This document shows positions 1 through 64,000 of a stretch of DNA of 64,000 nucleotides, in pieces. Every line of letters begins with the position of its first letter. Positions within the stretch are counted from its first letter, which is position 1. The stretch covers positions 786 to 64,785 of the forward strand of contig JAEWBI010000045.1 in assembly GCA_023391185.1 (NCBI GenBank), in the 5' to 3' direction. The notes under the pieces are model-generated. The model worked only from the letters and a program-made list of their open reading frames with translations, searched no databases and had not been told where the DNA came from. The DNA comes from Bacillota bacterium (GTDB lineage: Bacteria > Bacillota_I > Bacilli_A > RF39 > UBA660). Position numbers and translations under genes: made by a program.

Positions 1-993
1 AGTGGTAAATCAGTATGTATTAATAGTATGATTGTTTCTATACTTATGCGTACTAGACCTGATGAAGTTAAACTTATTTTAGTTGATCCTAAGAAGGTTG
101 AACTTTCCGTTTATAATGGTGTTCCACATTTACTCGCACCTGTTGTAACTGATCCAAAAAAAGCAAATGTAGCATTAAAAAAAATGGTAGCTGAAATGGA
201 AAAACGTTACGATTTATTTGAAAACAGCGGTACTAAGAATATTGCTGGTTACAATACTTATATTGAGAAAAAGAATGAGAAACTTTCTGATAGTGAAAAA
301 TTAAATAAATTACCATATATAGTTATCATAATAGATGAACTTGCGGATCTTATGTTAGTAGCAGCTAAAGATGTTCAAGACTCAATTATGCGAATTACCC
401 AGATGGCTCGTGCTGCTGGTATTCATTTAATTGTTGCAACTCAAAGACCTTCTACTGACGTTATTACAGGTGTCGTTAAAGCAAACATACCTTCTCGTAT
501 TGCTTTTGCAGTATCAAGTGGTATCGATTCACGTACTATACTTGATGCAGTAGGAGCAGAAAAACTTCTTGGAAAAGGGGATATGTTATTCCTTCCACAA
601 GGAGAGAATACTCCAATTCGTATTCAAGGAACATTTATTTCTGATGATGAAATTAAAAGTGTTGTTGATTATACAATTAAACAACAAAAAGCTCATTATG
701 ATGAAACTCTTACAATGGATGAAGAGGAAATGGGAGCAACTACTATGGTAGATAGTGGTAAATCAGAAGGACAAGATTATGATGCTGGGGAAGATCCACT
801 TTATGATCAAGTTGTTGAATTTGTTGTTACTACTAAAAAGGCTAGTACTTCATTAGTCCAAAGAAGATTTAGAATTGGTTATAATCGAGCAGCAAATTTA
901 ATTGATAAATTAGAAGAAAGAGGAATAGTAGGACCTCAAAATGGTTCAAAACCTCGTGAAGTTTTAGTAGAACTTCAAGATAATGATAGCTAA
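1..993 (+). CDS. ftsK: DNA translocase FtsK/SpoIIIE, motor and gamma domains (5' end lies outside the window)
   Basis: The frame is open from nt 1 (SGKSVCINS is the end of a Walker A GSGKSV). Walker [10 protein letters not shown] and the ATQRPS motif are present. The C-terminal winged-helix gamma domain reads [28 protein letters not shown]. Confidence 0.93.
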
Positions 994-1016
994 AGACTCA
1001 AATTGAGTCTTTTTTA
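994..1016 (+). terminator. rho-independent terminator after ftsK
   Basis: Hairpin AGACTCA-AAT-TGAGTCT followed by a T-run, directly after the stop codon. Confidence 0.8.
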
Positions 1017-1098
1017 TTAAATGGGCTATTAGAAAAAGAATTTATATATAATTCAATTAGTTTATTATATAGTCATTTTTTAAAACAAAGGAGTGTTT

Positions 1099-1410
1099 AT
1101 GAAAGTAAAAATTATTACAGTATGTGGAAGTTTGAGATTTAAAAAAGAGATAATGGAAATAAGTGAAAAGATGGAATTAAATGGAAATTGTATGTTACCT
1201 CCTATTTATCCAACAAGAATCGATAAAGATGCATATACTGAAGACGAAGTTTTTATGCTTAATAAAATGCATAAAGAAAAAATTAAATTATCAGATGCTA
1301 TCTTAGTTGTGAATGTAAATGGTTATATAGGAAATAGCACGAATAGTGAAATCGAATTTGCCAAATCATTAAATAAAGAAATTCTATATTATACAGATTT
1401 GATAAAATAA
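1099..1410 (+). CDS. small Rossmann-like protein, possibly nucleoside 2-deoxyribosyltransferase-like (function uncertain)
   Basis: SD AAAGGAG lies 7 nt before ATG 1099 (the track ORF starts at an in-frame GTG at 1093). The pattern IITVCGSLRF...SDAILVVN..GYIGNSTNSEIEFA recalls that fold from memory only. Confidence 0.5.
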   Translation: MKVKIITVCGSLRFKKEIMEISEKMELNGNCMLPPIYPTRIDKDAYTEDEVFMLNKMHKEKIKLSDAILVVNVNGYIGNSTNSEIEFAKSLNKEILYYTDLIK

Positions 1411-1476
1411 GATAAAAAGCATTAATAAAGTTTTTTGCTTAGATAAAAAAATAATATTTAACATTGTTAATAAACT

Positions 1477-1506
1477 AAAAGACTTAAAATGAGTCTTTTT
1501 TCTTAT
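1477..1506 (+). terminator. rho-independent terminator
   Basis: AAAAGACT-TAAAATG-AGTCTTTT hairpin plus a T-run. The sequence is very similar to the terminator at 994-1016. Confidence 0.65.
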
Positions 1507-1548
1507 TTAAAGTTATGTTATACTATAATCATAAGATAGAGGTGTATT

Positions 1549-2805
1549 ATGATTATATCAGTGTGCTCCAATCCTGACTTATTATCAGTTATGCTAATTG
1601 TTAATAAGGTTATTAATCTCTTAAGTATAATTGCTCCGATTGGTTTAATAGTTTTTGCTAGTGTTGATTTAGTTAGAGCAATTATTGCAAGAGATATTGA
1701 TAAAATAGCTAAGCAAAAAAGAATGATGCCTGTAAGAATAGTTGCGGCTATAATAGTTTTTCTTATTCCATCAGTATTAGATTTAATAATGAATTTTGCT
1801 GACAATACGTTTGAATATAATTCTTGTTTTACTAATGCTACTGAAGAGAATATTAAAATAGCTTATCTTAATAGTGCAGACAATGCAGTAGCAAAAGCAG
1901 AAACTTCATTAAATAGAATAGATTATGATGCAGCTTCACTTGCAGTATCAAAACTTGAAGATGGTTCAGAAAAAGACAATTATGAAGAAAGATTAAAAGT
2001 AGTTTTACAAACAATAAAAGATAAGGATAAAAGTGAAACTATAGTTAGTAAGTCTCCTAGTTCAACAATAACTGGCGGAGGTAAATTAAATATAGTAGGT
2101 AGTTATTCATCAGGTGGCAATGGTAGTTGTAAGAAAGGAATTGCCCTTACTTCTGAGCCAGATCCTTCCGCAGCTATTAATTGCTGGTCATATGTTAAAA
2201 CAAGCAACTTTGTTTTTCCAAAGGATCCTAAAACAGGTTTACCATTAGGCTCATGGCCAAAAAATTATGCATCAATACCAACACAGCTATCAGGTTATAA
2301 AACATATGCAGGGACATTTATAGTTCCTGTAACACCAACAAACAATAGTTATCATTTTGTATATCAACATACGGGAATAGACTTTATGGCTAACTTTGGG
2401 GAACCAATTTATTCACCTGTCGATGGTACACTTATGTATTCAGAGTGGGGACATACTAAAAATAAAGGTGGAGATGAAACGGCATACTCAGTTGGAATAA
2501 AACTTTCTAAAGGAGTAACAGTTCAAGGAGTTTATGTTGATACTGTATTTCTAACTCATTTAAGTGGTATCATATATCGTTGTAGTTCATCTACTAGCTG
2601 TAATAGAATAGTTAAAAAAGGTGAATTATTAGGGTTCGTAGGTAATGCAGCAGGTACTTCAACTTCAATAGGATGGGCACCGCATTTGCATATGACTTTA
2701 TATGGGCCATCTGGATATGATTATGGCTTAGTTTCTACAAAAATAGAAGCATTATATGGAATACCAACTAAATCTTCTGGTTATAAGATTACGGCAGGTG
2801 GATAA
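1549..2805 (+). CDS. membrane-anchored M23 (LytM-type) peptidoglycan metalloendopeptidase
   Basis: Two N-terminal TM helices are followed by a coiled linker and a C-terminal M23 signature: HTGIDF (HxxxD) and PHLHM (HxH). An extended -10 TGTTATACT lies upstream. Confidence 0.85.
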   Translation: MIISVCSNPDLLSVMLIVNKVINLLSIIAPIGLIVFASVDLVRAIIARDIDKIAKQKRMMPVRIVAAIIVFLIPSVLDLIMNFADNTFEYNSCFTNATEENIKIAYLNSADNAVAKAETSLNRIDYDAASLAVSKLEDGSEKDNYEERLKVVLQTIKDKDKSETIVSKSPSSTITGGGKLNIVGSYSSGGNGSCKKGIALTSEPDPSAAINCWSYVKTSNFVFPKDPKTGLPLGSWPKNYASIPTQLSGYKTYAGTFIVPVTPTNNSYHFVYQHTGIDFMANFGEPIYSPVDGTLMYSEWGHTKNKGGDETAYSVGIKLSKGVTVQGVYVDTVFLTHLSGIIYRCSSSTSCNRIVKKGELLGFVGNAAGTSTSIGWAPHLHMTLYGPSGYDYGLVSTKIEALYGIPTKSSGYKITAGG

Positions 2806-2806
2806 A

Positions 2807-3430
2807 ATGAAGAAAGTAATATTATTAGGCTTTTTAATAACTATATTTTTAACTGGTTGTCAGGCAAAAAACTTTAAGTATTATAAAAATGTATCTGATA
2901 CAGTTATATCTTTTTATAATAATAATGAATATGATAAAGAAAAATTTTATGAAGAAGACTTGTCTGCAATAAATGCTTTTTTATCTGAATTAACTCATAA
3001 AGATCAGATAGTAAATATAAGTGATTATATAACTAAATCGCAAGAATACTATACTAGTGAATCTAACACAGATGGAGTGTGGATAGACGGTAATACTTGC
3101 TATATAAAGTATAACGAATTGGGTCTATTCAGTACTGGAGAAGAAGTTGAAAATGATTCTTATGAAATAGAATTAAATAAACGTATAGTTTGTAACAATT
3201 ATTATACTATACTATATGAATCAAACTTTTATCCTAACTATAATGTAACAAAATTAAACCCTAGATATAATTACATATATTTAGATGGTAATAAGTTAAA
3301 AAAAGGATATGAATTTATTTATCGCTCTACATATGATGGGACTGGCATGAAAGTTAACATTGTAATAGAAGATAAAAAAATAGTTAAGATAAATACTAGT
3401 ATTATTGATGTAACAGGATATATAAAGTAA
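2807..3430 (+). CDS. lipoprotein, partner of the upstream hydrolase (unknown family)
   Basis: ATG 2807 lies 1 nt after the upstream stop. Lipobox in MKKVILLGFLITIFLTGC. Paralogous to the 4504-5256 product (shared YIKY, YNYIY, YDGTGM, KKIVKIN motifs). Confidence 0.8.
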   Translation: MKKVILLGFLITIFLTGCQAKNFKYYKNVSDTVISFYNNNEYDKEKFYEEDLSAINAFLSELTHKDQIVNISDYITKSQEYYTSESNTDGVWIDGNTCYIKYNELGLFSTGEEVENDSYEIELNKRIVCNNYYTILYESNFYPNYNVTKLNPRYNYIYLDGNKLKKGYEFIYRSTYDGTGMKVNIVIEDKKIVKINTSIIDVTGYIK

Positions 3431-3490
3431 AGGAAAAAGTTAGATTACTTTTTCTTTTTATATGTTATAATGTTAAAAGGTTGTGGTTTT

Positions 3491-4501
3491 ATGATATTAA
3501 CTATATGTAGTAATGCTGATTTATTATCGGTAATGATTTTAGTAAGAAAAATAATAGATCTATTTCAAATAATAGCTCCAGTTGGTTTAATTATATTTGC
3601 AAGTCTAGATATTATTAAAGCTGTTATTTCTAACAAACAAGATGAAATTTATAGAAAACTCCATCAAATTCCTAGAAGGGTTCTTGCAGCAATAATCGTC
3701 TTCTTTGTTCCAGTTATTATTGATTTAGTAATGTCAGTGGCTGACAATACTTTTGAGTATGCAGCTTGTTTTGAAAATGCTACTGAAGAATATGTCCAAG
3801 ATGCGTATGTATCAAATGCTTACGAAGCTGTTAATTTAGCAGAAGCTTCATTAAAGATGTACGATCATGATAATGCACTTTTACTTACTAATAAAATAAA
3901 AGATAATGATATTAAAATAGTGTTGAAAGATAGATTGGAAACTGTTTTAACAATAATAAATGAAAATAATAAGGATGATGCTAGAAAAGAAAGCTCATCT
4001 AAGAAAGGTACTATTAATATAGTAAAAGGTAGTAATTCTAGTTCATATGGTAGTACAGGGCAGTCAACATCAGGTAATGTGACTTTTACTGATTCTAATG
4101 TGATAACCACAACAGCTTTAAATCATTTAGGAACTGTTTATGTTTGGGGTGGTGAAAGTTGGTCTGGTGGTGTTGATTGTTCTGGTTTTGTTTATAGAGT
4201 TTTTAATGATGTTGGACATTCAATTAGTAGAGGAACGGCTGAATCATACTTAAGCTTAGGATGTAGAGTAAACAGTATTAATGATGCTAAACCAGGAGAT
4301 CTATTAATTTATGGGACAAGACATGTGGCTATTTATTTGGGAGTAGACACTACTGGGACAAAATGGCGTGTTCATGCTTCAGGGGATCAATATTGTAATG
4401 GTAAAACAGCTACTAATTGTCAAGTAAAAAAGGATACAAATATTTTTGCCTTACGAGCAGGCGAATCACTTTCAATTAGAAGATTATCAGGAGGATGTTA
4501 A
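3491..4501 (+). CDS. membrane-anchored NlpC/P60 peptidoglycan endopeptidase
   Basis: The N-terminal ~105 aa are about half identical to the 1549 product (hand alignment). The C-terminal NlpC/P60 signature is VDCSGFVYRVF (catalytic Cys) and HVAIYLG (His). The start is taken at MILTICS (3491), matching the paralog. Confidence 0.85.
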   Translation: MILTICSNADLLSVMILVRKIIDLFQIIAPVGLIIFASLDIIKAVISNKQDEIYRKLHQIPRRVLAAIIVFFVPVIIDLVMSVADNTFEYAACFENATEEYVQDAYVSNAYEAVNLAEASLKMYDHDNALLLTNKIKDNDIKIVLKDRLETVLTIINENNKDDARKESSSKKGTINIVKGSNSSSYGSTGQSTSGNVTFTDSNVITTTALNHLGTVYVWGGESWSGGVDCSGFVYRVFNDVGHSISRGTAESYLSLGCRVNSINDAKPGDLLIYGTRHVAIYLGVDTTGTKWRVHASGDQYCNGKTATNCQVKKDTNIFALRAGESLSIRRLSGGC

Positions 4502-4503
4502 TT

Positions 4504-5256
4504 ATGAAAAAAATCATAATAATAACTTTACTACTCATGATTTCATTTATAACAAGTGGATGCACATCTAATTTATCTTCTGCACAAAAAATGGACGACA
4601 TAGTTTTGTCTTTATTAAATAATAAGAATTATGTAGCAAGTGGACTAAATAAAAATGAAATAAATTTGATAGATGCTTTTATAAAAAAAGAAAAATATAA
4701 TAATAAGATAATTAATTTAAATTCTCTATCTAAATATTCTGATTTAAGTTCTACTAATCATAAAGATAGTAATGGTGTTTATGAAGAAAAAGGAATCTAT
4801 TATATAAAGTATTCTGATATAGTGTTTGAAAAAATTGTTGACTCAGAAAAAACTGATAATTCTAATGACATAAGTTACTATGCGACTACTTTGTATTTTA
4901 ATAACCGCGAACTTAATATAACTAAAGATATCATTCCTGTCTTGTATGAAGATACTAAAGATAATTTAAAGTATAACTATATTTATAGAGGTACTTCTCT
5001 ATATAATGACGCTATAGTTTCTTATTATAATTCTGTTTATGATGATACTGGAATGCAAATAGTATTTAATTTAAAAAATAAGAAAATATTTAATATAAAT
5101 ATTGTTTATGATGTTTCTAATGATATATATAATATTGAAAATAATGATTCAAATAATATATTTGGTGTCACTATTATAATTATTGGTATATTATTAATAT
5201 TTACTTTAGGGATATTTTTGATTACAAAAAAAGTAGCTATGACTAGAAAAATATAA
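4504..5256 (+). CDS. lipoprotein with an extra C-terminal TM helix, paralog of the 2807-3430 product
   Basis: Lipobox in MKKIIIITLLLMISFITSGC. Shared motifs with the 2807 product. C-terminal hydrophobic stretch VTIIIIGILLIFTLGIFLI. Confidence 0.8.
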   Translation: MKKIIIITLLLMISFITSGCTSNLSSAQKMDDIVLSLLNNKNYVASGLNKNEINLIDAFIKKEKYNNKIINLNSLSKYSDLSSTNHKDSNGVYEEKGIYYIKYSDIVFEKIVDSEKTDNSNDISYYATTLYFNNRELNITKDIIPVLYEDTKDNLKYNYIYRGTSLYNDAIVSYYNSVYDDTGMQIVFNLKNKKIFNINIVYDVSNDIYNIENNDSNNIFGVTIIIIGILLIFTLGIFLITKKVAMTRKI

Positions 5257-5331
5257 TGAAAATCCTTATTTATTAAGGATTTTCTTTTGTTTATTTGAAC
5301 TTTTTATGTTATAATGATATGGGTGATAGAT

Positions 5332-7245
5332 ATGGCAAAATACGATGAGAACTCAATTAAAATCCTAGAAGGGTTAGATGCAGTTAGAAAAAGACCGGGT
5401 ATGTATATTGGGTCTACAGACAAAAGAGGATTACATCACTTAGTATGGGAAATCGTTGATAATTCTATTGATGAAGTTATTAATGGTTTTGGTAAAAAAA
5501 TAAAAATAGTATTACATAAAAATGGTTCTTTATCAGTTACTGATGAAGGACGTGGTGTTCCTGTTGGAATGCATACATCAGGTAAAAGTACACCAGAGGT
5601 TATATATACAGTACTTCATGCTGGAGGAAAGTTTGAAACAGGTGGATATAAAGTCTCAGGAGGACTTCATGGCGTAGGTGGCTCTGTTGTTAATGCTTTA
5701 AGTGAGTGGATGGAAGTTAACATTAAAAGAGATGGGTATGAACACTATATTCGTTTTGAAAAGGGTGGACATGTAGCAGTACCGTTAAAACAACTAGAAA
5801 AAACAAGTAAAACAGGTACTACTGTAACATTTAAACCAGATTCTGAGATATTTCAAGTGACAAACTTTTCTTATTCTACAATTACTGAAAGAATGCAGGA
5901 GAGTGCCTTCTTACTTAAAGATTTAACAATTGAAGTAGTTGACGAGATAGAATCTAGAAGCGAAATATTCCATTATGAAAATGGACTATGTGCATTTGTA
6001 GAATATCTTAATGATGATAAAAAAGAATTACATAAAGTAGTCCCATTTAATGGTTCTAAGAATGATATTAATGTAGAAGTAGCTTTTCAGTTTACTGATG
6101 GTTATTCTGAAAATATAGTATCATTTGTTAATAATGTAAAAACTAATGATGGTGGATCGCACGAAGTTGGTTTTAAAACAGCCTTAACTCGTGTTTTTAA
6201 CGATTATGCAAGGACAAATGGTTATTTAAAAGCTAAAGATAAGAACTTAGAAGGTCCAGATACTAGAGAAGGATTAACAGCGATTATCTCTCTTCAAATA
6301 CCAGAAAATTTATTGCAATTTGAAGGACAAACTAAAGGAAAATTAGGTACACCAATTGCGAGAAATGTTGTTGAGAGTATAGTAGCAGAAAAACTTCAAT
6401 TTTATTTAGAAGAAAATAAAGCCATAGCGACAAGTATTATTGAAAAAATGGTAAAAAGTAAAATGGTTAGAGAAGCAGCTAGAAAAGCCAGAGATGAAGC
6501 AAGACAAGGAAAAGATAAAAATAAAAAAGAAAGAGCTCTTTCAGGTAAACTTGCTCCAGCGCAAAGTAAAAATCCTAAGAAAAATGAACTATATTTAGTC
6601 GAAGGAGATTCAGCTGGTGGTTCTGCCAAAGGTGGTCGTGATCGAAAATTCCAAGCTATTCTTCCTCTTCGAGGTAAAGTATTAAACACTGAAAAAGTCC
6701 ATATGGAAGATATATTTAAAAATGAAGAAATTAATACAATGATTCATGCTATTGGTGCAGGAGTTGGATCGGATTTTACAATTGAAGATTCTAATTATGA
6801 TAAAATAATTATAATGACCGATGCTGATGACGATGGAGCACATATTCAAATATTATTAATTACTTTCTTTTATAGATATATGAAGCCATTAATAGAAAAT
6901 GGTAAGCTTTTTATAGCATTACCACCACTGTATAAAGCAGATTATGGTAAAAAACATTTTTATGCCTGGGAAGATAAAGAACTTGAAGAAATTAAAACTA
7001 AAAATTCAGGCAAACCAACAATTTCAAGATATAAAGGACTTGGTGAAATGAATGCTGATCAGTTATGGGAAACAACAATGAATCCTGAAACGAGAAGCTT
7101 AATTAGAATTAATATTAACGATGGTGCTTTAGCTGAAAAAAGAGTAAGTGTACTTATGGGCGATAAAGTTGAACCACGTAAAGAATGGATAGAGGAGAAT
7201 GTTGTCTTCTCACTTGAAGACAATTATAAAATAGAAGATAAATAA
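5332..7245 (+). CDS. parE: DNA topoisomerase IV subunit B
   Basis: GHKL ATPase and TOPRIM motifs (LEGLDAVRKRPGMYIGST, EGDSAGG, DADDDGAHI). Paired with a ParC-type A subunit downstream. SD GGGTGAT precedes ATG 5332. Confidence 0.85.
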   Translation: MAKYDENSIKILEGLDAVRKRPGMYIGSTDKRGLHHLVWEIVDNSIDEVINGFGKKIKIVLHKNGSLSVTDEGRGVPVGMHTSGKSTPEVIYTVLHAGGKFETGGYKVSGGLHGVGGSVVNALSEWMEVNIKRDGYEHYIRFEKGGHVAVPLKQLEKTSKTGTTVTFKPDSEIFQVTNFSYSTITERMQESAFLLKDLTIEVVDEIESRSEIFHYENGLCAFVEYLNDDKKELHKVVPFNGSKNDINVEVAFQFTDGYSENIVSFVNNVKTNDGGSHEVGFKTALTRVFNDYARTNGYLKAKDKNLEGPDTREGLTAIISLQIPENLLQFEGQTKGKLGTPIARNVVESIVAEKLQFYLEENKAIATSIIEKMVKSKMVREAARKARDEARQGKDKNKKERALSGKLAPAQSKNPKKNELYLVEGDSAGGSAKGGRDRKFQAILPLRGKVLNTEKVHMEDIFKNEEINTMIHAIGAGVGSDFTIEDSNYDKIIIMTDADDDGAHIQILLITFFYRYMKPLIENGKLFIALPPLYKADYGKKHFYAWEDKELEEIKTKNSGKPTISRYKGLGEMNADQLWETTMNPETRSLIRININDGALAEKRVSVLMGDKVEPRKEWIEENVVFSLEDNYKIEDK

Positions 7246-7246
7246 T

Positions 7247-7834
7247 ATGGAAAAAGATAGATATTCAATTAAATTTTATAAGAGATGTACGTTTTTTACA
7301 AATTTCTTTTTAGATAAGTTTTATAAACCTCAAATAATAGGTAATAACAAATTACCAGAGGATGGATATTTATTAGTAGGGAATCATAAATCTGGATTAG
7401 ATATTTTACTTGTTGCTTATGCTTTAAGAAAATATAATCCAAGATTTATGGCAAAAAAAGAATTTTTTCAAAACCCTTTTTTAAAGTATTTCTTTGAAAA
7501 AGCGGGAGCTTTTCCAATAGACCGTGAAACTATTGATATATCTGCTGTTAAAAAATCAATTAAGTTACTAAAAGATAACAATTTAGTTGTTATTTTCCCT
7601 GAAGGAACAAGAAATAAAGGCGAAGAGATGTTACCCTTTAAAAAGGGAGTTGCCGGAATTTCAACAATAAGTAATTGTAAGGTTGTTCCTTTTGGTATAT
7701 CAGGTGATTATAAATTTCGAAGCAAACCAACTATTGAGTTTGGAGATGCCATTGATTTAAGACAGGAAAAGATTAATAAAGAAGAAGCGGATAATTATTT
7801 ACAAGATAAAGTTAAAAGATTAATAAGAAAATAA
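7247..7834 (+). CDS. plsC: 1-acyl-sn-glycerol-3-phosphate acyltransferase
   Basis: Acyltransferase motifs NHKSGLD (HxxxxD) and FPEGTRN. Confidence 0.85.
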   Translation: MEKDRYSIKFYKRCTFFTNFFLDKFYKPQIIGNNKLPEDGYLLVGNHKSGLDILLVAYALRKYNPRFMAKKEFFQNPFLKYFFEKAGAFPIDRETIDISAVKKSIKLLKDNNLVVIFPEGTRNKGEEMLPFKKGVAGISTISNCKVVPFGISGDYKFRSKPTIEFGDAIDLRQEKINKEEADNYLQDKVKRLIRK

Positions 7835-7848
7835 TAGTAGGTGATAAA

Positions 7849-10380
7849 ATGCAAGATGTTGTTACAAGGATACATGATTATGCTTTAGAAGAAATTATGG
7901 GGGATAGATTTGGCAGATATGCAAAATCTATCATCCAAGACCGTGCTATTCCAGATGTTCGCGATGGTTTGAAACCGGTTCAAAGAAGAATTCTATATGG
8001 TATGTATCATGAACATAATACTTATGATAAACCATATCGTAAGAGTGCTAAAACAGTAGGTAGTATTATGGGTAATTATCACCCACATGGTGATTCTAGT
8101 ATCTATGATGCAATGGTTCGTATGAGCCAGTGGTGGAAACAAAATACTCCATATATTGATATGCAAGGTAATAATGGTTCAATGGATGGAGATAGTGCAG
8201 CCGCAATGCGTTATACAGAGGCTAGACTATCTAAAATAAGTAGTGAACTATTAAAAGATATAGATAAAAATACAGTAGCTTGGGCTCCTAATTTTGATGA
8301 TACAGAGTTAGAACCAACTGTACTTCCAGCTAAGTTTCCTAACCTTTTAGTTAATGGTACAAGTGGTATTAGTGCTGGTTATGCTACAAATATACCAACA
8401 CATAATCTAGGCGAGGTAATTGATGCTACAATAAAAAGAATAGACAGCCCTAACTGTCATTTAGATACTATTTTAGATATAGTAAAAGGGCCTGACTTTC
8501 CAACAGGTGGCTTAGTTGAAGGTAAAGATGGAATAAGAGAAGCTTTTGAAACAGGTCGTGGAAAAGTTATCATTAGATCAAAAATTGAATTTGTTAAGGA
8601 AAAAGGAAAAGAGCAAATAATTGTCACTGAAATACCTTTTGAAGTTAACAAAGCGGTTATGGTTAAAAAGATAGATGATATAAGACTAGATAAAAAAATA
8701 GAAGGTATTTTAGAAGTTAGAGATGAATCAGATAGAGAAGGTCTTAGAATTGCTATTGATTTAAGAGCAGGCGCTTCAAAAGAACTAATATTAAATTATT
8801 TACTTAAAAATACTGACTTACAAGTAGCTTATAATTATAATATGGTAGCAATTGTTAACCGTAGGCCAATGACTTTAGGAATACTACCAATTCTTGATGC
8901 TTTTATAGCTCATCAAAAAGAAGTTATTACTAGAAGAACTGAGTTTGATTTAAACTTTGCTGAATCTAGAATGCATATTGTTGAAGGTTTAATAAAGGCT
9001 TTATCTATTCTAGATGATGTTATAAAAACAATTAGGTCTAGTAAAGATAAAGCTGATGCTAAAGTTAATTTAGTTAGCAAATATGGTTTCACAGAAAAAC
9101 AAGCAGAAGCTATATTAGTATTACAATTATATCGATTAACTAATATGGATATAGTAGCTTTAAAAGAGGAATTTAATCAGTTACAATTAGTTATAGCTGG
9201 ATTAAAAGCAATTCTTGCTGATGAAGAGAAACTTAAAGATGTAATGAAAGAAGAACTTCGTAAAGTTAAAAAAGAATATGCAACTCCTAGAAAAACTGAA
9301 ATTAAGGATGAGATAACTGAAATAAAGATTGATACAACTGAAATGATTCCAAAAGAAGATTGTATGGTTGTAGTGACAAGAGAAGGTTATGTTAAACGTG
9401 TTTCTCTTCGTAGTTATAATTCGGAAGAAGAGACTCTTACTAAAGATGGTGATTATGTTATAGGGTTATATCAGATGAACACTATGAATACACTTCTAAT
9501 GTTTACTAATTTAGGTAATTATCTATATATTCCTGTTTATGAACTTCCAGAATTAAAATGGAAAGAATTAGGTAAACATATAAGTAATGTAATTAAAATT
9601 GATGCTGAGGAAGCAATCATAGAAAGTATTCCAGTATTTGATTTTGAAAAAGAAGAATATATTACTATTTTTACAAAAAATGGTATGGTAAAAAGAACTA
9701 AATTAGATGAATTTAAAGTTCAAAGATATTCTAAACCGATAACATGTATGAAACTAAAAGATCATGATGAGGTAGTTACTGTTACTATTAATAGTGGTGA
9801 TGAGATATTTATAACTACTAAAAATGGTTATGGATTAAGATATGCAACCTCAGAAGTATCGCCAATAGGGCTAAGAGCAGCAGGTGTAAAAGCGATTACT
9901 CTTAAAAATGATGAAGTAAAATGTGCTCATGTATTTAGTAATATGGAGTACTTATCGGTAATTACAGATAAGGGAACTGGTAAAAGAATAAAAATATCAG
10001 AGTTTGAGATGATGTCAAGAGCAAGAAAAGGCGTACTTATGGTTAGAGATGTTAAAACTAATCCATATAGTATTGTAAAAACATTTGTCTCTACATCAAA
10101 AAGTTTAATATTATTAAAATTAGGAATGGATTTTAAGGAAATTAAGCTTACAGAACTTCCTATTACTGATAGATACTCAACTGGAACTGTATTAACTAAA
10201 GCAAATATAGACGATGTCTTCCTTAAAAAAGAATTGGTTAAAGAAATTAATCAAATTGAAGAAGTAAAGGAAGAACCAGAAGAAAAAAAAGAAATAGAGA
10301 AGTCTGTTGATTTAAATAGTATTGATGAAAAGATATTAACTATTGATGATTTTTTAGATGATTTTAAATTTAAAGATTAA
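7849..10380 (+). CDS. parC: DNA topoisomerase IV subunit A
   Basis: RAIPDVRDGLKPVQRRILYGM (ParC-type VQRR rather than the GyrA VHRR). Catalytic Tyr context AAMRYTEARL. Long acidic C-terminal tail. Confidence 0.85.
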   Translation: MQDVVTRIHDYALEEIMGDRFGRYAKSIIQDRAIPDVRDGLKPVQRRILYGMYHEHNTYDKPYRKSAKTVGSIMGNYHPHGDSSIYDAMVRMSQWWKQNTPYIDMQGNNGSMDGDSAAAMRYTEARLSKISSELLKDIDKNTVAWAPNFDDTELEPTVLPAKFPNLLVNGTSGISAGYATNIPTHNLGEVIDATIKRIDSPNCHLDTILDIVKGPDFPTGGLVEGKDGIREAFETGRGKVIIRSKIEFVKEKGKEQIIVTEIPFEVNKAVMVKKIDDIRLDKKIEGILEVRDESDREGLRIAIDLRAGASKELILNYLLKNTDLQVAYNYNMVAIVNRRPMTLGILPILDAFIAHQKEVITRRTEFDLNFAESRMHIVEGLIKALSILDDVIKTIRSSKDKADAKVNLVSKYGFTEKQAEAILVLQLYRLTNMDIVALKEEFNQLQLVIAGLKAILADEEKLKDVMKEELRKVKKEYATPRKTEIKDEITEIKIDTTEMIPKEDCMVVVTREGYVKRVSLRSYNSEEETLTKDGDYVIGLYQMNTMNTLLMFTNLGNYLYIPVYELPELKWKELGKHISNVIKIDAEEAIIESIPVFDFEKEEYITIFTKNGMVKRTKLDEFKVQRYSKPITCMKLKDHDEVVTVTINSGDEIFITTKNGYGLRYATSEVSPIGLRAAGVKAITLKNDEVKCAHVFSNMEYLSVITDKGTGKRIKISEFEMMSRARKGVLMVRDVKTNPYSIVKTFVSTSKSLILLKLGMDFKEIKLTELPITDRYSTGTVLTKANIDDVFLKKELVKEINQIEEVKEEPEEKKEIEKSVDLNSIDEKILTIDDFLDDFKFKD

Positions 10381-10454
10381 GTATAATACTTAATCTTTTT
10401 AATTGCCAAAATATGTAAAAAAAGGTATACTTATTATAGATGATAGGTGATAGT

Positions 10455-11582
10455 ATGAAAAAGAAAATAAGAAATTTGAATAGTGGTTTCACATTAGTAG
10501 AATTAATTGCCATTATAATTATAATATCTGTTATATCTTTGGTTTCTTTTGTAGCCATGACAAGAACAATTAAGAATAATCAGATTAAAGAGATAGAAGC
10601 TTTTGAAACAAGTTTAAAAGAAGCTGCTCAAATATATGTAGAAACTGATTTAACTAACTTTCCAACTTTAGACTTACCAGGAGGTTTTATTCAAGTTACT
10701 GCTAATTCCTTAATTGATAAAGGTTATTTTAAAAAAGGTATTAATAATCCGACAGACTGTACGATAGCTAATACTTTTGTATATGTCTTAAAACATTCAA
10801 ATAATACAATTTCATATTCAGTTTACTGTACTGGAGATACAATAAATGAACCTGATGATCCTGTTGAGACTTATGCAACATATACAAATGGTACAGCAGT
10901 ATACTTTAATCCTGTAACCGGAACTAAATGTGCATCAGGCGATGCTGTAAGTACTACAGGAACTAAAACTGGATGTATGAAGTGGTATGCATTTAATGAT
11001 GGTGGAAATACTACTTCAATGATTAATTTAATATTAGATCATAACACAACAGCTACTGTAGCATGGAATAATTCCGGATATAATGTAGATGGACCAACTA
11101 ATGTGCTTGCACAACTAGCTTCTGATACAAACTCATGGGCAGGAGTACCAAAAAGAACGGATATATATACTGTTAGTAATGGAACAGCTACATATAATAT
11201 AAATTATGGTACATATAGAGCAAGACTTATAACAGCAAATGAAATAGCCAAAATAACAAGTAATAGTAGTTTTTCAGAGGAGACAACTATATTTTCAGAT
11301 TGGTTTTTCTTAGACAGTAATAATCAAACATTTACAGCATCAACTCCTGGTTCAAGCAATTATGACTGGTTATTTGATTATACGAATGAATGTACAACAT
11401 ACGGATGTAGTTTTGCCGATTCTAGTAATTATGGATACTGGACATCAACAGCTGTTTTTAACAATTCTCTTATTGCGTGGAGCATAGATAGAAGTGGTAA
11501 TTTAAGTGAGGATGCAGTACACTTGCAAAATGCTAGTGGCATCCGCCCTGTAATAACTTTATCCAAAAATGCTATTAAGTAG
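10455..11582 (+). CDS. modular type IV prepilin: N-terminal pilin module plus a C-terminal lectin-like (DUF1566-like?) module
   Basis: Class III signal peptide MKKKIRNLNSG/FTLVE with Glu+5 and a hydrophobic helix. SD GGTGAT-AGT-ATG. The C-terminal ~235 aa are paralogous to the C-terminus of the 29196 product. Confidence 0.85.
   Translation: MKKKIRNLNSGFTLVELIAIIIIISVISLVSFVAMTRTIKNNQIKEIEAFETSLKEAAQIYVETDLTNFPTLDLPGGFIQVTANSLIDKGYFKKGINNPTDCTIANTFVYVLKHSNNTISYSVYCTGDTINEPDDPVETYATYTNGTAVYFNPVTGTKCASGDAVSTTGTKTGCMKWYAFNDGGNTTSMINLILDHNTTATVAWNNSGYNVDGPTNVLAQLASDTNSWAGVPKRTDIYTVSNGTATYNINYGTYRARLITANEIAKITSNSSFSEETTIFSDWFFLDSNNQTFTASTPGSSNYDWLFDYTNECTTYGCSFADSSNYGYWTSTAVFNNSLIAWSIDRSGNLSEDAVHLQNASGIRPVITLSKNAIK
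10885..11579 (+). repeat. dispersed ~0.7-kb paralogous coding module (copy 1 of 2; the partner is 31082-31778)
   Basis: Long stretches of near-identical DNA, e.g. AATGGTACAGCAGTATA[CT]TTTAATCC and GGATGTATGAA[GA]TGG. The proteins are roughly two-thirds identical by eye. Confidence 0.8.
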
Positions 11583-11619
11583 TTTGATAAACCTTATAAA
11601 AATAATTATTATATAACAA

Positions 11620-11651
11620 AAAAGGACTAGATATTATCTAGTCCTTTTTTA
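11620..11651. terminator. bidirectional terminator between the convergent pilin gene and lexA
   Basis: AGGACTAGAT-ATT-ATCTAGTCCT hairpin flanked by an A-run and a T-run. Confidence 0.8.
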
Positions 11652-11653
11652 AT

Positions 11654-12271
11654 TTAAAATTTTCTATATAAACCTATTGCTTTACCAAGTATGGATACAT
11701 TATTAAGAATAATTGGATCCATTGTGTCGTTTTCTGGTTGTAACCTAAAGTAACCGTTCTCCTTGTAAAAAGTCTTTAATGTAACTTCATTTTCATCAGT
11801 CATAGCAACTACAATTTCACCATTTCTTGCGACACTTTGTCTTTGAACGATTACAATGTCACCATCTAATATACCAGCATTTATCATACTAGAACCACTA
11901 ACTTTTAAGGTAAATACATCTTTATCATTAGGTACTAGATAGGCAGGTAATGAAAAATATTCATCAGGCATTTCTATTGCCTCAATAGGAGAACCGGCTG
12001 TTATTTTACCAAGAAGTGGTACCTCAACAACATCTTCATCCTTTTTATTAAATTCATTTTCTACTAATAATTCAATAGCTCTATTCTTAGAACCATCCTT
12101 TTTGATAAAACCTTTTTCTACTAATTTATTTAAATGTGTATGAATAGTGGCAGGGGATGAAACGCCTAAGTCTTTTCCAATTTCTCTAACTGTAGGTGGG
12201 TATCCGTGGGACACTATATATTCCTTAACATATGTAAGAATTTCGTCTTGTCTTCTAGTTAAGTTATCCAT
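11654..12271 (-). CDS. lexA: LexA repressor
   Basis: N-terminal winged HTH (LTRRQDEILTYVKEYIVSHGYPPTVREIG). S24 peptidase Ser (SGSSM) and Lys (VTLKTF). The start is taken at MDNL (12271), with GGAGG 7 nt upstream. Confidence 0.93.
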   Translation of the reverse strand: MDNLTRRQDEILTYVKEYIVSHGYPPTVREIGKDLGVSSPATIHTHLNKLVEKGFIKKDGSKNRAIELLVENEFNKKDEDVVEVPLLGKITAGSPIEAIEMPDEYFSLPAYLVPNDKDVFTLKVSGSSMINAGILDGDIVIVQRQSVARNGEIVVAMTDENEVTLKTFYKENGYFRLQPENDTMDPIILNNVSILGKAIGLYRKF

Positions 12272-12355
12272 CTTTAACCTCCTTTTTACTTTACACATAC
12301 ATCTTAACACACTTTACACAAGATGTCAAACATTTGTTTGTTTTTTATATTGACA

Positions 12356-12369
12356 CGAACAAGTGTTCG
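12356..12369. promoter_or_regulatory. LexA operator (Cheo/SOS box) CGAACAAGTGTTCG
   Basis: Fits the Firmicutes CGAAC-N4-GTTCG box (arms CGAAC and GTTCG complementary, 4-nt spacer AAGT not palindromic). It fills the spacer between TTGACA (12350-12355) and the extended -10 TGATAAACT (12370-12378) of the + strand promoter. Confidence 0.85.
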
Positions 12370-12402
12370 TGATAAACTTAATATAGTAAAGGAGGAAATA
12401 AA

Positions 12403-12540
12403 ATGGAAAAAATCAGTGAAAACAAATTAATGGTAGGTACAATAGTTTTCCTAGTTCTATTATTTTTTGTAGGAGGTTTAATGACAAGAAATGTAGATGT
12501 TAGTAATTCTATAACCGATACAACCTCAATTAATATGTAG
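12403..12540 (+). CDS. 45-aa single-TM peptide, candidate SOS-induced cell-division inhibitor (YneA/SosA positional analogue)
   Basis: Not in the ORF track. AAAGGAGG lies 7 nt before the ATG. Sequence MEKISENKLMVGTIVFLVLLFFVGGLMTRNVDVSNSITDTTSINM. Divergent from lexA and behind a LexA-box promoter. Confidence 0.6.
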   Translation: MEKISENKLMVGTIVFLVLLFFVGGLMTRNVDVSNSITDTTSINM

Positions 12541-12611
12541 TAAGTTTATAATATCTCTTTATTAAATTATTTAGTTTTGATATAATATGATTATAATAGA
12601 GAGGTGCAAAT

Positions 12612-14597
12612 ATGGATAATAAGATAATTGCTAATTTAAAAGCTTTAGGTATTGATATGATTGATGCAGCTGGGTCAGGACATCCAGGTATTGTTCTTGG
12701 CGCTGCACCAATTATATATACTTTATATGCTAGACATATGAATATAAATACTAATGATGATAAGTGGATTTCAAGAGATAGATTTGTTATGTCAGCTGGG
12801 CATGGTTCGGCTTTACTATATGCAACATTATTTATGGCTGGTTTCGATATTTCAGAAGATGATTTGAAACGTTTTAGAAGAAGCGGTTCAAAGACACCAG
12901 GTCATCCGGAAATAGGTGTAACACCAGGAGTAGATATGTCAACTGGTCCACTAGGTCAAGGTTTAGCTAGTGCAGTAGGTATGGCACTAGGGGAAAAGAT
13001 TTTAGAAAATAAATTTATCATTCCAAGTACAAGTTCAATGTTGGCAGATAAAGCTTTAATTAATTACAATGTTTATGTTTTATGTGGTGATGGTGATTTA
13101 ATGGAAGGCGTTAGTTATGAAGCTGCTTCACTTGCTGGAACATTAAATTTAGATAATCTTATTGTTTTATATGATTCCAATAATATTAGTTTAGATGGAG
13201 ATACATCTAATACTTTTACTGAAAATGTTCAAGATCGTTTTAAAGCAATGGGATGGTATACTTCTAAAGTTTTAAACGGCACAAATGTTGAAGATATTGA
13301 TAAAGCAATAACTGCTGCTAAAAAATCTGGTAAGCCTTCATTTATTGAGATTAAAACAATTATTGGTAATGGCTCAATGATGGCAGGAACTAGTGAAGCG
13401 CACGGAAAAGTATTATCTAAGGATGATATAAAATTATTAAAAAGAAATTTAGGAATGCCAGAAAATGCATTTTACATTGATGCAGAATCTATTCGTAATT
13501 TTAGAAATCAAATTACTTCGCGCAGTGAGCGAAAGTATGAAATATGGGGTAGAGCATATAATGAATATAAAAATAATCTTAATTTAAAAGAAGATAATGA
13601 ATTCGAAGTGATTCTTCGTGATAAACAATATGATTTATTAAATTATACATGGCAATTTGATAATGAAGTGAAAAAAAGTACAAGAGAACAAAATGGTGAA
13701 ATAATGCAAGAAATTGCTAAGATAGTATCTAACTTGATTGGTGGAAGTGCAGATTTAGCAAGTTCAACAAAAACTTATATAAAAAATGGTGGTGATATAA
13801 AAGATGATCACTATCTCGGGAAAAATATATGGTTTGGTGTTAGAGAGCACGCAATGGGAGCTATTTTAAATGGATTAAGTTTAACTAATTTTAAAGTATT
13901 TGGTTCAACATTTTTAACATTCTCTGATTATATGAAACCTGCTATTAGACTATCTGCACTTATGCATACTCCAGTAAATTATATATTTACACATGATTCA
14001 ATAGGTATTGGTCAAGATGGACCAACACACCAACCGATAGAACAACTAGCTATGCTTAGAAGTATTCCAAATCTAAGTGTTTATAGACCTGCTGATTCTA
14101 ATGAAATAGTAGGTTGTTGGAACTTAATGTTAAATAGTAAAGATCCTAATGCTTTAATACTATCAAGACAAGATATAAAGAATTTGTCGACTACAAGTAG
14201 TGAATATGTTAAATACGGTGCTTACCCAGTTCGTAAGGAACAAGAAAAAATACATGGTATTATTATTGCAACAGGTAGTGAAGTACACACAGCAGTTCTT
14301 TTAGCTGATCAATTATACAAAGAAAGTAAAATAGATTTAAGAGTAATAAGTATGCCTTGTATGGAAGTTTATGAAAAACAATCTGATAAATATAAACAAG
14401 CACTAATTCCAGTTGGTTATAAAACTATTGTTATTGAAGCTGGCTCATCATTTGGATGGCATAAATATGTTTATAACGAAAAATATTTAATGACCATTGA
14501 TATGTTTGGAACAAGTGGTACAAGAGGAGAAGTTGAAGAACACTGTAATTTTACCTATGATCAAGTAAAAGAGAGAGTAAAAAGATTATTTAGTTAA
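12612..14597 (+). CDS. tkt: transketolase
   Basis: 661 aa. ThDP-binding motifs GSGHPG and GDGDLMEG. Same position relative to lexA as in B. subtilis. Confidence 0.93.
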   Translation: MDNKIIANLKALGIDMIDAAGSGHPGIVLGAAPIIYTLYARHMNINTNDDKWISRDRFVMSAGHGSALLYATLFMAGFDISEDDLKRFRRSGSKTPGHPEIGVTPGVDMSTGPLGQGLASAVGMALGEKILENKFIIPSTSSMLADKALINYNVYVLCGDGDLMEGVSYEAASLAGTLNLDNLIVLYDSNNISLDGDTSNTFTENVQDRFKAMGWYTSKVLNGTNVEDIDKAITAAKKSGKPSFIEIKTIIGNGSMMAGTSEAHGKVLSKDDIKLLKRNLGMPENAFYIDAESIRNFRNQITSRSERKYEIWGRAYNEYKNNLNLKEDNEFEVILRDKQYDLLNYTWQFDNEVKKSTREQNGEIMQEIAKIVSNLIGGSADLASSTKTYIKNGGDIKDDHYLGKNIWFGVREHAMGAILNGLSLTNFKVFGSTFLTFSDYMKPAIRLSALMHTPVNYIFTHDSIGIGQDGPTHQPIEQLAMLRSIPNLSVYRPADSNEIVGCWNLMLNSKDPNALILSRQDIKNLSTTSSEYVKYGAYPVRKEQEKIHGIIIATGSEVHTAVLLADQLYKESKIDLRVISMPCMEVYEKQSDKYKQALIPVGYKTIVIEAGSSFGWHKYVYNEKYLMTIDMFGTSGTRGEVEEHCNFTYDQVKERVKRLFS

Positions 14598-14672
14598 TCT
14601 TTTTTTATATTCAATTTATAACTAAAAATATGGTATAATTATATAAGAATAATTAGTGTAGTAGGAGGCATT

Positions 14673-15593
14673 ATGAAGATTTTTAATTTTGGTAAAAAAA
14701 AGGAGCTAAAGGAGATAGAATTTGAAGTAAAAGAAGAAAAACCTGTTGTTTCAAAAAACAGTATAACTTTAGATAATAAAAAATACAACTTATTATGTAT
14801 TAACTTTGGTATAAATGATTATTCCTTTACCCTTACAGCTAATAATAACGGTAAAATAGTTATTAATAAAAGTATTAATAAAGAAGAATATGTTGATTTA
14901 GGCAAGACTGCTGAAATAGCTATTGTAATTGATGAAAATTTAAAGAAAATCAAAGATTTATCTAGCAAAACAAACATTAATAATAGTAAAAATACTAATA
15001 TGTTACAAATTGAAGTGCAAGGAGAAAAATATACATTATTTAGAAGTGATCTTGAAGATGAAATTTCAATGTTTTATGATAGATTTGTTTTTGAACTGGC
15101 TGATATTTTAAATTTAAAAAAAAGTTATGAGAATATTGAACTAGACTTAACTTTTGAATATCCCCATAATTGGGATAAGGTTCCTACAGATTTAAATAAG
15201 TATTGCTTATTATCAAATTCTAAACCACTACTTGTGTTTAAAGATAATAGTCAAAACTTTGTTACTTTTGAATACATTAGTTTAAAGAATGATATTGTAT
15301 CAAAAATAATAAATAATATAAGTTTAAGTAAAGAATATGATGTATTAAGAACTTTTGATTTTGAAGCTGATGATTATAATGCTAATTTTTTTGTAATAGA
15401 TTATATAGAGACAGAGAAAATAGAACTTTTTTGTTTTTTAACTTTAAAAAACATATGTATTGTTATCACTATAATGGTTGGTGATAAAGAAAAAGTTGAT
15501 ATTAGTCAAATTGAAAAAAACAAAAAGTTTAAGGAAATCTTTGATGTTGTTGATTCACTTAAGATTTTAACAAATGTTGATATTGTTAAATAA
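14673..15593 (+). CDS. hypothetical protein
   Basis: Long ORF with SD AGGAGG. No recognisable motif. Confidence 0.6.
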   Translation: MKIFNFGKKKELKEIEFEVKEEKPVVSKNSITLDNKKYNLLCINFGINDYSFTLTANNNGKIVINKSINKEEYVDLGKTAEIAIVIDENLKKIKDLSSKTNINNSKNTNMLQIEVQGEKYTLFRSDLEDEISMFYDRFVFELADILNLKKSYENIELDLTFEYPHNWDKVPTDLNKYCLLSNSKPLLVFKDNSQNFVTFEYISLKNDIVSKIINNISLSKEYDVLRTFDFEADDYNANFFVIDYIETEKIELFCFLTLKNICIVITIMVGDKEKVDISQIEKNKKFKEIFDVVDSLKILTNVDIVK

Positions 15594-15656
15594 TATAATA
15601 TTTACTTGAAATATAAAGGATAATTTAGTAAAATACTATTAGAGAGGGATGAAAAA

Positions 15657-15878
15657 ATGGGAGCATTTTTAATAGATGTATTACAAGTAGTAGTTGGTCT
15701 AGTAATAGGCGCTGTTATTGGATTCTTTGGAGCAAAAAGATATATGCAAAAATATATGAAAAAGAATCCACCAATCAATGAACAAATGATTAAAGCAATG
15801 ATGACACAAATGGGAAGAACACCAAGTCAAAAGCAAGTTAATCAAATGATGAAATCAATGACAAAATATATGGACTAA
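15657..15878 (+). CDS. yneF: UPF0154 family membrane protein YneF
   Basis: One TM helix followed by KKNPPINEQMIKAMMTQMGRTPSQKQVNQMM, which matches the YneF signature from memory. Synteny with tkt. Confidence 0.8.
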   Translation: MGAFLIDVLQVVVGLVIGAVIGFFGAKRYMQKYMKKNPPINEQMIKAMMTQMGRTPSQKQVNQMMKSMTKYMD

Positions 15879-16001
15879 AAGTTCATATTTTTTTTTATTA
15901 ATTTATTAGATATAAATAGATTGAATAGTATATATTAATATTTTATATATTGACTTTTTATATATAAATTAGTATTATAAAAATACGGTTGGAGGAGTAT
16001 T

Positions 16002-16502
16002 ATGAAGTTATTACCGGAACAAGTTGTTCAACTTAATGAAAGTTTAGAAAAGTTACAAAATACATACAAAAGATTAAGAGAAATGAAAAGAAACGATGTT
16101 GTAAACGCAAATTATGCTGCTGATGGATTTTCGGATTTACCAGATAGTCAATTAATTAGTGAAATTAATGAGACTATCAACAAAATACATGAGATAGAGT
16201 TAATTTTGAAGACATGCACAATTATTGATATCGTGCCAAGTGAAATTATTGCAATTGGTAGTGAGTTTACCGCAACTGTTGATTTTTTTGGTGAGAAAGA
16301 ACCTGAAACTTATGTCCTTGTTGAAAATGGACAAAAAATAGCAGGGAAAAAAATCATATCAATTGCTTCGCCTTTAGGGCAATCAGTATTAGGAAAAACA
16401 GTAAATGATAATTTTTCTTACAAAGTAAATAATAATGTTTTTAATGGCACTATTAATAAAATTCATACATGTCCATTAAAGGAAAAGACTATTGTAAAAT
16501 AG
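16002..16502 (+). CDS. GreA/GreB-family transcription elongation factor homologue
   Basis: N-terminal coiled coil. C-terminal FKBP-like part with ISIASPLGQSVLGKTVND (GreA SPLGxALLGKxxGD-like). Confidence 0.65.
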   Translation: MKLLPEQVVQLNESLEKLQNTYKRLREMKRNDVVNANYAADGFSDLPDSQLISEINETINKIHEIELILKTCTIIDIVPSEIIAIGSEFTATVDFFGEKEPETYVLVENGQKIAGKKIISIASPLGQSVLGKTVNDNFSYKVNNNVFNGTINKIHTCPLKEKTIVK

Positions 16503-16519
16503 TTTTTTTTCATATATAA

Positions 16520-17683
<1,164 letters not shown>

Positions 17684-17696
17684 GAATAAAGAGATA

Positions 17697-18071
17697 TTAA
17701 GTTTTAGCTACATCTTTATGTCTAGCAATTCCTATCATACTGCCTAAACAACTACAAATAATAATAATTAAATACAAAAGGAAATTTTTCATTTCAAAAC
17801 TATGATAAAAGATTAAGTTTAATATTAATAAAACAAATGATAATATCATTCCATATTTTATTCCTTCGAGATAACCTTTTTTATTTGATGTAATTCCTAA
17901 CTTAAAACTTCCTATAAGTATAGATAAAATGAGTATTAATATCTTAAATATATTTACTAATTTAATACTAAACAAACTAAAATAGTTCAAAATAGTTATT
18001 AATAGTATTCCTATTAATAGAGTAATAATGGTATATATTAGGCACATTCCTAATTTTTTTAAGTAGTTCAT
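17697..18071 (-). CDS. small polytopic membrane protein (TIGR04086/YrzE-like?)
   Basis: The start is taken at MNYLKK (18071), with SD GGTGAT upstream. Four predicted TM helices. Confidence 0.6.
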   Translation of the reverse strand: MNYLKKLGMCLIYTIITLLIGILLITILNYFSLFSIKLVNIFKILILILSILIGSFKLGITSNKKGYLEGIKYGMILSFVLLILNLIFYHSFEMKNFLLYLIIIICSCLGSMIGIARHKDVAKT

Positions 18072-18144
18072 ATAATCACCTATAATATTATATTTATTTG
18101 TATAATTTAATATTACAAGTACATAATTAAATGGTGATATTATT

Positions 18145-18573
18145 ATGATGATAAGTATAAAATTATGCTTACTATATACTGCACTTGTTTTTATATTTGA
18201 TATGTTAGACAAAAATAGACTATATAGCAATTTAAATTTCCTTATAATGATAATAACAGTTGGTAGTATTTTTGTTCTGAGTATTATTGATATAGTTGAT
18301 GTTACGTTTTCGGTTACTTTCTTGTTTTTAAATAAATATATAATTAATAATTATTTTTATAAAAGAAAAAAGAAACAATTTAAACAAAAATCTTATATTA
18401 ATATGCCAGTACCATTAATTATATCTGGTGATATAAACTACGATTCATTAAAAAAAATTAGGAAAAATTCTTTTTGGTTAATTAATAATATGGAAAAAAA
18501 CAATTTAGAACTAGAAAATATATACTACGCATTTTATATGAATGATGAAACTTATTTTATTAAACGAAGTTAA
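18145..18573 (+). CDS. membrane protein, C-terminal part weakly YetF/DUF421-like
   Basis: SD GGTGAT plus ATG. Two or three TM helices, then PVPLIISGDINYDSLKKIRK...LENIYYAFYMNDETYFI. Confidence 0.45.
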   Translation: MMISIKLCLLYTALVFIFDMLDKNRLYSNLNFLIMIITVGSIFVLSIIDIVDVTFSVTFLFLNKYIINNYFYKRKKKQFKQKSYINMPVPLIISGDINYDSLKKIRKNSFWLINNMEKNNLELENIYYAFYMNDETYFIKRS

Positions 18574-18765
18574 TATATCTCATATAGGATAATTAGTTTT
18601 TTGATTAATAAGTTTGAGATATAGTAAAATTAGTTTGAAGAATAATTGTAAATTAAAAAACTTATATATTTAAGAATGATAAAAAATTAAGAGGTGTATA
18701 ATTACTTCTTTTTTTTGACAATATACTCTTTTTTTGGTATCATATTTTTAGATAGGAGAATAGTA

Positions 18766-19212
18766 ATGAAAAAGTTTTTTTTAGTTATAGTTTGTAGTAT
18801 TTTTACATTTATTTTAGCGGGTTGCACAAGTAATAAGAATATTAATTTAGATAATGTATATGAAAATTTAACAGATGATTATACTGATTTTATAAAAGTA
18901 GATGAAGATGTATTAACAGGAAATTATGGGATAGATGTAAGTGTATTTAAAGATTATTTAGTGGTAATGAATGAAGCTGGTACAACAAGTAAAATGTACG
19001 CTATATTTGAAGCAGGAGATTCTTACGAAGATGCTGAAGATGAAGCCACATACTTTGTAAATAAATACACAGAAAGTTGGGATAATGGTTATTTTCCTGA
19101 TGAGACAAAGTTAGTTAATGATGGCATTACTGAAAAATACGGTAATTATATTATATATGTAGTAAATGATGATGCAGATAATATAATTACTAAAATAAAA
19201 TCAAGTAATTAG
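18766..19212 (+). CDS. DUF4358-like lipoprotein
   Basis: Lipobox in MKKFFLVIVCSIFTFILAGC. Extended -10 TGGTATCAT upstream. This family commonly accompanies MBOAT/DHHW pairs. Confidence 0.65.
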   Translation: MKKFFLVIVCSIFTFILAGCTSNKNINLDNVYENLTDDYTDFIKVDEDVLTGNYGIDVSVFKDYLVVMNEAGTTSKMYAIFEAGDSYEDAEDEATYFVNKYTESWDNGYFPDETKLVNDGITEKYGNYIIYVVNDDADNIITKIKSSN

Positions 19213-19226
19213 AAAGGAAGATAACA

Positions 19227-20636
19227 ATGGTTTTTAGTAGCATTCCATTTATATTTTTCTTTTTTCCTATATTTTTAATTTTATATTATGCTGCTCCTTA
19301 TAAATATAAGAATATTATTCTCTTAATATTTAGTTTAATTTTTTATGCTTGGGGAGAACCAATATATATATTGTTAATGATATTTTCCTCATTTGTTGAC
19401 TATATATGTGGTCTAAATATAGAAAAGAACAGAGACAATAAGAGGAAAAAAAGATTATTTTTAATTATTTCAATTATTGTTAACCTTAGTTTATTAGGAT
19501 TTTTTAAATATTCCGATTTCTTAATTGGAATGATAAATAATATATTTCATATTAATATACCACTCCTTAATTTAGCTCTTCCAATAGGAATAAGTTTTTA
19601 TACTTTTCAAACAATGAGCTATTCAATTGATGTATATAAAGGAACTGTAAAAGTAGAACATAATTTTTTTAATTATATGACATATGTTACAATGTTTCCT
19701 CAGTTAATAGCGGGGCCAATTGTTCGATATGAGGATGTTGCTAGAGAACTTAAACATAAAGAAATAACATTTCATAAATTTAGTGAAGGTTTACTTAGAT
19801 TTATGAGGGGACTATTTAAAAAAGTTCTTATTGCTAACAACGTAGGTTATTTATTTACTGTTATTAGTACAATGACAACAAGCGAAATTTCGGTATTATC
19901 TGCTTGGCTTGGTGTAATTGCTTTTAGTTTCCAAATATATTTTGATTTTAGTGGTTATAGTGATATGGCAATAGGTATGGGAAAAATGTTAGGCTTCACA
20001 TATCTTGAAAACTTTGATCATCCATATATATCTAAGAGTATCACGGAGTTTTGGAGAAGATGGCATATGTCATTGTCGACATGGTTTAAAGACTATGTAT
20101 ATATACCTCTTGGTGGCTCTAGAGTATCAAGGATTATTAATATTAGAAATATATTAATTGTGTGGTTACTAACTGGTTTATGGCATGGTGCTAATCTTAA
20201 CTTTGTTTTATGGGGTCTATATTATGGAATAGTATTAATATTAGAAAAATTCATCCTAAAGAAATATATAGATAGACTTCCAAATGTTTTAAAACATACC
20301 TATACATTATTTTTAATTTTAATTGGGTGGTTAATATTTGCCTTTGACGATATGAATAAACTTGGTAGTTTTGCTAAAATAATGTTTGGTTTTGATGATG
20401 TTGATTTTGTTAATAGTAATTTTTTATATTACTTAAAAAATTATTTTATCATTATAATAATTAGTATTATATTCTCTATGCCAGTATATTCAAAGATAAA
20501 AGAAACCTTAAGAAAAATTAAGTTTCCAAAAACTTTATTTATTATAGTACTTACTATATATGTTTTATTATTTATAGTTACAATAGGTTATATTGTTAAC
20601 GATACATATAATCCATTCTTATATTTTAGATTTTGA
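19227..20636 (+). CDS. MBOAT family O-acyltransferase (AlgI/DltB/PatA-like)
   Basis: Polytopic protein with FWRRWHMSLSTWFKDYVYIPLGG, including the conserved His. Confidence 0.88.
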   Translation: MVFSSIPFIFFFFPIFLILYYAAPYKYKNIILLIFSLIFYAWGEPIYILLMIFSSFVDYICGLNIEKNRDNKRKKRLFLIISIIVNLSLLGFFKYSDFLIGMINNIFHINIPLLNLALPIGISFYTFQTMSYSIDVYKGTVKVEHNFFNYMTYVTMFPQLIAGPIVRYEDVARELKHKEITFHKFSEGLLRFMRGLFKKVLIANNVGYLFTVISTMTTSEISVLSAWLGVIAFSFQIYFDFSGYSDMAIGMGKMLGFTYLENFDHPYISKSITEFWRRWHMSLSTWFKDYVYIPLGGSRVSRIINIRNILIVWLLTGLWHGANLNFVLWGLYYGIVLILEKFILKKYIDRLPNVLKHTYTLFLILIGWLIFAFDDMNKLGSFAKIMFGFDDVDFVNSNFLYYLKNYFIIIIISIIFSMPVYSKIKETLRKIKFPKTLFIIVLTIYVLLFIVTIGYIVNDTYNPFLYFRF

Positions 20637-20644
20637 GGTGAAAT

Positions 20645-21766
20645 ATGAAAAAAAATTATAATAAAGTTATTTCCGTTATATTAATATTAATAATATTTAG
20701 TCTTTCTATAATTTTTTTTACTGAGCCTAAAAAAGATTTCTCGGATAATGAAAATAGGATTTTGCAAGATTTTCCTGATTTCACAATCAAAAGATTATTT
20801 AATGGAAAATATATAAGTGAGTTAGAAGATTATTTAACTGATAATTTTCCTTTTAGAGATAGTTTTATGAGTATTAAAACTAAGACAGATAAACTTCTTG
20901 GGAAAGAAGATATTAATGGTGTATACCTATCTAATGATGGATATTTGCTTGAAAAATATAATAAACCACATAATAGTGATAGGCTTGTAAAAGTTTTAAA
21001 TAATTTTAATAAGACTATTAACTATGTTAATACAAACTTAATGCTTGTTCCTACAAGTATAAGTATTAATAGTGATTTATTACCAAATAATGCCCCAACT
21101 TATAATGAAATAGATAATATTAATTATATTTATAAACAAATTCATTTTGATACAATTAATCTTTATGAAACTTTACTAAAACATAATAGTGATTATCAAA
21201 TGTATTATAAACTTGATCATCACTGGACTAGTTATGGAGCCTACTATGCATATGTAGAATATGCGAAAGCTAATAATTTAAAACCATACAGTCTAAATAG
21301 CTTTGATATTAATAAAGTAACCAGTGATTTTAATGGAACATTATATTCTAAAACAAGTGATTATACTAGAGATTCTGATTCCATTTATTCTTTTACTTTA
21401 CCAAATACTAGTTATACTGTAGATTATGTTTATAGTAAAAAAGAAACAAATTCATTATATGAAGAAAGTTATCTTGAAAAGAAAGATAAGTATTCTTATT
21501 TCTTAGATAATAATCATCCTTTAATAGTAATAACAAACAATAATATTAATACAGATAAAGAGTTAATTGTAATAAAAGATAGTTTTGCTAATAGCATTAT
21601 TCCTTTTCTATCAATTCATTATAAAAAAATACATGTTATTGATCCTAGATATTATAAGACAAGTATTAGTAAATATATTTTGGAAAATAAAGCCATAAAT
21701 GATTGTTTAATTTTATATAATATTAATACAGTTGATGATGATTTAGGAATTTTTTCTATAAGGTAA
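20645..21766 (+). CDS. DHHW family protein (AlgX/AlgJ/PatB-like extracytoplasmic acyltransferase)
   Basis: N-terminal anchor plus the eponymous motif YYKLDHHWTSYGAYYAY. Confidence 0.85.
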   Translation: MKKNYNKVISVILILIIFSLSIIFFTEPKKDFSDNENRILQDFPDFTIKRLFNGKYISELEDYLTDNFPFRDSFMSIKTKTDKLLGKEDINGVYLSNDGYLLEKYNKPHNSDRLVKVLNNFNKTINYVNTNLMLVPTSISINSDLLPNNAPTYNEIDNINYIYKQIHFDTINLYETLLKHNSDYQMYYKLDHHWTSYGAYYAYVEYAKANNLKPYSLNSFDINKVTSDFNGTLYSKTSDYTRDSDSIYSFTLPNTSYTVDYVYSKKETNSLYEESYLEKKDKYSYFLDNNHPLIVITNNNINTDKELIVIKDSFANSIIPFLSIHYKKIHVIDPRYYKTSISKYILENKAINDCLILYNINTVDDDLGIFSIR

Positions 21767-21845
21767 TAACAGTAATAAAAAAGAGTTGTCTCTTTTTTTC
21801 TTATAAAAAAAATGGTATACTATCTGTAGATGATAGGGTGGTAGT

Positions 21846-22616
21846 ATGAAAAAAAAGATAAATGGTTTTTCATTAGTTGAGTTACTTGCGGTTATAATAG
21901 TACTAGGAATTATTGCTTTAATTATTATTCCTTCGACTTTGAAAATTTTGGATAAATCAAAGAAAGATTCTTTTGAAAGAAGTGTTGTTGGATTAATAAA
22001 AGCTGCAACAAACTATATGGCAGAAAGTGATTTTGAAGATTGGACAAGTGGATTAACTATAGCTAATATTCAAACTAATAATTTGTTTGAAGCAAAGAAT
22101 CTAGATGCTTTTACAAGTGGAACACTATATAATAACAATGGTACTATTGCTGCTTCCAATGTTACTGATGGAAATTATTGTGCTAATGGAAAAAAGAATA
22201 GTTTAACTATTACGAAAGGAAATTGTGTAACAGGTAATGATATTATATATGAGATAGATACTATAAATTTAAGAGATTTTTCCAATTGGAAATCTGGTAA
22301 TTATAATTGGACTAGTGGTTCTTATGAAGCTTATCCAGCTAGATTATGCTTAAATAATCATATTACTGGAAAACCTAGTACAACTTATAAGGTTACAATT
22401 TCTAATACCAGTTATCGAATTTTAATTCGTGCTCTAGATAGTAATCATACATTTATATCAAGTTTTGATTTAGCAACAACAGGTACTTTTACAACGCCTG
22501 CTAATACTGTATACTTAGCAATTTCAATATATAATCCAACTTCATCTACATTAACTTATGATTCATATAAGAATTTATTTGAAAGTGGATTTAAAGTAGA
22601 CATAGTAAAGCAATAA
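21846..22616 (+). CDS. modular type IV prepilin with an unknown beta-rich C-terminal module
   Basis: MKKKING/FSLVELLAVIIVLGIIALIIIPS. The Cys-bracketed loop TDGNYCANG...GNC is shared with the 49002 product. Confidence 0.85.
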   Translation: MKKKINGFSLVELLAVIIVLGIIALIIIPSTLKILDKSKKDSFERSVVGLIKAATNYMAESDFEDWTSGLTIANIQTNNLFEAKNLDAFTSGTLYNNNGTIAASNVTDGNYCANGKKNSLTITKGNCVTGNDIIYEIDTINLRDFSNWKSGNYNWTSGSYEAYPARLCLNNHITGKPSTTYKVTISNTSYRILIRALDSNHTFISSFDLATTGTFTTPANTVYLAISIYNPTSSTLTYDSYKNLFESGFKVDIVKQ

Positions 22617-22698
22617 ATTTATAGTATAAACTTAATTGCCTAATTAGTTATATTGTGTTATAATTAGTTAGGCTTTTTTAATAAATGAAAGGAGATTT

Positions 22699-24345
22699 AT
22701 GAGTAAAATAAAAATATTTGCATTAGGGGGATTAAATGATATCGGTAAGAACATGTATGTTGTTGAAGTCGATAAAGATATATTCTTATTTGATGCAGGA
22801 TTAAAATATGCGGATGACAAAATGTTAGGTGTTGATTATATTATTCCTAACTTTGATTATTTAAAAGAAAACATAGCTAGAATTCAAGGGTTGTTTATTA
22901 CCCACGGGCATCAATTACAAATGGGGGCAGTATCTGATATATTAACGGAATTACCTACTTTGAAGATTTATGGTACTGCGTTTACTTTAAATATTTTAAA
23001 AGAAGAACTAATTACTGATGGTGTGAAAACTGAAAATTTAATTGAGTTAAAACCTCATCGTAAAGTAGAATTTGGAAGTAATGCTATATTTCCAATTAGT
23101 CTTACTCACTCTGTACCAGATACAGTAGGGTATGTACTATATACACCAGATGGAGCTATATTCTATACTGGGAACTTTGCTTTTGATCCTACTATGGTAG
23201 GACCATATAAAACGGATATTGGTAAACTTGCTTATGTTGGTAAACAAGGAGTACTTTGTTTACTTAGTGAGTCGTTATATGCAGATAAAAAAGGATATAC
23301 TTCGCCACAACACAGATGTTCAGGAATATTTCGTGAAATGCTTGGAAAAAACGAAGGAAGAATTCTTTTCAATATATATGATTCTCAAGTTTATAGAATT
23401 CAAGAATTATTAACTGAAATAGGTAAAACAAAGAGAAAAGTTGTTATAATGGGTAAAACATTGGAAACACTTATATATAACTGTATCGATAATAATTATG
23501 TAAAGTTTGATAAAACTCAAATTGGTAGTATCCATGATGTAAATGAAAGAGGAACTATCGTAATTATTTCTGATGAAAGAGAAAAACCATTCTCAAATAT
23601 CAAAAGAATAATTAGAGGAATTGATAAATTTATTAAAATTACAACTGCAGATACAGTAGTGTTTGCTTCTCAGGTATATGATGGAATGGAAAAAACAGCT
23701 ACAGCTGTTTATGATAGTTTAGCTAAATTAGGATGTAACTTAGTTATATTATCAACTAAAAAGTATTTATCGCTTCATGCTTCAAGTGAAGATTTAATGC
23801 TTATGCTTGATTTAATGCAACCAAAATACTATTTACCTGTAATAGGTGAGTATAGACATCAAGTTGCTAATGCTGAAGTTGCTAAGCAAATAGGTATGAA
23901 AGAAGAAAATATTCTTCTTAGATTAGATGGTGAAGTAATAACTTTTGAAAATGGTAACTTAGTTAACAATAATGAAAAAGTTAAAGTTGACGATATTTTA
24001 ATAGATGGTAAAACAATAGGTGATATTGGTGAGGCAGTATTAAAAGATCGAGAAGCTCTTAGTGATAATGGTATAGTTGTTGTAACAGCAACTATAGATA
24101 GAGCGACAAAAAAAGTCTTAGCAGGACCAGAAATATTAACACGTGGTTTTATTTATATAAAAGATAATATAGATATAATTAAAGAAGCTGAAAGAATTTC
24201 GTTAGAAGTAATTAACGATAATATAAAAGAAAGCTACGTTGATTTTAATAAAATAAAAGCTGGTATTAGAGATAAAGTTGGTAGATATTTATATGCAGAA
24301 ACAGAATGTAAACCAATGGTTCTACTTGTTATGCAAGAGGTTTAA
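22699..24345 (+). CDS. rnj: ribonuclease J family protein with substituted metal ligands (J2-like or pseudoenzyme?)
   Basis: Colinear with B. subtilis RNase J1 from memory (ALGGL..IGKN, THS[IV]PD, GEYR, C-terminal domain). The motif HGHEDH reads HGHQLQ here. Confidence 0.85.
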   Translation: MSKIKIFALGGLNDIGKNMYVVEVDKDIFLFDAGLKYADDKMLGVDYIIPNFDYLKENIARIQGLFITHGHQLQMGAVSDILTELPTLKIYGTAFTLNILKEELITDGVKTENLIELKPHRKVEFGSNAIFPISLTHSVPDTVGYVLYTPDGAIFYTGNFAFDPTMVGPYKTDIGKLAYVGKQGVLCLLSESLYADKKGYTSPQHRCSGIFREMLGKNEGRILFNIYDSQVYRIQELLTEIGKTKRKVVIMGKTLETLIYNCIDNNYVKFDKTQIGSIHDVNERGTIVIISDEREKPFSNIKRIIRGIDKFIKITTADTVVFASQVYDGMEKTATAVYDSLAKLGCNLVILSTKKYLSLHASSEDLMLMLDLMQPKYYLPVIGEYRHQVANAEVAKQIGMKEENILLRLDGEVITFENGNLVNNNEKVKVDDILIDGKTIGDIGEAVLKDREALSDNGIVVVTATIDRATKKVLAGPEILTRGFIYIKDNIDIIKEAERISLEVINDNIKESYVDFNKIKAGIRDKVGRYLYAETECKPMVLLVMQEV

Positions 24346-24407
24346 TGCCTCTTTTTTTGTTAATAATTTATTTATAGTTATGATATAATTATAATAGAGG
24401 TGGTAAT

Positions 24408-24722
24408 ATGAAAGAAATAATTGTAGAGAATTTAGGCTCGTCTGGTTTACTTATTCCAGGGGCAATTATAATATTGATATTATTTATTGTATTACGTTTT
24501 TTTAAGGCACTATTTTCATCATCATTCATAGGTTTTTTGTTATCATTAGTTTCATACTCAGTATATGAATATATATATTTTAACTTCCCAACTGTTGCAT
24601 GTTTAGCGTTTCTACTTTGTCTTACTGGTTTTGGTAAAAGTGGTATTATCGGTAAGGTATTTGCACTAATTGGTTTAATTTTATCAGGTTATATTATTAT
24701 TCATACACTGGGATTTATTTAA
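24408..24722 (+). CDS. small membrane protein
   Basis: SD GAGGTGG. Three hydrophobic helices. Terminator downstream. Confidence 0.6.
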   Translation: MKEIIVENLGSSGLLIPGAIIILILFIVLRFFKALFSSSFIGFLLSLVSYSVYEYIYFNFPTVACLAFLLCLTGFGKSGIIGKVFALIGLILSGYIIIHTLGFI

Positions 24723-24798
24723 AAGAAGTTTAATACTTCTTTTTTATTGATATAAGATGTAAAAAATTATATAATAAAAAAAGAAGGTAGGAAATTAT

Positions 24799-25131
24799 AT
24801 GAAATTAGTTGTTTTAATATTGAAAGAAGAAGAAGTACTAGATAAGTTTGTGAAAAGATGTACAAACAGTAATATAAAGAACATTACTGTTATTGAAAGT
24901 GATTCATATGAAACTGAAAAAGTTGGTAGTAAAAGAAAACATGAATCTAATATACTTAATTCTATAAGATACATTCTAGATTATTATAATGATGAAAGTA
25001 GAACAATATTAATTCCTGTAAATACTGAGAAATTAGAAGAAGTAAAAAATATTATTAAAAGTTTAGTACCAAGTGAACAATATACTTTGATGGTTATTAA
25101 TTTAGAAGAAATAATAGGACTTGAAAAGTAA
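24799..25131 (+). CDS. small cytoplasmic protein translationally coupled to the antiporter gene
   Basis: TAATG stop/start overlap at 25129-25133 with the next gene. No motif recognised. Confidence 0.55.
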   Translation: MKLVVLILKEEEVLDKFVKRCTNSNIKNITVIESDSYETEKVGSKRKHESNILNSIRYILDYYNDESRTILIPVNTEKLEEVKNIIKSLVPSEQYTLMVINLEEIIGLEK

Positions 25132-26294
25132 TGGAAGTTTTATTTGATTTATCTATAATATTTGTTTTTGGTTTATTAATTGGGCAAGCTTTTAAAATAA
25201 TAAAGTTACCAGAAGTAATTGGGTACTTAATATCTGGTATTGTTATAGGTCCTTATGTTCTTAATTTAGTTACTGCAGATAGTCTAAATAGTATGGAATT
25301 ATTTTCGACAATTGCTTTATCTTTTGTATCCTTCTTAATAGGTGCTGAATTTAAATGGAAATATGTAAAAAGACTTGGTATCAAACCTTTTGTAATAGGT
25401 TTAACATGCTCAGTATTTACCATGCTTGTTGTAACAGGATGTCTATACTTATCAGGCAATAATTTAAGTTTTTCTTTAATTATGGGTGCCATAGCGGCAG
25501 CTACAGCACCAGCTGCTATAATGATGATTGTTAAAGAGTATAAAGCAAAAGGTGAAGTAACTGATACTATGCTTAGTGTTATAGCTATTGAAGATGTTAG
25601 TTCAGTAGTCATATTTGGATTTACAATAGTAATAGCTGAATATTTAGAAGTAGGGAGTGCTACTTTATCTGGATTATTAGAGCCTTTTTCTGAAATAGGT
25701 ATTTCTTTAGTTATGGGCACAGTTTTAGGTCTATTTCTAGGTATAACTGCAAAACTTTTTAAAACTAAAAATAATATTATATGTATGATACTAGTAACTG
25801 TTTTTACTGCCATATTAATAGCGGATTACGCAGGAATATCTTCACTTCTTATGTGCATGATTACTGGAATAGTTTTTGTTAATGCATACAATAGAATATT
25901 TACAGATAAAGTGTTAGATGCAATGGATATAATATCTTCACCACTAATGATAGTATTTTTTGTAATAAGTGGTGCTAGTTTAGATTTTAAAGTCCTTCCA
26001 GAAGTAGGACTAATAGGAATAATATTTATATTATCAAGAGCATTTGGTAAAGTATTTGGTGCTTATTTAGGGGCATCATTAGGTCATAGTTCTAATAATG
26101 TGCGTAAATATTTAGGGCCAACATTACTTTCTGAAACGGGTATTGCTATTGGACTTGCTTTAGTTGCTAAAGAAACATTTCCTAATTATGGAGATACATT
26201 AATAACGATAACCATCGCATCAAGTTTTATATTTGATATGATAGGACCATTTTTAGTTAAAATGAGTTTGAAGAAAGTTGAAGAAATAAAATAA
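25131..26294 (+). CDS. cation:proton antiporter (CPA2 / Kef-NapA type)
   Basis: About 11-12 TM helices. N-terminus LPEVIGYLISGIVIGPYVLNL is typical of Na+/H+-exchanger family proteins. Confidence 0.8.
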   Translation: MEVLFDLSIIFVFGLLIGQAFKIIKLPEVIGYLISGIVIGPYVLNLVTADSLNSMELFSTIALSFVSFLIGAEFKWKYVKRLGIKPFVIGLTCSVFTMLVVTGCLYLSGNNLSFSLIMGAIAAATAPAAIMMIVKEYKAKGEVTDTMLSVIAIEDVSSVVIFGFTIVIAEYLEVGSATLSGLLEPFSEIGISLVMGTVLGLFLGITAKLFKTKNNIICMILVTVFTAILIADYAGISSLLMCMITGIVFVNAYNRIFTDKVLDAMDIISSPLMIVFFVISGASLDFKVLPEVGLIGIIFILSRAFGKVFGAYLGASLGHSSNNVRKYLGPTLLSETGIAIGLALVAKETFPNYGDTLITITIASSFIFDMIGPFLVKMSLKKVEEIK

Positions 26295-26403
26295 TATATA
26301 TTTATTAAAAATCAAGTAGATAGATCTTCTATCTACTTTTCTAATACCCTTGAAAAAAATACCTATTTATGGTATCATCTTTAGGTGGAAATGAGTGATT
26401 TAT

Positions 26404-27825
26404 ATGCAAATACCTAGTTTAAAAGAAGCACAAAAAAGAACTAGTAGAAAAATAGAGATAAAAACTGATGAGTATGTCTTAAATGACAATTTAAAAGTTT
26501 TAGGTAAAAACAAAAAATATTTCATTAAGACCTATGGGTGTCAAATGAATGAACATGATTCTGAAAATATAAAAGCAATTCTTGAAGATATGAGTTTTAT
26601 AGGAACTGAAAATATGGAAGAAGCTGACTTTATATTATTAAATACATGCGCTATTAGAGAAAATGCTCATAATAAAGTATTTGGTATGCTTGGTAGAATT
26701 AAGCATCTTAAAGAAACAAAACCAGATATTATTACAGGTGTATGTGGTTGCATGATGCAAGAAGAAGCAGTAGTAGATGAAATAATTAAGAAATTTAAAT
26801 GGATGGACGTTGTATTTGGTACACATAATATTCATAATTTACCTAATATTTTAAATACTGCATTATCAAAAAATGCTTTAGAAGTAGAAGTACAAAGTAT
26901 TGAAGGCGATGTTTTAGAGAATATCCCAGTAAAAAGGGATAGTAAGTATAAAGCATGGGTTAATATTATGTATGGATGTGATAAATTCTGTACTTATTGT
27001 ATAGTACCTTATACAAGAGGAAAACAAAGAAGTAGAGAGCCTAAGTTTATATTAGATGAAGTTAAAGAACTTATTAAAGATGGTTATAAAGAAATAACTC
27101 TTTTAGGGCAAAATGTAAATGCCTATGGAAAAGATTTAGATATTAATTATACTATGTCTAATTTACTTGAAGATGTAGCTAAAACAGGTATAGCGCGTAT
27201 TAGGTTTGTTACTAGTCATCCTTGGGATTTTAACGATGATATGATAGATATTATTAGTAAATATAATAATATTATGCCTTATATTCATCTTCCTCTTCAG
27301 TCTGGTTCATCTAAAATATTAAAATTAATGGGTAGAAGATATACTAAGGAAGATTATTTAGTTTTATATGATAAACTTAAAAGAAAACTTCCACATAGTT
27401 CTATAACTACTGATATAATTGTTGGTTTTCCTGGTGAAACAAGAGAAGATTTTGAAGAAACACTTGATGTTGTTAATAACTGTAAATTCGATTCAGCATT
27501 TACTTTTGTATTTTCGCCAAGAATAGGTACACCGGCTTGTCGTATGAAAGATGATATAACTATGACTGAAAAGAATAATAGATTATATGAATTAAATGAT
27601 TTGGTAAATAAATATGCTAAAGAGGCAAATGATAATTACAAAGACAAAATAGTACCAGTACTTTTAGAAAACTATAGTGAAAAAGATGAAACTATGCTTA
27701 TGGGATATACTGATACAATGAAACTTGTTAATGTTAAAGCTGATCCTAAATATTTAGGAGAGATAGTAAATGTTAAAATTAACGATGTTAAAACATGGAG
27801 TATGGATGGAATTATTGTAGACTAA
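26404..27825 (+). CDS. miaB: tRNA-2-methylthio-N6-dimethylallyladenosine synthase
   Basis: UPF0004 domain (FIKTYGCQMNEHDSE), radical-SAM CDKFCTYCIVPYTRG, C-terminal TRAM domain. Confidence 0.9.
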   Translation: MQIPSLKEAQKRTSRKIEIKTDEYVLNDNLKVLGKNKKYFIKTYGCQMNEHDSENIKAILEDMSFIGTENMEEADFILLNTCAIRENAHNKVFGMLGRIKHLKETKPDIITGVCGCMMQEEAVVDEIIKKFKWMDVVFGTHNIHNLPNILNTALSKNALEVEVQSIEGDVLENIPVKRDSKYKAWVNIMYGCDKFCTYCIVPYTRGKQRSREPKFILDEVKELIKDGYKEITLLGQNVNAYGKDLDINYTMSNLLEDVAKTGIARIRFVTSHPWDFNDDMIDIISKYNNIMPYIHLPLQSGSSKILKLMGRRYTKEDYLVLYDKLKRKLPHSSITTDIIVGFPGETREDFEETLDVVNNCKFDSAFTFVFSPRIGTPACRMKDDITMTEKNNRLYELNDLVNKYAKEANDNYKDKIVPVLLENYSEKDETMLMGYTDTMKLVNVKADPKYLGEIVNVKINDVKTWSMDGIIVD

Positions 27826-27839
27826 AAGGAGGTTATTTT

Positions 27840-28343
27840 ATGAAGAATAACAAACTAGTTTTAGCACTTATAATGGGACTTGCAATAGGTTTAACAATCG
27901 GTGCAGTTACAACATATTTTATTATGAAAACAGGGCAAACAAAACAAATTGAAGAATATAAGAGTGAGAATCTTACCATCACTCAAAAACTAACTTTAGA
28001 AATTAAAAAGTTAACACTAAAAAGTGCTACATATAATTATGTAGATGCTGTTGAAAATGCTGTATCAGTATTAAAAGAAAAAGACAGTAAGTATACAGTA
28101 AAATCAGGTATGTATATGCTAAAACAAACAAATTTATTAACAGAAGTTAATGAAGAAACATTAGAAGTATTACCTGATGCTGTAACAATATCTGATATTG
28201 ATTTTGGAAAAGAAGGTCCAAACCTAAATAGTATGGTTTATATTAATGAAAAAGGTAAAGTTAGTGAAGCGGTATTTTATGTAGATGGTTTTCAAATCAC
28301 ATATGATATAGTTGGTACTAAAGTGACAGAAGTAGAGAAATAA
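27840..28343 (+). CDS. bitopic membrane-anchored protein, unknown function
   Basis: SD AAAGGAGG. N-terminal TM helix, short coiled coil, then a ~100-aa domain. Confidence 0.6.
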   Translation: MKNNKLVLALIMGLAIGLTIGAVTTYFIMKTGQTKQIEEYKSENLTITQKLTLEIKKLTLKSATYNYVDAVENAVSVLKEKDSKYTVKSGMYMLKQTNLLTEVNEETLEVLPDAVTISDIDFGKEGPNLNSMVYINEKGKVSEAVFYVDGFQITYDIVGTKVTEVEK

Positions 28344-28378
28344 CATTATATTTAGTTAATTAAGATAGGAGAAATAAA

Positions 28379-28978
28379 ATGCATTTTTTAAGAAAAAATT
28401 CAACTAAAGCTAAAAACATTCAAATGTTTAGAAAAAAAGAATTTAATTTAAATAAGTTTATAAATGACTATTATATGGATCAAAATAGTGCTTATATAAC
28501 TGTTAAAGTTGATGATTATAGTGATATTGTATCTAAATATTCTGTTGATAATTATGAATGGATTAATAGAGATTTTGCTGATCATTTAGAATTAATGGCA
28601 TACTATATTCCAGTTGAGGAACCAATAGTAATTGAAATAACTGGTAAAAAATTCACAGATGAGCAAAAGAAAGTAATTGAAAAAGTTATTAAAACATATT
28701 TTGGTCTTAAACTTGGTGATAAAATGCTTCTTCTAAATGAGAATCGTGATAAATACTTAATTCTTTTAGTATTTGGTGTTTTAAGTTTTTTAATGTTCTA
28801 CCTTTTATTTATGGAAAATATAATAGGAACAGTCCTTGAAGTTGGATCATTAGTGTTTTGGTTTATTATGTGGTCATTTGCGGATTTAGCATTCTTACAA
28901 AGAAACAATTTAAAAATTGATAAACTGGAAGCTGGGCAGTTGTCGTCTGCAAAAGTGGCATTTTTAGATCAAGATTAA
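28379..28978 (+). CDS. hypothetical protein with two C-terminal TM helices
   Basis: SD TAGGAG. Long ORF with no recognised motif. Confidence 0.6.
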   Translation: MHFLRKNSTKAKNIQMFRKKEFNLNKFINDYYMDQNSAYITVKVDDYSDIVSKYSVDNYEWINRDFADHLELMAYYIPVEEPIVIEITGKKFTDEQKKVIEKVIKTYFGLKLGDKMLLLNENRDKYLILLVFGVLSFLMFYLLFMENIIGTVLEVGSLVFWFIMWSFADLAFLQRNNLKIDKLEAGQLSSAKVAFLDQD

Positions 28979-29109
28979 AAGGAAATATTTATTTTCTTTT
29001 TTTGTTGTAGATCTTTGACAAGATTTCAATTTATACTTTTACTTTTAACAAGCAAAATGATGGTTCATACACTTTATATAGTATAAAAAAAGAATCATAA
29101 ATATAGAGT

Positions 29110-29141
29110 CTTGGATTTAATAGATAAAATCCAAGATTTTT
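29110..29141 (+). terminator. rho-independent terminator-like hairpin
   Basis: CTTGGATTT-loop-AAATCCAAG followed by TTTTT. Confidence 0.6.
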
Positions 29142-29195
29142 ATTTTGGGTAGATTAAATTATTTTATATGTGTTATAATTATACTAGGTGATAGT

Positions 29196-31781
29196 ATGAG
29201 AGAGAATAAAGGTTTTACTCTAGTAGAAATGCTAGGGGTACTTATTATATTGATAGTGGTATTTATGATAATGTTCCCTTCACTTACTAAAATAATAAAA
29301 GATACTAATGATAAAATAGATAATGCTACAATAACGGTTATAGAAGATGCGACAACTGATTTTTTATTAGAAAAAAATGATATATATCCTAAGAATGATG
29401 ATTATACTTATTGTATAACTATTGAACAACTTATTGATAATGGAAATTTAACTAATAAAGAGATATCATCTTTAGATGATACAGATAAGTTTGTTAAAAC
29501 AACTTTTGAAAATGGAAAAAGTGTATATGTTTTAACTGATACATGTACAGTTTCAAAACCTAATATTGAGTTTGCACTTATTGGTAATAACAATATGTCT
29601 TTTGAAGTCGGGGTAGGAGGACAATATGTTGAACCTGGTGCAAATGCTAAAAATAAGGCTGGGGAAGTAGTAAGTTATGTAACAGAAATTATTAATAAAA
29701 ATAAGGTGACAGTTGCATATGTTGATACCACTAAAATAGGTGTTTATACTGTAAAATATATTGCAACAATAGATGGAAAAGATTATGCGATTGAAAGAAT
29801 AGTCAAGGTAATTGATACGACTTCGCCAACCATTACAGTAAATCCAACTACTGAAACTATATCTGTTACAAATAAAACATATAATGTTCTAAGTGGAGTG
29901 ACCTCATCAGATAATAGTGGTGTATCTCCAAAAATAACAGCTAGTACTAATTTAAGTTTAGGACAAACTGGAAATTATACTATAACATACACAGCTATAG
30001 ATTCTAGTGGTAATAAAACAACAGCAAAAAGAACCGTTATAATTTCTAGTGGATCACTTGTTAGTATATCAATAGGAGTAACTAGTGTAACACATGAAAT
30101 AAATTCTGGGGTTTATGTTGATCCAGCAGTTAATGCACAAGATATATCAGGTAATGATTTAACATTACAAATTGTTAAAACAATAAGAAAAAATGGTAAT
30201 ATTGTTAGTAGTGTTGATGTTGATAAGATAGAAAAATACTATATAACATATAGTATTACTAGAGAAAATGTAACATATAGTGAGACAAGGACTGTCAATA
30301 TAGTCGATACCACTAAGCCAGTTATAACAGGTGCAGGTGACACTAACATATATGTTACAGATAATACTTACAATGTTATGGCTGGAGTATCAGTAACAGA
30401 TAATAGCGGCGAGATTATTACAATTAATACTGTATCTAATTTAACATTGGGTATTGTTGGCAGTTACAGTGTAACTTATACAGCGACAGACTCATCAGGT
30501 AATACAGCAACAGTTATAAGAATAATAAATGTTTTAGATAATATTTTACCAACTATAGCTTTTAGTAGGAACGGAACTGGTGAATATTTTAAAAATAGTA
30601 GTACAATAGTGACAGTTAGTGATAATGTTGCGGTGAATGCAAGTAGTTTAAAATATTTATGGAGTACAAGTACTAGCACTCCTTCTGAATCTTCATTTGT
30701 AACATCCTTTTCAAATGGTGGAACAATTAATACACCAACAGAAGTAACAGGAATTTATTATTTATGGGTTTTAGGAAAAGATAGTAGTGGAAATATGAAA
30801 ATTACAAGTAGTGGTGCCTTTTATGTTGATAATACTGCCCCTGCGATTACTTTGAATGGCTCAAATTCAATTTCAATTTATGTTAATACAGCTTATAATG
30901 AATTAGGTGCAAATGCAACTGATGCACATAGTGGTATTAGTGGAAACATAATGATAACGGGAACAGTAAATACATCTTCACCAGGAGTTTATTCATTAAC
31001 ATATAGAGCAATTGATTGGGCTGGAAATTATTCTGCTCAATTAACTAGAACTGTAACAGTAAAACCTTATACAGTATATGCAAATGGTACAGCAGTATAT
31101 TTTAATCCAGTAAGTGGAGCAAAATGTACATCGGGTGAAGCAGTAAGTACAACCGGTACTAAAACAGGATGTATGAAATGGTTCGCATTTATTGATGGCG
31201 GCTCAACAACTAGTACTATTAATTTAATCTTAGATCATAATACATCCGCATCAGTAGCTTGGAATTCATCAGGATATAATACAAGTGGTCCAAGCAATGT
31301 TACGACACAGCTTAAAACAGATACTAGTTCTTGGGCAGGAGTACCTACAAGAACTGACAATTATGTATTAAGCAACGGAACAGCGAGTTATACAATAAAT
31401 TACAGCACATATAAAGCTAGATTAATAAAGGCAAGTGAAATAGCAACCATTACGGGCAATGCTGCTTTTGTTGAGACGACATCAACTTCTTCAAGTTACT
31501 TTTATTTAGATAGTAATAATCAAACACAAACAGCAACCACAACAGGTGCTAGTAGATTTGCATGGTTATTTAATTATACTAAGGATTGTACTGGATATGG
31601 ATGTAGTATTGCTGATGCTAGTGTCTGGGGTTATTGGACTTCTACTGCTGTTGCTAGTAATAACACCTATGCTTGGCGCGTTTCTTGTTATGGCAGATTT
31701 GACTTTGACAACAAAGGAGTTAGTGCCAGTTATTCTGGTGTACGTCCTGTTATAACAATATCAAAAGTATTACTAGATTAA
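29196..31781 (+). CDS. giant (861-aa) modular type IV prepilin: pilin module, about six Ig-like repeats, lectin-like C-terminal module
   Basis: MRENKG/FTLVEMLGVLIILIVVF. Extended -10 TGTTATAAT and SD GGTGAT-AGT-ATG. Repeats of the type DTT[SK]P.IT...YNV..GV...DNSG......N....G.Y..TYTA.DSSGN. The C-terminus is paralogous to the 10455 product. Confidence 0.88.
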   Translation: MRENKGFTLVEMLGVLIILIVVFMIMFPSLTKIIKDTNDKIDNATITVIEDATTDFLLEKNDIYPKNDDYTYCITIEQLIDNGNLTNKEISSLDDTDKFVKTTFENGKSVYVLTDTCTVSKPNIEFALIGNNNMSFEVGVGGQYVEPGANAKNKAGEVVSYVTEIINKNKVTVAYVDTTKIGVYTVKYIATIDGKDYAIERIVKVIDTTSPTITVNPTTETISVTNKTYNVLSGVTSSDNSGVSPKITASTNLSLGQTGNYTITYTAIDSSGNKTTAKRTVIISSGSLVSISIGVTSVTHEINSGVYVDPAVNAQDISGNDLTLQIVKTIRKNGNIVSSVDVDKIEKYYITYSITRENVTYSETRTVNIVDTTKPVITGAGDTNIYVTDNTYNVMAGVSVTDNSGEIITINTVSNLTLGIVGSYSVTYTATDSSGNTATVIRIINVLDNILPTIAFSRNGTGEYFKNSSTIVTVSDNVAVNASSLKYLWSTSTSTPSESSFVTSFSNGGTINTPTEVTGIYYLWVLGKDSSGNMKITSSGAFYVDNTAPAITLNGSNSISIYVNTAYNELGANATDAHSGISGNIMITGTVNTSSPGVYSLTYRAIDWAGNYSAQLTRTVTVKPYTVYANGTAVYFNPVSGAKCTSGEAVSTTGTKTGCMKWFAFIDGGSTTSTINLILDHNTSASVAWNSSGYNTSGPSNVTTQLKTDTSSWAGVPTRTDNYVLSNGTASYTINYSTYKARLIKASEIATITGNAAFVETTSTSSSYFYLDSNNQTQTATTTGASRFAWLFNYTKDCTGYGCSIADASVWGYWTSTAVASNNTYAWRVSCYGRFDFDNKGVSASYSGVRPVITISKVLLD
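31082..31778 (+). repeat. dispersed ~0.7-kb paralogous coding module (copy 2 of 2; the partner is 10885-11579)
   Basis: See 10885-11579. Confidence 0.8.
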
Positions 31782-31813
31782 AATAAAAAGTAAAATTTTC
31801 AAAGTAATAAACT

Positions 31814-31851
31814 AAAAGTAGACATATCAAATAAGATATAGTCTACTTTTT
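31814..31851. terminator. bidirectional terminator between convergent genes
   Basis: AAAAGTAGACATAT-loop-ATATAGTCTACTTTT. Confidence 0.75.
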
Positions 31852-31913
31852 GTATAGCTTTAAATTATTAATAAGAACTTTTGAAGAACCTGTTTATAAT
31901 ATTAGTAATTTAT

Positions 31914-33203
31914 TTATTTTTTTATTTTCTTTACATTCCATAAATCATAACATGTAACAAAGATAATACCAAAGATGATTGATATAACAAGACCCCACAT
32001 ACCTATTCTAAATGTTGTAAATAGAGCTAGTGCAGAAGTTTTTATAATAATGCCTATCAATGTTCCATACATGCTTATTTTTGCTTTTCCCATGGCTTGT
32101 AAACTCGCTGAAAGGGGGGATTGAATATATTGCAGTAAAAATACAGGAGCAAGAATTTTTACATAGTTTATACCTTCGTCAGTATTATAAATAAATTTTA
32201 GAAAGAATTCTGGATAATTAAATAATACTACTGTTACAGGAATACCAACAATTAATGAGAAAAAGATTGCTTGTTTAATTTTTCTTCTAACATTAATCAT
32301 ATCTTTACAGACATAACTTTTAGAGATTACAGGTATTAAAGCCTGACTAATAGCCATTGTAAAAAAAGAAGGTAAAAGAAGCATAGGTAAAACATAACCA
32401 TTTATTACCCCATACTCTCTTGTTATAAAAGAACTACTATAACTTAAACTTAATAATATATTAGTAAGAATTATTGGTTCAAAAAAATAACCTATATTTC
32501 CAATTAATCTACTTATAGTAGTGGGTATACTTATACTAAATACACTGGACAAATTATTTTTATTTGGTATTAAATCGTTCTTTTGTATTTTAAAGTTCTT
32601 TGGCAGAAAGAAGAATAAAATGAGAATAGATGTAAGTTCGCTTACAACATTTGAAAGTATTATAAATGCAATCGCATAGTCTAGTCCCTTTAATAAAAAA
32701 ACTGGAACTCCTAGAAAAATAATAATTAATCTAACTACATCTTCAACTATGTTTGATATAACATGAGGGAACATTCTTTGTTTACCAAAAAAGTAACCCC
32801 TAAGAATACTTGATATACTTATAAATGGTAAAACAAACCCAATGCAAATAAGACCATATCTAGTATTGCTTTCATGTAGTAAATTATTTGATATAAAGCT
32901 ACTAGAAATTATTAATATAAATATAATAATTAGATTTAAGATTAATGATATAGGAATAGTAGTAAAAACTAAATTCTTATTATTTTTAGTTTCTTCAGCT
33001 ACTAATTTTGATATGGCAACAGGAAACCCTAATTGAGCAAATGCTATAAGTAAGCTGAAAGTAGGCATAATAAGCATATAAGTTCCTATACCCTCAGTGC
33101 CTAAAATTCTAGTCATGACTATTTTTATTATCATACCTAGTATTTTAGTAACAAGTCCTCCAATTAGTAATATAAATGTTGATTTAATAAATTTATTTTT
33201 CAT
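31914..33203 (-). CDS. MOP-superfamily flippase (polysaccharide biosynthesis protein / SpoVB-MurJ-like)
   Basis: About 12 TM helices. N-terminus FILLIGGLVTKILGMIIKIVMTRILGTEGIGTY is typical of the family. At 429 aa it is shorter than usual. Confidence 0.65.
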   Translation of the reverse strand: MKNKFIKSTFILLIGGLVTKILGMIIKIVMTRILGTEGIGTYMLIMPTFSLLIAFAQLGFPVAISKLVAEETKNNKNLVFTTIPISLILNLIIIFILIISSSFISNNLLHESNTRYGLICIGFVLPFISISSILRGYFFGKQRMFPHVISNIVEDVVRLIIIFLGVPVFLLKGLDYAIAFIILSNVVSELTSILILFFFLPKNFKIQKNDLIPNKNNLSSVFSISIPTTISRLIGNIGYFFEPIILTNILLSLSYSSSFITREYGVINGYVLPMLLLPSFFTMAISQALIPVISKSYVCKDMINVRRKIKQAIFFSLIVGIPVTVVLFNYPEFFLKFIYNTDEGINYVKILAPVFLLQYIQSPLSASLQAMGKAKISMYGTLIGIIIKTSALALFTTFRIGMWGLVISIIFGIIFVTCYDLWNVKKIKK

Positions 33204-33419
33204 GATTCACCTTAGTTATTTATATGCTTGTCAGCCTATATTTATGGTTATATAATTTAATTTGCATATATAAAAAGTAATGAGTATCATATGTAAAAAA
33301 TAGATTATATTAAAAAATGTACACCAAAAGTACATAATTCTAAAAAAGATATTGTTTTTTTATTTTTTGATAGTAAAATGTAATTAGAGTTTAATACATT
33401 ATAGAAAATGGTGAGTGTA

Positions 33420-33833
33420 ATGAAAGATAGTAAGGGCTTCGGATTAGTAGAGTTAATGATTGTACTTGCGATAGTTGTTTTTATACTAGATATAAGTATT
33501 CCAAAAGTCCAATCATATATTAGTAATAAAAAAGAACATGAAGATAATAGTGCTGTTTTAGAAGTAGCAGTATATAATGTAAAAACATATATTAACGAAC
33601 TTAATAAAAGTTTGATTTTGGATCTTAAAGATAGTGGAAGCTATTATGTTTCCGATATGAAAGTTACAATTAAGGGGACGCTTCCTAGTGGTGATAGTTG
33701 GATTGTTATTGATGATAACAAAGTTATTCAGGGTTTGTTTAAACAACCTTGTGGTAAAAGTTATGCATATATTAGTTATGATGGAGAACAATACGAGATA
33801 TTAGAGGATGCAGAGTTAACAGTTAAACCATAA
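33420..33833 (+). CDS. small type IV prepilin (137 aa), candidate major pilin or pseudopilin
   Basis: MKDSKG/FGLVELMIVLAIVVFILDISIPK with Glu+5. SD GGTGAG. Confidence 0.8.
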   Translation: MKDSKGFGLVELMIVLAIVVFILDISIPKVQSYISNKKEHEDNSAVLEVAVYNVKTYINELNKSLILDLKDSGSYYVSDMKVTIKGTLPSGDSWIVIDDNKVIQGLFKQPCGKSYAYISYDGEQYEILEDAELTVKP

Positions 33834-33895
33834 AAAAATTATATAAATAGTTAGTGTATTTATATATAAAGTATTAAGAATTAAGAGGTGTTTTT

Positions 33896-34831
33896 GTGTT
33901 ACATAATGAATTAAATAAAAAGTCAGTTAAATTCAAAGAAAAAATTCCAACGATGCTTAAAGTATTTATGATTTTTCCAGCTATTCTTGTAACTTTACCA
34001 TTTTTGTTGATTGTTTTTTTAAATTTATCAAATTTATGGTTTTTGCCATTTGCACTAGGATGGTGCGCTTTAGTTTTTTTAACCATGTTTTATCGCTTTA
34101 ATTTGGTATCAAGAATAATACTTACTGATGAAAAAATAATTGTACCTAATAGGGGTTATCATAGACATTCTAGTGATGTAAGTGGAACTGTAATTATACG
34201 AAATGGGCAAATTATGATACCTTTTAAAGAATTATTAGAAATTAATGTAAAAGAAAAAACAATTTATTTAACATATAAGGGTTTATCTAATAACATAGTA
34301 TTAAATCTTTCTAATAGCAAAAAGTTTATTTTAACGCTAAACAAAAAACTATTAGCACAAGGAATAAATATTCCAATAAATATAAATGAAACCGAAACTT
34401 ACAAGAATAACACTTTGCAGTTTAATAATAATACATTAAAGAACATGCCTACAATAATACTATTTATAATTTTTTTTGCATATCCTAATTTTGCTGGTTT
34501 TTATGATATTTTGAATGGACACTTAATTGATAGTCTTATTTCTACGGTATTAACTGCTTTAGTAACTATTATGTTTTTTACTGTTATCTTTATATATAAA
34601 GATACATTAACACTTTCTAATGAAGGAATTATTCAATCAACTAAAATAGGGGATATTGATTTAGGAGAGAAAAAAATTCTTTATACAGATATCGTCAAAA
34701 TAAAAGAAACAAATTGGAGAGTTGATATTAGAATAAAATCAAAAGGATATATTTATTTTGTTCCAACAAACAAAAAACAGTTTTATTTAGAACTATGTAA
34801 GAGAGTTGATAAATTAAATAATAAAATATAA
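33896..34831 (+). CDS. membrane protein with two (2xTM + soluble, bPH-like?) halves
   Basis: GTG start with SD AGAGGTG. Two TM hairpins, each followed by a ~90-aa soluble segment. Confidence 0.5.
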   Translation: MLHNELNKKSVKFKEKIPTMLKVFMIFPAILVTLPFLLIVFLNLSNLWFLPFALGWCALVFLTMFYRFNLVSRIILTDEKIIVPNRGYHRHSSDVSGTVIIRNGQIMIPFKELLEINVKEKTIYLTYKGLSNNIVLNLSNSKKFILTLNKKLLAQGINIPININETETYKNNTLQFNNNTLKNMPTIILFIIFFAYPNFAGFYDILNGHLIDSLISTVLTALVTIMFFTVIFIYKDTLTLSNEGIIQSTKIGDIDLGEKKILYTDIVKIKETNWRVDIRIKSKGYIYFVPTNKKQFYLELCKRVDKLNNKI

Positions 34832-34880
34832 AAGTGTTAGAAATTTTAAATCTAATATAAAAAAATGAGTAATTTTTAAT

Positions 34881-36752
34881 TTACTCATTTATTTTATATA
34901 TAAATAATTTGTCTAATGTTCTAGTATAAGCTACATATTTTTCGGTTAAACTATAATTTTCTTCAATAACTAATACTCTGGAAAATTCTAATCCTTTAGC
35001 TGTTTTGACACTATATACTTCATAATCCTTGCTTCTTAATTTTTCTTCTAATTCGATATCCTTTGTAATTATTACAATATCTTTATTACTAAAACTTTCA
35101 AGTATATTATCATATACTTCTTTTTTATTTATATTAGAGATACTTACTTCATCACTATTAATACCCATTGAAATCATTTTGTTAGAAATAAACTGATTAC
35201 AATAATTAGTTATCTGTTTACTATTACGATAGTTTTCTTGTAATTTATAATTTAATACTTTATCAGTATAGAGGATTTCTTTAATTAAACAATTTAATCC
35301 ATCTATACTTTTTTTATCAATATATTTTAAGATATTTTGATTAACATCACCGTATAAATTCAAATGAGGACCTTTTTCCATATTAGCAATTAATCTAAAT
35401 TCATTATCACTATAATCTTGCATTTCATCTATAAACATATATTTGTAATCGTTATAAGTTGTGAATCCGTATTTCTGATATAACCAAAGTATTATATAAA
35501 TATAACATTTATTGCATCTATCTTTATTAATATAATTCTTTATATTTAATCCGAATTTCTTTGATAAATCATGATATATAATATCAAGTAGTTTTTTTAA
35601 ATTATCTTTTTTTAAATATTTTTTTGTTAACCCTTGTAATTCTAAAAGTTTATTTTTTTCATCTAGTGTTTTCCAGTATGAACTGTTAAGTAATTTTTTT
35701 ATCATGTTATCATTACTAGTTATAGATGATAGTATTTTGTTTTTATCAAAAATTAGTTTATTATTTGTTTTAATAAGTTCTTGATACTCTTTAAAATAGT
35801 TATTTATTATTTCGTCCAGGTAATTTAGAAAAATATCACTATAAATAAACTTTAACATATCTTCGTTTTCATCATCTTTATCTACTATTTTAACTTTAAA
35901 AGAGGGGATATAAGTTCTAATTTTTTCTAAATAGTATTCTTCCATAGGTAGCATTTTAATTGTTGTAAGCGATAAACTTCTATTTATTTTAGAAAGTTTT
36001 GATTGAAATATTCTAGACGGAGTAATAAAAACTAATTTGCTTTTATTCATATCTTTATAATTATAAAGTAAATATGAGAGTCTGTGTAAAAGAACTACTG
36101 TTTTACCAGAGCCAGCCACACCCTGAACAATACTATTAGTAAATAAGTCATCTCTAATAATAGAGTTTTGATTAGACTGTATTGTTTTAATTATATCGGT
36201 AAACTCATTACGAGTTTTTTTAGATTCAAGTACTTTTTGTAAGAAAGTATCTTGGATATTCATGTCAGATCCTCTTTTATAAGAATCATATATATTTATA
36301 AGAACTGAGTTATCAATTTCAATTTGTCGTTTTAAGTTCAATTCGAATTTACTATCCCCATAAGTAAAGTCATCTTGATTATTCATATAATATAAGTTAG
36401 CAACAGGACTTCGCCAATCATATACTAAGTTTTTCTTTTGGTCATCTATAATACTTTTCTCGCCAATATACATCATTAAATTTTCAATATCATCTTCTTC
36501 AATAATTTTTAAATCCATTCTACCAAAGTAGGGGTTATTTTTTGTATCATCAAATTCTTTTAAGATTCTACCTGAATTATATATTCGATTTTTACAATTT
36601 TGAAAATATTTACGTTCATCCCAATTAGGTGTACCAATATTTTCGACTTCCTTTTTTAGTTTTTCAGTAGTATCAATAGTTTTTTGGATTTTTTGTTCGA
36701 CAATGGCTAGTACTTCTTTTAAATAACCTTGTTCTTCTTTAAAGTCATCCAT
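34881..36752 (-). CDS. helD: HelD-type UvrD/Rep superfamily-1 helicase (RNA polymerase-associated)
   Basis: N-terminal coiled-coil arm plus PYFGRMDL...YIGEKSI...VYDWRSPVANLYY. Walker A GVAGSGKT, FIDEMQDYS, YRNSKQI, AKGLEFSRV, YVAYTRT. The start is at MDDF, with GAGGAGGA upstream. Confidence 0.8.
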   Translation of the reverse strand: MDDFKEEQGYLKEVLAIVEQKIQKTIDTTEKLKKEVENIGTPNWDERKYFQNCKNRIYNSGRILKEFDDTKNNPYFGRMDLKIIEEDDIENLMMYIGEKSIIDDQKKNLVYDWRSPVANLYYMNNQDDFTYGDSKFELNLKRQIEIDNSVLINIYDSYKRGSDMNIQDTFLQKVLESKKTRNEFTDIIKTIQSNQNSIIRDDLFTNSIVQGVAGSGKTVVLLHRLSYLLYNYKDMNKSKLVFITPSRIFQSKLSKINRSLSLTTIKMLPMEEYYLEKIRTYIPSFKVKIVDKDDENEDMLKFIYSDIFLNYLDEIINNYFKEYQELIKTNNKLIFDKNKILSSITSNDNMIKKLLNSSYWKTLDEKNKLLELQGLTKKYLKKDNLKKLLDIIYHDLSKKFGLNIKNYINKDRCNKCYIYIILWLYQKYGFTTYNDYKYMFIDEMQDYSDNEFRLIANMEKGPHLNLYGDVNQNILKYIDKKSIDGLNCLIKEILYTDKVLNYKLQENYRNSKQITNYCNQFISNKMISMGINSDEVSISNINKKEVYDNILESFSNKDIVIITKDIELEEKLRSKDYEVYSVKTAKGLEFSRVLVIEENYSLTEKYVAYTRTLDKLFIYKINE

Positions 36753-36956
36753 CTTTTTATCCTCCTCTAAACAACGCAAAAAACCACATTTTCATGTAGT
36801 ATGTAATTACATTTGTGGTTTTTGCAAAACGTCTATTTAATTATATAATGTATATAGGCTAAAAGCAATATAAATAAACAAAAATAATAGAAAATGCTTT
36901 TAAAAATTTATAAATTAATATATAATGTAACTAGGCATAAGCATGGAGGTATTTTT

Positions 36957-37226
36957 ATGGACATTGAATTTGGTTCATTAGAAGAACTTTATAAAAGATT
37001 AAAACCAGCTTTGAAAACCAAAACCGAGGAAATGCGTCGAGATGGCTTTGATTATATCAAAGAAGAAGATGTATGGAATTATTTAAAAGAAGTAAAATGG
37101 AAAACATCTAGAAATTTAAATTTATATCAAATGGTAAGTGATGTACTTAATATTGATAATATTTTAATTGATAGTTATTTAAAAGATAAACTTAATTCAA
37201 AAGATAGGAAAGTTTATTTTGAGTAG
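36957..37226 (+). CDS. comN: post-transcriptional regulator ComN/YrzD family
   Basis: A ~90-aa protein immediately upstream of secDF, as in B. subtilis. Contains the DVWNYL..VKW motif. Confidence 0.65.
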   Translation: MDIEFGSLEELYKRLKPALKTKTEEMRRDGFDYIKEEDVWNYLKEVKWKTSRNLNLYQMVSDVLNIDNILIDSYLKDKLNSKDRKVYFE

Positions 37227-37237
37227 GAGGAATTTAC

Positions 37238-39523
37238 ATGGTGAAGAAAGACAAGAATAATAATTTTAATTTTATAAAGAGTACATTAATAATAGCTGTT
37301 ATTTTAATAACAATTGGTTTAATTACTCCAACATTATTAAAGAATTTGAAATTTGGATTAGATTTACAAGGTGGTTTTGAAGTTTTATATCAAGTTGAAA
37401 GTTTAAATGGTGAAAAAGTTACTACTGATATGGTAACTAACACATATAAGACTATTTCTAAGAGAATCGATTCTCTTGGTGTTAGTGAACCAGAAATAGT
37501 TGTTGAAGGTGATGACCGCATCCGTGTTCAATTAGCCGGGGTTACTGATCCTGCTGACGCTCGTAAAACACTTAGTTCAGTGGCAAGTTTATCATTTCGT
37601 GACTCATCTGATAAATTACTTATGAGTAGTGATGTACTTAAAGCTGGTAGTGCTAAAATAGGGCAAGATGCAAGTGGTAATCCAGCTGTTTCACTTACTA
37701 TATCTGATAAAGATGAATTCTATAAGGTTACTAAAGAAATTAGTGAAACAAAAGATAAATTAATAGTAATATGGCTTGATTATGATGGAACTTCATCATA
37801 TGAAAAGCAAGCAGGAAAATGTGGTGGAGATAACGCAGCTGGCTGTTTAAGTGCTGCTACAGTATCACAAGGATTTGCTAGTGATGTTATTATTCAAGGA
37901 AATTTTACAAGTGATGAAGTATCAGAACTAGTTAGTTTAATTAATTCTGGATCTTTACCAACAAAACTATCAGAAATATCATCTAAAACAGTAGAGGCAT
38001 CATTTGGAGCTAATTCACTTGAACTTACTGCTAAAGCTGGTATTATGGGCGTAGCTGGAATTATGCTTATTATGATACTTATATATCATTTTGCTGGTTT
38101 TATAGCTAGTATTGGTATATTAATTTATACATTCTTAACATTTGTATCTTTCTGGTTATTTGGTGGAGTTCTTACTCTTCCTGGAATAGCAGCTTTAGTT
38201 ATAGGTATAGGTATGGCTGTTGATTCATGCGTTATATCATTTGCCAGAATAAAAGATGAACTTAAAGAAAACATAAGATTAGAGGGAGCTTATAGAAAGG
38301 GTAATCAAAACTCATTTATGGCTATCCTAGACTCTAATTTGACAACACTTATATCAGCAATCGTTTTATTTATACTTGGTGAAAGTAGTGTAAAAGGTTT
38401 TGCGACTATGTTAATTATAAGTACAATTGTTACAATGGTTATAATGGTATTCCTAACAAGAAATTTACTAGGATTATTTGTTAAAACAGGTATGTTTGAT
38501 AATAAATTAAATTTCTTTATTGGATTTAAGAAAAACAAGAAACCTAGAAAACAATTTAACTTTATAAAAATACGTAAAGTTGTATATGTTTATATGGCAT
38601 TACTTGTTATTGTAGGGGCTGTGTCATTATTTACTAATAAATTAACATTAGGAATTGACTTTAAAGGTGGTTCATCAATTGGTATTACTAGTGATGAAAA
38701 ACTAGATATTGATAAAATAGAATCCGAGCTTGAAGATATGGGATATACTTTATATGACTCAGAGGTAATTAGTGATAATAATGTAATTTTAAAGGTAGAA
38801 GATTCTTTTAATGAAGAAGAAGTATTAAAAACTGAAACTCATTTTAATGAAGAGTATAAAGCAACTACAACAATTGGTGTAGTTTCAAATATGGTTAAAA
38901 GAGACTTAGTTAAAAATGCTATTCTTGCTGTTATTGTAGCGATTTTTGCAATCCTTTTATATGTTTCATCTAGATTTAGATTCAGTTATGCTATAACAGC
39001 AATTATCGCATTATTACATGACGCCTTTGTTATAATAGTTGCATTTAGTTTATTAAAACTTGAAGTAACAAGTATCTTTATCGCAGCTATTTTATCAATT
39101 ATAGGATTCTCTGTTAATGATACAATCGTTTCATTTGACCGAGTTAGAGAAACTTTACATAATGAGAATGATGGCATAATCAAGTCGCCAAAACAACTTG
39201 AGGATGCTATCAATGAAGCAATAAATTTAACTTTAGTTAGATCTATAATTACTACACTTACAACTTTAATCCCTGTAGTAATGCTAATATTATTTGGGGC
39301 ACACGAAATAATTAACTTTAATATGGCTATGTTCTTTGGTTTAATAGCTGGTGTTTTATCTACAGTCTTTATTGCATGTCAATTATTCTATGAAATTGAA
39401 ATTAGAAGAATTGGTAAACCAGTTAAGAAAAAATGGTATGAAGAACCAGATGAAAAACCAAAAAAGAAAGATATGAAAAAAATAGATAAAGAAAAAAATA
39501 CAACTAAAAAGAAAACTAAATAG
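37238..39523 (+). CDS. secDF: protein translocase subunit SecDF (fused)
   Basis: 761 aa. Two 6-TM halves with periplasmic P1 domains. LGLDLQGG and GIDFKGG motifs. Confidence 0.92.
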   Translation: MVKKDKNNNFNFIKSTLIIAVILITIGLITPTLLKNLKFGLDLQGGFEVLYQVESLNGEKVTTDMVTNTYKTISKRIDSLGVSEPEIVVEGDDRIRVQLAGVTDPADARKTLSSVASLSFRDSSDKLLMSSDVLKAGSAKIGQDASGNPAVSLTISDKDEFYKVTKEISETKDKLIVIWLDYDGTSSYEKQAGKCGGDNAAGCLSAATVSQGFASDVIIQGNFTSDEVSELVSLINSGSLPTKLSEISSKTVEASFGANSLELTAKAGIMGVAGIMLIMILIYHFAGFIASIGILIYTFLTFVSFWLFGGVLTLPGIAALVIGIGMAVDSCVISFARIKDELKENIRLEGAYRKGNQNSFMAILDSNLTTLISAIVLFILGESSVKGFATMLIISTIVTMVIMVFLTRNLLGLFVKTGMFDNKLNFFIGFKKNKKPRKQFNFIKIRKVVYVYMALLVIVGAVSLFTNKLTLGIDFKGGSSIGITSDEKLDIDKIESELEDMGYTLYDSEVISDNNVILKVEDSFNEEEVLKTETHFNEEYKATTTIGVVSNMVKRDLVKNAILAVIVAIFAILLYVSSRFRFSYAITAIIALLHDAFVIIVAFSLLKLEVTSIFIAAILSIIGFSVNDTIVSFDRVRETLHNENDGIIKSPKQLEDAINEAINLTLVRSIITTLTTLIPVVMLILFGAHEIINFNMAMFFGLIAGVLSTVFIACQLFYEIEIRRIGKPVKKKWYEEPDEKPKKKDMKKIDKEKNTTKKKTK

Positions 39524-39638
39524 TTTTCTTTTTCTTATATAAAATAGAAAGATTAAAAGATGGTTATATGATTAATTATTCTTGATAAAGAATACTAATT
39601 ATTATATAATTGTTTTATTGGAAGTTACGGTGAACAGT

Positions 39639-41813
39639 ATGAGAAAAGATAAACCAAATTTAACATTTGAAGAATTAAGAGATAAATTATGTACTTATAT
39701 GACTGAAGAAAGCGATTTAGATTTAGTTAGAAGTGCATATATGTTTGCTTTTGAAAAACATTTTGGTATAAAGCGCTTAACGGGTGAAGATTATATAGTT
39801 CATCCTCTTAATGTTGCCTATATTTTGACTGAAATATACGCCGATGCTCCAACAATATGTGCTGCTCTTTTACATGATGTAGTAGAAGACTGTGATGTTA
39901 CAAAGGACGAGATTGAAGAAAAGTATGGTTCTGAAATAGCTCTTCTTGTTGATGGCGTAACTAAGATAAATAGACTTAATTTTAATGGTGATAATGAAGC
40001 TATGATAGCAAATCATCGTAAGATAATTGTAGGTCTTTCTGAAGATGTTCGTGTTATTATAATAAAACTTGCTGATAGACTTCATAATATGCGAACACTA
40101 TGGGTATTACCTGAAAAGAAACAAAAATTAAAAGCTAAAGAGACATTAGAAATATTAACTCCTATTGCGCATAGACTAGGTATTGGTAGTATAAAAAGTG
40201 AACTTGAGGATTTATCTCTTCGCTACTATAAACCAGATGTTTATTTTGAAATAGTAGAAAAGCTTAATCAGTCAAAGACTGAGAGAGATGGATTAGTTGA
40301 AAGTATGATGAGTAGTGTTTCTGATTCTTTAAATGAACATGGTATTAAACACGAAATAAAGGGAAGAGCTAAAAGTATATATAGTATCTTTAAAAAACTT
40401 GATAAAGGTAAAAAATTTAGTGATATATATGATTTGCTGGCTCTTAGAGTCTTTGTTGAATCAGAGGCAGAGTGTTATCAAGCGCTTGGAATAATTCACT
40501 CTAAATATAGACCTATACCAAAGAGATTTAAAGATTATGTAGCTATGCCAAAAACAAATATGTATCAATCACTTCACACTACTGTATTTGGTGAAGGTGG
40601 ACAATTATATGAAATTCAAATAAGAACATATGTAATGGATCAAATAGCGGAACTTGGTATTGCTTCACACTGGTCTTATAAAGAAAAAGGTTCTAATGTT
40701 AGGGCTAATATGCAAAATGCTATGGAACAAAAATTACAGTTCTTTAGAAATATAATGGATCTTAAAAACGAAGAAGCTAATGATGCTGAATTTGTTCAAG
40801 CAGTTAGTGAAGACATATTAAAAGAAAATATATATGTATTTACTCCAAAAGGAGATGTTATTGAACTTCCAGATGGGGCAACTCCTATTGATTTTGCTTA
40901 TCGTGTACATAGTGGTGTTGGAGATAAAATGGTAGGAGCTATTGTTAATAATAATATAGTTCCACTTGATTATAAACTAAAAGATAATGACATAATAAAA
41001 ATAAACACTAATAAAAATAGTGCAGGTCCATCTAGAGAATGGATTAATATGGCCTATACTTCACAAGCGAAAAACAAGATAAAAGCATTCTTTAATAAAA
41101 TAGATAAAGAAGGTTATCTAAAGAAGGGTGAAGAAATATTAAAAGAAGACTTCCGTAAAAAGAAGATAGTCTTTAATGATTTCTTATCTCCTGAAAACAT
41201 AGATAAAATATTAAAGGAATTAAAGTTTTCTGGTATTGAAGAATTATATATTAATATAGGCAATGGTAAAGTTACTTCAACGAATATTATAAATATTGTA
41301 AATGGTGATAATGTAAGTAAGGCTGATTTAATTTTAAAGAAAGCAACAACAACTACTGAAATAATTTTACCTACAATAAAAAACGATATTTTAGTAGAAG
41401 GAATAGATGAAATTAAAGTAAATGTTGCATCTTGTTGTAAACCAATTCCAGGTGATCGTATTATTGGCTACATAACTAAAGGAAATGGCATAACTGTTCA
41501 TAGGGCAGTATGTCCTAATGTTAGTGAACTTGAAGAAAGATTAATTGATGTTAAATGGAATGATCAAAGTACTAAAAAATATCCTACTGCTTTACTCGTA
41601 AGAGCCGATAATAATAAAAATGTTCTTTTAGATATTATTTCAAAAACATCTAATTCTGACATAACTGTACAAAGTATTAATTCTATGAATTCCAAAGAAG
41701 GATTTATATTTGAAATAACAATATTAGTTGAATCAAAGGAAAAACTTATGAAGTTTATGAATGATTTACTTATTATTCCTAGTGTTGGAGATGTCGAAAG
41801 GATTATTAAATAA
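39639..41813 (+). CDS. relA: bifunctional (p)ppGpp synthetase/hydrolase Rel
   Basis: HD domain (HPLNVAYIL...HDVVED), synthetase domain (YRPIPKRFKDYVAMPKTNMYQSLHTT), and TGS and ACT domains. Confidence 0.92.
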   Translation: MRKDKPNLTFEELRDKLCTYMTEESDLDLVRSAYMFAFEKHFGIKRLTGEDYIVHPLNVAYILTEIYADAPTICAALLHDVVEDCDVTKDEIEEKYGSEIALLVDGVTKINRLNFNGDNEAMIANHRKIIVGLSEDVRVIIIKLADRLHNMRTLWVLPEKKQKLKAKETLEILTPIAHRLGIGSIKSELEDLSLRYYKPDVYFEIVEKLNQSKTERDGLVESMMSSVSDSLNEHGIKHEIKGRAKSIYSIFKKLDKGKKFSDIYDLLALRVFVESEAECYQALGIIHSKYRPIPKRFKDYVAMPKTNMYQSLHTTVFGEGGQLYEIQIRTYVMDQIAELGIASHWSYKEKGSNVRANMQNAMEQKLQFFRNIMDLKNEEANDAEFVQAVSEDILKENIYVFTPKGDVIELPDGATPIDFAYRVHSGVGDKMVGAIVNNNIVPLDYKLKDNDIIKINTNKNSAGPSREWINMAYTSQAKNKIKAFFNKIDKEGYLKKGEEILKEDFRKKKIVFNDFLSPENIDKILKELKFSGIEELYINIGNGKVTSTNIINIVNGDNVSKADLILKKATTTTEIILPTIKNDILVEGIDEIKVNVASCCKPIPGDRIIGYITKGNGITVHRAVCPNVSELEERLIDVKWNDQSTKKYPTALLVRADNNKNVLLDIISKTSNSDITVQSINSMNSKEGFIFEITILVESKEKLMKFMNDLLIIPSVGDVERIIK

Positions 41814-42256
41814 TGCGTTTAGTTATTCAAAGAAGCAAAGAAGCAAGTGTTACAGTTAGTAATAAAGTAGTAGGACAAATAAATGAGGGTCTTGTTATAC
41901 TTGTTGGTTTTACTGATGGAGATAATGAGAAAATAATTGATAAAATGATTAGTAAGGTCATTAACTTAAGAATCTTTGATGATGAAAATGGTATCATGAA
42001 TAGGTCATTACTGGATGTCGGAGCTTCTATTCTTAGTGTTTCACAGTTTACATTGTATGCTGATACTAGAAAAGGCCGTAGGCCTAGTTATATTAAAGCC
42101 TTAAGAGGCGAAGAAGCGATAATTTTATATGATAAATGGAATGAAAATTTAAGAAAGACTGGTATAAATATTGAGACAGGGATATTTGGTGCTGATATGA
42201 AAGTAGCATTAATTAATGATGGTCCTATAACAATATTTATGGATAGTGAGGAATAA
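41813..42256 (+). CDS. dtd: D-aminoacyl-tRNA deacylase
   Basis: MRLVIQR...SQFTLYAD...GRRPS...NDGPIT. Overlaps the relA stop by 1 nt. Confidence 0.92.
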   Translation: MRLVIQRSKEASVTVSNKVVGQINEGLVILVGFTDGDNEKIIDKMISKVINLRIFDDENGIMNRSLLDVGASILSVSQFTLYADTRKGRRPSYIKALRGEEAIILYDKWNENLRKTGINIETGIFGADMKVALINDGPITIFMDSEE

Positions 42257-42257
42257 T

Positions 42258-43319
42258 ATGATTAAAAATAGATTAGATTTTAAGCTTATTAATACTGCTA
42301 TTATTGTATTAATAATAGGACTTATGTATCAAAGTGGCGGATTATGGAGTTTAGTTATAGACAAAATACTTAAAGTCCTTTTTCCGTTCTTACTAGCTTT
42401 TGCTTTAGCATATGCTTTATATCCATTTACATTAAAACTAAGGAAATATAATATTCCAAAGGGATTTAGTATTCTTATTGTTCTATTTGTATTTTTTGGT
42501 ATATTTGTTCTAATTGGAACATTGGCTTTACCATTATTATTTGAACAATTAGGAAATTTATTTAATGGTATTATTGCTTTTATTAGAGATATATCATTAA
42601 AATATGATTTAGATTTTGGACCACTTCAAGAAACTCTTTCTAATTCATTTGATGATATTATTAAAAACTTCGGCAAGTATATTAGTGATGGGGCTATTTC
42701 AATTATATCTACTAGCCTAAGTTATCTTGGTACTTTTATAGTAATACTTGCATCTTCTATATATTTACTAGTTGATATGGATAGAATTAGAAAAGCAATT
42801 AAGAGACACTATAAGAGAAAAGGTAGAAAAACATATAATTATGTAATTGCACTTGATAACGCTATGAAGGGATATATGGATGGTTTTACTAAGATAGTAT
42901 TAATAACAGTACTTGAGTATACTTTTGCTTTTACCGTTATAGGTCATCCAGATGCAGTACTTTTAGGATGTCTTGCTGCACTTGGTAATTTAATTCCATA
43001 TTTTGGTGGTATTGCAACAAATTTAGTCGCACTTATTACTGCATTTGTTGTTGGGCCTTCATTATTTGTAAAAGCTTTAATAGTGTTTGCTATACTATCA
43101 TTAGTTGATAGTTATATAATTAATCCATTTGTATATGGAAAGTCTACTGAGGCTTCACCAATAATAGTTATATTTTCTGTTTTTGCAGGAGGTATATTAT
43201 TTGGATTAATAGGTATTATTATTTCTTTGCCAGTAGCAATAATTATGATTACAACATATAATTATTATAAAAGTGATATAACAGAGAAAATAGAAGAATT
43301 AAAAGAAGAAAATAATTAA
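42258..43319 (+). CDS. AI-2E family transporter (PerM/YdiK-like)
   Basis: Eight TM helices with a central soluble insert. NLIPYFGG motif. Confidence 0.8.
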   Translation: MIKNRLDFKLINTAIIVLIIGLMYQSGGLWSLVIDKILKVLFPFLLAFALAYALYPFTLKLRKYNIPKGFSILIVLFVFFGIFVLIGTLALPLLFEQLGNLFNGIIAFIRDISLKYDLDFGPLQETLSNSFDDIIKNFGKYISDGAISIISTSLSYLGTFIVILASSIYLLVDMDRIRKAIKRHYKRKGRKTYNYVIALDNAMKGYMDGFTKIVLITVLEYTFAFTVIGHPDAVLLGCLAALGNLIPYFGGIATNLVALITAFVVGPSLFVKALIVFAILSLVDSYIINPFVYGKSTEASPIIVIFSVFAGGILFGLIGIIISLPVAIIMITTYNYYKSDITEKIEELKEENN

Positions 43320-43469
43320 TATTTTCTTTTTTTGTCATAATAATATTTTTCCGATAATATTAATTAGTACAATAATATAGATATTGTATTGTTTTTCCAA
43401 AAAAGTGAATTTATGTTATTGACTAATTATCTAAATTAATCTATACTGTTTTGTAATAGCAATATTATT

Positions 43470-43658
43470 TTCATAGACGAGTACTTATAAACTATGTTCT
43501 AGAGAAAATGTGGATGGTGTAAACATAACTATGTTTATAATGAAAGACACTATGAAGTAAGGTAATCGTAATTCTGCGTTAAAGAATTAGAGGTAGATTA
43601 AAGTCTATAAAACAAGGTGGTACAGCGTGCATCACGCCCTTGTATTTATAGACTTTTT
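43470..43658 (+). promoter_or_regulatory. T-box riboswitch leader, specifier GAC (Asp), copy 1
   Basis: Promoter TTGACT(43419)-17-TATACT(43442). Stem I TTCATAG/CTATGAA. Specifier loop AGTA // TGAAAGACA. AGAGA at 43501. F-box GCGTTA. T-box core AACAAGGTGGTACAGCGTG at 43611-43629. U-tract at 43654-43658. Confidence 0.85.
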
Positions 43659-43683
43659 GCGTATTTATAGGAGGTTTTTGAAT

Positions 43684-46044
43684 ATGGCAAGCGTTGAAAA
43701 GAATGATCTAACTTATTTTGGTGTACTAATGAATAGAAAGCTTATTAGTACTGGAATTTATCTATTTAAGCCTGAGTATTTAATTGAGGGAACAATTTCG
43801 GAAGAAGATAAGAATGTTTATTTTACAGATACATTAGAAAATGAATATTTAACAATTCATGATACTGAAACTTTGTCTATTGATGAGGAAACAGCTGTTG
43901 GATATATCATATCTGATGAAGAATTAACAAAAAAATATCCAGATTTATCCATTCCAGAAGCAAAGGTTGCTTACTTTGATCAAGTTCGTGATATGGCCCA
44001 TTTAGGTTTTTATGTGTATGATGAAGATTTAATTGCCGTAATGCCAATAGATTTATTAACTATGTCTCAGACAATTAATAGTATGAAAAAAAATCCAGAT
44101 TCTAACATAATTAAAGTACCAAGCAGTACTTTTATGCAACCGGATATGAGTGGTTTTGATGATACAAAAGATAATCCAACAAATTTAGAAGAACTTAAAG
44201 AAAGTGATTTTGTTGTCATTAGTATTGACTTGTTTAAAGATATATTTGAAGCGAAAACTTTTGAAGAAATGAAAGAAAAACTTAATGTAATAAAAGGTGC
44301 ATACGATAGTATGAATTCATTATTAGTTGATGAAAATGGTAATATTGAAACACCAAAAAATCTTAATGTTGAACAATTTTTTGAAAGAAAAGTTACTGGC
44401 AAGCACATAATTGATTTATTTAATGCTAGTCATGATGCTTTACTCGCAATTGATGATATTGAACAATTAAAAGAAACAATAAAACAAATTGTTGATGTTT
44501 ATACTGATTTAAGTTATGTTCTTGATGGCAAGGAAAATCTAGGATCACATGTTGATCTAGCGCAAGACTATTTATATTCACTAATTGATGAATATGAAGA
44601 ACTATTAACAATTGACGATTTAACTATAATCAAAAACAAAACAACAGAAATTTTAAATAAACAATTTAAAAATATTAGTGCCATATCTAACACATATGAT
44701 GAGTTATCAAAGAAAAATGAGTTAGCTGAAGTGAAAATAGAACATGAAGAGAAACAAGAAGAATTAGAAAGTGCCTTTAATAAAAAAAGTATAACTAACT
44801 CAAGATTTAATTATGTAAATGTATATAATCAAATGATTGAAAGAATAATAGGGAGAGATAAACAAATAGGTAATATTCTTACCGCTATAGATAAAATGGA
44901 TGCATCTGTAGGAACAAATAAAAAGTATTCAGTTTTAATAGCTGGCACAACAGGTACAGGTAAAACACAAACATTTAATGAACTTAAAAAAGCAATGCCT
45001 GACAGACCTATTGTTATAGTAGATACAAATCAGTTAACACAAGAAGGTTATATTGGTGGTAAGATAGAAAAGAATATTTTAGGTGCATTACTTATGGAAG
45101 CACACAATATAAATAATAAAGGTAAAAAGGATAATGGAACAATAACACCAGCAGATTTAGAACTTGCAGAGACTGGAATTGTTGTTCTTGATGAAATAGA
45201 TAAAAGAGCTGAAAAAGGTGGAGGATCTAAAGATAATGTCAACTGCGGTGCAGTAGTAGATCAATTACTTAAATTTATGGATGGAACTACTTATACTGCT
45301 GAAGTAGGAAAACAAGCAATTCCATTTGATACTTCTAAAGTTGGTGTTATGGCAAGTGGTGCTTTCCAAGAATATTTTGATGAGAAAGAAAAAGGGGAAA
45401 AGCGCTTAGGTTTTGCTAGTGGATCAAAAAATGATGAAGATGAATTTAAAAAATATTCTGAAGTTAAGCCTGAAGATTTGGTTAAATATGGACTAGATAA
45501 TCAGTTTATAGGTAGATTTCAATCTGTTATATTATATCCTCCTCACACTTTAGAATCACTTATAGAACTTGAAACAACACAGGCTACTTCAAATATTGAA
45601 GTAGAAAAAATTTACTTTAATTCTAAAGGACTAGAACTTGTTTGTGATGATGAATTTATTGAAACAGCTGCAGCAGCTGCGATTAAACTTAAAACTGGTG
45701 GCCGTGGTCTTAGCAATATAATTTCAAGATGTTTATCAAATGTTGGTGATGAAATTAATAGAAATCCTAATACTTATAAGATTTTATATTTACCAAAAGA
45801 AGCAGTAGATGATCCAGGCAAAGTTATGCTTCTTAAAAAAACAGGTGGTCATATTTTAATGGAAGAAGTTTTTAGAAGAAATATAGAAGAAGGTAAAGGA
45901 ACGAGAAAGTTAAAGAGAATTAGTTTTAATAAGGATGCTTTAAACGAAGTTATGAAGTATAAAAACACTTTATGTAAAAATGAAAGTGTAGGTATGGAGA
46001 TATCTCATGATAATCAGAAACTAAAACAGATGGGTAAGAATTAA
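43684..46044 (+). CDS. ClpX-like AAA+ ATPase with a ~400-aa N-terminal region of unknown fold
   Basis: SD AGGAGG 8 nt before ATG 43684 (the track start 43627 falls inside the leader). Colinear with ClpX: GTTGTGKT, TQEGYIGG (pore-1 GYVG), VVLDEIDK, DTSKV..ASGAF, RLGFAS (IGF loop), PEDLVKYGL..QFIGRF, TGGRGL. Confidence 0.8.
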   Translation: MASVEKNDLTYFGVLMNRKLISTGIYLFKPEYLIEGTISEEDKNVYFTDTLENEYLTIHDTETLSIDEETAVGYIISDEELTKKYPDLSIPEAKVAYFDQVRDMAHLGFYVYDEDLIAVMPIDLLTMSQTINSMKKNPDSNIIKVPSSTFMQPDMSGFDDTKDNPTNLEELKESDFVVISIDLFKDIFEAKTFEEMKEKLNVIKGAYDSMNSLLVDENGNIETPKNLNVEQFFERKVTGKHIIDLFNASHDALLAIDDIEQLKETIKQIVDVYTDLSYVLDGKENLGSHVDLAQDYLYSLIDEYEELLTIDDLTIIKNKTTEILNKQFKNISAISNTYDELSKKNELAEVKIEHEEKQEELESAFNKKSITNSRFNYVNVYNQMIERIIGRDKQIGNILTAIDKMDASVGTNKKYSVLIAGTTGTGKTQTFNELKKAMPDRPIVIVDTNQLTQEGYIGGKIEKNILGALLMEAHNINNKGKKDNGTITPADLELAETGIVVLDEIDKRAEKGGGSKDNVNCGAVVDQLLKFMDGTTYTAEVGKQAIPFDTSKVGVMASGAFQEYFDEKEKGEKRLGFASGSKNDEDEFKKYSEVKPEDLVKYGLDNQFIGRFQSVILYPPHTLESLIELETTQATSNIEVEKIYFNSKGLELVCDDEFIETAAAAAIKLKTGGRGLSNIISRCLSNVGDEINRNPNTYKILYLPKEAVDDPGKVMLLKKTGGHILMEEVFRRNIEEGKGTRKLKRISFNKDALNEVMKYKNTLCKNESVGMEISHDNQKLKQMGKN

Positions 46045-46096
46045 AAAGATATTGACTATTTTTAAAATAAACCTTATAATTAATTAGTAATTATTG

Positions 46097-46284
46097 TTTT
46101 AGATTAGTAATTATATTAACTTTGAAGAGAGAATTAACGGTTGGTGAAAGTTAACAAAGCTATATAATGAATGACACTAAAACTAAAGATAATCGTATTT
46201 CTGCGTTAAGGAATTCAAGGTAGATAAAGTCTATAAAGTAAGGTGGCAACACGTGATGTACGTCCTTACATTTATAGACTTTTT
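46097..46284 (+). promoter_or_regulatory. T-box riboswitch leader, specifier GAC (Asp), copy 2 (hisS-aspS)
   Basis: Promoter TTGACT(46052)-17-TATAAT(46075). Stem I TTTTAG/CTAAAA. Specifier loop AGTA // GAATGACA. AGAGA at 46126. GCGTTA. T-box core AGTAAGGTGGCAACACGTG. U-tract. Confidence 0.88.
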
Positions 46285-46309
46285 ATATTAAAAAGGAAGA
46301 AGGTATACT

Positions 46310-47599
46310 ATGATACAAAAACCAAAGGGAACATATGATGTATATGGTGAAAAAGGAAAACAAATATCTTATATTGAAGACTTGTTAAAAGCTTTAATGA
46401 CTAAATATAACTATGAATATTTTAAGACACCTATATTTGAAGCAAGTGAACTATTTCATAGAGGAGTAGGGGAAACAACTGATATTGTAACAAAAGAAAC
46501 TTATGATTTTAAAGATCGTGGTGATAGAGATATGACTTTAAGACCAGAGGGAACTGCTGGGGTAGTAAGAAGTTTTGTTGAAAATAAGATGTATGGTAAT
46601 CCTACAATGCCTGTAAAGGCATGGTATTTTGGTCCGATGTTTAGATATGAAAGACCACAATCTGGTAGATTTAGAGAATTTAACCAATTTGGTGTAGAAG
46701 TATTTGGCAGTGATGATCCAATGACAGATGCTGAAGTTATAAGTATTCCTGTTAATATTTATAAAATGTTAGGTTTAAAAGGAATTAAAGTAAACATTAA
46801 TAGTTTGGGAGATAAAGAGTCTCGTGAGAATTATCGTGAAGCATTAGTAAATCACTTTGCTCCTGTTATTGATACATACTGTGAAGATTGTAAGGAAAGA
46901 TTTAAAAAGAATCCACTTAGAATACTTGATTGTAAAATAGATCACGAAAAATCTGAAATGAAAAGTGCTCCAACTACAATTGATTATTTAAATGAAGTAA
47001 GTAAAAAACATTTTGATAAAGTGAAAGAATGTTTAGATGCATTAGGTATTGATTATGTTGTCAATCCAAGTGTTGTTAGAGGACTTGATTATTATACACA
47101 CACTGTATTTGAAGTAGAAGCATGTATTGAATCTTTTGGTTCTCAAAATGTGCTTTGTGGTGGTGGTAGATATAATGGTTTAATTGAAAACTTAGGTGGC
47201 CCTGAAACAAGTGGTGTAGGTTTTGCTTTAGGCCTTGAACGTTTACTTAATGCACTTGAAGCAGAGGAGATAACTCTTCCATATGATAAAGGATTAGATA
47301 TTTATGTAATACCTATGAGTGAAGAACAAAAAACATATGCTTTTGCTTTAACTCAAACATTAAGAATGTCTGGTTTCAGTGCTGATATAGATTATATGAA
47401 TCGTAAGATAGCGTCTAATTTTAAACAAGCTGATAGATATAACGCAAAATATGTAATTATAATAGGTGAAGAAGAAATTAGTAGTAATATACTTACTATT
47501 AAAAATAATGAAACTAAAGAAGAATATAAAGTTAATTTAGAAGAAATAATAGATTTCTTTGATGAACAAATAGAGGAGGAACATCATGAAGAAGATTAA
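46310..47599 (+). CDS. hisS: histidine--tRNA ligase
   Basis: Class II motifs (LRPEGTAGVVRS, FRYERPQSGRFREFNQ, GGGRYNGL). Confidence 0.93.
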   Translation: MIQKPKGTYDVYGEKGKQISYIEDLLKALMTKYNYEYFKTPIFEASELFHRGVGETTDIVTKETYDFKDRGDRDMTLRPEGTAGVVRSFVENKMYGNPTMPVKAWYFGPMFRYERPQSGRFREFNQFGVEVFGSDDPMTDAEVISIPVNIYKMLGLKGIKVNINSLGDKESRENYREALVNHFAPVIDTYCEDCKERFKKNPLRILDCKIDHEKSEMKSAPTTIDYLNEVSKKHFDKVKECLDALGIDYVVNPSVVRGLDYYTHTVFEVEACIESFGSQNVLCGGGRYNGLIENLGGPETSGVGFALGLERLLNALEAEEITLPYDKGLDIYVIPMSEEQKTYAFALTQTLRMSGFSADIDYMNRKIASNFKQADRYNAKYVIIIGEEEISSNILTIKNNETKEEYKVNLEEIIDFFDEQIEEEHHEED

Positions 47600-48902
47600 A
47601 ATAAATGAGTTAAGTAATAATTTTAATGATGAAGTTATAATTGAAGGTTTTATTGATAACATTAGAGATTTACAATGGGTACAATTTGTTATTTTAAGAG
47701 ACAAAACTGGTAAAGTACAAATTACTATTGAAAAAAGTGAAGAAAAAAATAAAGAAATGGTTGAATTAATTAGTAATTTGACTTTAGAAAGTACTATTAA
47801 AGTAACTGGTAAAGTAATAGAAAATCCAAAAGTTAAGTTAAATGGAATGGAAATTACTCCAACATATATTGAAGTTACTTCTAGTTCTCTTGGAGAACTG
47901 CCAGTTAATATTAAAGATAAGAATGCTTCTGAAATAGATACTAGATTAGATTTTAGATTCTTAGATTTACGTAATGAGTATAACGCTGGTATATTTAAAG
48001 TTCAAAGTGAACTTGTAAAAGCAATGCGTGAATGTTTATATAGTAAAGACTTTACTGAAATTCATACACCTAAATTAATTGGAGCTGCTAGTGAAAGTGG
48101 TTCAGAAGTTTTTGAAGTAAAATACTTTGACCGTAAAGCGTATCTAGCACAATCACCACAATTTTATAAGCAAATGGCTATGTCAGCTGGTTTTGAAAGA
48201 ATATTTGAAGTAGGACCAGTGTTTAGAGCAGAAAATTCAAATACTAATAGACATACAACTGAATTTACTGGCTTCGATCTAGAGTTTAGTTATATTGATT
48301 CTTATGTAGATGTAATGGATCTTGAAGAAGAAATGTTAACTTATATGCTTAAAAAAGTTCATGAAAAATATGGTGATATGATAAAAGAATTATATCAAGT
48401 AGATGTAATTGTCCCAACTAAGAAATTTCCAAGAATAAAACTTGCTGACTTATATAATGAACTTGAGAAAAGATATGGATACAGTGTTCCAGACTCAGCT
48501 CAAACAGATTTAACTACAGAAGCTGAGAAACTAGCATATAAGTATGCTATGGAAGAATTTGATTCTGAATTTATATTTGTTACAGACTATCCAAAAGATA
48601 AGCGTGCATTTTATCATATGCGTAAAGATGGTATACCACAAGGCTTCGACTTAATATGGCGTGGTGTTGAAATCACAACAGGTGCTCAAAGAGAACATCG
48701 CTATGAAATTCTTAAAGAGCAAGCTGCTGAAAAAGGACTAGATAAAGATGTTGAGTTCTATTTAGAATTCTTTAAGTATGGATGTCCTCCACACGGTGGA
48801 TTTGGCCTTGGTGTTGATAGATTAACTATGTTATTATTAAATTTACCTTCTTTAAAAGAAGCAATGTTTATATTTAGAGGACCAAATAGATTAAACCCTT
48901 AA
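47586..48902 (+). CDS. aspS: aspartate--tRNA ligase, short archaeal/eukaryal-type (possibly non-discriminating)
   Basis: 438 aa with no bacterial GAD insertion. FRAENSNTNRHTTEFTGFDLEFSY, GGFGLGVDRL, and a C-terminal F.RGPNRLNP (archaeal AspRS-type ending). Sits behind an Asp-specifier T-box. Confidence 0.8.
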   Translation: MKKIKINELSNNFNDEVIIEGFIDNIRDLQWVQFVILRDKTGKVQITIEKSEEKNKEMVELISNLTLESTIKVTGKVIENPKVKLNGMEITPTYIEVTSSSLGELPVNIKDKNASEIDTRLDFRFLDLRNEYNAGIFKVQSELVKAMRECLYSKDFTEIHTPKLIGAASESGSEVFEVKYFDRKAYLAQSPQFYKQMAMSAGFERIFEVGPVFRAENSNTNRHTTEFTGFDLEFSYIDSYVDVMDLEEEMLTYMLKKVHEKYGDMIKELYQVDVIVPTKKFPRIKLADLYNELEKRYGYSVPDSAQTDLTTEAEKLAYKYAMEEFDSEFIFVTDYPKDKRAFYHMRKDGIPQGFDLIWRGVEITTGAQREHRYEILKEQAAEKGLDKDVEFYLEFFKYGCPPHGGFGLGVDRLTMLLLNLPSLKEAMFIFRGPNRLNP

Positions 48903-48914
48903 TATGCTTATAAA

Positions 48915-48947
48915 AGAATAAAACAAAACAGTTTTATTCTTTTTTTT
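48915..48947 (+). terminator. rho-independent terminator after aspS
   Basis: AGAATAAAAC-AAAACA-GTTTTATTCT followed by T7. Confidence 0.85.
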
Positions 48948-49001
48948 GTCACATTTTATCAAATATGATATACTTATGATAGTAAGAAAGTAGGAGTATT
49001 T

Positions 49002-50351
49002 ATGGTAAAGGATATTGATAAATTTAAAAAAGAAATGTTAGAGCGTAATAAAAAAAGGAAAAAGGGATTTACTTTAATAGAATTACTTGCAGTTTTTGTT
49101 GTACTTGCGGTAGTTGCGGGGGTTGCTATTTTTTCTATTAATAATATAGAAGAAGAATTATCTGCAAAATCTTATGGTGAATCTGTAAAAAATGTTATTT
49201 CATCAGCTCAAAATTATTACTCTTCCAATGCAGAAACAGGGTTTCCTCCTGCTGGGTTATCGGTATTATCTGATGAAATAGAAATTGAAAATAAGAACCA
49301 GTATAAAAATGGTTTAATAATATACAATTCCATAACAGGAAAATTAGAAGCCAAGAACATCACAGATGGCAATTACTGTGCCAATGGTCCAATCGATAAT
49401 TTGAATATTGTTGAGGGAGAGTGTCCTTCAACTGATCTTGCTTGTTTTGATTATACTAAAGCAAGCGGCAAAGTGACTATCACTGGTTTCGATTATAGTA
49501 ACAACTCTTGCTTAGGATATGTAACAGTCCCATCAACAATTGAAGGATTACCTGTAACAAAAGTTGGGTTTGCAGCTTTTGCTGACACTAATAAAATTAC
49601 TCCAGAAGCATGTGAACCAAATGAAGAATTCTTAGTTCCATCTTTCACAACAACAGGAACATCATCTATAAAAATAACTGCTACTCCATTATCATCAACC
49701 TATGCTTTAGAGGTTGATGATAACTGTGTAAGTTATACCAATTTTTATGATCATACAGCTGATGGTGAATATAGCTGCGGATGCAGTTTGTTTAATGTTC
49801 AAGGTATGACTGTAGGGAATAGTGGTAGCAAACTACTAGGAATTACTCTTCCAAGTACAATAACTTATATAGACAATTTAGCATTTGCTAAAACGTCATT
49901 AAACTATATAAATTTGAATAGTTTAACTGAATTAACCTATATAGGGGATTCTAGTTTTAAAGACACTAATTTATTAAGTTTGGATTTTTCTGGATTAAAT
50001 AAACTTTCGACAATAGGTTATGCCGCTTTTAATGGAAGTAGTATTAACAAATTAAATATAACTAATCTTTATAATTTGGCAATTATAAGAAGTGGTGCTT
50101 TTTCAGAAAATAATATTGAGAGTTTGGACTTTACTGGTAGTAATAATATCACACACATAGGGACAGGTGCTTTTGCTAGTAATCAAATATCTGATATTAA
50201 GATAAATAATTTAACTAAACTAAATTCTCTTTGGTATGGAGCATTTTGTGGTAATCCATTTACACTATCATCAGATACTTTACCTGATACATCGAATTTA
50301 ACAGGAGTAGAGGTTTCAAAACTAGTTTCAGCTTGTTTATTGGAAAATTAA
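49002..50351 (+). CDS. modular type IV prepilin with a C-terminal BspA-type leucine-rich-repeat module
   Basis: A 22-aa leader ending KKG/FTLIELLAVFVVLAVVAGVAIFS. The TDGNYCANG...GEC loop is shared with the 21846 product. Repeats of the type L..I.IP..vt.Ig..AF. Confidence 0.85.
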   Translation: MVKDIDKFKKEMLERNKKRKKGFTLIELLAVFVVLAVVAGVAIFSINNIEEELSAKSYGESVKNVISSAQNYYSSNAETGFPPAGLSVLSDEIEIENKNQYKNGLIIYNSITGKLEAKNITDGNYCANGPIDNLNIVEGECPSTDLACFDYTKASGKVTITGFDYSNNSCLGYVTVPSTIEGLPVTKVGFAAFADTNKITPEACEPNEEFLVPSFTTTGTSSIKITATPLSSTYALEVDDNCVSYTNFYDHTADGEYSCGCSLFNVQGMTVGNSGSKLLGITLPSTITYIDNLAFAKTSLNYINLNSLTELTYIGDSSFKDTNLLSLDFSGLNKLSTIGYAAFNGSSINKLNITNLYNLAIIRSGAFSENNIESLDFTGSNNITHIGTGAFASNQISDIKINNLTKLNSLWYGAFCGNPFTLSSDTLPDTSNLTGVEVSKLVSACLLEN

Positions 50352-50422
50352 AATTATTAAATAAAGTGAGTATTGATGTAAACTCTATTTTCAAATCTAA
50401 AAATTTATGTTATAATTAATAT

Positions 50423-50597
50423 ACCTAAGAAACATATAGTAGCACTTATGAAAAACCTACTAATATAACGAATTGGGAATCTAATTTATAGATGGTGTTG
50501 AATGCTTACTACGTTAAGAATCCTAAAGTTTATAATGTGATGCCCACCTGGGAGATCAGGTTTTACTCGTTATGCTACTGTTTCCTAGGTTTTTTTG
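50423..50597 (+). ncRNA. candidate 6S RNA (SsrS/BsrA-like)
   Basis: Extended -10 TGTTATAAT at 50408-50416. A ~175-nt non-coding stretch whose ends pair (CCTAAGAAACA..AGTAGCA with TGCTACT..TGTTTCCTAGG). Inner helix AAAACC/GGTTTT around an asymmetric bubble. Sits in the aspS-tcdA interval, where B. subtilis has 6S-1. Confidence 0.55.
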
Positions 50598-50704
50598 TTC
50601 TTTTGTTCCAATTTTACACAAATTAGTATTTGTGCTATAATACCACCTTAATTGATGGAGATAATATAATTTTATCTATTAATTTAAATTGGAGAAGATA
50701 AAAA

Positions 50705-50815
50705 ATGTTAGATAATGTATGTTTTGTAGTATCTGGCTTACAATATTTGTATTTAAATGTTTCAACATATATACAAAAGAAGAAAAAATTAGAAGAAATG
50801 ATGAGAAGTTTATAA
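50705..50815 (+). CDS. possible 36-aa small protein
   Basis: GGAGAAG SD-like sequence upstream. MLDNVCFVVSGLQYLYLNVSTYIQKKKKLEEMMRSL. A hairpin terminator (AAGATAGTT-AAAA-ACTATCTT) lies just downstream. Confidence 0.3.
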   Translation: MLDNVCFVVSGLQYLYLNVSTYIQKKKKLEEMMRSL

Positions 50816-50899
50816 CTTCATAGATATAAAAGATAGTTAAAAACTATCTTTTTATTTATTTTCATGTTGTTTTAATATATAATATATTAAGGTGATAGT

Positions 50900-51577
50900 A
50901 TGCAGTTTAGTAGATTGGAACTTTTAATAGGAAATAAAATTAATGATATTCATAACAAAACAGTACTTGTAGTGGGCATTGGTGGAGTAGGCGGTTATGC
51001 TGTTGAAGCTTTAGTTCGAGCAGGCATAGGTACAATAATTATAGTAGATAATGATATAGTCGATATAAGTAATTTAAATAGGCAAGTAATCTCTTTACAT
51101 TCTAACATTGGACTTCTTAAAGTAGATGTATGTGAAAAGAGAATATTAGATATAAATCCTACTTGTAAAGTAATAAAAAAGCCTATTTATTTAACAAAAG
51201 AAAATACTATCGATCTATTTGAAGATAAAATAGATTATGTTGTAGATGCTTGCGATACTATTGAAGTAAAGAAAACATTAATTAAAATATGTGATAGTAA
51301 AAATATTAAATTAATTTCTTCAATGGGGACAGGCAAAAAAATGGATCCAACAAAATTAGAAATAGTAGATATAAGAAAAACTAGCTATGATCCAATTGCT
51401 AAAATACTTAGAAAAATGGTTAAAGACGAAAGAATTAAAAATAAGGTAATGGTAGTATGCTCTAAAGAAGAGCCAAAGAAGATTGAGGGTAAAACAATTG
51501 GTTCTACACCATTTGTACCAGCAACAGCCGGTCTCTTATGTGCAAGTTTTATAATTAATGATATAGTGGGTGATTAA
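50900..51577 (+). CDS. tcdA: tRNA threonylcarbamoyladenosine dehydratase (ThiF/E1-like, YrvM)
   Basis: VLVVGIGGVGGYAVEALVRAGIGTIIIVDNDIVDISNLNRQ. Confidence 0.85.
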   Translation: MQFSRLELLIGNKINDIHNKTVLVVGIGGVGGYAVEALVRAGIGTIIIVDNDIVDISNLNRQVISLHSNIGLLKVDVCEKRILDINPTCKVIKKPIYLTKENTIDLFEDKIDYVVDACDTIEVKKTLIKICDSKNIKLISSMGTGKKMDPTKLEIVDIRKTSYDPIAKILRKMVKDERIKNKVMVVCSKEEPKKIEGKTIGSTPFVPATAGLLCASFIINDIVGD

Positions 51578-51578
51578 T

Positions 51579-52121
51579 ATGCAAGAGTTAAATGGACTAC
51601 CAAAAAAGTTAAAAGGCTCGGTACTTGTAATTGGCTTTGATGATAATGGTAAGTTAGTAAATGATTTAAAGAATAATAATAGTATTAATAATGTTTATAC
51701 ATTAAATAATAATTCTAAAGAAAAAAAGAAAAAAAATAAGAGAAAAAAGAAATTTATTGGCGAAAAAAATATTGATATTAAGAAATTAAAAAAAGAATTT
51801 AAGAAGCAAAGCTTTGATTATATAATATGTGATTTTGATACAATAACACCATTCTTTAGAAGTTTTGTGAAAAATAGTATTTTACTCGCAAGTGAAAAAG
51901 TTTATTTATATGTTCAGGGGTTAGATTATGAACATGAAGAAATAAGATACCGTTATGAAAGATATGGTTCAAAAGTATTAAAAAAAGGTGCTCATGATGA
52001 ATACTTATTTGAGATAAATGTGACTAAGATTAAAATATCTTTTTTTAAATCATTTAGATACTGGCTTAAAGATATTAGATATGATTTTGTAGAATTTATC
52101 GCAAATATTTTAATAGGTTAA
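51579..52121 (+). CDS. hypothetical protein with a Lys-rich insert
   Basis: The ATG lies 1 nt after the tcdA stop. No recognisable motif. Confidence 0.5.
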   Translation: MQELNGLPKKLKGSVLVIGFDDNGKLVNDLKNNNSINNVYTLNNNSKEKKKKNKRKKKFIGEKNIDIKKLKKEFKKQSFDYIICDFDTITPFFRSFVKNSILLASEKVYLYVQGLDYEHEEIRYRYERYGSKVLKKGAHDEYLFEINVTKIKISFFKSFRYWLKDIRYDFVEFIANILIG

Positions 52122-52222
52122 TTTATAGCTATAAAATTATATGGAAACTAGTAAATACTGGTTTCTTTTATTGTTTTTTATTGATATTTTTGGTACAATT
52201 AAAGTTAGTTTAGGGTGATAGT

Positions 52223-55168
52223 ATGTATTTAAAAGAAATAAAGGCACATGGTTTTAAATCTTTTGCGGATAAAATAACAATTGATTTAGATGGTAATATT
52301 ACGGGTATAGTAGGTCCAAATGGATCAGGTAAAAGTAACGTAGTTGATGCAGTTCGTTGGGTACTTGGTGAACAATCAGTAAAATCATTACGTGGTAGTG
52401 ATAATATGACTGATGTAATATTTTCGGGTTCTAAATCTAGAAATCCTTTAAATGTAGCTAGTGTTACTTTAGTGTTTGATAATACTGATCACTACTTACC
52501 AATAGATTTTAATGAAGTAGCTATAAAAAGAAGAGTATATAGAGATGGCACTAATGAGTATTTTTTAAATGGCGAAAAATGTAGACTTAAAGACATTACT
52601 GATATACTTTTAGATAGTGGTATTGCTAAAGAAAGTTTTAATATAATATCACAAGGTAAAATAGATGATATTTTATCTAACAAAGCACAAGATAGAAGAG
52701 TTATATTTGAAGAAGCAGCAGGTGTTCTTAAATATAAAAGAAGAAAAGAAGAAGCCTTAAGAAAACTTGAAAGAACTCATGATAATATGAGTAGAGTTGA
52801 AGATATTATAGGTGAGCTTGAAAAACAGGTTCTTCCTCTTAAAGAGCAAAAACAAAAAGCATTAGAGTATTTAGATGTTAAAGAAGAACTTGAAGATATA
52901 GAAATAGCTGTTATTGCTAATGACATTAATTTAATAAATGAAGAATATAAAGATAAGAAGAACTTAATTGCGAAACTTAATACTGAAATATTATCTATTT
53001 CTACTACTAATACCGGTAATGAAGCTAGAATTAGTGAACTTAAATTGAAAATAGATAATCTTAATAATGAGATTGCGTCTAAACAAAGAGAATTACTAGA
53101 TATTACTACGAAAGTAGAAAAAATTAATAGTCGTAAGAATATAATTTTAGAAAGACAAAAATATCAAGTAGAAGATAGTAAATTACATACTAATTTAGTT
53201 GATACTAAAGAAAAAATACTAAAAATAGAAACTGACATTGCCAGTACTAATAATTTAATTATTATTAAGAGTGATGAAGTAAGTGATTTAAGAGAAAAAT
53301 GTAATTTAAAAGAAAAGGATGTAAATGATTTAAAATCACTTAGAACTAAGTTAGACAGCGCTATTGGTGAAAATTATCGTAAACAAAATATCCTAAAAAA
53401 TAAGATAGAGATTCTAAAAGATAATATTGATAATAATAGCATTTTACCTAGTAGTACTAAGGCTGTTTTAGATAATCCTAAACTTTCTGGAGTACATGAT
53501 GTAATTGGAAACTTATTCGAACTTGATGAGTCTTATTCTGTAGCTATTTCAACTGCTTTAGGAGTGGCTAGTGCTAATATAGTAGTAGATAATGAATTTG
53601 TAGCTAAAGAGGCTATAAACTACCTAAAAAACAATAATTTAGGTAGGGCTACATTCTTTCCACTAAACATAATTAAACCAAAGGGAATAGATACTGAAAC
53701 TATGAATATACTTCGTAGTTCAAATGGATTTATAGCTATTGCGAGTGATTTAGTTTCATACGATAAAAAATACTATAATATAATAGTTAACCAATTGGGT
53801 AATGTTGTAGTAGTGAAGGATATTGATTGTGCTAATATAATAAGCAAAAAGATTAATTATCGTTATAGAATAGTAACTTTAGATGGTAATATGCTTCATG
53901 TAGGAGGTTCCATTACCGGTGGTAATAAAATAACTAATCGTAATATTATTACTCTAAAATACGAATTAGAAAACTTAATAAAGGAATATAAACAAACTAC
54001 TGAAGATATAACTAAAATAGAAGATAATATGAATATTACTGATGCTAATATTGCATCTGAATCAGATAAATTATACTTACTTACTAAGAATAAGAATATT
54101 TTAGAAGATGAAATAAGTAGTAAGAAAATGAGTATATCTGAATTGAACGATATTCTTGAAGACTTAAAACACGAAGCTGTTAGTATAAATAATATGTTAG
54201 GTGGTTCTTTATCAAGTGAAGAAGATATGGTTATTAAAGAATACTATGCTGCATTAAAAGATAAAGAAATGATTACTAATAATTTAGAGTCATTATATAA
54301 TGAACGTGATAATTACAAAGAAGAACTAGATGAGTATGAACATTCTTTAAAACAAGAAAACACTACTTATAATGCTAGAACTAAAGAATTAAATAATCTA
54401 GAAATAGAAGTAAATAGAATGGATGTTAAACTTGATAACATGCTTTCTACATTAAATGAAACATATAATATGACATATGAAAAGGCATATAGTGAGTATA
54501 AACTTTCTATTGATGTAGATGAAGCTAGAAATAAAGTAAATAGTCTAAGAAAAAAGATGCGTGACTTAGGTATGGTTAATCTAGCAGCTATTGATGAATA
54601 TGATAAAGTAAGTGAAAGATATGAATTCTTAATTAAACAAAAAGAAGACTTAACTAATGCTGAAACCACTCTTCTAGAAATTATAGAGGAAATGGATAAT
54701 GTCATGAAAGATGATTTCATGAAGACCTTTGACATTATTAAAGAAAACTTCTCTACAACATTTAAAGAGTTATTTAGTGGTGGAACAGCAGAACTTAAAC
54801 TTACTGATCCAAGTAATATTCTTGAAACTGGTGTTGAAATAATAGCTTGCCCACCAGGAAAAAAACTGACATCAATTTCTCTTTTGTCAGGTGGAGAAAA
54901 GACTTTTACAGCTATTAGTTTACTATTTGCGATACTTAAGAGTCGTCAAGTACCATTTTGTATTTTAGACGAAGTTGAAGCAGCACTAGATGATGTGAAT
55001 GTTGGAAGCTTTGGTAAATATTTGATTAATTTAGCAACCAAAACTCAATTTATAGTTATTACACATAAAAAGAAAACAATGGAGTTCGTTAATACATTGT
55101 ATGGGATAACAATGCAAGAATCAGGAGTATCTAAATTAGTCAGTGTTAAATTAGAAGAAATTAAATAA
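52223..55168 (+). CDS. smc: chromosome condensation/segregation ATPase SMC (short, 981 aa)
   Basis: Walker A GPNGSGKSN, long coiled coils, hinge, signature LSGGEKT, Walker B FCILDEVEAALD. Confidence 0.92.
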   Translation: MYLKEIKAHGFKSFADKITIDLDGNITGIVGPNGSGKSNVVDAVRWVLGEQSVKSLRGSDNMTDVIFSGSKSRNPLNVASVTLVFDNTDHYLPIDFNEVAIKRRVYRDGTNEYFLNGEKCRLKDITDILLDSGIAKESFNIISQGKIDDILSNKAQDRRVIFEEAAGVLKYKRRKEEALRKLERTHDNMSRVEDIIGELEKQVLPLKEQKQKALEYLDVKEELEDIEIAVIANDINLINEEYKDKKNLIAKLNTEILSISTTNTGNEARISELKLKIDNLNNEIASKQRELLDITTKVEKINSRKNIILERQKYQVEDSKLHTNLVDTKEKILKIETDIASTNNLIIIKSDEVSDLREKCNLKEKDVNDLKSLRTKLDSAIGENYRKQNILKNKIEILKDNIDNNSILPSSTKAVLDNPKLSGVHDVIGNLFELDESYSVAISTALGVASANIVVDNEFVAKEAINYLKNNNLGRATFFPLNIIKPKGIDTETMNILRSSNGFIAIASDLVSYDKKYYNIIVNQLGNVVVVKDIDCANIISKKINYRYRIVTLDGNMLHVGGSITGGNKITNRNIITLKYELENLIKEYKQTTEDITKIEDNMNITDANIASESDKLYLLTKNKNILEDEISSKKMSISELNDILEDLKHEAVSINNMLGGSLSSEEDMVIKEYYAALKDKEMITNNLESLYNERDNYKEELDEYEHSLKQENTTYNARTKELNNLEIEVNRMDVKLDNMLSTLNETYNMTYEKAYSEYKLSIDVDEARNKVNSLRKKMRDLGMVNLAAIDEYDKVSERYEFLIKQKEDLTNAETTLLEIIEEMDNVMKDDFMKTFDIIKENFSTTFKELFSGGTAELKLTDPSNILETGVEIIACPPGKKLTSISLLSGGEKTFTAISLLFAILKSRQVPFCILDEVEAALDDVNVGSFGKYLINLATKTQFIVITHKKKTMEFVNTLYGITMQESGVSKLVSVKLEEIK

Positions 55169-55263
55169 TCTACTGCCCAAAATATATCTAAAAAAGAAAA
55201 AAAATCAAAAAAAGTATTGAATAATTATTTTTGATATGGTATATTTAAAGGGCAGTGTTAGTT

Positions 55264-55340
55264 GGACCCTTAGCTCAGTTGGTTAGAGCATCCGGCTCAT
55301 AACCGGGCGGTCGTAGGTTCGAGTCCTACAGGGTCCACCA
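55264..55340 (+). tRNA. tRNA with CAT anticodon, probably tRNA-Ile2 (lysidine); formally Met
   Basis: Full hand-folded cloverleaf: acceptor GGACCCT/AGGGTCC, anticodon loop CTCATAA, T-loop TTCGAGT, encoded CCA. The GGACC.TTAGCTCAG start resembles Firmicutes Ile2. Confidence 0.9.
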
Positions 55341-55346
55341 CTTGTT

Positions 55347-55431
55347 GCGAGTGTGGCGAAATTGGCAGACGCACTAGACTTAGGATCTAGCGCCGTGAGG
55401 CATATGGGTTCAAGTCCCTTCACTCGCACCA
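55347..55431 (+). tRNA. tRNA-Leu (TAG anticodon)
   Basis: Class II tRNA: acceptor GCGAGTG/CACTCGC, anticodon arm CTAGA-CTTAGGA-TCTAG, long variable arm, encoded CCA. One U-U mismatch in the T-stem. Confidence 0.9.
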
Positions 55432-55445
55432 GATATGAAAAAGTT

Positions 55446-55492
55446 GCTACCACTTTATAATTCTAATGATTATAGGGTGGTAGCATTTAATT
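55446..55492 (+). terminator. terminator-like hairpin after the tRNA pair
   Basis: GCTACCAC...GTGGTAGC stem, followed by a weak T-rich tail. Confidence 0.5.
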
Positions 55493-55766
55493 TATAAAAA
55501 AATTAAAAATAGATTTTTACTTAAAAAGTAGAATCTTTTTTTTGAAAATTAATTTTAAAAAACTATTAAAAGCAAAATAGATTTTTTTAATTTATATGTA
55601 GTAATATTCGACTGACTTTAAAAGATACTTCCTACAAATTAGTAATTTCAAGTTCCTAAGTCGTTGTTAAATTATTATATGATTAAGTTATAGTATATTT
55701 TATATGCAATAAAATTAATGAAAAATGTTAAGCAATATGATAAAATAAAATATAGGAGGTAAAATT

Positions 55767-55979
55767 ATGACAGATGTTAATCGTGAAGAATTAAATGAAA
55801 TCATAAAAAAGTTTGCTGAATCTGGATGGAATCTTATTGCTGAACCATCAAAAGCATGGCTTGAAGGCAATAAAGACAAAGAAAGATTAATTAATGCTGT
55901 AAAACAAGCAGACAAAGAATGTGGTTCTGGTGGCTGCGAATATGATGCCCTTTACAAAAGGTTACTTAAGATTATTTAA
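55767..55979 (+). CDS. small hypothetical protein (70 aa)
   Basis: Strong SD TAGGAGG. Contains CGSGGCEYD. No family recognised. Confidence 0.55.
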   Translation: MTDVNREELNEIIKKFAESGWNLIAEPSKAWLEGNKDKERLINAVKQADKECGSGGCEYDALYKRLLKII

Positions 55980-56094
55980 AATATAAAAGAAGGGCAACAT
56001 TTTTATCTAACTGATATAAAGTTTTAAAATATATCACAATTAGTTGAGTGATATATATAGATATAAAATTAATAATGAGTAAATGAGGAAGTAT

Positions 56095-56742
56095 ATGAAA
56101 CCAATTATAGGAATAGTTAGTAACGTTACTGTTAATAACAAAATTAGTGTAGTAGAGAATGCTGTTAAAGCAATTGAAATTTCAGGTGGAGAGCCGATAG
56201 CTTTAGTAACAAATGCAGAAGATATTATAGGAGAAAATGTACTTGAAATGTGTGATGGCTTTCTTTTCCAAGGAGGTTCTTACTCAAGTGATTTTCATTA
56301 TAAGATATTTGATTACGCTAAAAGAAAAAAGAAACCTGTACTAGCAATTTGTTTAGGGTTCCAATCAATGTCTAGATATTTTTTTGGACCAGAGTGTGTA
56401 ACTTTAATTGATGATTTAAAATTAGATAAAATAGTTAGACATAAATTATACTTTGAAGAAGAAAGTATCGAGCACAACATAAATATAAGTGAAGACAGCT
56501 ATATGTATAAAATATTTGGAAATAGTTTATTAGTAAATAGCAGACATGAAAAAACTGTTACTTATACAGAAGAACCATTTAAAGTTTCGGCAAGATCTGA
56601 AGATGGTATTATAGAAGGTATTGAATATATAGATGACGATAATTATTTCGTCGGAGTACAGTTTCATCCAGAAGATATAGAATACTTAAAACCTATTTTT
56701 GATAGGTTTATTAATAGAGTAGAATTAGAAAAGAATAAATAG
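56095..56742 (+). CDS. class I glutamine amidotransferase / peptidase C26 (gamma-glutamyl hydrolase-like)
   Basis: PVLAICLGFQSM (nucleophile Cys) and GVQFHPE (His/Glu). Confidence 0.8.
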   Translation: MKPIIGIVSNVTVNNKISVVENAVKAIEISGGEPIALVTNAEDIIGENVLEMCDGFLFQGGSYSSDFHYKIFDYAKRKKKPVLAICLGFQSMSRYFFGPECVTLIDDLKLDKIVRHKLYFEEESIEHNINISEDSYMYKIFGNSLLVNSRHEKTVTYTEEPFKVSARSEDGIIEGIEYIDDDNYFVGVQFHPEDIEYLKPIFDRFINRVELEKNK

Positions 56743-56846
56743 TAGAATACCTAGTGATTGTCTAGGTATTTTATTTTTTTCTAAATTAAGCACAATCATT
56801 ATTAACTTTTTAATTAAAATAAAACATATATTTAATTGGTGAAAGT

Positions 56847-57413
56847 ATGAATAATTTTAATATATTAAATGGATTTTTTACAGATAGACTACTTCTTAGA
56901 AAGACAATTGATAGTGATGCTTTGCCGCTTTATGATAAGATATTTAATAACTATGATTATTATAAATATTATTTTTCTTTCTACATTGATAGCTTTAAAA
57001 CCTATCAGTATATTATAAATACGGCAAACAAACAAAACTTAGGTGATAATGTACTTAGTTTAACAGTATGTTTAAAAGATACCTTTGAGCCTATAGGATT
57101 GATAACCATACATACTATTGACTACCAAAATAAATCTTGTGGTTTGGGATATATAATAAGTAAAAGTTACTCAAACTATGGCTATACAACGGAGGCAGTT
57201 AATAGAGTTCTAGATTATATTTTAAACTATCTTAATATTCATCGTGTTGAAGCTCAAATTATAAGTAGTAATATTTCTTCTATTGAAGTTGCCAAAAAAT
57301 GTCATTTTAAGTATGAATCTACAAGAACTGAAAGTTGCTTCTTAGATGGACAGTTTTATAATCAAGACGTTTATGTGATTTTAAATAGTAATAATACTAA
57401 TTATCAAAATTGA
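56847..57413 (+). CDS. GNAT family N-acetyltransferase (RimJ/RimL-like)
   Basis: GYIISKSYSNYGYTTEAVNRVLDY...LNIHRVEAQIISSNISSIEVAKKCHFKYE. Confidence 0.8.
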   Translation: MNNFNILNGFFTDRLLLRKTIDSDALPLYDKIFNNYDYYKYYFSFYIDSFKTYQYIINTANKQNLGDNVLSLTVCLKDTFEPIGLITIHTIDYQNKSCGLGYIISKSYSNYGYTTEAVNRVLDYILNYLNIHRVEAQIISSNISSIEVAKKCHFKYESTRTESCFLDGQFYNQDVYVILNSNNTNYQN

Positions 57414-57488
57414 AATTTATTAACTAAGTAATTACTTATTGTTTATTATGTTTAATCCAGTTATAATAAAATAAAGGAGAATAAATAT

Positions 57489-57974
57489 ATGAATTTTAAT
57501 TTTGGTTTTTCTTATGTTGGATTATTATTTATTATGATGTTAATTATACCAAATATTATATGGAGTAAAAATATACCAATAGATTATGAGAAATATGCTG
57601 TAAAAGAAAACAAAATTCTTTTAATGTTCGAGAAAATAGGACAGATACTAGTAACATGTTTTGCATTAATATTTAGTGATTTTAATATACAACATTTTAA
57701 TTACTGGACTATATTACTATTAATATCTTTTTTAATAATGCTTTTATATGAATTTTACTGGATTAGATATTTTAATAGTAATAGGACTATGAAAGTTTTT
57801 TATAGTAGTGTACTTGGTATTCCATTAGCGGGTGCTACTTTGCCAGTTTTGGCATTTTTATTACTTGCTATATATGGAAGAAATATTTTAATGTTTATAG
57901 CAATTATTATATTTGGAATAGGACATATTGGTATTCATTTTGGTCATTTTAAAGATATAAAAAAGTCAAATTAA
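57489..57974 (+). CDS. polytopic membrane protein, unknown function
   Basis: SD AAAGGAG. Five hydrophobic helices. Confidence 0.6.
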   Translation: MNFNFGFSYVGLLFIMMLIIPNIIWSKNIPIDYEKYAVKENKILLMFEKIGQILVTCFALIFSDFNIQHFNYWTILLLISFLIMLLYEFYWIRYFNSNRTMKVFYSSVLGIPLAGATLPVLAFLLLAIYGRNILMFIAIIIFGIGHIGIHFGHFKDIKKSN

Positions 57975-58068
57975 ATTTGATATTTTGAGTAATTTATTGA
58001 ATTTAATTTGATACTGTTCTTTTTATTTGTGTACTACTATGATATAATTAATCGTAGGAAGTGATTTT

Positions 58069-58116
58069 ATGTTATATAAAATAATATATAATCGATGTTG
58101 CCGATATAATTATTAA
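58069..58116 (+). CDS. putative 15-codon leader peptide MLYKIIYNRCCRYNY with tandem Cys codons
   Basis: Not in the ORF track. Extended -10 TGATATAAT (58040-58048). SD GGAAGTGAT with the organism-typical 3-nt spacer before the ATG. TGT TGC at 58096-58101. Lies 27 nt upstream of cysS. Confidence 0.4.
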   Translation: MLYKIIYNRCCRYNY

Positions 58117-58142
58117 CATATATTTAATTATAGGAGGAATTT

Positions 58143-59540
58143 ATGAGATTATATAATACATTAACAAGAGAAATAGAAGATTTTAAACCAATTAATGATA
58201 AAGAAGTTACTATGTATACATGTGGTCCTACTGTTTATCACTTTGCACATATAGGTAATTTAAGATCTTATATATGTGAAGATATACTAGAAAAGTCATT
58301 AAATTATTTAGGTTATAATGTTAAAAGATGTATGAATATTACAGATGTTGGACATTTAAGTAGTGATTCTGATAGTGGTGAAGATAAAATGCTTAAAGGT
58401 GCTGTTAGAGAACATAAATCAGTTCTTGAAATTGCGTCATACTATACTGAAGCATTTAAAGAAGATTGTAAAAAACTTAATATAACTTGGCCTAAAATAG
58501 TTTCATCAGCAACTGATAATATACACGAATATATTAAGATAATTACAGAATTGTTAGAGACAAACCATGCTTATATAGCTGGTGGTAATGTATATTTTGA
58601 TACATCAAAGTTAAAAGACTACTATGTACTTACTAACCATAAAGAAGATGAAATGGTTGTAGGTGTAAGAGATGGCGTTGAAGAAGATAATAATAAGAGA
58701 AATCAAGCGGATTTTGTTCTTTGGTTCACCAAATCAAAGTTTGCTGATCAGGAACTTAAATGGGAAAGTCCATGGGGATATGGATATCCAGGATGGCATA
58801 TTGAATGTTCTGGTATTTCACTTAAATATTTAGGTGAATATCTAGATATTCATTGTGGTGGTGTTGATAATATTTTTCCTCATCATACTAATGAAATTGC
58901 TCAGTCTGAAAGTTATTTAGGTCATAGATGGTGTAATCACTGGTTTCATGTTGAACATTTAAATGATAGTACTGGTAAAATGAGTAAATCAAAAGGGGAG
59001 TTTTTAACTGTTTCTTTACTAGAAGAAAAAGGTTATAGTCCTCTTGCATATCGTTTAATGTGCATGCAGTCACATTATCGTAAACAATTATTATTTACAT
59101 ATGATGCTTTAGATAATGCAACCAGTGCTTATAATAAATTATTAAGTAAAATTAAAAACTTAAAAGATAATAAAGAAGGTAAAATTGAAGGAACTGATGA
59201 TTATATAGAGCAATTCAAAAATTCATTAGCCGATGACTTAAATACTGCTACTTCTTTAACAATACTATATGATGTACTAAAAAGTGATTTAAATAGTAAT
59301 TCTAAGTTATATGTAGTTTCTGAATTTGATAAGGTATTATCATTAAATTTACTTGATGATAATATAGTAGAAATTAATAAAGATACTAAAAAGTATATAG
59401 ATGAAATGATTGAAAAAAGAAATATTGCTAAAAGAGAAAAAGACTTTACTTTAGCCGATGAAATTAGAGATGAATTAGCTAGTAAAAATATCTTTATTAA
59501 AGATACTAGAGAAGGAACTACTTACGAGATAAGAGATTAA
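58143..59540 (+). CDS. cysS: cysteine--tRNA ligase
   Basis: Class I motifs HIGN and KMSKS. Zn ligands. C-terminal DALR-like domain. Confidence 0.93.
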   Translation: MRLYNTLTREIEDFKPINDKEVTMYTCGPTVYHFAHIGNLRSYICEDILEKSLNYLGYNVKRCMNITDVGHLSSDSDSGEDKMLKGAVREHKSVLEIASYYTEAFKEDCKKLNITWPKIVSSATDNIHEYIKIITELLETNHAYIAGGNVYFDTSKLKDYYVLTNHKEDEMVVGVRDGVEEDNNKRNQADFVLWFTKSKFADQELKWESPWGYGYPGWHIECSGISLKYLGEYLDIHCGGVDNIFPHHTNEIAQSESYLGHRWCNHWFHVEHLNDSTGKMSKSKGEFLTVSLLEEKGYSPLAYRLMCMQSHYRKQLLFTYDALDNATSAYNKLLSKIKNLKDNKEGKIEGTDDYIEQFKNSLADDLNTATSLTILYDVLKSDLNSNSKLYVVSEFDKVLSLNLLDDNIVEINKDTKKYIDEMIEKRNIAKREKDFTLADEIRDELASKNIFIKDTREGTTYEIRD

Positions 59541-59583
59541 AAAGATAACATTTAATGTTATCTTTTCTATATAGGAGGATTAT

Positions 59584-60456
59584 ATGGATGGAGTAATAAT
59601 AGTAGATAAACCTATAAATTATACAAGTAGAGATGTCGTAAATATAATTGGTAAGAAATATCATACAAAAAAAGTAGGGCATACAGGTACATTAGATCCT
59701 TTAGCAACAGGTGTACTTGTTATTTGTATTAATAGAGCTACTAAAATAGTGGAGTTATTAACTAGCTATGATAAGGAATATATTGCTACATTTAAGTTTG
59801 GTGTTTTAACAGACACTCTAGATATTTTAGGTAATGTTATTAAAGATGAAACATGTATACTAGAAAAGTCTGATATTAGTCATGCTATGAAGCAAATAGA
59901 GGGTACTTATATGCAAGAAGTTCCTATATATTCAGCAGTTAAAATTAATGGCAAAAAATTATATGATTATGCAAGAGAAGGACTAGAAGTTGAACTTCCA
60001 AAACATGAAGTTAGTATTTCAAATCTTGAACTTCTGGATTTTAAAATTGAAGATAATCATACGGTAGTAACTATGAAATGCCATGTAAGTAAAGGTACAT
60101 ATATAAGAAGCTTAGGTAACGATATAGCAAACATTTTAGGCACAAATGCTATAATGACTGCATTAAGAAGAACTAAACAAGGCCATTTTACTATCGAAAA
60201 TAGTCGGAAAATAGATGATATAACAGAAACAACTAGTTTAATAAGTATAGGTGAATGTTTATCTATGTATAAAAAAGAAATAGCTAGTATATCCCTAGAA
60301 GAAGATATATTAAACGGTAAAATAATTGACAATTTATATGGCGAGGAAAATATATTATTTATGGATGAGGATAATAATCCAATTGCGTTATATACTAGTT
60401 ATAGTAAGGATATTTCTAAACTAAAACCTTGGAAAATGTTTAAACATAGAGTGTAA
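59584..60456 (+). CDS. truB: tRNA pseudouridine(55) synthase
   Basis: GHTGTLDPLATGVL with the catalytic Asp. PUA-like C-terminus. Confidence 0.92.
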   Translation: MDGVIIVDKPINYTSRDVVNIIGKKYHTKKVGHTGTLDPLATGVLVICINRATKIVELLTSYDKEYIATFKFGVLTDTLDILGNVIKDETCILEKSDISHAMKQIEGTYMQEVPIYSAVKINGKKLYDYAREGLEVELPKHEVSISNLELLDFKIEDNHTVVTMKCHVSKGTYIRSLGNDIANILGTNAIMTALRRTKQGHFTIENSRKIDDITETTSLISIGECLSMYKKEIASISLEEDILNGKIIDNLYGEENILFMDEDNNPIALYTSYSKDISKLKPWKMFKHRV

Positions 60457-60570
60457 AAGAAGTTACAAGTAACATTGTAACTTCTTTTAAAAACTCTTTT
60501 ATATTTAATAAAAGTATGTTATAATTTATATATATAAAATAGAGTAAAAGGGAATTGGCAGGTGCTACAT

Positions 60571-62862
60571 ATGCAAAATAAGCCTATATACGTATGGCCA
60601 TTTATACTAGTTTATAGAGTTGTAATAATAATTCTAAAACTACCACTGGCTGTAATACATTATTTTTTAATGGGATTCTTTTTTTCGATATATACGTTAA
60701 TAGAAGTATTTGTTGATTTAGGAATATTTATTTCATTTGTTTGGTGGAGTTTCTTAAAATATTTATTTTTAGGAATATCTTTTCCATTCGTATTTGTTGC
60801 AAGAATTTTAAAAAACAAGAAAGTTTCTCCTCATAAAGAAAAAACTATTTTGTTTGAAAAAACTAAGGAAAAACCTAAGAAGAACAATATAATAAAACTA
60901 AAAACAGAACCAGCTAAGGCTGCAAGTACAGCTACTGCTGTACTTAATACAGGTCAACTTCGCAAGAAAGAAAATAGCAAAGAAGAAACTTTGAAAGTTG
61001 ATAAGGAACTTAAGAGATTAAAACAAGTTGCTGATAAAGAAGCTGCTATTCATGCTAAAAAGATGGAACAACTTCGCAAAAAAGAAGAAATTAAAGCTGC
61101 AAAAGAAAAAGCCCAATTAGATAAAATAACAAAGAAAAAGGCTTTAGAAGAAGAAGCTAAGAAAAAACAAGAGGCAGCCGAAGAATTAAAAGAACAACAA
61201 AGGTTGATGCGTGAATATAAGCGTAAACAAGAATATGATGCTGCTTTAGAAAAAAAGAAAAAATCAGAAGCTATTTCGCAACCAAAGAAAGAAAAAGTAA
61301 AGAGTATAGCTTTAACTAAAAAAGAAGAGGCTAGGGCTGCAAAGCAAAAATTAAAGCAAGAAAAGATTCAGCGTAGGAAAGAACTAGCAGCTGAAAAGAA
61401 AAAACTAAAAGAAAAAAATACTTATATTAACGATAAAGTTGTTATTGAAAAGAAAACACTTGGAGACCGAATTAATTCGGGATTAGAAACTCTTATAAAA
61501 GTTCCAAAAATGTTTTCTCAAAAAATCAAAAAAAGTTTTACTGATTCTTCTTTTGCAAGAAATAAGCGTAATCAGGAAGACATGCATCGTGAGGCTTTAC
61601 TTATTGACTTTGAAAGTGATGACGCTAAGAAAAGTGATAAGAAGATTGTTTATGAATATGTTGGTAAAAATGCCGAAGGTAAATTAATTAAATCATATTT
61701 TGAAGCCTTTTCCAAGGTGGAAGTACATTCATTCTTATTAAGCGAAGGTTTTGAAGTATATAGTATCAAGACAAGTCCTTTAATTACATTTTTGCATGGT
61801 GCTAAGCAGTCAAGAAATGTAAAATTTAAAGTTAAAGACTTAATATTTTTCTTGACACAGTTATCAACTTATATTAAAGCTGGTATTCCGCTTGTTGAAT
61901 CACTTAGAATTTTAAGTAGACAATTTCCTCAAAAAGGATATCAAAAAGTATTTAGATCTTTAATTTATGATTTAACAATGGGTGACAATTTTAGTGTTGC
62001 TTTAGAGAAGCAAGGAACTGCTTTTCCAAAATTACTCGTAAATATGATTAAAACTTCTGAAATGACTGGAGAACTTCCAGAAACACTTGACGATATGCAA
62101 GTTTATTTTGAAGAGGCAGAAAAGACAAAGAAACAAATGATTACTGCTCTTACTTATCCAACAATAGTGTTTGTACTTGCTGTTGGAGCAATTACTTTCA
62201 TTATGATATATATAGTTCCACAATTTGCAGGAATATATGCTGATATGGATAATGCTAAGTTACCAGGAATTACTGTTGCAATAATGAATTTAAGTGATTT
62301 CTTGAAAAATTACTGGATATATGTAATAGCAACAATATTTGGAGCTATATTTATATTCGTCTATTTATATAAAAATGTAAAACTATTTAGAACACTTATT
62401 CAGTGGTTTATGATGAAATTACCTATTATAGGTAATGTAATTATTTATAATGAAGTTACAATGTTTACTAAAACATTTGCTTCACTTTTAAAACACAATG
62501 TATTTATTACTGATACAATGGAAATTTTAAATAAAATTACAAATAATGAGATTTGGAAAATGCTTATTTTAGACACAATTACAAACTTGGCAAAGGGAGA
62601 AAAAATTTCACTTGCTTTCCAAGATCATTGGGCTGTACCAATACCCGCATATGAAATGATAGTTACTGGAGAACGTACTGGTCAATTACCAGAAATGATG
62701 CAAAAGGTTTCAGATTATTATCAAGAACTTCATAAAAATGCGGTTGGTAGGATTAAAGCTTTTATTGAACCAATACTAATCTTGTTCCTAACTGGGGCTG
62801 TTGGTGTTATTGTTCTTTCTATAGTAATTCCAATGTTTGACATGTATAATCAACTAGGATAA
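60571..62862 (+). CDS. type II secretion system F family platform protein (PilC/ComGB-like) with a ~355-aa N-terminal extension
   Basis: Residues ~360-763 are a canonical double T2SSF domain (YEYVGKNAEGK..., GIPLVESL, MIKTSEMTGELP, GERTGQLP). Residues 1-85 are hydrophobic and residues ~90-290 are K/E-rich. Confidence 0.85.
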   Translation: MQNKPIYVWPFILVYRVVIIILKLPLAVIHYFLMGFFFSIYTLIEVFVDLGIFISFVWWSFLKYLFLGISFPFVFVARILKNKKVSPHKEKTILFEKTKEKPKKNNIIKLKTEPAKAASTATAVLNTGQLRKKENSKEETLKVDKELKRLKQVADKEAAIHAKKMEQLRKKEEIKAAKEKAQLDKITKKKALEEEAKKKQEAAEELKEQQRLMREYKRKQEYDAALEKKKKSEAISQPKKEKVKSIALTKKEEARAAKQKLKQEKIQRRKELAAEKKKLKEKNTYINDKVVIEKKTLGDRINSGLETLIKVPKMFSQKIKKSFTDSSFARNKRNQEDMHREALLIDFESDDAKKSDKKIVYEYVGKNAEGKLIKSYFEAFSKVEVHSFLLSEGFEVYSIKTSPLITFLHGAKQSRNVKFKVKDLIFFLTQLSTYIKAGIPLVESLRILSRQFPQKGYQKVFRSLIYDLTMGDNFSVALEKQGTAFPKLLVNMIKTSEMTGELPETLDDMQVYFEEAEKTKKQMITALTYPTIVFVLAVGAITFIMIYIVPQFAGIYADMDNAKLPGITVAIMNLSDFLKNYWIYVIATIFGAIFIFVYLYKNVKLFRTLIQWFMMKLPIIGNVIIYNEVTMFTKTFASLLKHNVFITDTMEILNKITNNEIWKMLILDTITNLAKGEKISLAFQDHWAVPIPAYEMIVTGERTGQLPEMMQKVSDYYQELHKNAVGRIKAFIEPILILFLTGAVGVIVLSIVIPMFDMYNQLG

Positions 62863-62880
62863 TCAAAAGAGGGGGTATTT

Positions 62881-63645
62881 ATGGAATTATATTATGGAAT
62901 TGTTATGCTTATATTTGGAACCATATTTGGTTCCTTTTACAACGTAGTAGGAGATAGATTACCTGATGGTAAGTCAATAGTAAAACCTGGCAGTCATTGT
63001 CCAAAATGTGGACATATGCTTAAACCAATTGAGCTAATACCGGTTTTATCTTATATTATGCAAGGTGGAAAATGCAAGAAATGTAAATGTAGAGTACCGA
63101 TATTTCATCCATTATTTGAGATATTTGTAGGTCTATTATTTCTTGGATGTTATTTATCCTTTGGTATCAGTACCAATCTAATAATTGCTCTAACATTTGC
63201 CTCAATGCTTGCAATATTAATAGTGAGTGATTATTATTATATGATTATACCAGATGAGGTATTAATAGTTTTTGGAATATTATTATTAATAGAGACTTTT
63301 GCAATATCAGGTCTAAGTGTTACATTAACATCTATATTAAATGGTGCAATAGCATTTGTTTGTATGTTTGGAATAAAAAAGTTTGGAGATTTTCTATTTA
63401 AAACAGATTCAATGGGTGGTGGTGACATTAAGTTATTATTCTTCTTTGGGTTTGTTCTAGGATGGGAAATGTCTATATTTTCAATATTTATAGGCTCTTT
63501 AATAGGATTACCAATATCCTTAATTACTTTAAAAGTTAAAAAAACAAACATAATTCCTTTTGGACCGTTTTTATCATTTGGAGCACTTATTATAATGTTA
63601 ACACATTTTGATATGGCGTCTCTTATAAGTATGTTATTAAGTTAA
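62881..63645 (+). CDS. pilD: prepilin peptidase (A24 family, PilD/ComC)
   Basis: N-terminal Cys4 (CPKCGH...CKKCKC). Catalytic Asp contexts IVSDYYYMIIPD and GGGDIKL. Confidence 0.9.
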   Translation: MELYYGIVMLIFGTIFGSFYNVVGDRLPDGKSIVKPGSHCPKCGHMLKPIELIPVLSYIMQGGKCKKCKCRVPIFHPLFEIFVGLLFLGCYLSFGISTNLIIALTFASMLAILIVSDYYYMIIPDEVLIVFGILLLIETFAISGLSVTLTSILNGAIAFVCMFGIKKFGDFLFKTDSMGGGDIKLLFFFGFVLGWEMSIFSIFIGSLIGLPISLITLKVKKTNIIPFGPFLSFGALIIMLTHFDMASLISMLLS

Positions 63646-63667
63646 TATACTATTTTTATTAACAAAA

Positions 63668-63692
63668 AAAGATGATAATATATCATCTTTTT
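63668..63692. terminator. bidirectional terminator
   Basis: AAAGATGATA-ATA-TATCATCTTT flanked by an A-run and a T-run. Confidence 0.8.
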
Positions 63693-63696
63693 ATTA

Positions 63697-64000
63697 TTAA
63701 CTATTTATTTCAGGTATTCCAGAAACAGCACCTGTATTTACAGTTTGATTTGTTGTATCAATACCAGGCATTAATGTATTTGGTGTAATAACTTCTGCTG
63801 ATGGAACAACATTAACTGGGTTAGCATATACTTGTTGAACTGGTTGTTGTATTACTTGTCCTGCCACACCTGGTATAACATTTGCATTAGCATATGGACT
63901 TATTGGTACTTCAGTAATTACTTGAGTAGGTTGCATATATGGATCTATTACTGGAGTATTATTAACTATTGGAATATTATTAATAGCATCACTAGCTGTA
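63697..64000 (-). CDS. P/V/Q/N-rich low-complexity protein, C-terminal part (5' end outside the window)
   Basis: The reading frame stays open from the track ATG at 63936 up to nt 64000 (..TASDAINNIPIVNNTPVIDPYMQPTQ..). Confidence 0.5.
   Translation of the reverse strand, partial: TASDAINNIPIVNNTPVIDPYMQPTQVITEVPISPYANANVIPGVAGQVIQQPVQQVYANPVNVVPSAEVITPNTLMPGIDTTNQTVNTGAVSGIPEINS

Follow-up and report, generated by a model that had tools for sequence, protein, structure and literature searches.

A large predicted modular type IV pilin with six Ig-like domains and a DUF6273-like tip in an uncultured Bacillota genome

The prepilin gene and its genomic context

The window analyzed here, a stretch of 64,000 nucleotides from the metagenome-assembled genome (MAG) of an uncultured low-GC Bacillota, contains a gene at positions 29196 to 31781 of the forward strand that encodes an 861-aa prepilin. 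The open reading frame (ORF) extends from 29145 to 31781 (+), and the in-frame ATG at 29196, preceded by the Shine-Dalgarno sequence AGGTGA at 29186 to 29191, yields the 861-aa product. The same start is used in public gene calls (P0001, 861 aa, 100% identical), which together with the Shine-Dalgarno sequence bears out the reading of 29196 to 31781 as a real ORF in an earlier note on this DNA. The features of the locus and of the related genes are as follows.

10455..11582, +, bimodular paralogue with a different pilin module and the same tip module (64% identical)
29105..29140, +, terminator-like hairpin and T-run between the upstream gene and the 861-aa pilin gene
29196..31781, +, whole prepilin gene, stop codon included; mature protein of 855 aa, 91.5 kDa, pI 4.95
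29196..29213, +, leader peptide MRENKG, Gly-1 last, with PilD cleavage predicted from the sequence after residue 6
29196..29567, +, pilin module, residues 1-124, alpha1 and a small beta head; Cys73 and Cys117 invariant
29214..29276, +, alpha1N with Phe+1, Glu+5, and the 21-residue hydrophobic tract FTLVEMLGVLIILIVVFMIMF
29568..29813, +, Ig-like domain 1, residues 125-206, within the conserved base
29814..30059, +, Ig-like domain 2, residues 207-288, DUF5011/HYR
30060..30305, +, Ig-like domain 3, residues 289-370, duplicate of domain 1
30306..30551, +, Ig-like domain 4, residues 371-452, DUF5011, duplicate of domain 2
30552..30830, +, Ig-like domain 5, residues 453-545, of a different type, with low AlphaFold (AF2) confidence
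30831..31061, +, Ig-like domain 6, residues 546-622, best-scoring DUF5011 stretch
31062..31778, +, tip module, residues 623-861, DUF6273-like fold; conserved Cys644/659 and Cys798/803
31644..31736, +, hypervariable tip segment, residues 817-847, a predicted beta-hairpin flanked by the invariant GYWTST and GVRPVIT
33420..33833, +, small pilin of 137 aa near the 861-aa gene, syntenic in locus L002; candidate filament subunit
60562..62862, +, PilC/GspF-type platform protein (two T2SSF domains) with an N-terminal extension of ~400 aa
62881..63645, +, prepilin peptidase PilD (A24_N_bact and Peptidase_A24) with the GGGDIK motif

The hairpin and T-run at 29105 to 29140 suggest that the pilin gene is transcribed on its own. 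A promoter scan for the gene gave results no better than those for shuffled sequence, and a TGnTATAAT at 29171 to 29179 is not confidently assignable as a promoter because it lies too near the Shine-Dalgarno sequence. No phase-variable repeats were found in or ahead of the gene, whose sole repeat is an old internal duplication of 489 nt with 74% identity.

Five pilin-like genes occur in the window, dispersed among housekeeping genes without the clustering of a pil operon. The cognate peptidase, platform protein, and assembly ATPase are all present, ~31 kb from the 861-aa pilin gene. The T2SSE ATPase gene lies directly after pilD, beyond the window end, and its product scores 482 bits to GspE and 469 bits to PilB, with a much poorer match to ComGA (263 bits); two further pilin-like genes follow it. 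PilM, PilN, PilO, and PilT were not seen in the stretches read.

The pilin module and the integrity of the gene

The N-terminus of the protein consists of MRENKG followed by FTLVEMLGVLIILIVVFMIMF and thus has the Gly-1, Phe+1, Glu+5, and 21 hydrophobic residues of a class III signal peptide, which the earlier note had recognized. In type IV pilins, Glu+5 is important in subunit-subunit packing, not in cleavage. The residues G6, F7, and E11 of the prepilin are invariant across 16 orthologues, and in a six-frame scan of the window the motif was found at five ORF N-termini and in no other place. The ComGC model matches residues 5 to 63 (E=1.7e-10), and the ComGE, GspG, ComGD, and ComGF models also match the N-terminus; the ComGC/GspG-type matches lie below the equivalog cutoffs and cover alpha1 alone. 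Pfam N_methyl (PF07963) reached 19.7 bits, short of its cutoff of 21.2, and TIGR02532 (IV_pilin_GFxxxE) was not reported for this protein at E<=0.01. PF07963 is present in several orthologues (precomputed hits), and we read these failures as a near miss rather than as a contradiction of the pilin identity. In the AF2 model, a 51-residue alpha1 helix (residues 9-59) leads into a small beta head, after which come the beta-sandwich domains and the tip. The strands of the head (71-75, 99-105, and 108-114) have a pLDDT of only ~55 to 77. A pilin module of about 120 aa had been proposed, and one of ~124 aa is delimited here. A sequence search of the module against the PDB gave no match past alpha1, and a Foldseek search with the full-length model is uninformative on the head because generic multi-Ig ectodomains (cadherin, S-layer, and others) dominate its results.

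Such an ORF would also be accounted for if the N-terminus were a common Sec signal anchor whose likeness to a prepilin is coincidental, or if misassembly had produced a chimera, and the 1.5 bits by which Pfam N_methyl falls short of its cutoff could be taken in favor of this explanation. However, the signal motif is invariant in the orthologues and confined to ORF N-termini, and an identical protein is found on four contigs from different assemblies. Orthologues occur in syntenic position in other MAGs, the syntenic loci L002 and L003 encode the same base, and the order of the six Ig domains recurs in P0008, an 876-aa protein of another MAG. The protein is therefore not an assembly or fusion artifact, an alternative that the earlier note had raised, and the explanation as a whole appears largely refuted and is scarcely credible.

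The Ig-like stalk and its variation

The pilin module is followed by six Ig-like units in a self-BLAST analysis, in agreement with the "about six" first proposed, and five stretches are scored as PF16403 (DUF5011/Bact_surface_Ig-like) by Pfam (E=5.5e-42, 142.1 bits against a threshold of 27). HYR also scores over its Pfam cutoff, so that the likeness to DUF5011/HYR proposed in the earlier note is confirmed; the two Ig peptides quoted there are located at residues 207-284 and 370-447. A two-domain unit (residues 129-292) is duplicated as residues 293-455 with 40 to 50% identity, and the self-BLAST places one domain at ~453-545 and a DUF5011 domain at 546-622 after the duplicated unit. The multi-Ig ectodomains matched by the full-length model in Foldseek are consistent with a stalk of this kind. 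From the typical size of an Ig domain, rather than from the model, the stalk is estimated to be ~20 to 25 nm long.

The orthologues retain the pilin module and Ig-like domains 1 and 2, and the remainder varies, the number of further Ig domains ranging from 0 to 5 and the tips differing. Between the window and L002, collinearity at 92% identity extends to nt 30016 (residue ~274, in Ig-like domain 2) and resumes at nt 31927, the two being unrelated in the intervening stretch. Strains and paralogues thus keep the base and exchange the distal portion, with its differing stalk lengths and tip types, a pattern that fits a diversification of binding specificity. Paralogues of ~365 aa with the same tip and no stalk are far more numerous than the stalked form. 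At least six genes with the tip module are present on a 683-kb contig, and at least seven proteins recovered in the tip search are encoded on a 959-kb contig of a relative. The family varies along three axes, the number of domains, the swapping of tips, and paralogy, and this family-level pattern is of greater interest than the 861-aa gene, which is a good but unsurprising example. Tentatively, the lineage may run a combinatorial tip-adhesin system, in which one type IV filament machine serves many dispersed modular pilin genes with exchangeable hypervariable tips, although we regard this as rather doubtful. If true, such a system would parallel, in cells, the diversification of phage tail fibers, and the length of the stalk would possibly be tuned to the thickness of the wall or capsule.

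The C-terminal tip module

Over residues 622-857, the protein shares 64% identity (E=7e-101) with the 380-aa ORF at 10440 to 11582 (residues 142-376 of the latter), which upholds the suggestion that a C-terminal module of ~235 aa, here delimited as 239 aa, is shared with the pilin gene at 10455. Among the best 120 homologues of the tip module, 108 carry a pilin N-terminus. AF2 models the tip with a pLDDT of 96.2. In Foldseek searches, DUF6273 phage proteins top its list in the viral structure library BFVD (E=2.5e-5 to 2.7e-4, probability 1.0, TM 0.45 to 0.53), and receptor-binding proteins are likewise among its top matches there. Matches in the PDB are weak overall. The best is the T. ramosa IgA peptidase (E=2e-3), and FGE, EgtB, Mtd, Ly49, and SP-A, which we take to be C-type-lectin-fold proteins, appear at E=0.2 to 5 only. 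For this module the BFVD was more informative than the PDB. The T. ramosa IgA peptidase has an N-terminal domain annotated as DUF6273 (PMC12402451).

Searched by sequence, the tip had no match in the PDB, and a pattern scan of IMG/VR found no close relatives. Pfam DUF6273 (PF19789) scored 18.9 bits on the tip, below its threshold of 23.5, and was found at E<=0.01 in 7 of the 52 members of the tip family. The tip may thus be described as resembling DUF6273, on subthreshold sequence scores and a TM of ~0.5. None of the EPN, QPD, and WND motifs of canonical C-type lectins was seen on reading residues 623-861. A diversity-generating retroelement acting on the tip was considered and rejected, as the window contains neither a template/variable repeat pair nor a reverse transcriptase ORF.

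Proposed function

We consider that the 861-aa protein is probably a modular minor type IV pilin working as an adhesin. The prepilin would enter the membrane, where PilD (62881-63645) would cut off MRENKG and methylate Phe+1, and the PilB-type ATPase and the PilC platform would load the pilin module via alpha1 into a type IV filament; we infer both the cleavage and the incorporation from sequence. A small pilin would make up most of the filament, the nearest candidate being the 137-aa pilin at 33420, and the 861-aa pilin would most likely be located at the filament tip or occur as a rare subunit, because it carries an extension of ~730 aa. The six Ig-like domains would form a stalk presenting the DUF6273-like globular tip, with the hypervariable hairpin (817-847) as the probable surface for binding a glycan or protein ligand.

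The protein could instead be a surface adhesin that is anchored by its pilin module and does not polymerize, with the Ig stalk alone taking the tip through the wall. We regard this as unlikely, although six Ig-like domains at the estimated length would have the reach to cross a Gram-positive wall, the orthologues differ in stalk length, and the pilin-like genes are scattered. Class III signals also have a precedent outside filaments (PMC3047682), and such an adhesin would resemble the archaeal sugar-binding proteins of the bindosome, which have a class III signal peptide. Against it, the far commoner ~365-aa paralogues carry the same tip without a stalk and would therefore need a filament for display, a full set of ATPase, platform, and peptidase exists alongside small pilins, and the invariant Glu+5 is a residue of packing rather than of cleavage. 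That a six-Ig stalk could carry the tip across the wall without a filament does count against the main reading, as do the ~31-kb distance from the machinery, the separate transcription of the gene, the failure to see PilM, PilN, PilO, and PilT in the stretches read, the PF07963 and TIGR02532 misses, the low pLDDT of the pilin head, and the subthreshold scores and TM of ~0.5 behind the DUF6273 assignment.

It appears quite improbable that the protein serves a type II secretion-like or competence-like machine as a cargo-like or pseudopilin part and is not involved in adhesion. The ATPase does score slightly higher to GspE than to PilB, and ComGC and GspG models match the N-terminus; however, those matches are subequivalog and restricted to alpha1, the ComGA match of the ATPase is far poorer, and an Ig stalk with a hypervariable tip resembling phage receptor-binding proteins is the layout of an adhesin. 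Display of the modular pilin on filaments, if it indeed occurs, would be relevant to the loading of bulky subunits and their passage across the wall, as well as to the means by which Bacilli of the gut or the environment change the specificity of their adhesion.

Comparison with known modular pilins

Modular pilins account for the many functions that a simple filament can gain. To our knowledge, Streptococcus sanguinis PilB and PilC are the only monoderm modular pilins studied experimentally so far. In the comparisons below, IPR032179 is taken to be DUF5011; TcpB of V. cholerae is similar to the CofB discussed last. A modular pilin is defined as an N-terminal pilin module joined to at least one domain that is not specific to type IV pili (Raynaud et al., PMC8179133), and the 861-aa protein has, downstream of its pilin module, five PF16403 stretches, HYR, and a DUF6273-like tip. 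The catalog of 2021 comprises about 1,200 modular pilins, including one multi-domain example of 860 residues (PMC8179133), and pilin-motif proteins of 1,000 to 1,977 aa were found in the searches here; the protein is therefore not the "extreme case" that the earlier note had supposed. The catalog includes IPR012902-IPR032179 architectures as well as pilins with PF12810, PF07591, LRR, and C-type lectin domains. Only four of its proteins contain IPR032179, in at most two copies each, whereas the 861-aa pilin has more; it has no DUF6273 entry and does not describe the paralogue expansion and cassette exchange seen here (PMC8179133).

S. sanguinis PilC, which combines a pilin module, an Ig-like domain, and a lectin (PMC8179133, PMC9934059), likewise places an Ig-like module before a distal binding module and has been modeled at the pilus tip (PMC9934059). 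However, PilC has one Ig-like domain, a ConA-like lectin, and a mass of 53 kDa, in contrast to six domains of the DUF5011 type, a DUF6273-like tip, and 91.5 kDa here, and the sequence relationship is restricted to alpha1. The PilC gene lies within the pil locus, whereas the 861-aa pilin gene is solitary. The closest structural matches of the tip, the gut-phage DUF6273 receptor-binding domains (tentaclins and targets of diversity-generating retroelements; PMC10743442) and the N-terminal domain of the T. ramosa IgA protease (PMC12402451), are also combined with Ig-like domains. Unlike the retroelement targets, the 861-aa pilin has no retroelement or template repeat in its window, and DUF6273 is carried on the tail in gut phages (PMC10743442), whereas the DUF6273-like tip is here on a pilin. 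The type IVb minor pilin CofB of ETEC, as summarized in PMC8179133, has a comparable order of pilin module, linker, beta-rich domains, and distal beta-sandwich and is predicted there to sit at the tip; it differs in being a trimeric diderm protein, in its much shorter length, and in its folds, and it has no family of hypervariable tips. The 861-aa pilin thus belongs to a known kind of protein, of which it is a clear example of large size, and does not constitute a new kind. It takes the modular design much further, with six stalk domains in a 91-kDa mature protein and a tip fold that is otherwise familiar from phage receptor-binding domains.

Identification of a probable modular type IV prepilin

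The open frame at 29145-31781 (+) contains an in-frame ATG at 29196, just preceded by AGGTGA (29186-29191), which gives a protein of 861 aa, and the public gene call has the same start and length and is 100% identical. All the features that an earlier note had described for 29196-31781 are present there. The N-terminus of the protein is MRENKG/FTLVEMLGVLIILIVVFMIMF. A scan of all six frames of the window with the regular expression G-F-[STG]-L-[VI]-E plus a hydrophobic tract found the prepilin motif at the N-termini of five plus-strand ORFs (10455, 21846, 29196, 33420, and 49002) and nowhere else. The four additional ORFs with class III signal peptides are scattered among housekeeping genes, two more adjoin the ATPase just past the window end, and the density and dispersal of these genes seem high.

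Pilin, filament machinery, and RNA genes in and just past the window
10455-11582 (+), pilin with the same tip as the 861-aa protein
21846-22616 (+), pilin with a beta module
33420-33833 (+), small 137-aa pilin
49002-50351 (+), pilin with a BspA-type LRR
50419-50595, 6S RNA gene, immediately after the LRR pilin gene
55264-55431, tRNA-Met and tRNA-Leu genes, after smc
60562-62862, PilC/GspF platform protein
62881-63645, PilD peptidase, with both Pfam domains
12543-13514 and 13519-15132 of L004, two ORFs with class III signal peptides next to the PilB-like ATPase, just past the window end

Among 16 orthologues, no variation is seen at G6, F7, E11, Cys73, or Cys117. The N-terminus matches NCBIfam ComGC (E=1.7e-10, residues 5-63) as well as ComGE, GspG, ComGD, and ComGF, all under the equivalog cut-offs, as expected since only alpha1 is covered, and Pfam N_methyl scores 19.7 bits against a cut-off of 21.2. 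Comparison with PDB sequences gave an alignment to PilA and geopilin that is limited to alpha1. An AlphaFold model of the full-length protein (mean pLDDT 70; poor quality in region 450-550) has a single helix (9-59) and strands at 71-75, 99-105, and 108-114, and beyond these it shows beta-sandwich domains up to residue 623 and then the tip. In the 10 kb read beyond the window end lies a divergently oriented T2SSE ATPase (GspE, 482 bits; PilB, 469; ComGA, 263), followed by two further pilin-like genes, one with the N-terminus MRKLDKKG/FMLTE and the other with MNKKG/FTTVE and a C-terminal Gly-rich PF12810 domain. On these grounds the N-terminus is a class III signal peptide, as the earlier note had recognized, and the genome possesses the core type IV filament machine. 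We infer that the protein is cleaved and polymerized.

The platform protein carries an N-terminal extension of ~400 aa, in which hydrophobic segments precede a long Lys/Glu-rich stretch; such an extension is not known from other PilC/GspF-family proteins.

Ig-like stalk and exchange of distal modules

The Ig-like repeats, which the earlier note had called DUF5011/HYR-like, were confirmed by Pfam: PF16403 (DUF5011, now named Bact_surface_Ig-like, and presumably the same as IPR032179) matches five stretches (E=5.5e-42), and HYR exceeds its cut-off. In a self-comparison of the protein, a two-domain unit at 129-292 recurs at 293-455 (40-50% identity), followed by a different beta domain at ~453-545 and another DUF5011 domain at 546-622. 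The duplication is still detectable in the DNA (74% identity, 489-nt spacing).

When one genome per species was scanned, 'Bacillota bacterium' MAGs other than that of the window yielded two syntenic loci, L002 and L003. In L002, the genes from MBOAT to relA stand in the same order as in the window, and the DNA is 90-92% identical on both sides of the pilin-adhesin gene, with collinearity ending inside the gene at nt 30016 (residue ~274, where Ig domain 2 ends) and restarting at nt 31927. The 495-aa product is identical to the 861-aa protein at 100% in the pilin, 96% in Ig1, and 70% in Ig2, directly after which it has a divergent tip (39%). In L003 (MAG OH_CBlB_40) the gene is duplicated in tandem (10001-11809 and 12000-13406), with one version of 602 aa. 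P0008, an 876-aa protein of a further MAG, matches all six Ig domains and their order but differs at its distal end. The gene consists of constant and variable parts.

The fusion or assembly artefact that the earlier note had allowed for is rejected by the identical 861-aa protein recorded on four contigs, the syntenic L002 and L003, and the six-Ig order of P0008. A look-up of the neighbouring PilD placed the region in three different assemblies: one from ENA with a 683-kb scaffold, a second from ENA with a 240-kb contig, and a Logan contig. At 3103-3507, L003 has a short 134-aa pilin where the window has a 256-aa modular pilin, so the gain or loss of modules affects several pilin loci, not a single one.

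Tip module

Residues 622-857 share 64% identity (E=7e-101) with the C-terminal end of the 380-aa ORF at 10440-11582, in agreement with the module that the earlier note had seen in both proteins. The 240-aa tip module has 1,722 word-indexed homologues, and a search of 1.84 billion proteins gave 1,203 cluster representatives (E<=1e-3). A pilin N-terminus is present in 108 of the best 120 homologues, and these cluster at ~365 aa, which corresponds to a pilin module and tip without a stalk. About half of the more distant representatives fit the strict prepilin motif; others have pilin-like N-termini lacking Glu+5 or with Ala at -1, and some have lipoprotein or Sec signals. At least 4 further tip paralogues occur on the same 683-kb contig and 7 on the 959-kb contig of L002.

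The tip was modeled by AlphaFold with a pLDDT of 96.2 and a pTM of 0.92 (52-sequence alignment). Its Pfam matches to DUF6273 (18.9 bits; cut-off, 23.5) and Lcl_C (E=1.3) are subthreshold, and 7 of 52 family members match DUF6273 at E<=0.01. Foldseek against the PDB gave nothing strong, the top match being a Thomasclavelia ramosa IgA peptidase (E=2e-3), followed by EgtB, FGE, Mtd, Ly49, and SP-A (E=0.2-5), which are C-type-lectin-fold proteins. Among predicted viral structures, DUF6273 proteins and receptor-binding proteins rank top (E=2.5e-5 to 2.7e-4, probability 1.0, TM 0.45-0.53); no close relatives of the module were found in IMG/VR. Since no canonical C-type lectin sugar-binding motifs were seen in the tip, the term "lectin-like" used earlier refers to the fold and not to the function. 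Column entropy across 52 homologues is sharply highest at residues 817-847, on a predicted beta-hairpin flanked by invariant GYWTST and GVRPVIT; this segment is likely the binding surface. No retroelement signature was found within the window.

Other features of the window

A 60-nt direct repeat with internal dyad symmetry (43599-43658 and 46225-46284, 78% identical) lies upstream of an 805-aa AAA-type protein and of hisS; it matches no Rfam family at gathering score and may represent a common regulatory or terminator element. The paralogous membrane proteins at 1549-2805 and 3470-4501 have a ~150-aa N-terminal region in common and, as read from sequence, putative M23-peptidase-like and NlpC/P60-like C-termini, respectively, which would suggest that the organism has a peptidoglycan wall. 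A lipoprotein-like gene comes after each of the two (2756-3430 and 4495-5256).

Proposed role and comparison with known systems

The 861-aa protein is probably a modular minor pilin as defined by Raynaud et al. 2021 (PMC8179133). PilD would process the prepilin, which the PilB/PilC machine would then incorporate into a filament; its bulk makes the tip the most likely position, and the Ig stalk would hold the variable binding domain away from the filament. The main rival, in which the pilin module serves only as a membrane anchor and the stalk crosses the wall, is considerably less probable; the many paralogues that bear this tip but have no stalk oppose it as a general rule, although for the long forms it may still hold. 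Apart from its functional sense of "lectin" and the extremeness that it saw in the size, the earlier interpretation is supported. Related pilin-DUF5011 proteins of ~720 aa (P0053-P0057) have C-terminal PT-HINT/Hint_2 domains, which are known from polymorphic toxin systems; if this link is true, some modular pilins in these lineages may serve to deliver or release a C-terminal payload and not to bind a ligand.

Of the proteins studied so far, the closest is Streptococcus sanguinis PilC, which combines a pilin with Ig-like and ConA-like lectin modules and is modelled in a tip complex (PMC9934059). A 2021 survey lists >1,200 modular pilins (1,219 in Dataset S1) with 264 architectures, the most extreme being a protein of 860 residues (PMC8179133). 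With this precedent and pilin-motif proteins of 900-1,977 aa in the search results, the 861-aa protein belongs, as a large example, to a known kind and is no outlier. Dataset S1 includes the IPR012902-IPR032179 combination in 3 proteins, a two-copy form in 1, and pilins with PF12810, PF07591, LRR, or C-type lectin domains (PMC8179133). To a specialist the gene by itself is ordinary; the pattern across the family is a worthwhile lead but rests on uncultured organisms. The 2021 catalogue (PMC8179133) lacks the DUF6273-like tip, the six-domain DUF5011 stalk, the organization with a constant base and variable distal part, and any case of one small genome with so many such genes at dispersed sites.

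Follow-up and report, generated by a model that had tools for sequence, protein, structure and literature searches.

A T-box leader related to that of hisS-aspS precedes a gene for a ClpX-like AAA+ protein in uncultured Bacilli

T-box riboswitches are usually regarded as regulators of aminoacyl-tRNA synthetases and of the biosynthesis and transport of amino acids, and their textbook terminator uses the 3' strand of the antiterminator. It is common practice to annotate a downstream gene, from the specifier codon, as related to the amino acid in question, and T-boxes are known to evolve by duplication, insertion and change of specificity (PMC2494555). In the same paper, 8% of T-boxes are placed ahead of genes whose function is unknown or unrelated, and the B. 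subtilis rtpA/anti-TRAP operon, cited there as T-box-controlled, resembles the present case in that tRNA charging is reported to a protein outside amino-acid supply. The closest described RNA is the hisS-aspS T-box of Firmicutes, already known with the specifier context GACAC, read as Asp (Gutierrez-Preciado 2009, as cited in PMC5313534). In the literature searched, where lists of T-box outputs were read in part, neither an AAA+ unfoldase nor a protease component turned up as an output, and no paper was found that pairs a T-box with a ClpX-like gene.

The DNA analysed here (the window) is a 64-kb stretch of a Bacillota contig in which an AAA+ gene is located in a conserved relA-dtd-AI-2E-[X]-hisS-aspS locus. 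Its leader (leader 1) shares RNA family and GACAC context with the hisS-aspS T-box of Firmicutes, but the gene under its control encodes an AAA+ unfoldase and not a synthetase, and in relatives its specifier has moved to AAC. The joint explanation that we consider likely is that a T-box attenuator sensing tRNA-Asp, duplicated from the hisS-aspS operon, controls a ClpX-family unfoldase with a new N-domain. The gene and its leader comprise the following features:

43419-43447, forward strand: putative sigma-70-type promoter, TTGACT (43419-43424), 17-nt spacer and TATACT (43442-43447), 10 of 12 consensus matches
43465-43644, forward strand: T-box leader no. 1 (RF00230), with Stem I, Stem IIA/B with F-box, Stem III and antiterminator, without Stem II
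43669-43674, forward strand: Shine-Dalgarno sequence AGGAGG, 9 nt ahead of the ATG at 43684 (sequence reading)
43684-46044, forward strand: coding sequence of a 786-aa ClpX-like AAA+ protein (HMM matches; identical gene call in public assemblies)

The promoter is the second-best promoter-like site of the region by consensus scoring, and the same promoter is also found in relatives (e.g., locus L092). The initial annotation had placed a T-box leader ahead of the AAA+ open reading frame, and this is borne out by RF00230, which aligns end to end with 43465-43644 at 84.0 bits (E 4.8e-18 in a 3.1-kb search, 9.9e-17 when the whole window is searched); the positions it gave for promoter, stems, loops, core and ORF start all agree with the sequence. 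As this score lies below the curated gathering score of 93 bits, a default Rfam scan lists no T-box at leader 1. The shortfall is due to the deletion of model positions 9-14 and 105-132 (Stem I base and Stem II), and neither Stem II nor a K-turn at the base of Stem I is present in the RF00230 alignment. The leader had also been described as complete: its motifs, antiterminator and terminator are indeed present, but with these positions deleted it is not complete in the canonical sense. The same deletion is common to all 12 related leaders.

Within this reduced architecture, the Stem I helix formed by TTCATAG (43470-43476) and CTATGAA (43550-43556) covaries across the 12 leaders, and the specifier loop carries an S-turn (AGUA at 43480-43483, GAA at 43542-43544), followed by GAC (43546-43548) and A43549. 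The distal AG bulge AGAGA (43501-43505) and the distal loop GGAUGGUG of Stem I are aligned with high posterior probability. The Stem IIA/B region CGUAAUUCUGCGUUA (43567-43581) aligns to the model and contains the CGUUA of the F-box, within GCGTTA at 43576-43581; it is followed by the T-box core (43611-43629) and a U-run (43654-43658). The stretch UGCGUUAA is identical in 12 of 12 leaders.

A score of 84 bits against a cut-off of 93, a missing Stem II and an empty default scan could also describe a decayed relic, i.e., a T-box-like sequence that no longer switches, its gene being silent or expressed by readthrough. We regard this as extremely unlikely, since the E-value is about 1e-16, the orthologous leader of locus L090 reaches 93.5 bits, every functional motif is preserved, Stem I, antiterminator and terminator are maintained by covariation, and the leader is more conserved than coding DNA. 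The leader of hisS-aspS, which must work, is moreover equally reduced and lower-scoring (81.1 bits).

The 3' half of leader 1 can be read as follows:

43593-43608, forward strand: Stem III (GUAGA / UCUAU), whose 3' strand also serves the terminator base; paired at 100% in 12 leaders
43614-43641, forward strand: antiterminator, helices AAGG/CCUU and GCGUG/CACGC with the 7-nt bulge UGGUACA at 43618-43624 (RF00230 alignment)
43600-43658, forward strand: intrinsic terminator, 43600-43617 paired with 43638-43656, then the U-run UUUUU (folding, covariation)

Across the 12 related leaders, 95.7% of cells are paired and 9 pairs are changed on both sides, a score matched by none of 500 shuffles. The closing pair of Stem III occurs as GU, AU and GC; the antiterminator pairs are conserved, two of them being altered on both sides; and the lower-stem pairs of the terminator covary at columns 160/210, 165/205, 169/200 and 170/199. 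The terminator hairpin is both the minimum-free-energy and the consensus structure, at -25.8 kcal/mol versus -9.2 kcal/mol for Stem III plus antiterminator. Unlike the textbook T-box, in which the terminator uses the antiterminator's 3' strand, leader 1 has a terminator that encloses the antiterminator and competes with Stem III, a design of interest for T-box mechanism. Because of this departure, the switching mechanism is one that we infer. Transcribed from the promoter at 43419-43447, the leader of about 230 nt would act as a transcription-attenuating T-box, which by default would form the long terminator hairpin (43600-43656 plus the U-run). Uncharged tRNA-Asp would make two contacts, its anticodon with the GAC specifier of Stem I and its free NCCA end with the UGGU bulge, and would stabilise Stem III and the antiterminator; Stem III would then occupy the GUCUA strand needed by the terminator base, allowing RNA polymerase to continue into the 786-aa gene.

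The tRNA to be sensed depends on the reading of the specifier:

43546-43548, forward strand: specifier GAC (Asp), followed by purine A43549 and the Stem I closing pair C43550-G43476 (RF00230 alignment register)

An Asp specifier followed by the conserved purine A had been proposed, and the canonical register of the alignment does read GAC. In the relatives' leaders, the specifier column holds GAC or AAC; one leader (L099) shows UGC in the canonical register, a misfit to the Asp/Asn model. AAC (Asn) is found in about six leaders (L083, L084 twice, L087 twice and L092), and is confined to those controlling AAA+ genes alone, never appearing in those controlling hisS-aspS. The discriminator base is G73 in tRNA-Asp and tRNA-Asn and C73 in bacterial tRNA-His. 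As the variable bulge base is U or C (bulge UGGU or UGGC), it pairs with G73 and not with the C73 of tRNA-His.

This bears on another reading of the same bases, in which the leader senses tRNA-His, CAC within the ACAC of GACAC/AACAC being the true specifier and the G/A change falling outside the codon. In its favour, 12 of 12 leaders have an invariant ACAC with either G or A two positions upstream of CAC, the ancestral operon includes hisS, and GACAC is noted as characteristic of hisS-aspS leaders (PMC5313534). We nevertheless find a His specifier distinctly unlikely. C43550, which would be the third base of the codon CAC, forms a Stem I pair with G43476 (pair 29/105, GC in 12 of 12 leaders), the base after CAC is U instead of the conserved purine, and the RF00230 alignment puts GAC/AAC on the codon positions; the bulge fits G73, and GACAC is read as Asp in the literature (PMC5313534). 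Regulation of the AAA+ gene by the charging of tRNA-Asp or tRNA-Asn is well supported by these sequence features.

Immediately downstream of the AAA+ gene, a second leader and the synthetase genes are found:

46052-46080, forward strand: second promoter, TTGACT-17-TATAAT, 11 of 12 consensus matches, the region's best
46091-46270, forward strand: T-box leader no. 2, specifier GAC, ahead of hisS-aspS (RF00230 81.1 bits, E 2.8e-17)
46310-47599, forward strand: hisS, histidine--tRNA ligase (TIGR00442 491 bits, above cut-off)
47586-48902, forward strand: aspS, archaeal-type non-discriminating aspartate--tRNA(Asn) ligase (NF003483 495.8 bits, cut-off 353)

This second leader and the hisS-aspS context, absent from the initial annotation, alter how the AAA+ leader is read. 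The two leaders are paralogues, about 72% identical, with a reduced architecture and a terminator design in common.

Every sequence considered comes from metagenome-assembled genomes of uncultured Bacilli. The initial annotation had suggested checking whether T-box and AAA+ gene stay together in relatives, and about nine distinct loci of relatives (L083, L084/86/93, L087, L088/89, L090/91, L092, L099 and L100; L081/82 is the window's own contig) do carry the lineage-specific T-box signature directly upstream of the AAA+ gene(s) or of hisS, as against none of 86 other loci. Protein identity falls to 32-36% across the T-box-linked relatives. In L088, L090 and L099, a single T-box is followed by the AAA+ gene and, 39-86 nt beyond that gene, by hisS, while closer relatives have a separate leader copy for each AAA+ gene, including a second AAA+ gene with a further leader copy in L084, L086 and L087. 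Since leader 1 is paralogous to the hisS-aspS leader and the AAA+ gene is the first operon cistron in distant relatives, the coupling of the AAA+ gene to tRNA-Asp is inherited from the synthetase operon, then kept and elaborated, and not invented de novo. In the ancestral state, the AAA+ gene would have been the first cistron of a T-box-AAA-hisS-aspS operon. Duplication of the leader in the window lineage then gave the AAA+ gene and hisS-aspS a promoter and T-box each, and in several relatives the specifier of the AAA+ leader changed to AAC, for tRNA-Asn, which is also charged with Asp by the non-discriminating AspRS. This single-base GAC/AAC toggle beside a non-discriminating AspRS is of interest for T-box evolution.

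A leader so plainly copied from that of hisS-aspS could have been acquired by positional hitch-hiking, the AAA+ gene having landed between the hisS-aspS T-box and hisS, and its product being a general housekeeping unfoldase with no link to Asp or Asn. Family members elsewhere, beside rpsU/rplS, rpoB and ftsK, have no T-box; these wider members (L094, L095, L096-98 and L001) lie in unrelated housekeeping contexts, and the protein's core job therefore needs no tRNA sensing. Both AAA+ leaders of L087 have also lost the Stem I distal loop, which normally binds the tRNA elbow, and on this sequence evidence they may be decaying. We consider hitch-hiking unlikely all the same, because the AAA+ leader was retained after hisS gained its own, was copied once more in three loci to serve an additional AAA+ gene, switched to AAC solely in cases where nothing but AAA+ genes is under its control, and is still linked at the lowest protein identities. 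Between the window and L083, L084 and L087, respectively, the leader is 96.9, 90.8 and 93.4% identical, compared with 88.9, 74.8 and 72.6% for the AAA+ coding sequence and 92.8, 80.3 and 80.8% for the AI-2E transporter coding sequence. With an identity exceeding that of coding DNA, the leader is, by this measure, under purifying selection. As relatives keep the T-box wiring, there may be a direct tie between tRNA charging and the unfolding or breakdown of proteins.

The protein itself was said to have a C-terminal half colinear with ClpX, with its motif set, and PDB and homologue (A1) alignments agree:

44944-44967, forward strand: Walker A GTTGTGKT, residues 421-428 (G421, T423, G424, G426, K427 and T428 invariant in alignment A1)
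45046-45057, forward strand: pore-1 loop GYIG, residues 455-458 (G455, Y456 and G458 invariant; aligns with ClpX GYVG)
45181-45204, forward strand: Walker B VVLDEIDK, residues 500-507 (D503, E504, D506 and K507 invariant)
45406-45414, forward strand: LGF, residues 575-577, at the ClpX IGF-loop position (aligns with LGF of 8yd0)
45514-45516, forward strand: arginine finger R611, in FIGRF (G610 and R611 invariant; aligns with ClpX FIGRL)
45703-45705, forward strand: sensor-II arginine R674, in TGGRGL (G672 and R674 invariant)

Both AAA+ domains, large and small, can be aligned colinearly with ClpX (PDB 6po1, 3hws, 8yd0) and share with it Walker A/B, pore-1 GY[IV]G, arginine finger FIGR, sensor-II TGxRGL and, where ClpX has its IGF loop, an xGF. 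ClpX chains are the best PDB matches (E 5e-25 to 2e-19, versus only about 1e-8 for HslU), which places the AAA+ part in the ClpX/HslU clade, as had been claimed. The LGF reported at the IGF position holds, as a positional match, in the 8yd0 alignment and is conserved in homologues: G576 is invariant and F577 at least 90% conserved in A1, and the consensus at this position is IGF among 60 wider relatives. Nevertheless, the protein differs from ClpX in several respects. It scores one third of the equivalog cut-off or less, below both models (NF003745, 114.6 versus 359; TIGR00382, 96.4 versus 370.75), and has a 15-residue insertion after the pore-1 region (NNKGKKDNGT...), a C-terminal extension of about 100 aa, and an acidic 385-aa domain instead of the Cys4 zinc finger. 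No zf-C4_ClpX match is found in Pfam and no cysteine within residues 1-385. No RKH triplet is present: in the alignment to 8yd0, the segment GTQASVPPQGGRKHPHQEF is matched by GTTYTAEVGKQA, shorter by 7 residues and free of RKH. Neither a canonical ClpX nor ClpP is encoded within the window.

43684-44838, forward strand: N-terminal domain, residues 1-385 (AlphaFold2, profile search)

For this domain, which has a net charge of -39, AlphaFold2 (mean pLDDT 77.8, about 90 in the beta part) predicts two subdomains, one rich in beta structure (about 10-133) and one helical (about 180-385), with a disordered linker between them. The earlier inability to assign about 400 N-terminal residues is matched by the searches: neither Pfam nor PADLOC gives a match, and Foldseek finds none at E<=1e-3 in PDB or BFVD (viral). 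An N-terminal domain of this type (about 350-420 aa, matching profile A4) ahead of an AAA+ module is the hallmark of a family from uncultured Bacilli that comprises at least 187 cluster representatives at E<=1e-3, 106 of them at E<=1e-10. An AAA domain is present in 60 of the 60 members scanned, with AAA_2 in 47 and AAA_lid_6 in 10. L084, L086, L087 and L092 encode, behind its own T-box, a paralogue of the SpoVK/CbbX type (Pfam AAA + AAA_lid_6) that bears the N-domain of the window protein; this paralogue is absent from the window. Such N-domains are foreign to SpoVK or CbbX, as is the C-terminal [IL]GF tail found in 15 of 16 SpoVK-class proteins bearing the domain. The conserved LGF/IGF of the ClpX-like members, together with these tails, suggests from sequence that both classes share a docking partner of the ClpP kind.

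The product is a predicted AAA+ translocase of the ClpX family whose ATPase site, pore-1 loop and IGF-like LGF loop are intact; a family-specific, very acidic 385-aa domain takes the place of the zinc finger, and the RKH loop region is shortened. Falling charging of Asp/Asn-tRNA would lead to more unfoldase, which, probably with ClpP, would unfold or degrade substrates chosen by the N-domain; proteolysis with ClpP and remodelling are both functions that we can only infer. Amino-acid recycling and the remodelling of translation factors, the roles put forward in the initial annotation, would be candidate outcomes. Proteins of the SpoVK/CbbX class act without a peptidase, and the second paralogue is of this type; with the shortened RKH region, the strongly acidic N-domain and the operon shared with hisS-aspS in L088, L090 and L099, this lends some weight to a remodelling chaperone that works without peptidase. 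Possible targets would be HisRS/AspRS, the transamidation complex or stalled translation complexes, and co-expression with the synthetases would arise because the unfoldase acts on or with them. We keep this as a minority possibility, as the simplest reading of both the [ILM]GF kept at the IGF-loop position and the [IL]GF tails of the SpoVK-class paralogues is docking on a ClpP-like ring.

If the likely reading of a tRNA-Asp-sensing T-box kept, duplicated and re-specified before AAA+ unfoldases is true, protein unfolding or degradation would join the processes that tRNA charging can regulate directly. This would also offer a functional handle both on an N-domain with no known fold relative and on a protein family, at least 187 clusters in size, that so far carries just the label 'AAA family ATPase'.

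PADLOC-DB lends no support to a role in anti-phage defence: nothing beyond the generic P-loop was matched, in a 65-residue hit to mad8 (E 2.7e-5), the N-domain being unmatched, and the chromosomal synteny of the AAA+ locus is conserved. relA, of the RelA/(p)ppGpp response, is encoded just upstream. A hitherto unrecognised tRNA-sensing proteolytic starvation circuit, in which T-boxes reading the charging of tRNA-Asp and tRNA-Asn would directly switch on ClpP-docking unfoldases (ClpX-like and, in relatives, SpoVK-like with a C-terminal IGF tail) that share an acidic substrate-selecting domain and degrade a defined protein set, in parallel to RelA/(p)ppGpp, is a tentative and rather doubtful extension of these observations.

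A T-box from the hisS-aspS (Asp) lineage controls a gene for a ClpX-family unfoldase with an unassigned N-domain. The initial annotation had recognized the leader (leader 1) from sequence motifs, the coordinates of which all agree with the sequence of the region, and the Rfam model RF00230 matches it over its full length, with 84.0 bits (E-values of 4.8e-18 in a 3.1-kb search and 9.9e-17 in the whole window), although this score remains under the curated cut-off of 93 bits. The shortfall is due to the deletion of model positions 9-14 and 105-132 in the leader 1 alignment, and therefore Stem II is missing and Stem I has no evident K-turn at its base. The description as complete does not, thus, hold in the canonical sense; the GAC codon, the following purine, and the closing helix are all aligned to the model. 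Run with its default gathering threshold, Rfam listed no T-box in the window, but only two tRNAs and a 6S RNA; leader 1 and a second leader (leader 2) are visible only in E-value mode, and are the only T-boxes found in the 64 kb by the whole-window RF00230 search. The cysS gene (58143-59540) has no upstream T-box, E-value mode included.

Features of the locus (window coordinates)
43419-43447: promoter-like site TTGACT-17-TATACT, ahead of leader 1
43465-43644: leader 1, T-box
43470-43476/43550-43556: Stem I closing helix in the RF00230 alignment
43546-43548: specifier GAC, on the codon positions of the model alignment
43549: conserved purine A, directly 3' of GAC
43593-43597/43604-43608: Stem III, paired in all leaders
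9 nt 5' of the ATG at 43684: AGGAGG
43684-46044: AAA+ gene (786 aa)
46052-46080: second promoter, leader 2's own, better than that of leader 1
46091-46270: leader 2, Asp-specifier T-box (RF00230, 81.1 bits, E-value 2.8e-17)
46310-47599: hisS, downstream of leader 2
47586-48902: aspS, archaeal-type non-discriminating (NF003483, 495.8 bits, cut-off 353)

Leader 2, absent from the initial annotation, is a paralogue of leader 1. Genes upstream of the AAA+ gene are relA, dtd, and a gene for an AI-2E-family transporter (Pfam). Control of hisS-aspS operons by T-boxes whose specifier loop carries GACAC, taken as Asp, has been described (PMC5313534, citing Gutierrez-Preciado 2009), and GACAC is present in both window leaders. 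A literature search, including proteolysis, found no publication in which a T-box stands ahead of an AAA+ gene, ClpX-like or otherwise; earlier surveys placed about 8% of T-boxes in front of genes with unknown or unrelated functions (PMC2494555).

The expression platform has an unusual layout. The minimum free energy fold and the alignment consensus agree on a single extended hairpin spanning 43600-43656, with UUUUU after it; the antiterminator helices lie inside this hairpin, as does the UGGUACA bulge, and the lower-stem pairs of this terminator covary at alignment columns 160/210, 165/205, 169/200, and 170/199. While the textbook T-box terminator uses the antiterminator 3' strand, the one seen here (43593-43658, in the 12 aligned leaders) encloses the antiterminator and shares GUCUA, at its base, with Stem III; inspection of the sequence downstream of leader 1 found no textbook-type pairing partner for the antiterminator 3' strand. 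Without tRNA, the calculated energies favour the terminator (-25.8 kcal/mol) over Stem III plus antiterminator (-9.2 kcal/mol). The switch would, in this scheme, oppose Stem III and a tRNA-capped antiterminator to the extended hairpin.

About 20 close homologues of the 786-aa protein were found among 5.8 billion clusters, named 'AAA family ATPase [Bacilli bacterium]' and nothing more specific, and the same gene is called in public assemblies. Scanning genome contigs with a full-length alignment profile mostly returned canonical ClpX genes and one true relative (L001), and the profile search of metagenome contigs recovered two loci. The order relA-dtd-(AI-2E)-AAA+-hisS-aspS is common to the homologue loci (L-numbers, from uncultured Bacilli), and two arrangements of it occur. 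In L088, L090, and L099, the proteins of which share 32-36% identity with that of the window, a single T-box precedes the AAA+ gene and hisS follows after 39-86 nt, thus forming one operon. In L083 (89% protein identity), L084, L086, and L093 (66%), and L087 (46%), every unit is preceded by a T-box of its own, and so is the SpoVK-type second AAA+ gene where one exists. The linkage of T-box and AAA+ gene, the conservation of which had been proposed as a check, is kept in relatives: the signature TGCGTTAA-N25-50-AAGGTGG marks leaders in 14 loci, always at these positions, and in 0 of 86 other loci (pattern search). The AAA+-gene leaders form one class (91-99% mutual identity) and the hisS leaders a separate one (90-97%), with only about 70% identity between the two, so the duplication predates the split of these species. 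As the most distant relatives have it, the single-leader operon suggests itself as the ancestral state. The T-box/unfoldase linkage is, thus, old, conserved, and duplicated, with a specifier changed in some relatives. A mobile or phage origin was rejected, since chromosomal synteny is conserved. At L100 (3700-3900), clear T-box features (GAC specifier, AAGGTGGCACAGCG) lie ahead of a second AAA_2-type gene and hisS; this leader gave no Rfam match at E<=0.01, and was recognized by eye and pattern search only.

Comparison of the window with L083, L084, and L087 shows equal conservation of the AAA+ and hisS leaders, with the AAA+ leader ahead of every flanking gene.

Nucleotide identity to the window (%), L083 / L084 / L087
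AAA+ leader: 96.9 / 90.8 / 93.4
AAA+ coding sequence: 88.9 / 74.8 / 72.6
AI-2E coding sequence: 92.8 / 80.3 / 80.8
hisS coding sequence: 93.2 / 87.3 / 85.8

In the alignment of 12 leaders, standard pairs fill 95.7% of the pair cells and nine pairs changed on both sides; none of 500 shuffles equalled the observed covariation score. The AAA+ coding sequence itself diverges faster (73-75% nucleotide identity with L084 and L087) than hisS (86-87%) or the AI-2E gene (80-81%), and paralogous N-domains carried by different ATPase modules are near-identical (homologue proteins P0010, P0004, and P0008). Such a pattern suggests recombination or domain swapping.

The specifier is GAC in both window leaders, all hisS leaders, L088, L090, and L100, and AAC in the AAA+ leaders of L083, L084 (both), L087 (both), and L092; AAC is, thus, confined to leaders controlling AAA+ genes alone. 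The L083 AAA+ leader differs from leader 1 by 3%, the G-to-A specifier change included. A non-discriminating AspRS charges both tRNA-Asp and tRNA-Asn with Asp, in the transamidation route. Since the same enzyme charges both tRNAs, GAC or AAC would report one and the same step. This route is also summarized in PMC2494555. In all leaders, the base after UGG in the bulge is U or C, which fits the G73 discriminator of tRNA-Asp and tRNA-Asn, and not the C73 of tRNA-His. A His (CAC) specifier register is unlikely, as one of its codon bases would be a nucleotide engaged in a Stem I pair in every one of the 12 leaders, and no purine would follow on the 3' side. Expression of the AAA+ gene is expected—on the pattern of a T-box—to rise with uncharged tRNA-Asp, or tRNA-Asn in relatives.

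Some leaders depart from this pattern. That of the T-box-AAA+-hisS operon in L099 (3290-3466) has a degenerate S-turn, with UAG instead of GAA, and its canonical register reads UGC (Cys), matching neither the operon nor its own UGGU bulge. In both AAA+ leaders of L087 (3799-3965 and 6276-6440), a 12-14-nt deletion has taken out the distal loop of Stem I, normally the binding site for the tRNA elbow; they reach only 57-59 bits with Rfam, and the hisS leader on the same contig is intact.

The proposed ClpX relationship was borne out, residues 386-720 being a ClpX-family AAA+ module. Across 15 homologues there is no variation in Walker A (421-428), pore-1 GYIG (455-458), Walker B (503-507), the arginine finger R611, or the sensor-II R674. 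The tripeptide LGF (575-577) is aligned with that of the IGF loop in one solved ClpX, and IGF is the consensus at that position in 60 wider relatives. Unlike ClpX, the protein has no zinc finger, its RKH-loop region is seven residues shorter, 15 residues are inserted behind the pore-1 region, and the C-terminus is extended. The Pfam scan of the 38 longest window ORFs found no Clp family, neither ClpP nor canonical ClpX. A composition argument was dropped, as the 14.5% Asp+Asn of the protein lies inside the 7-16% of its neighbours.

The N-domain (residues 1-385) is strongly acidic (net charge -39), and AlphaFold2 predicts a beta-rich subdomain (pLDDT ~90, 30-sequence alignment), then a helical one. 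It had been declared unassignable, and so it proved: two AlphaFold2 models (pLDDT 69.5 and 77.8) gave no Foldseek match at E<=1e-3 in PDB or BFVD, and Pfam no match outside the AAA part. A defence-system identity was rejected, the N-domain having no PADLOC match. Its profile retrieved 187 cluster representatives among 1.84 billion, and a word-index protein search almost no further relatives. All 60 family members scanned carry an AAA+ module, mostly ClpX-like (AAA_2 in 47, ClpB_D2-small in 36), with 10 SpoVK-like. [IL]GF occurs within the last ~20 residues of 15 of 16 SpoVK-class members; together with the internal xGF of ClpX-like members, it hints at a hypothetical shared ClpP-type docking partner. 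The protein may unfold substrates chosen by its N-domain, possibly feeding ClpP. The wider-family loci L094, L095, L096-98, and L001 have no T-box, and their contexts are other housekeeping genes.

The second protein class joins the same N-domain to a SpoVK/CbbX-type AAA+ module (P0010, P0036, P0038, P0039, and others). Its genes in L084 (6672-8639), L086 (6665-8632), L087 (6477-8459), and L092 (494-2460) have their own Asn-specifier T-box in front.

The window has a G+C content of 27.7% and genes for cell-wall hydrolases (M23, NlpC/P60), and the organism is, thus, one of the uncultured Bacilli, with a cell wall and low G+C. Downstream of the locus lies a 6S RNA (50419-50595; 61.4 bits, above the gathering score), and L088 likewise has one after aspS (9142-9307). 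The stretches 49002-50351, 29145-31781, and 60562-63645 jointly encode a fusion of a pilin-like protein (N-terminal methylation motif) with BspA-type leucine-rich repeats, a large Ig-like-domain surface protein, a T2SSF-domain protein of 766 aa, and a prepilin peptidase. Similar LRR/Ig proteins sit between the AI-2E and AAA+ genes in L084 and L086.
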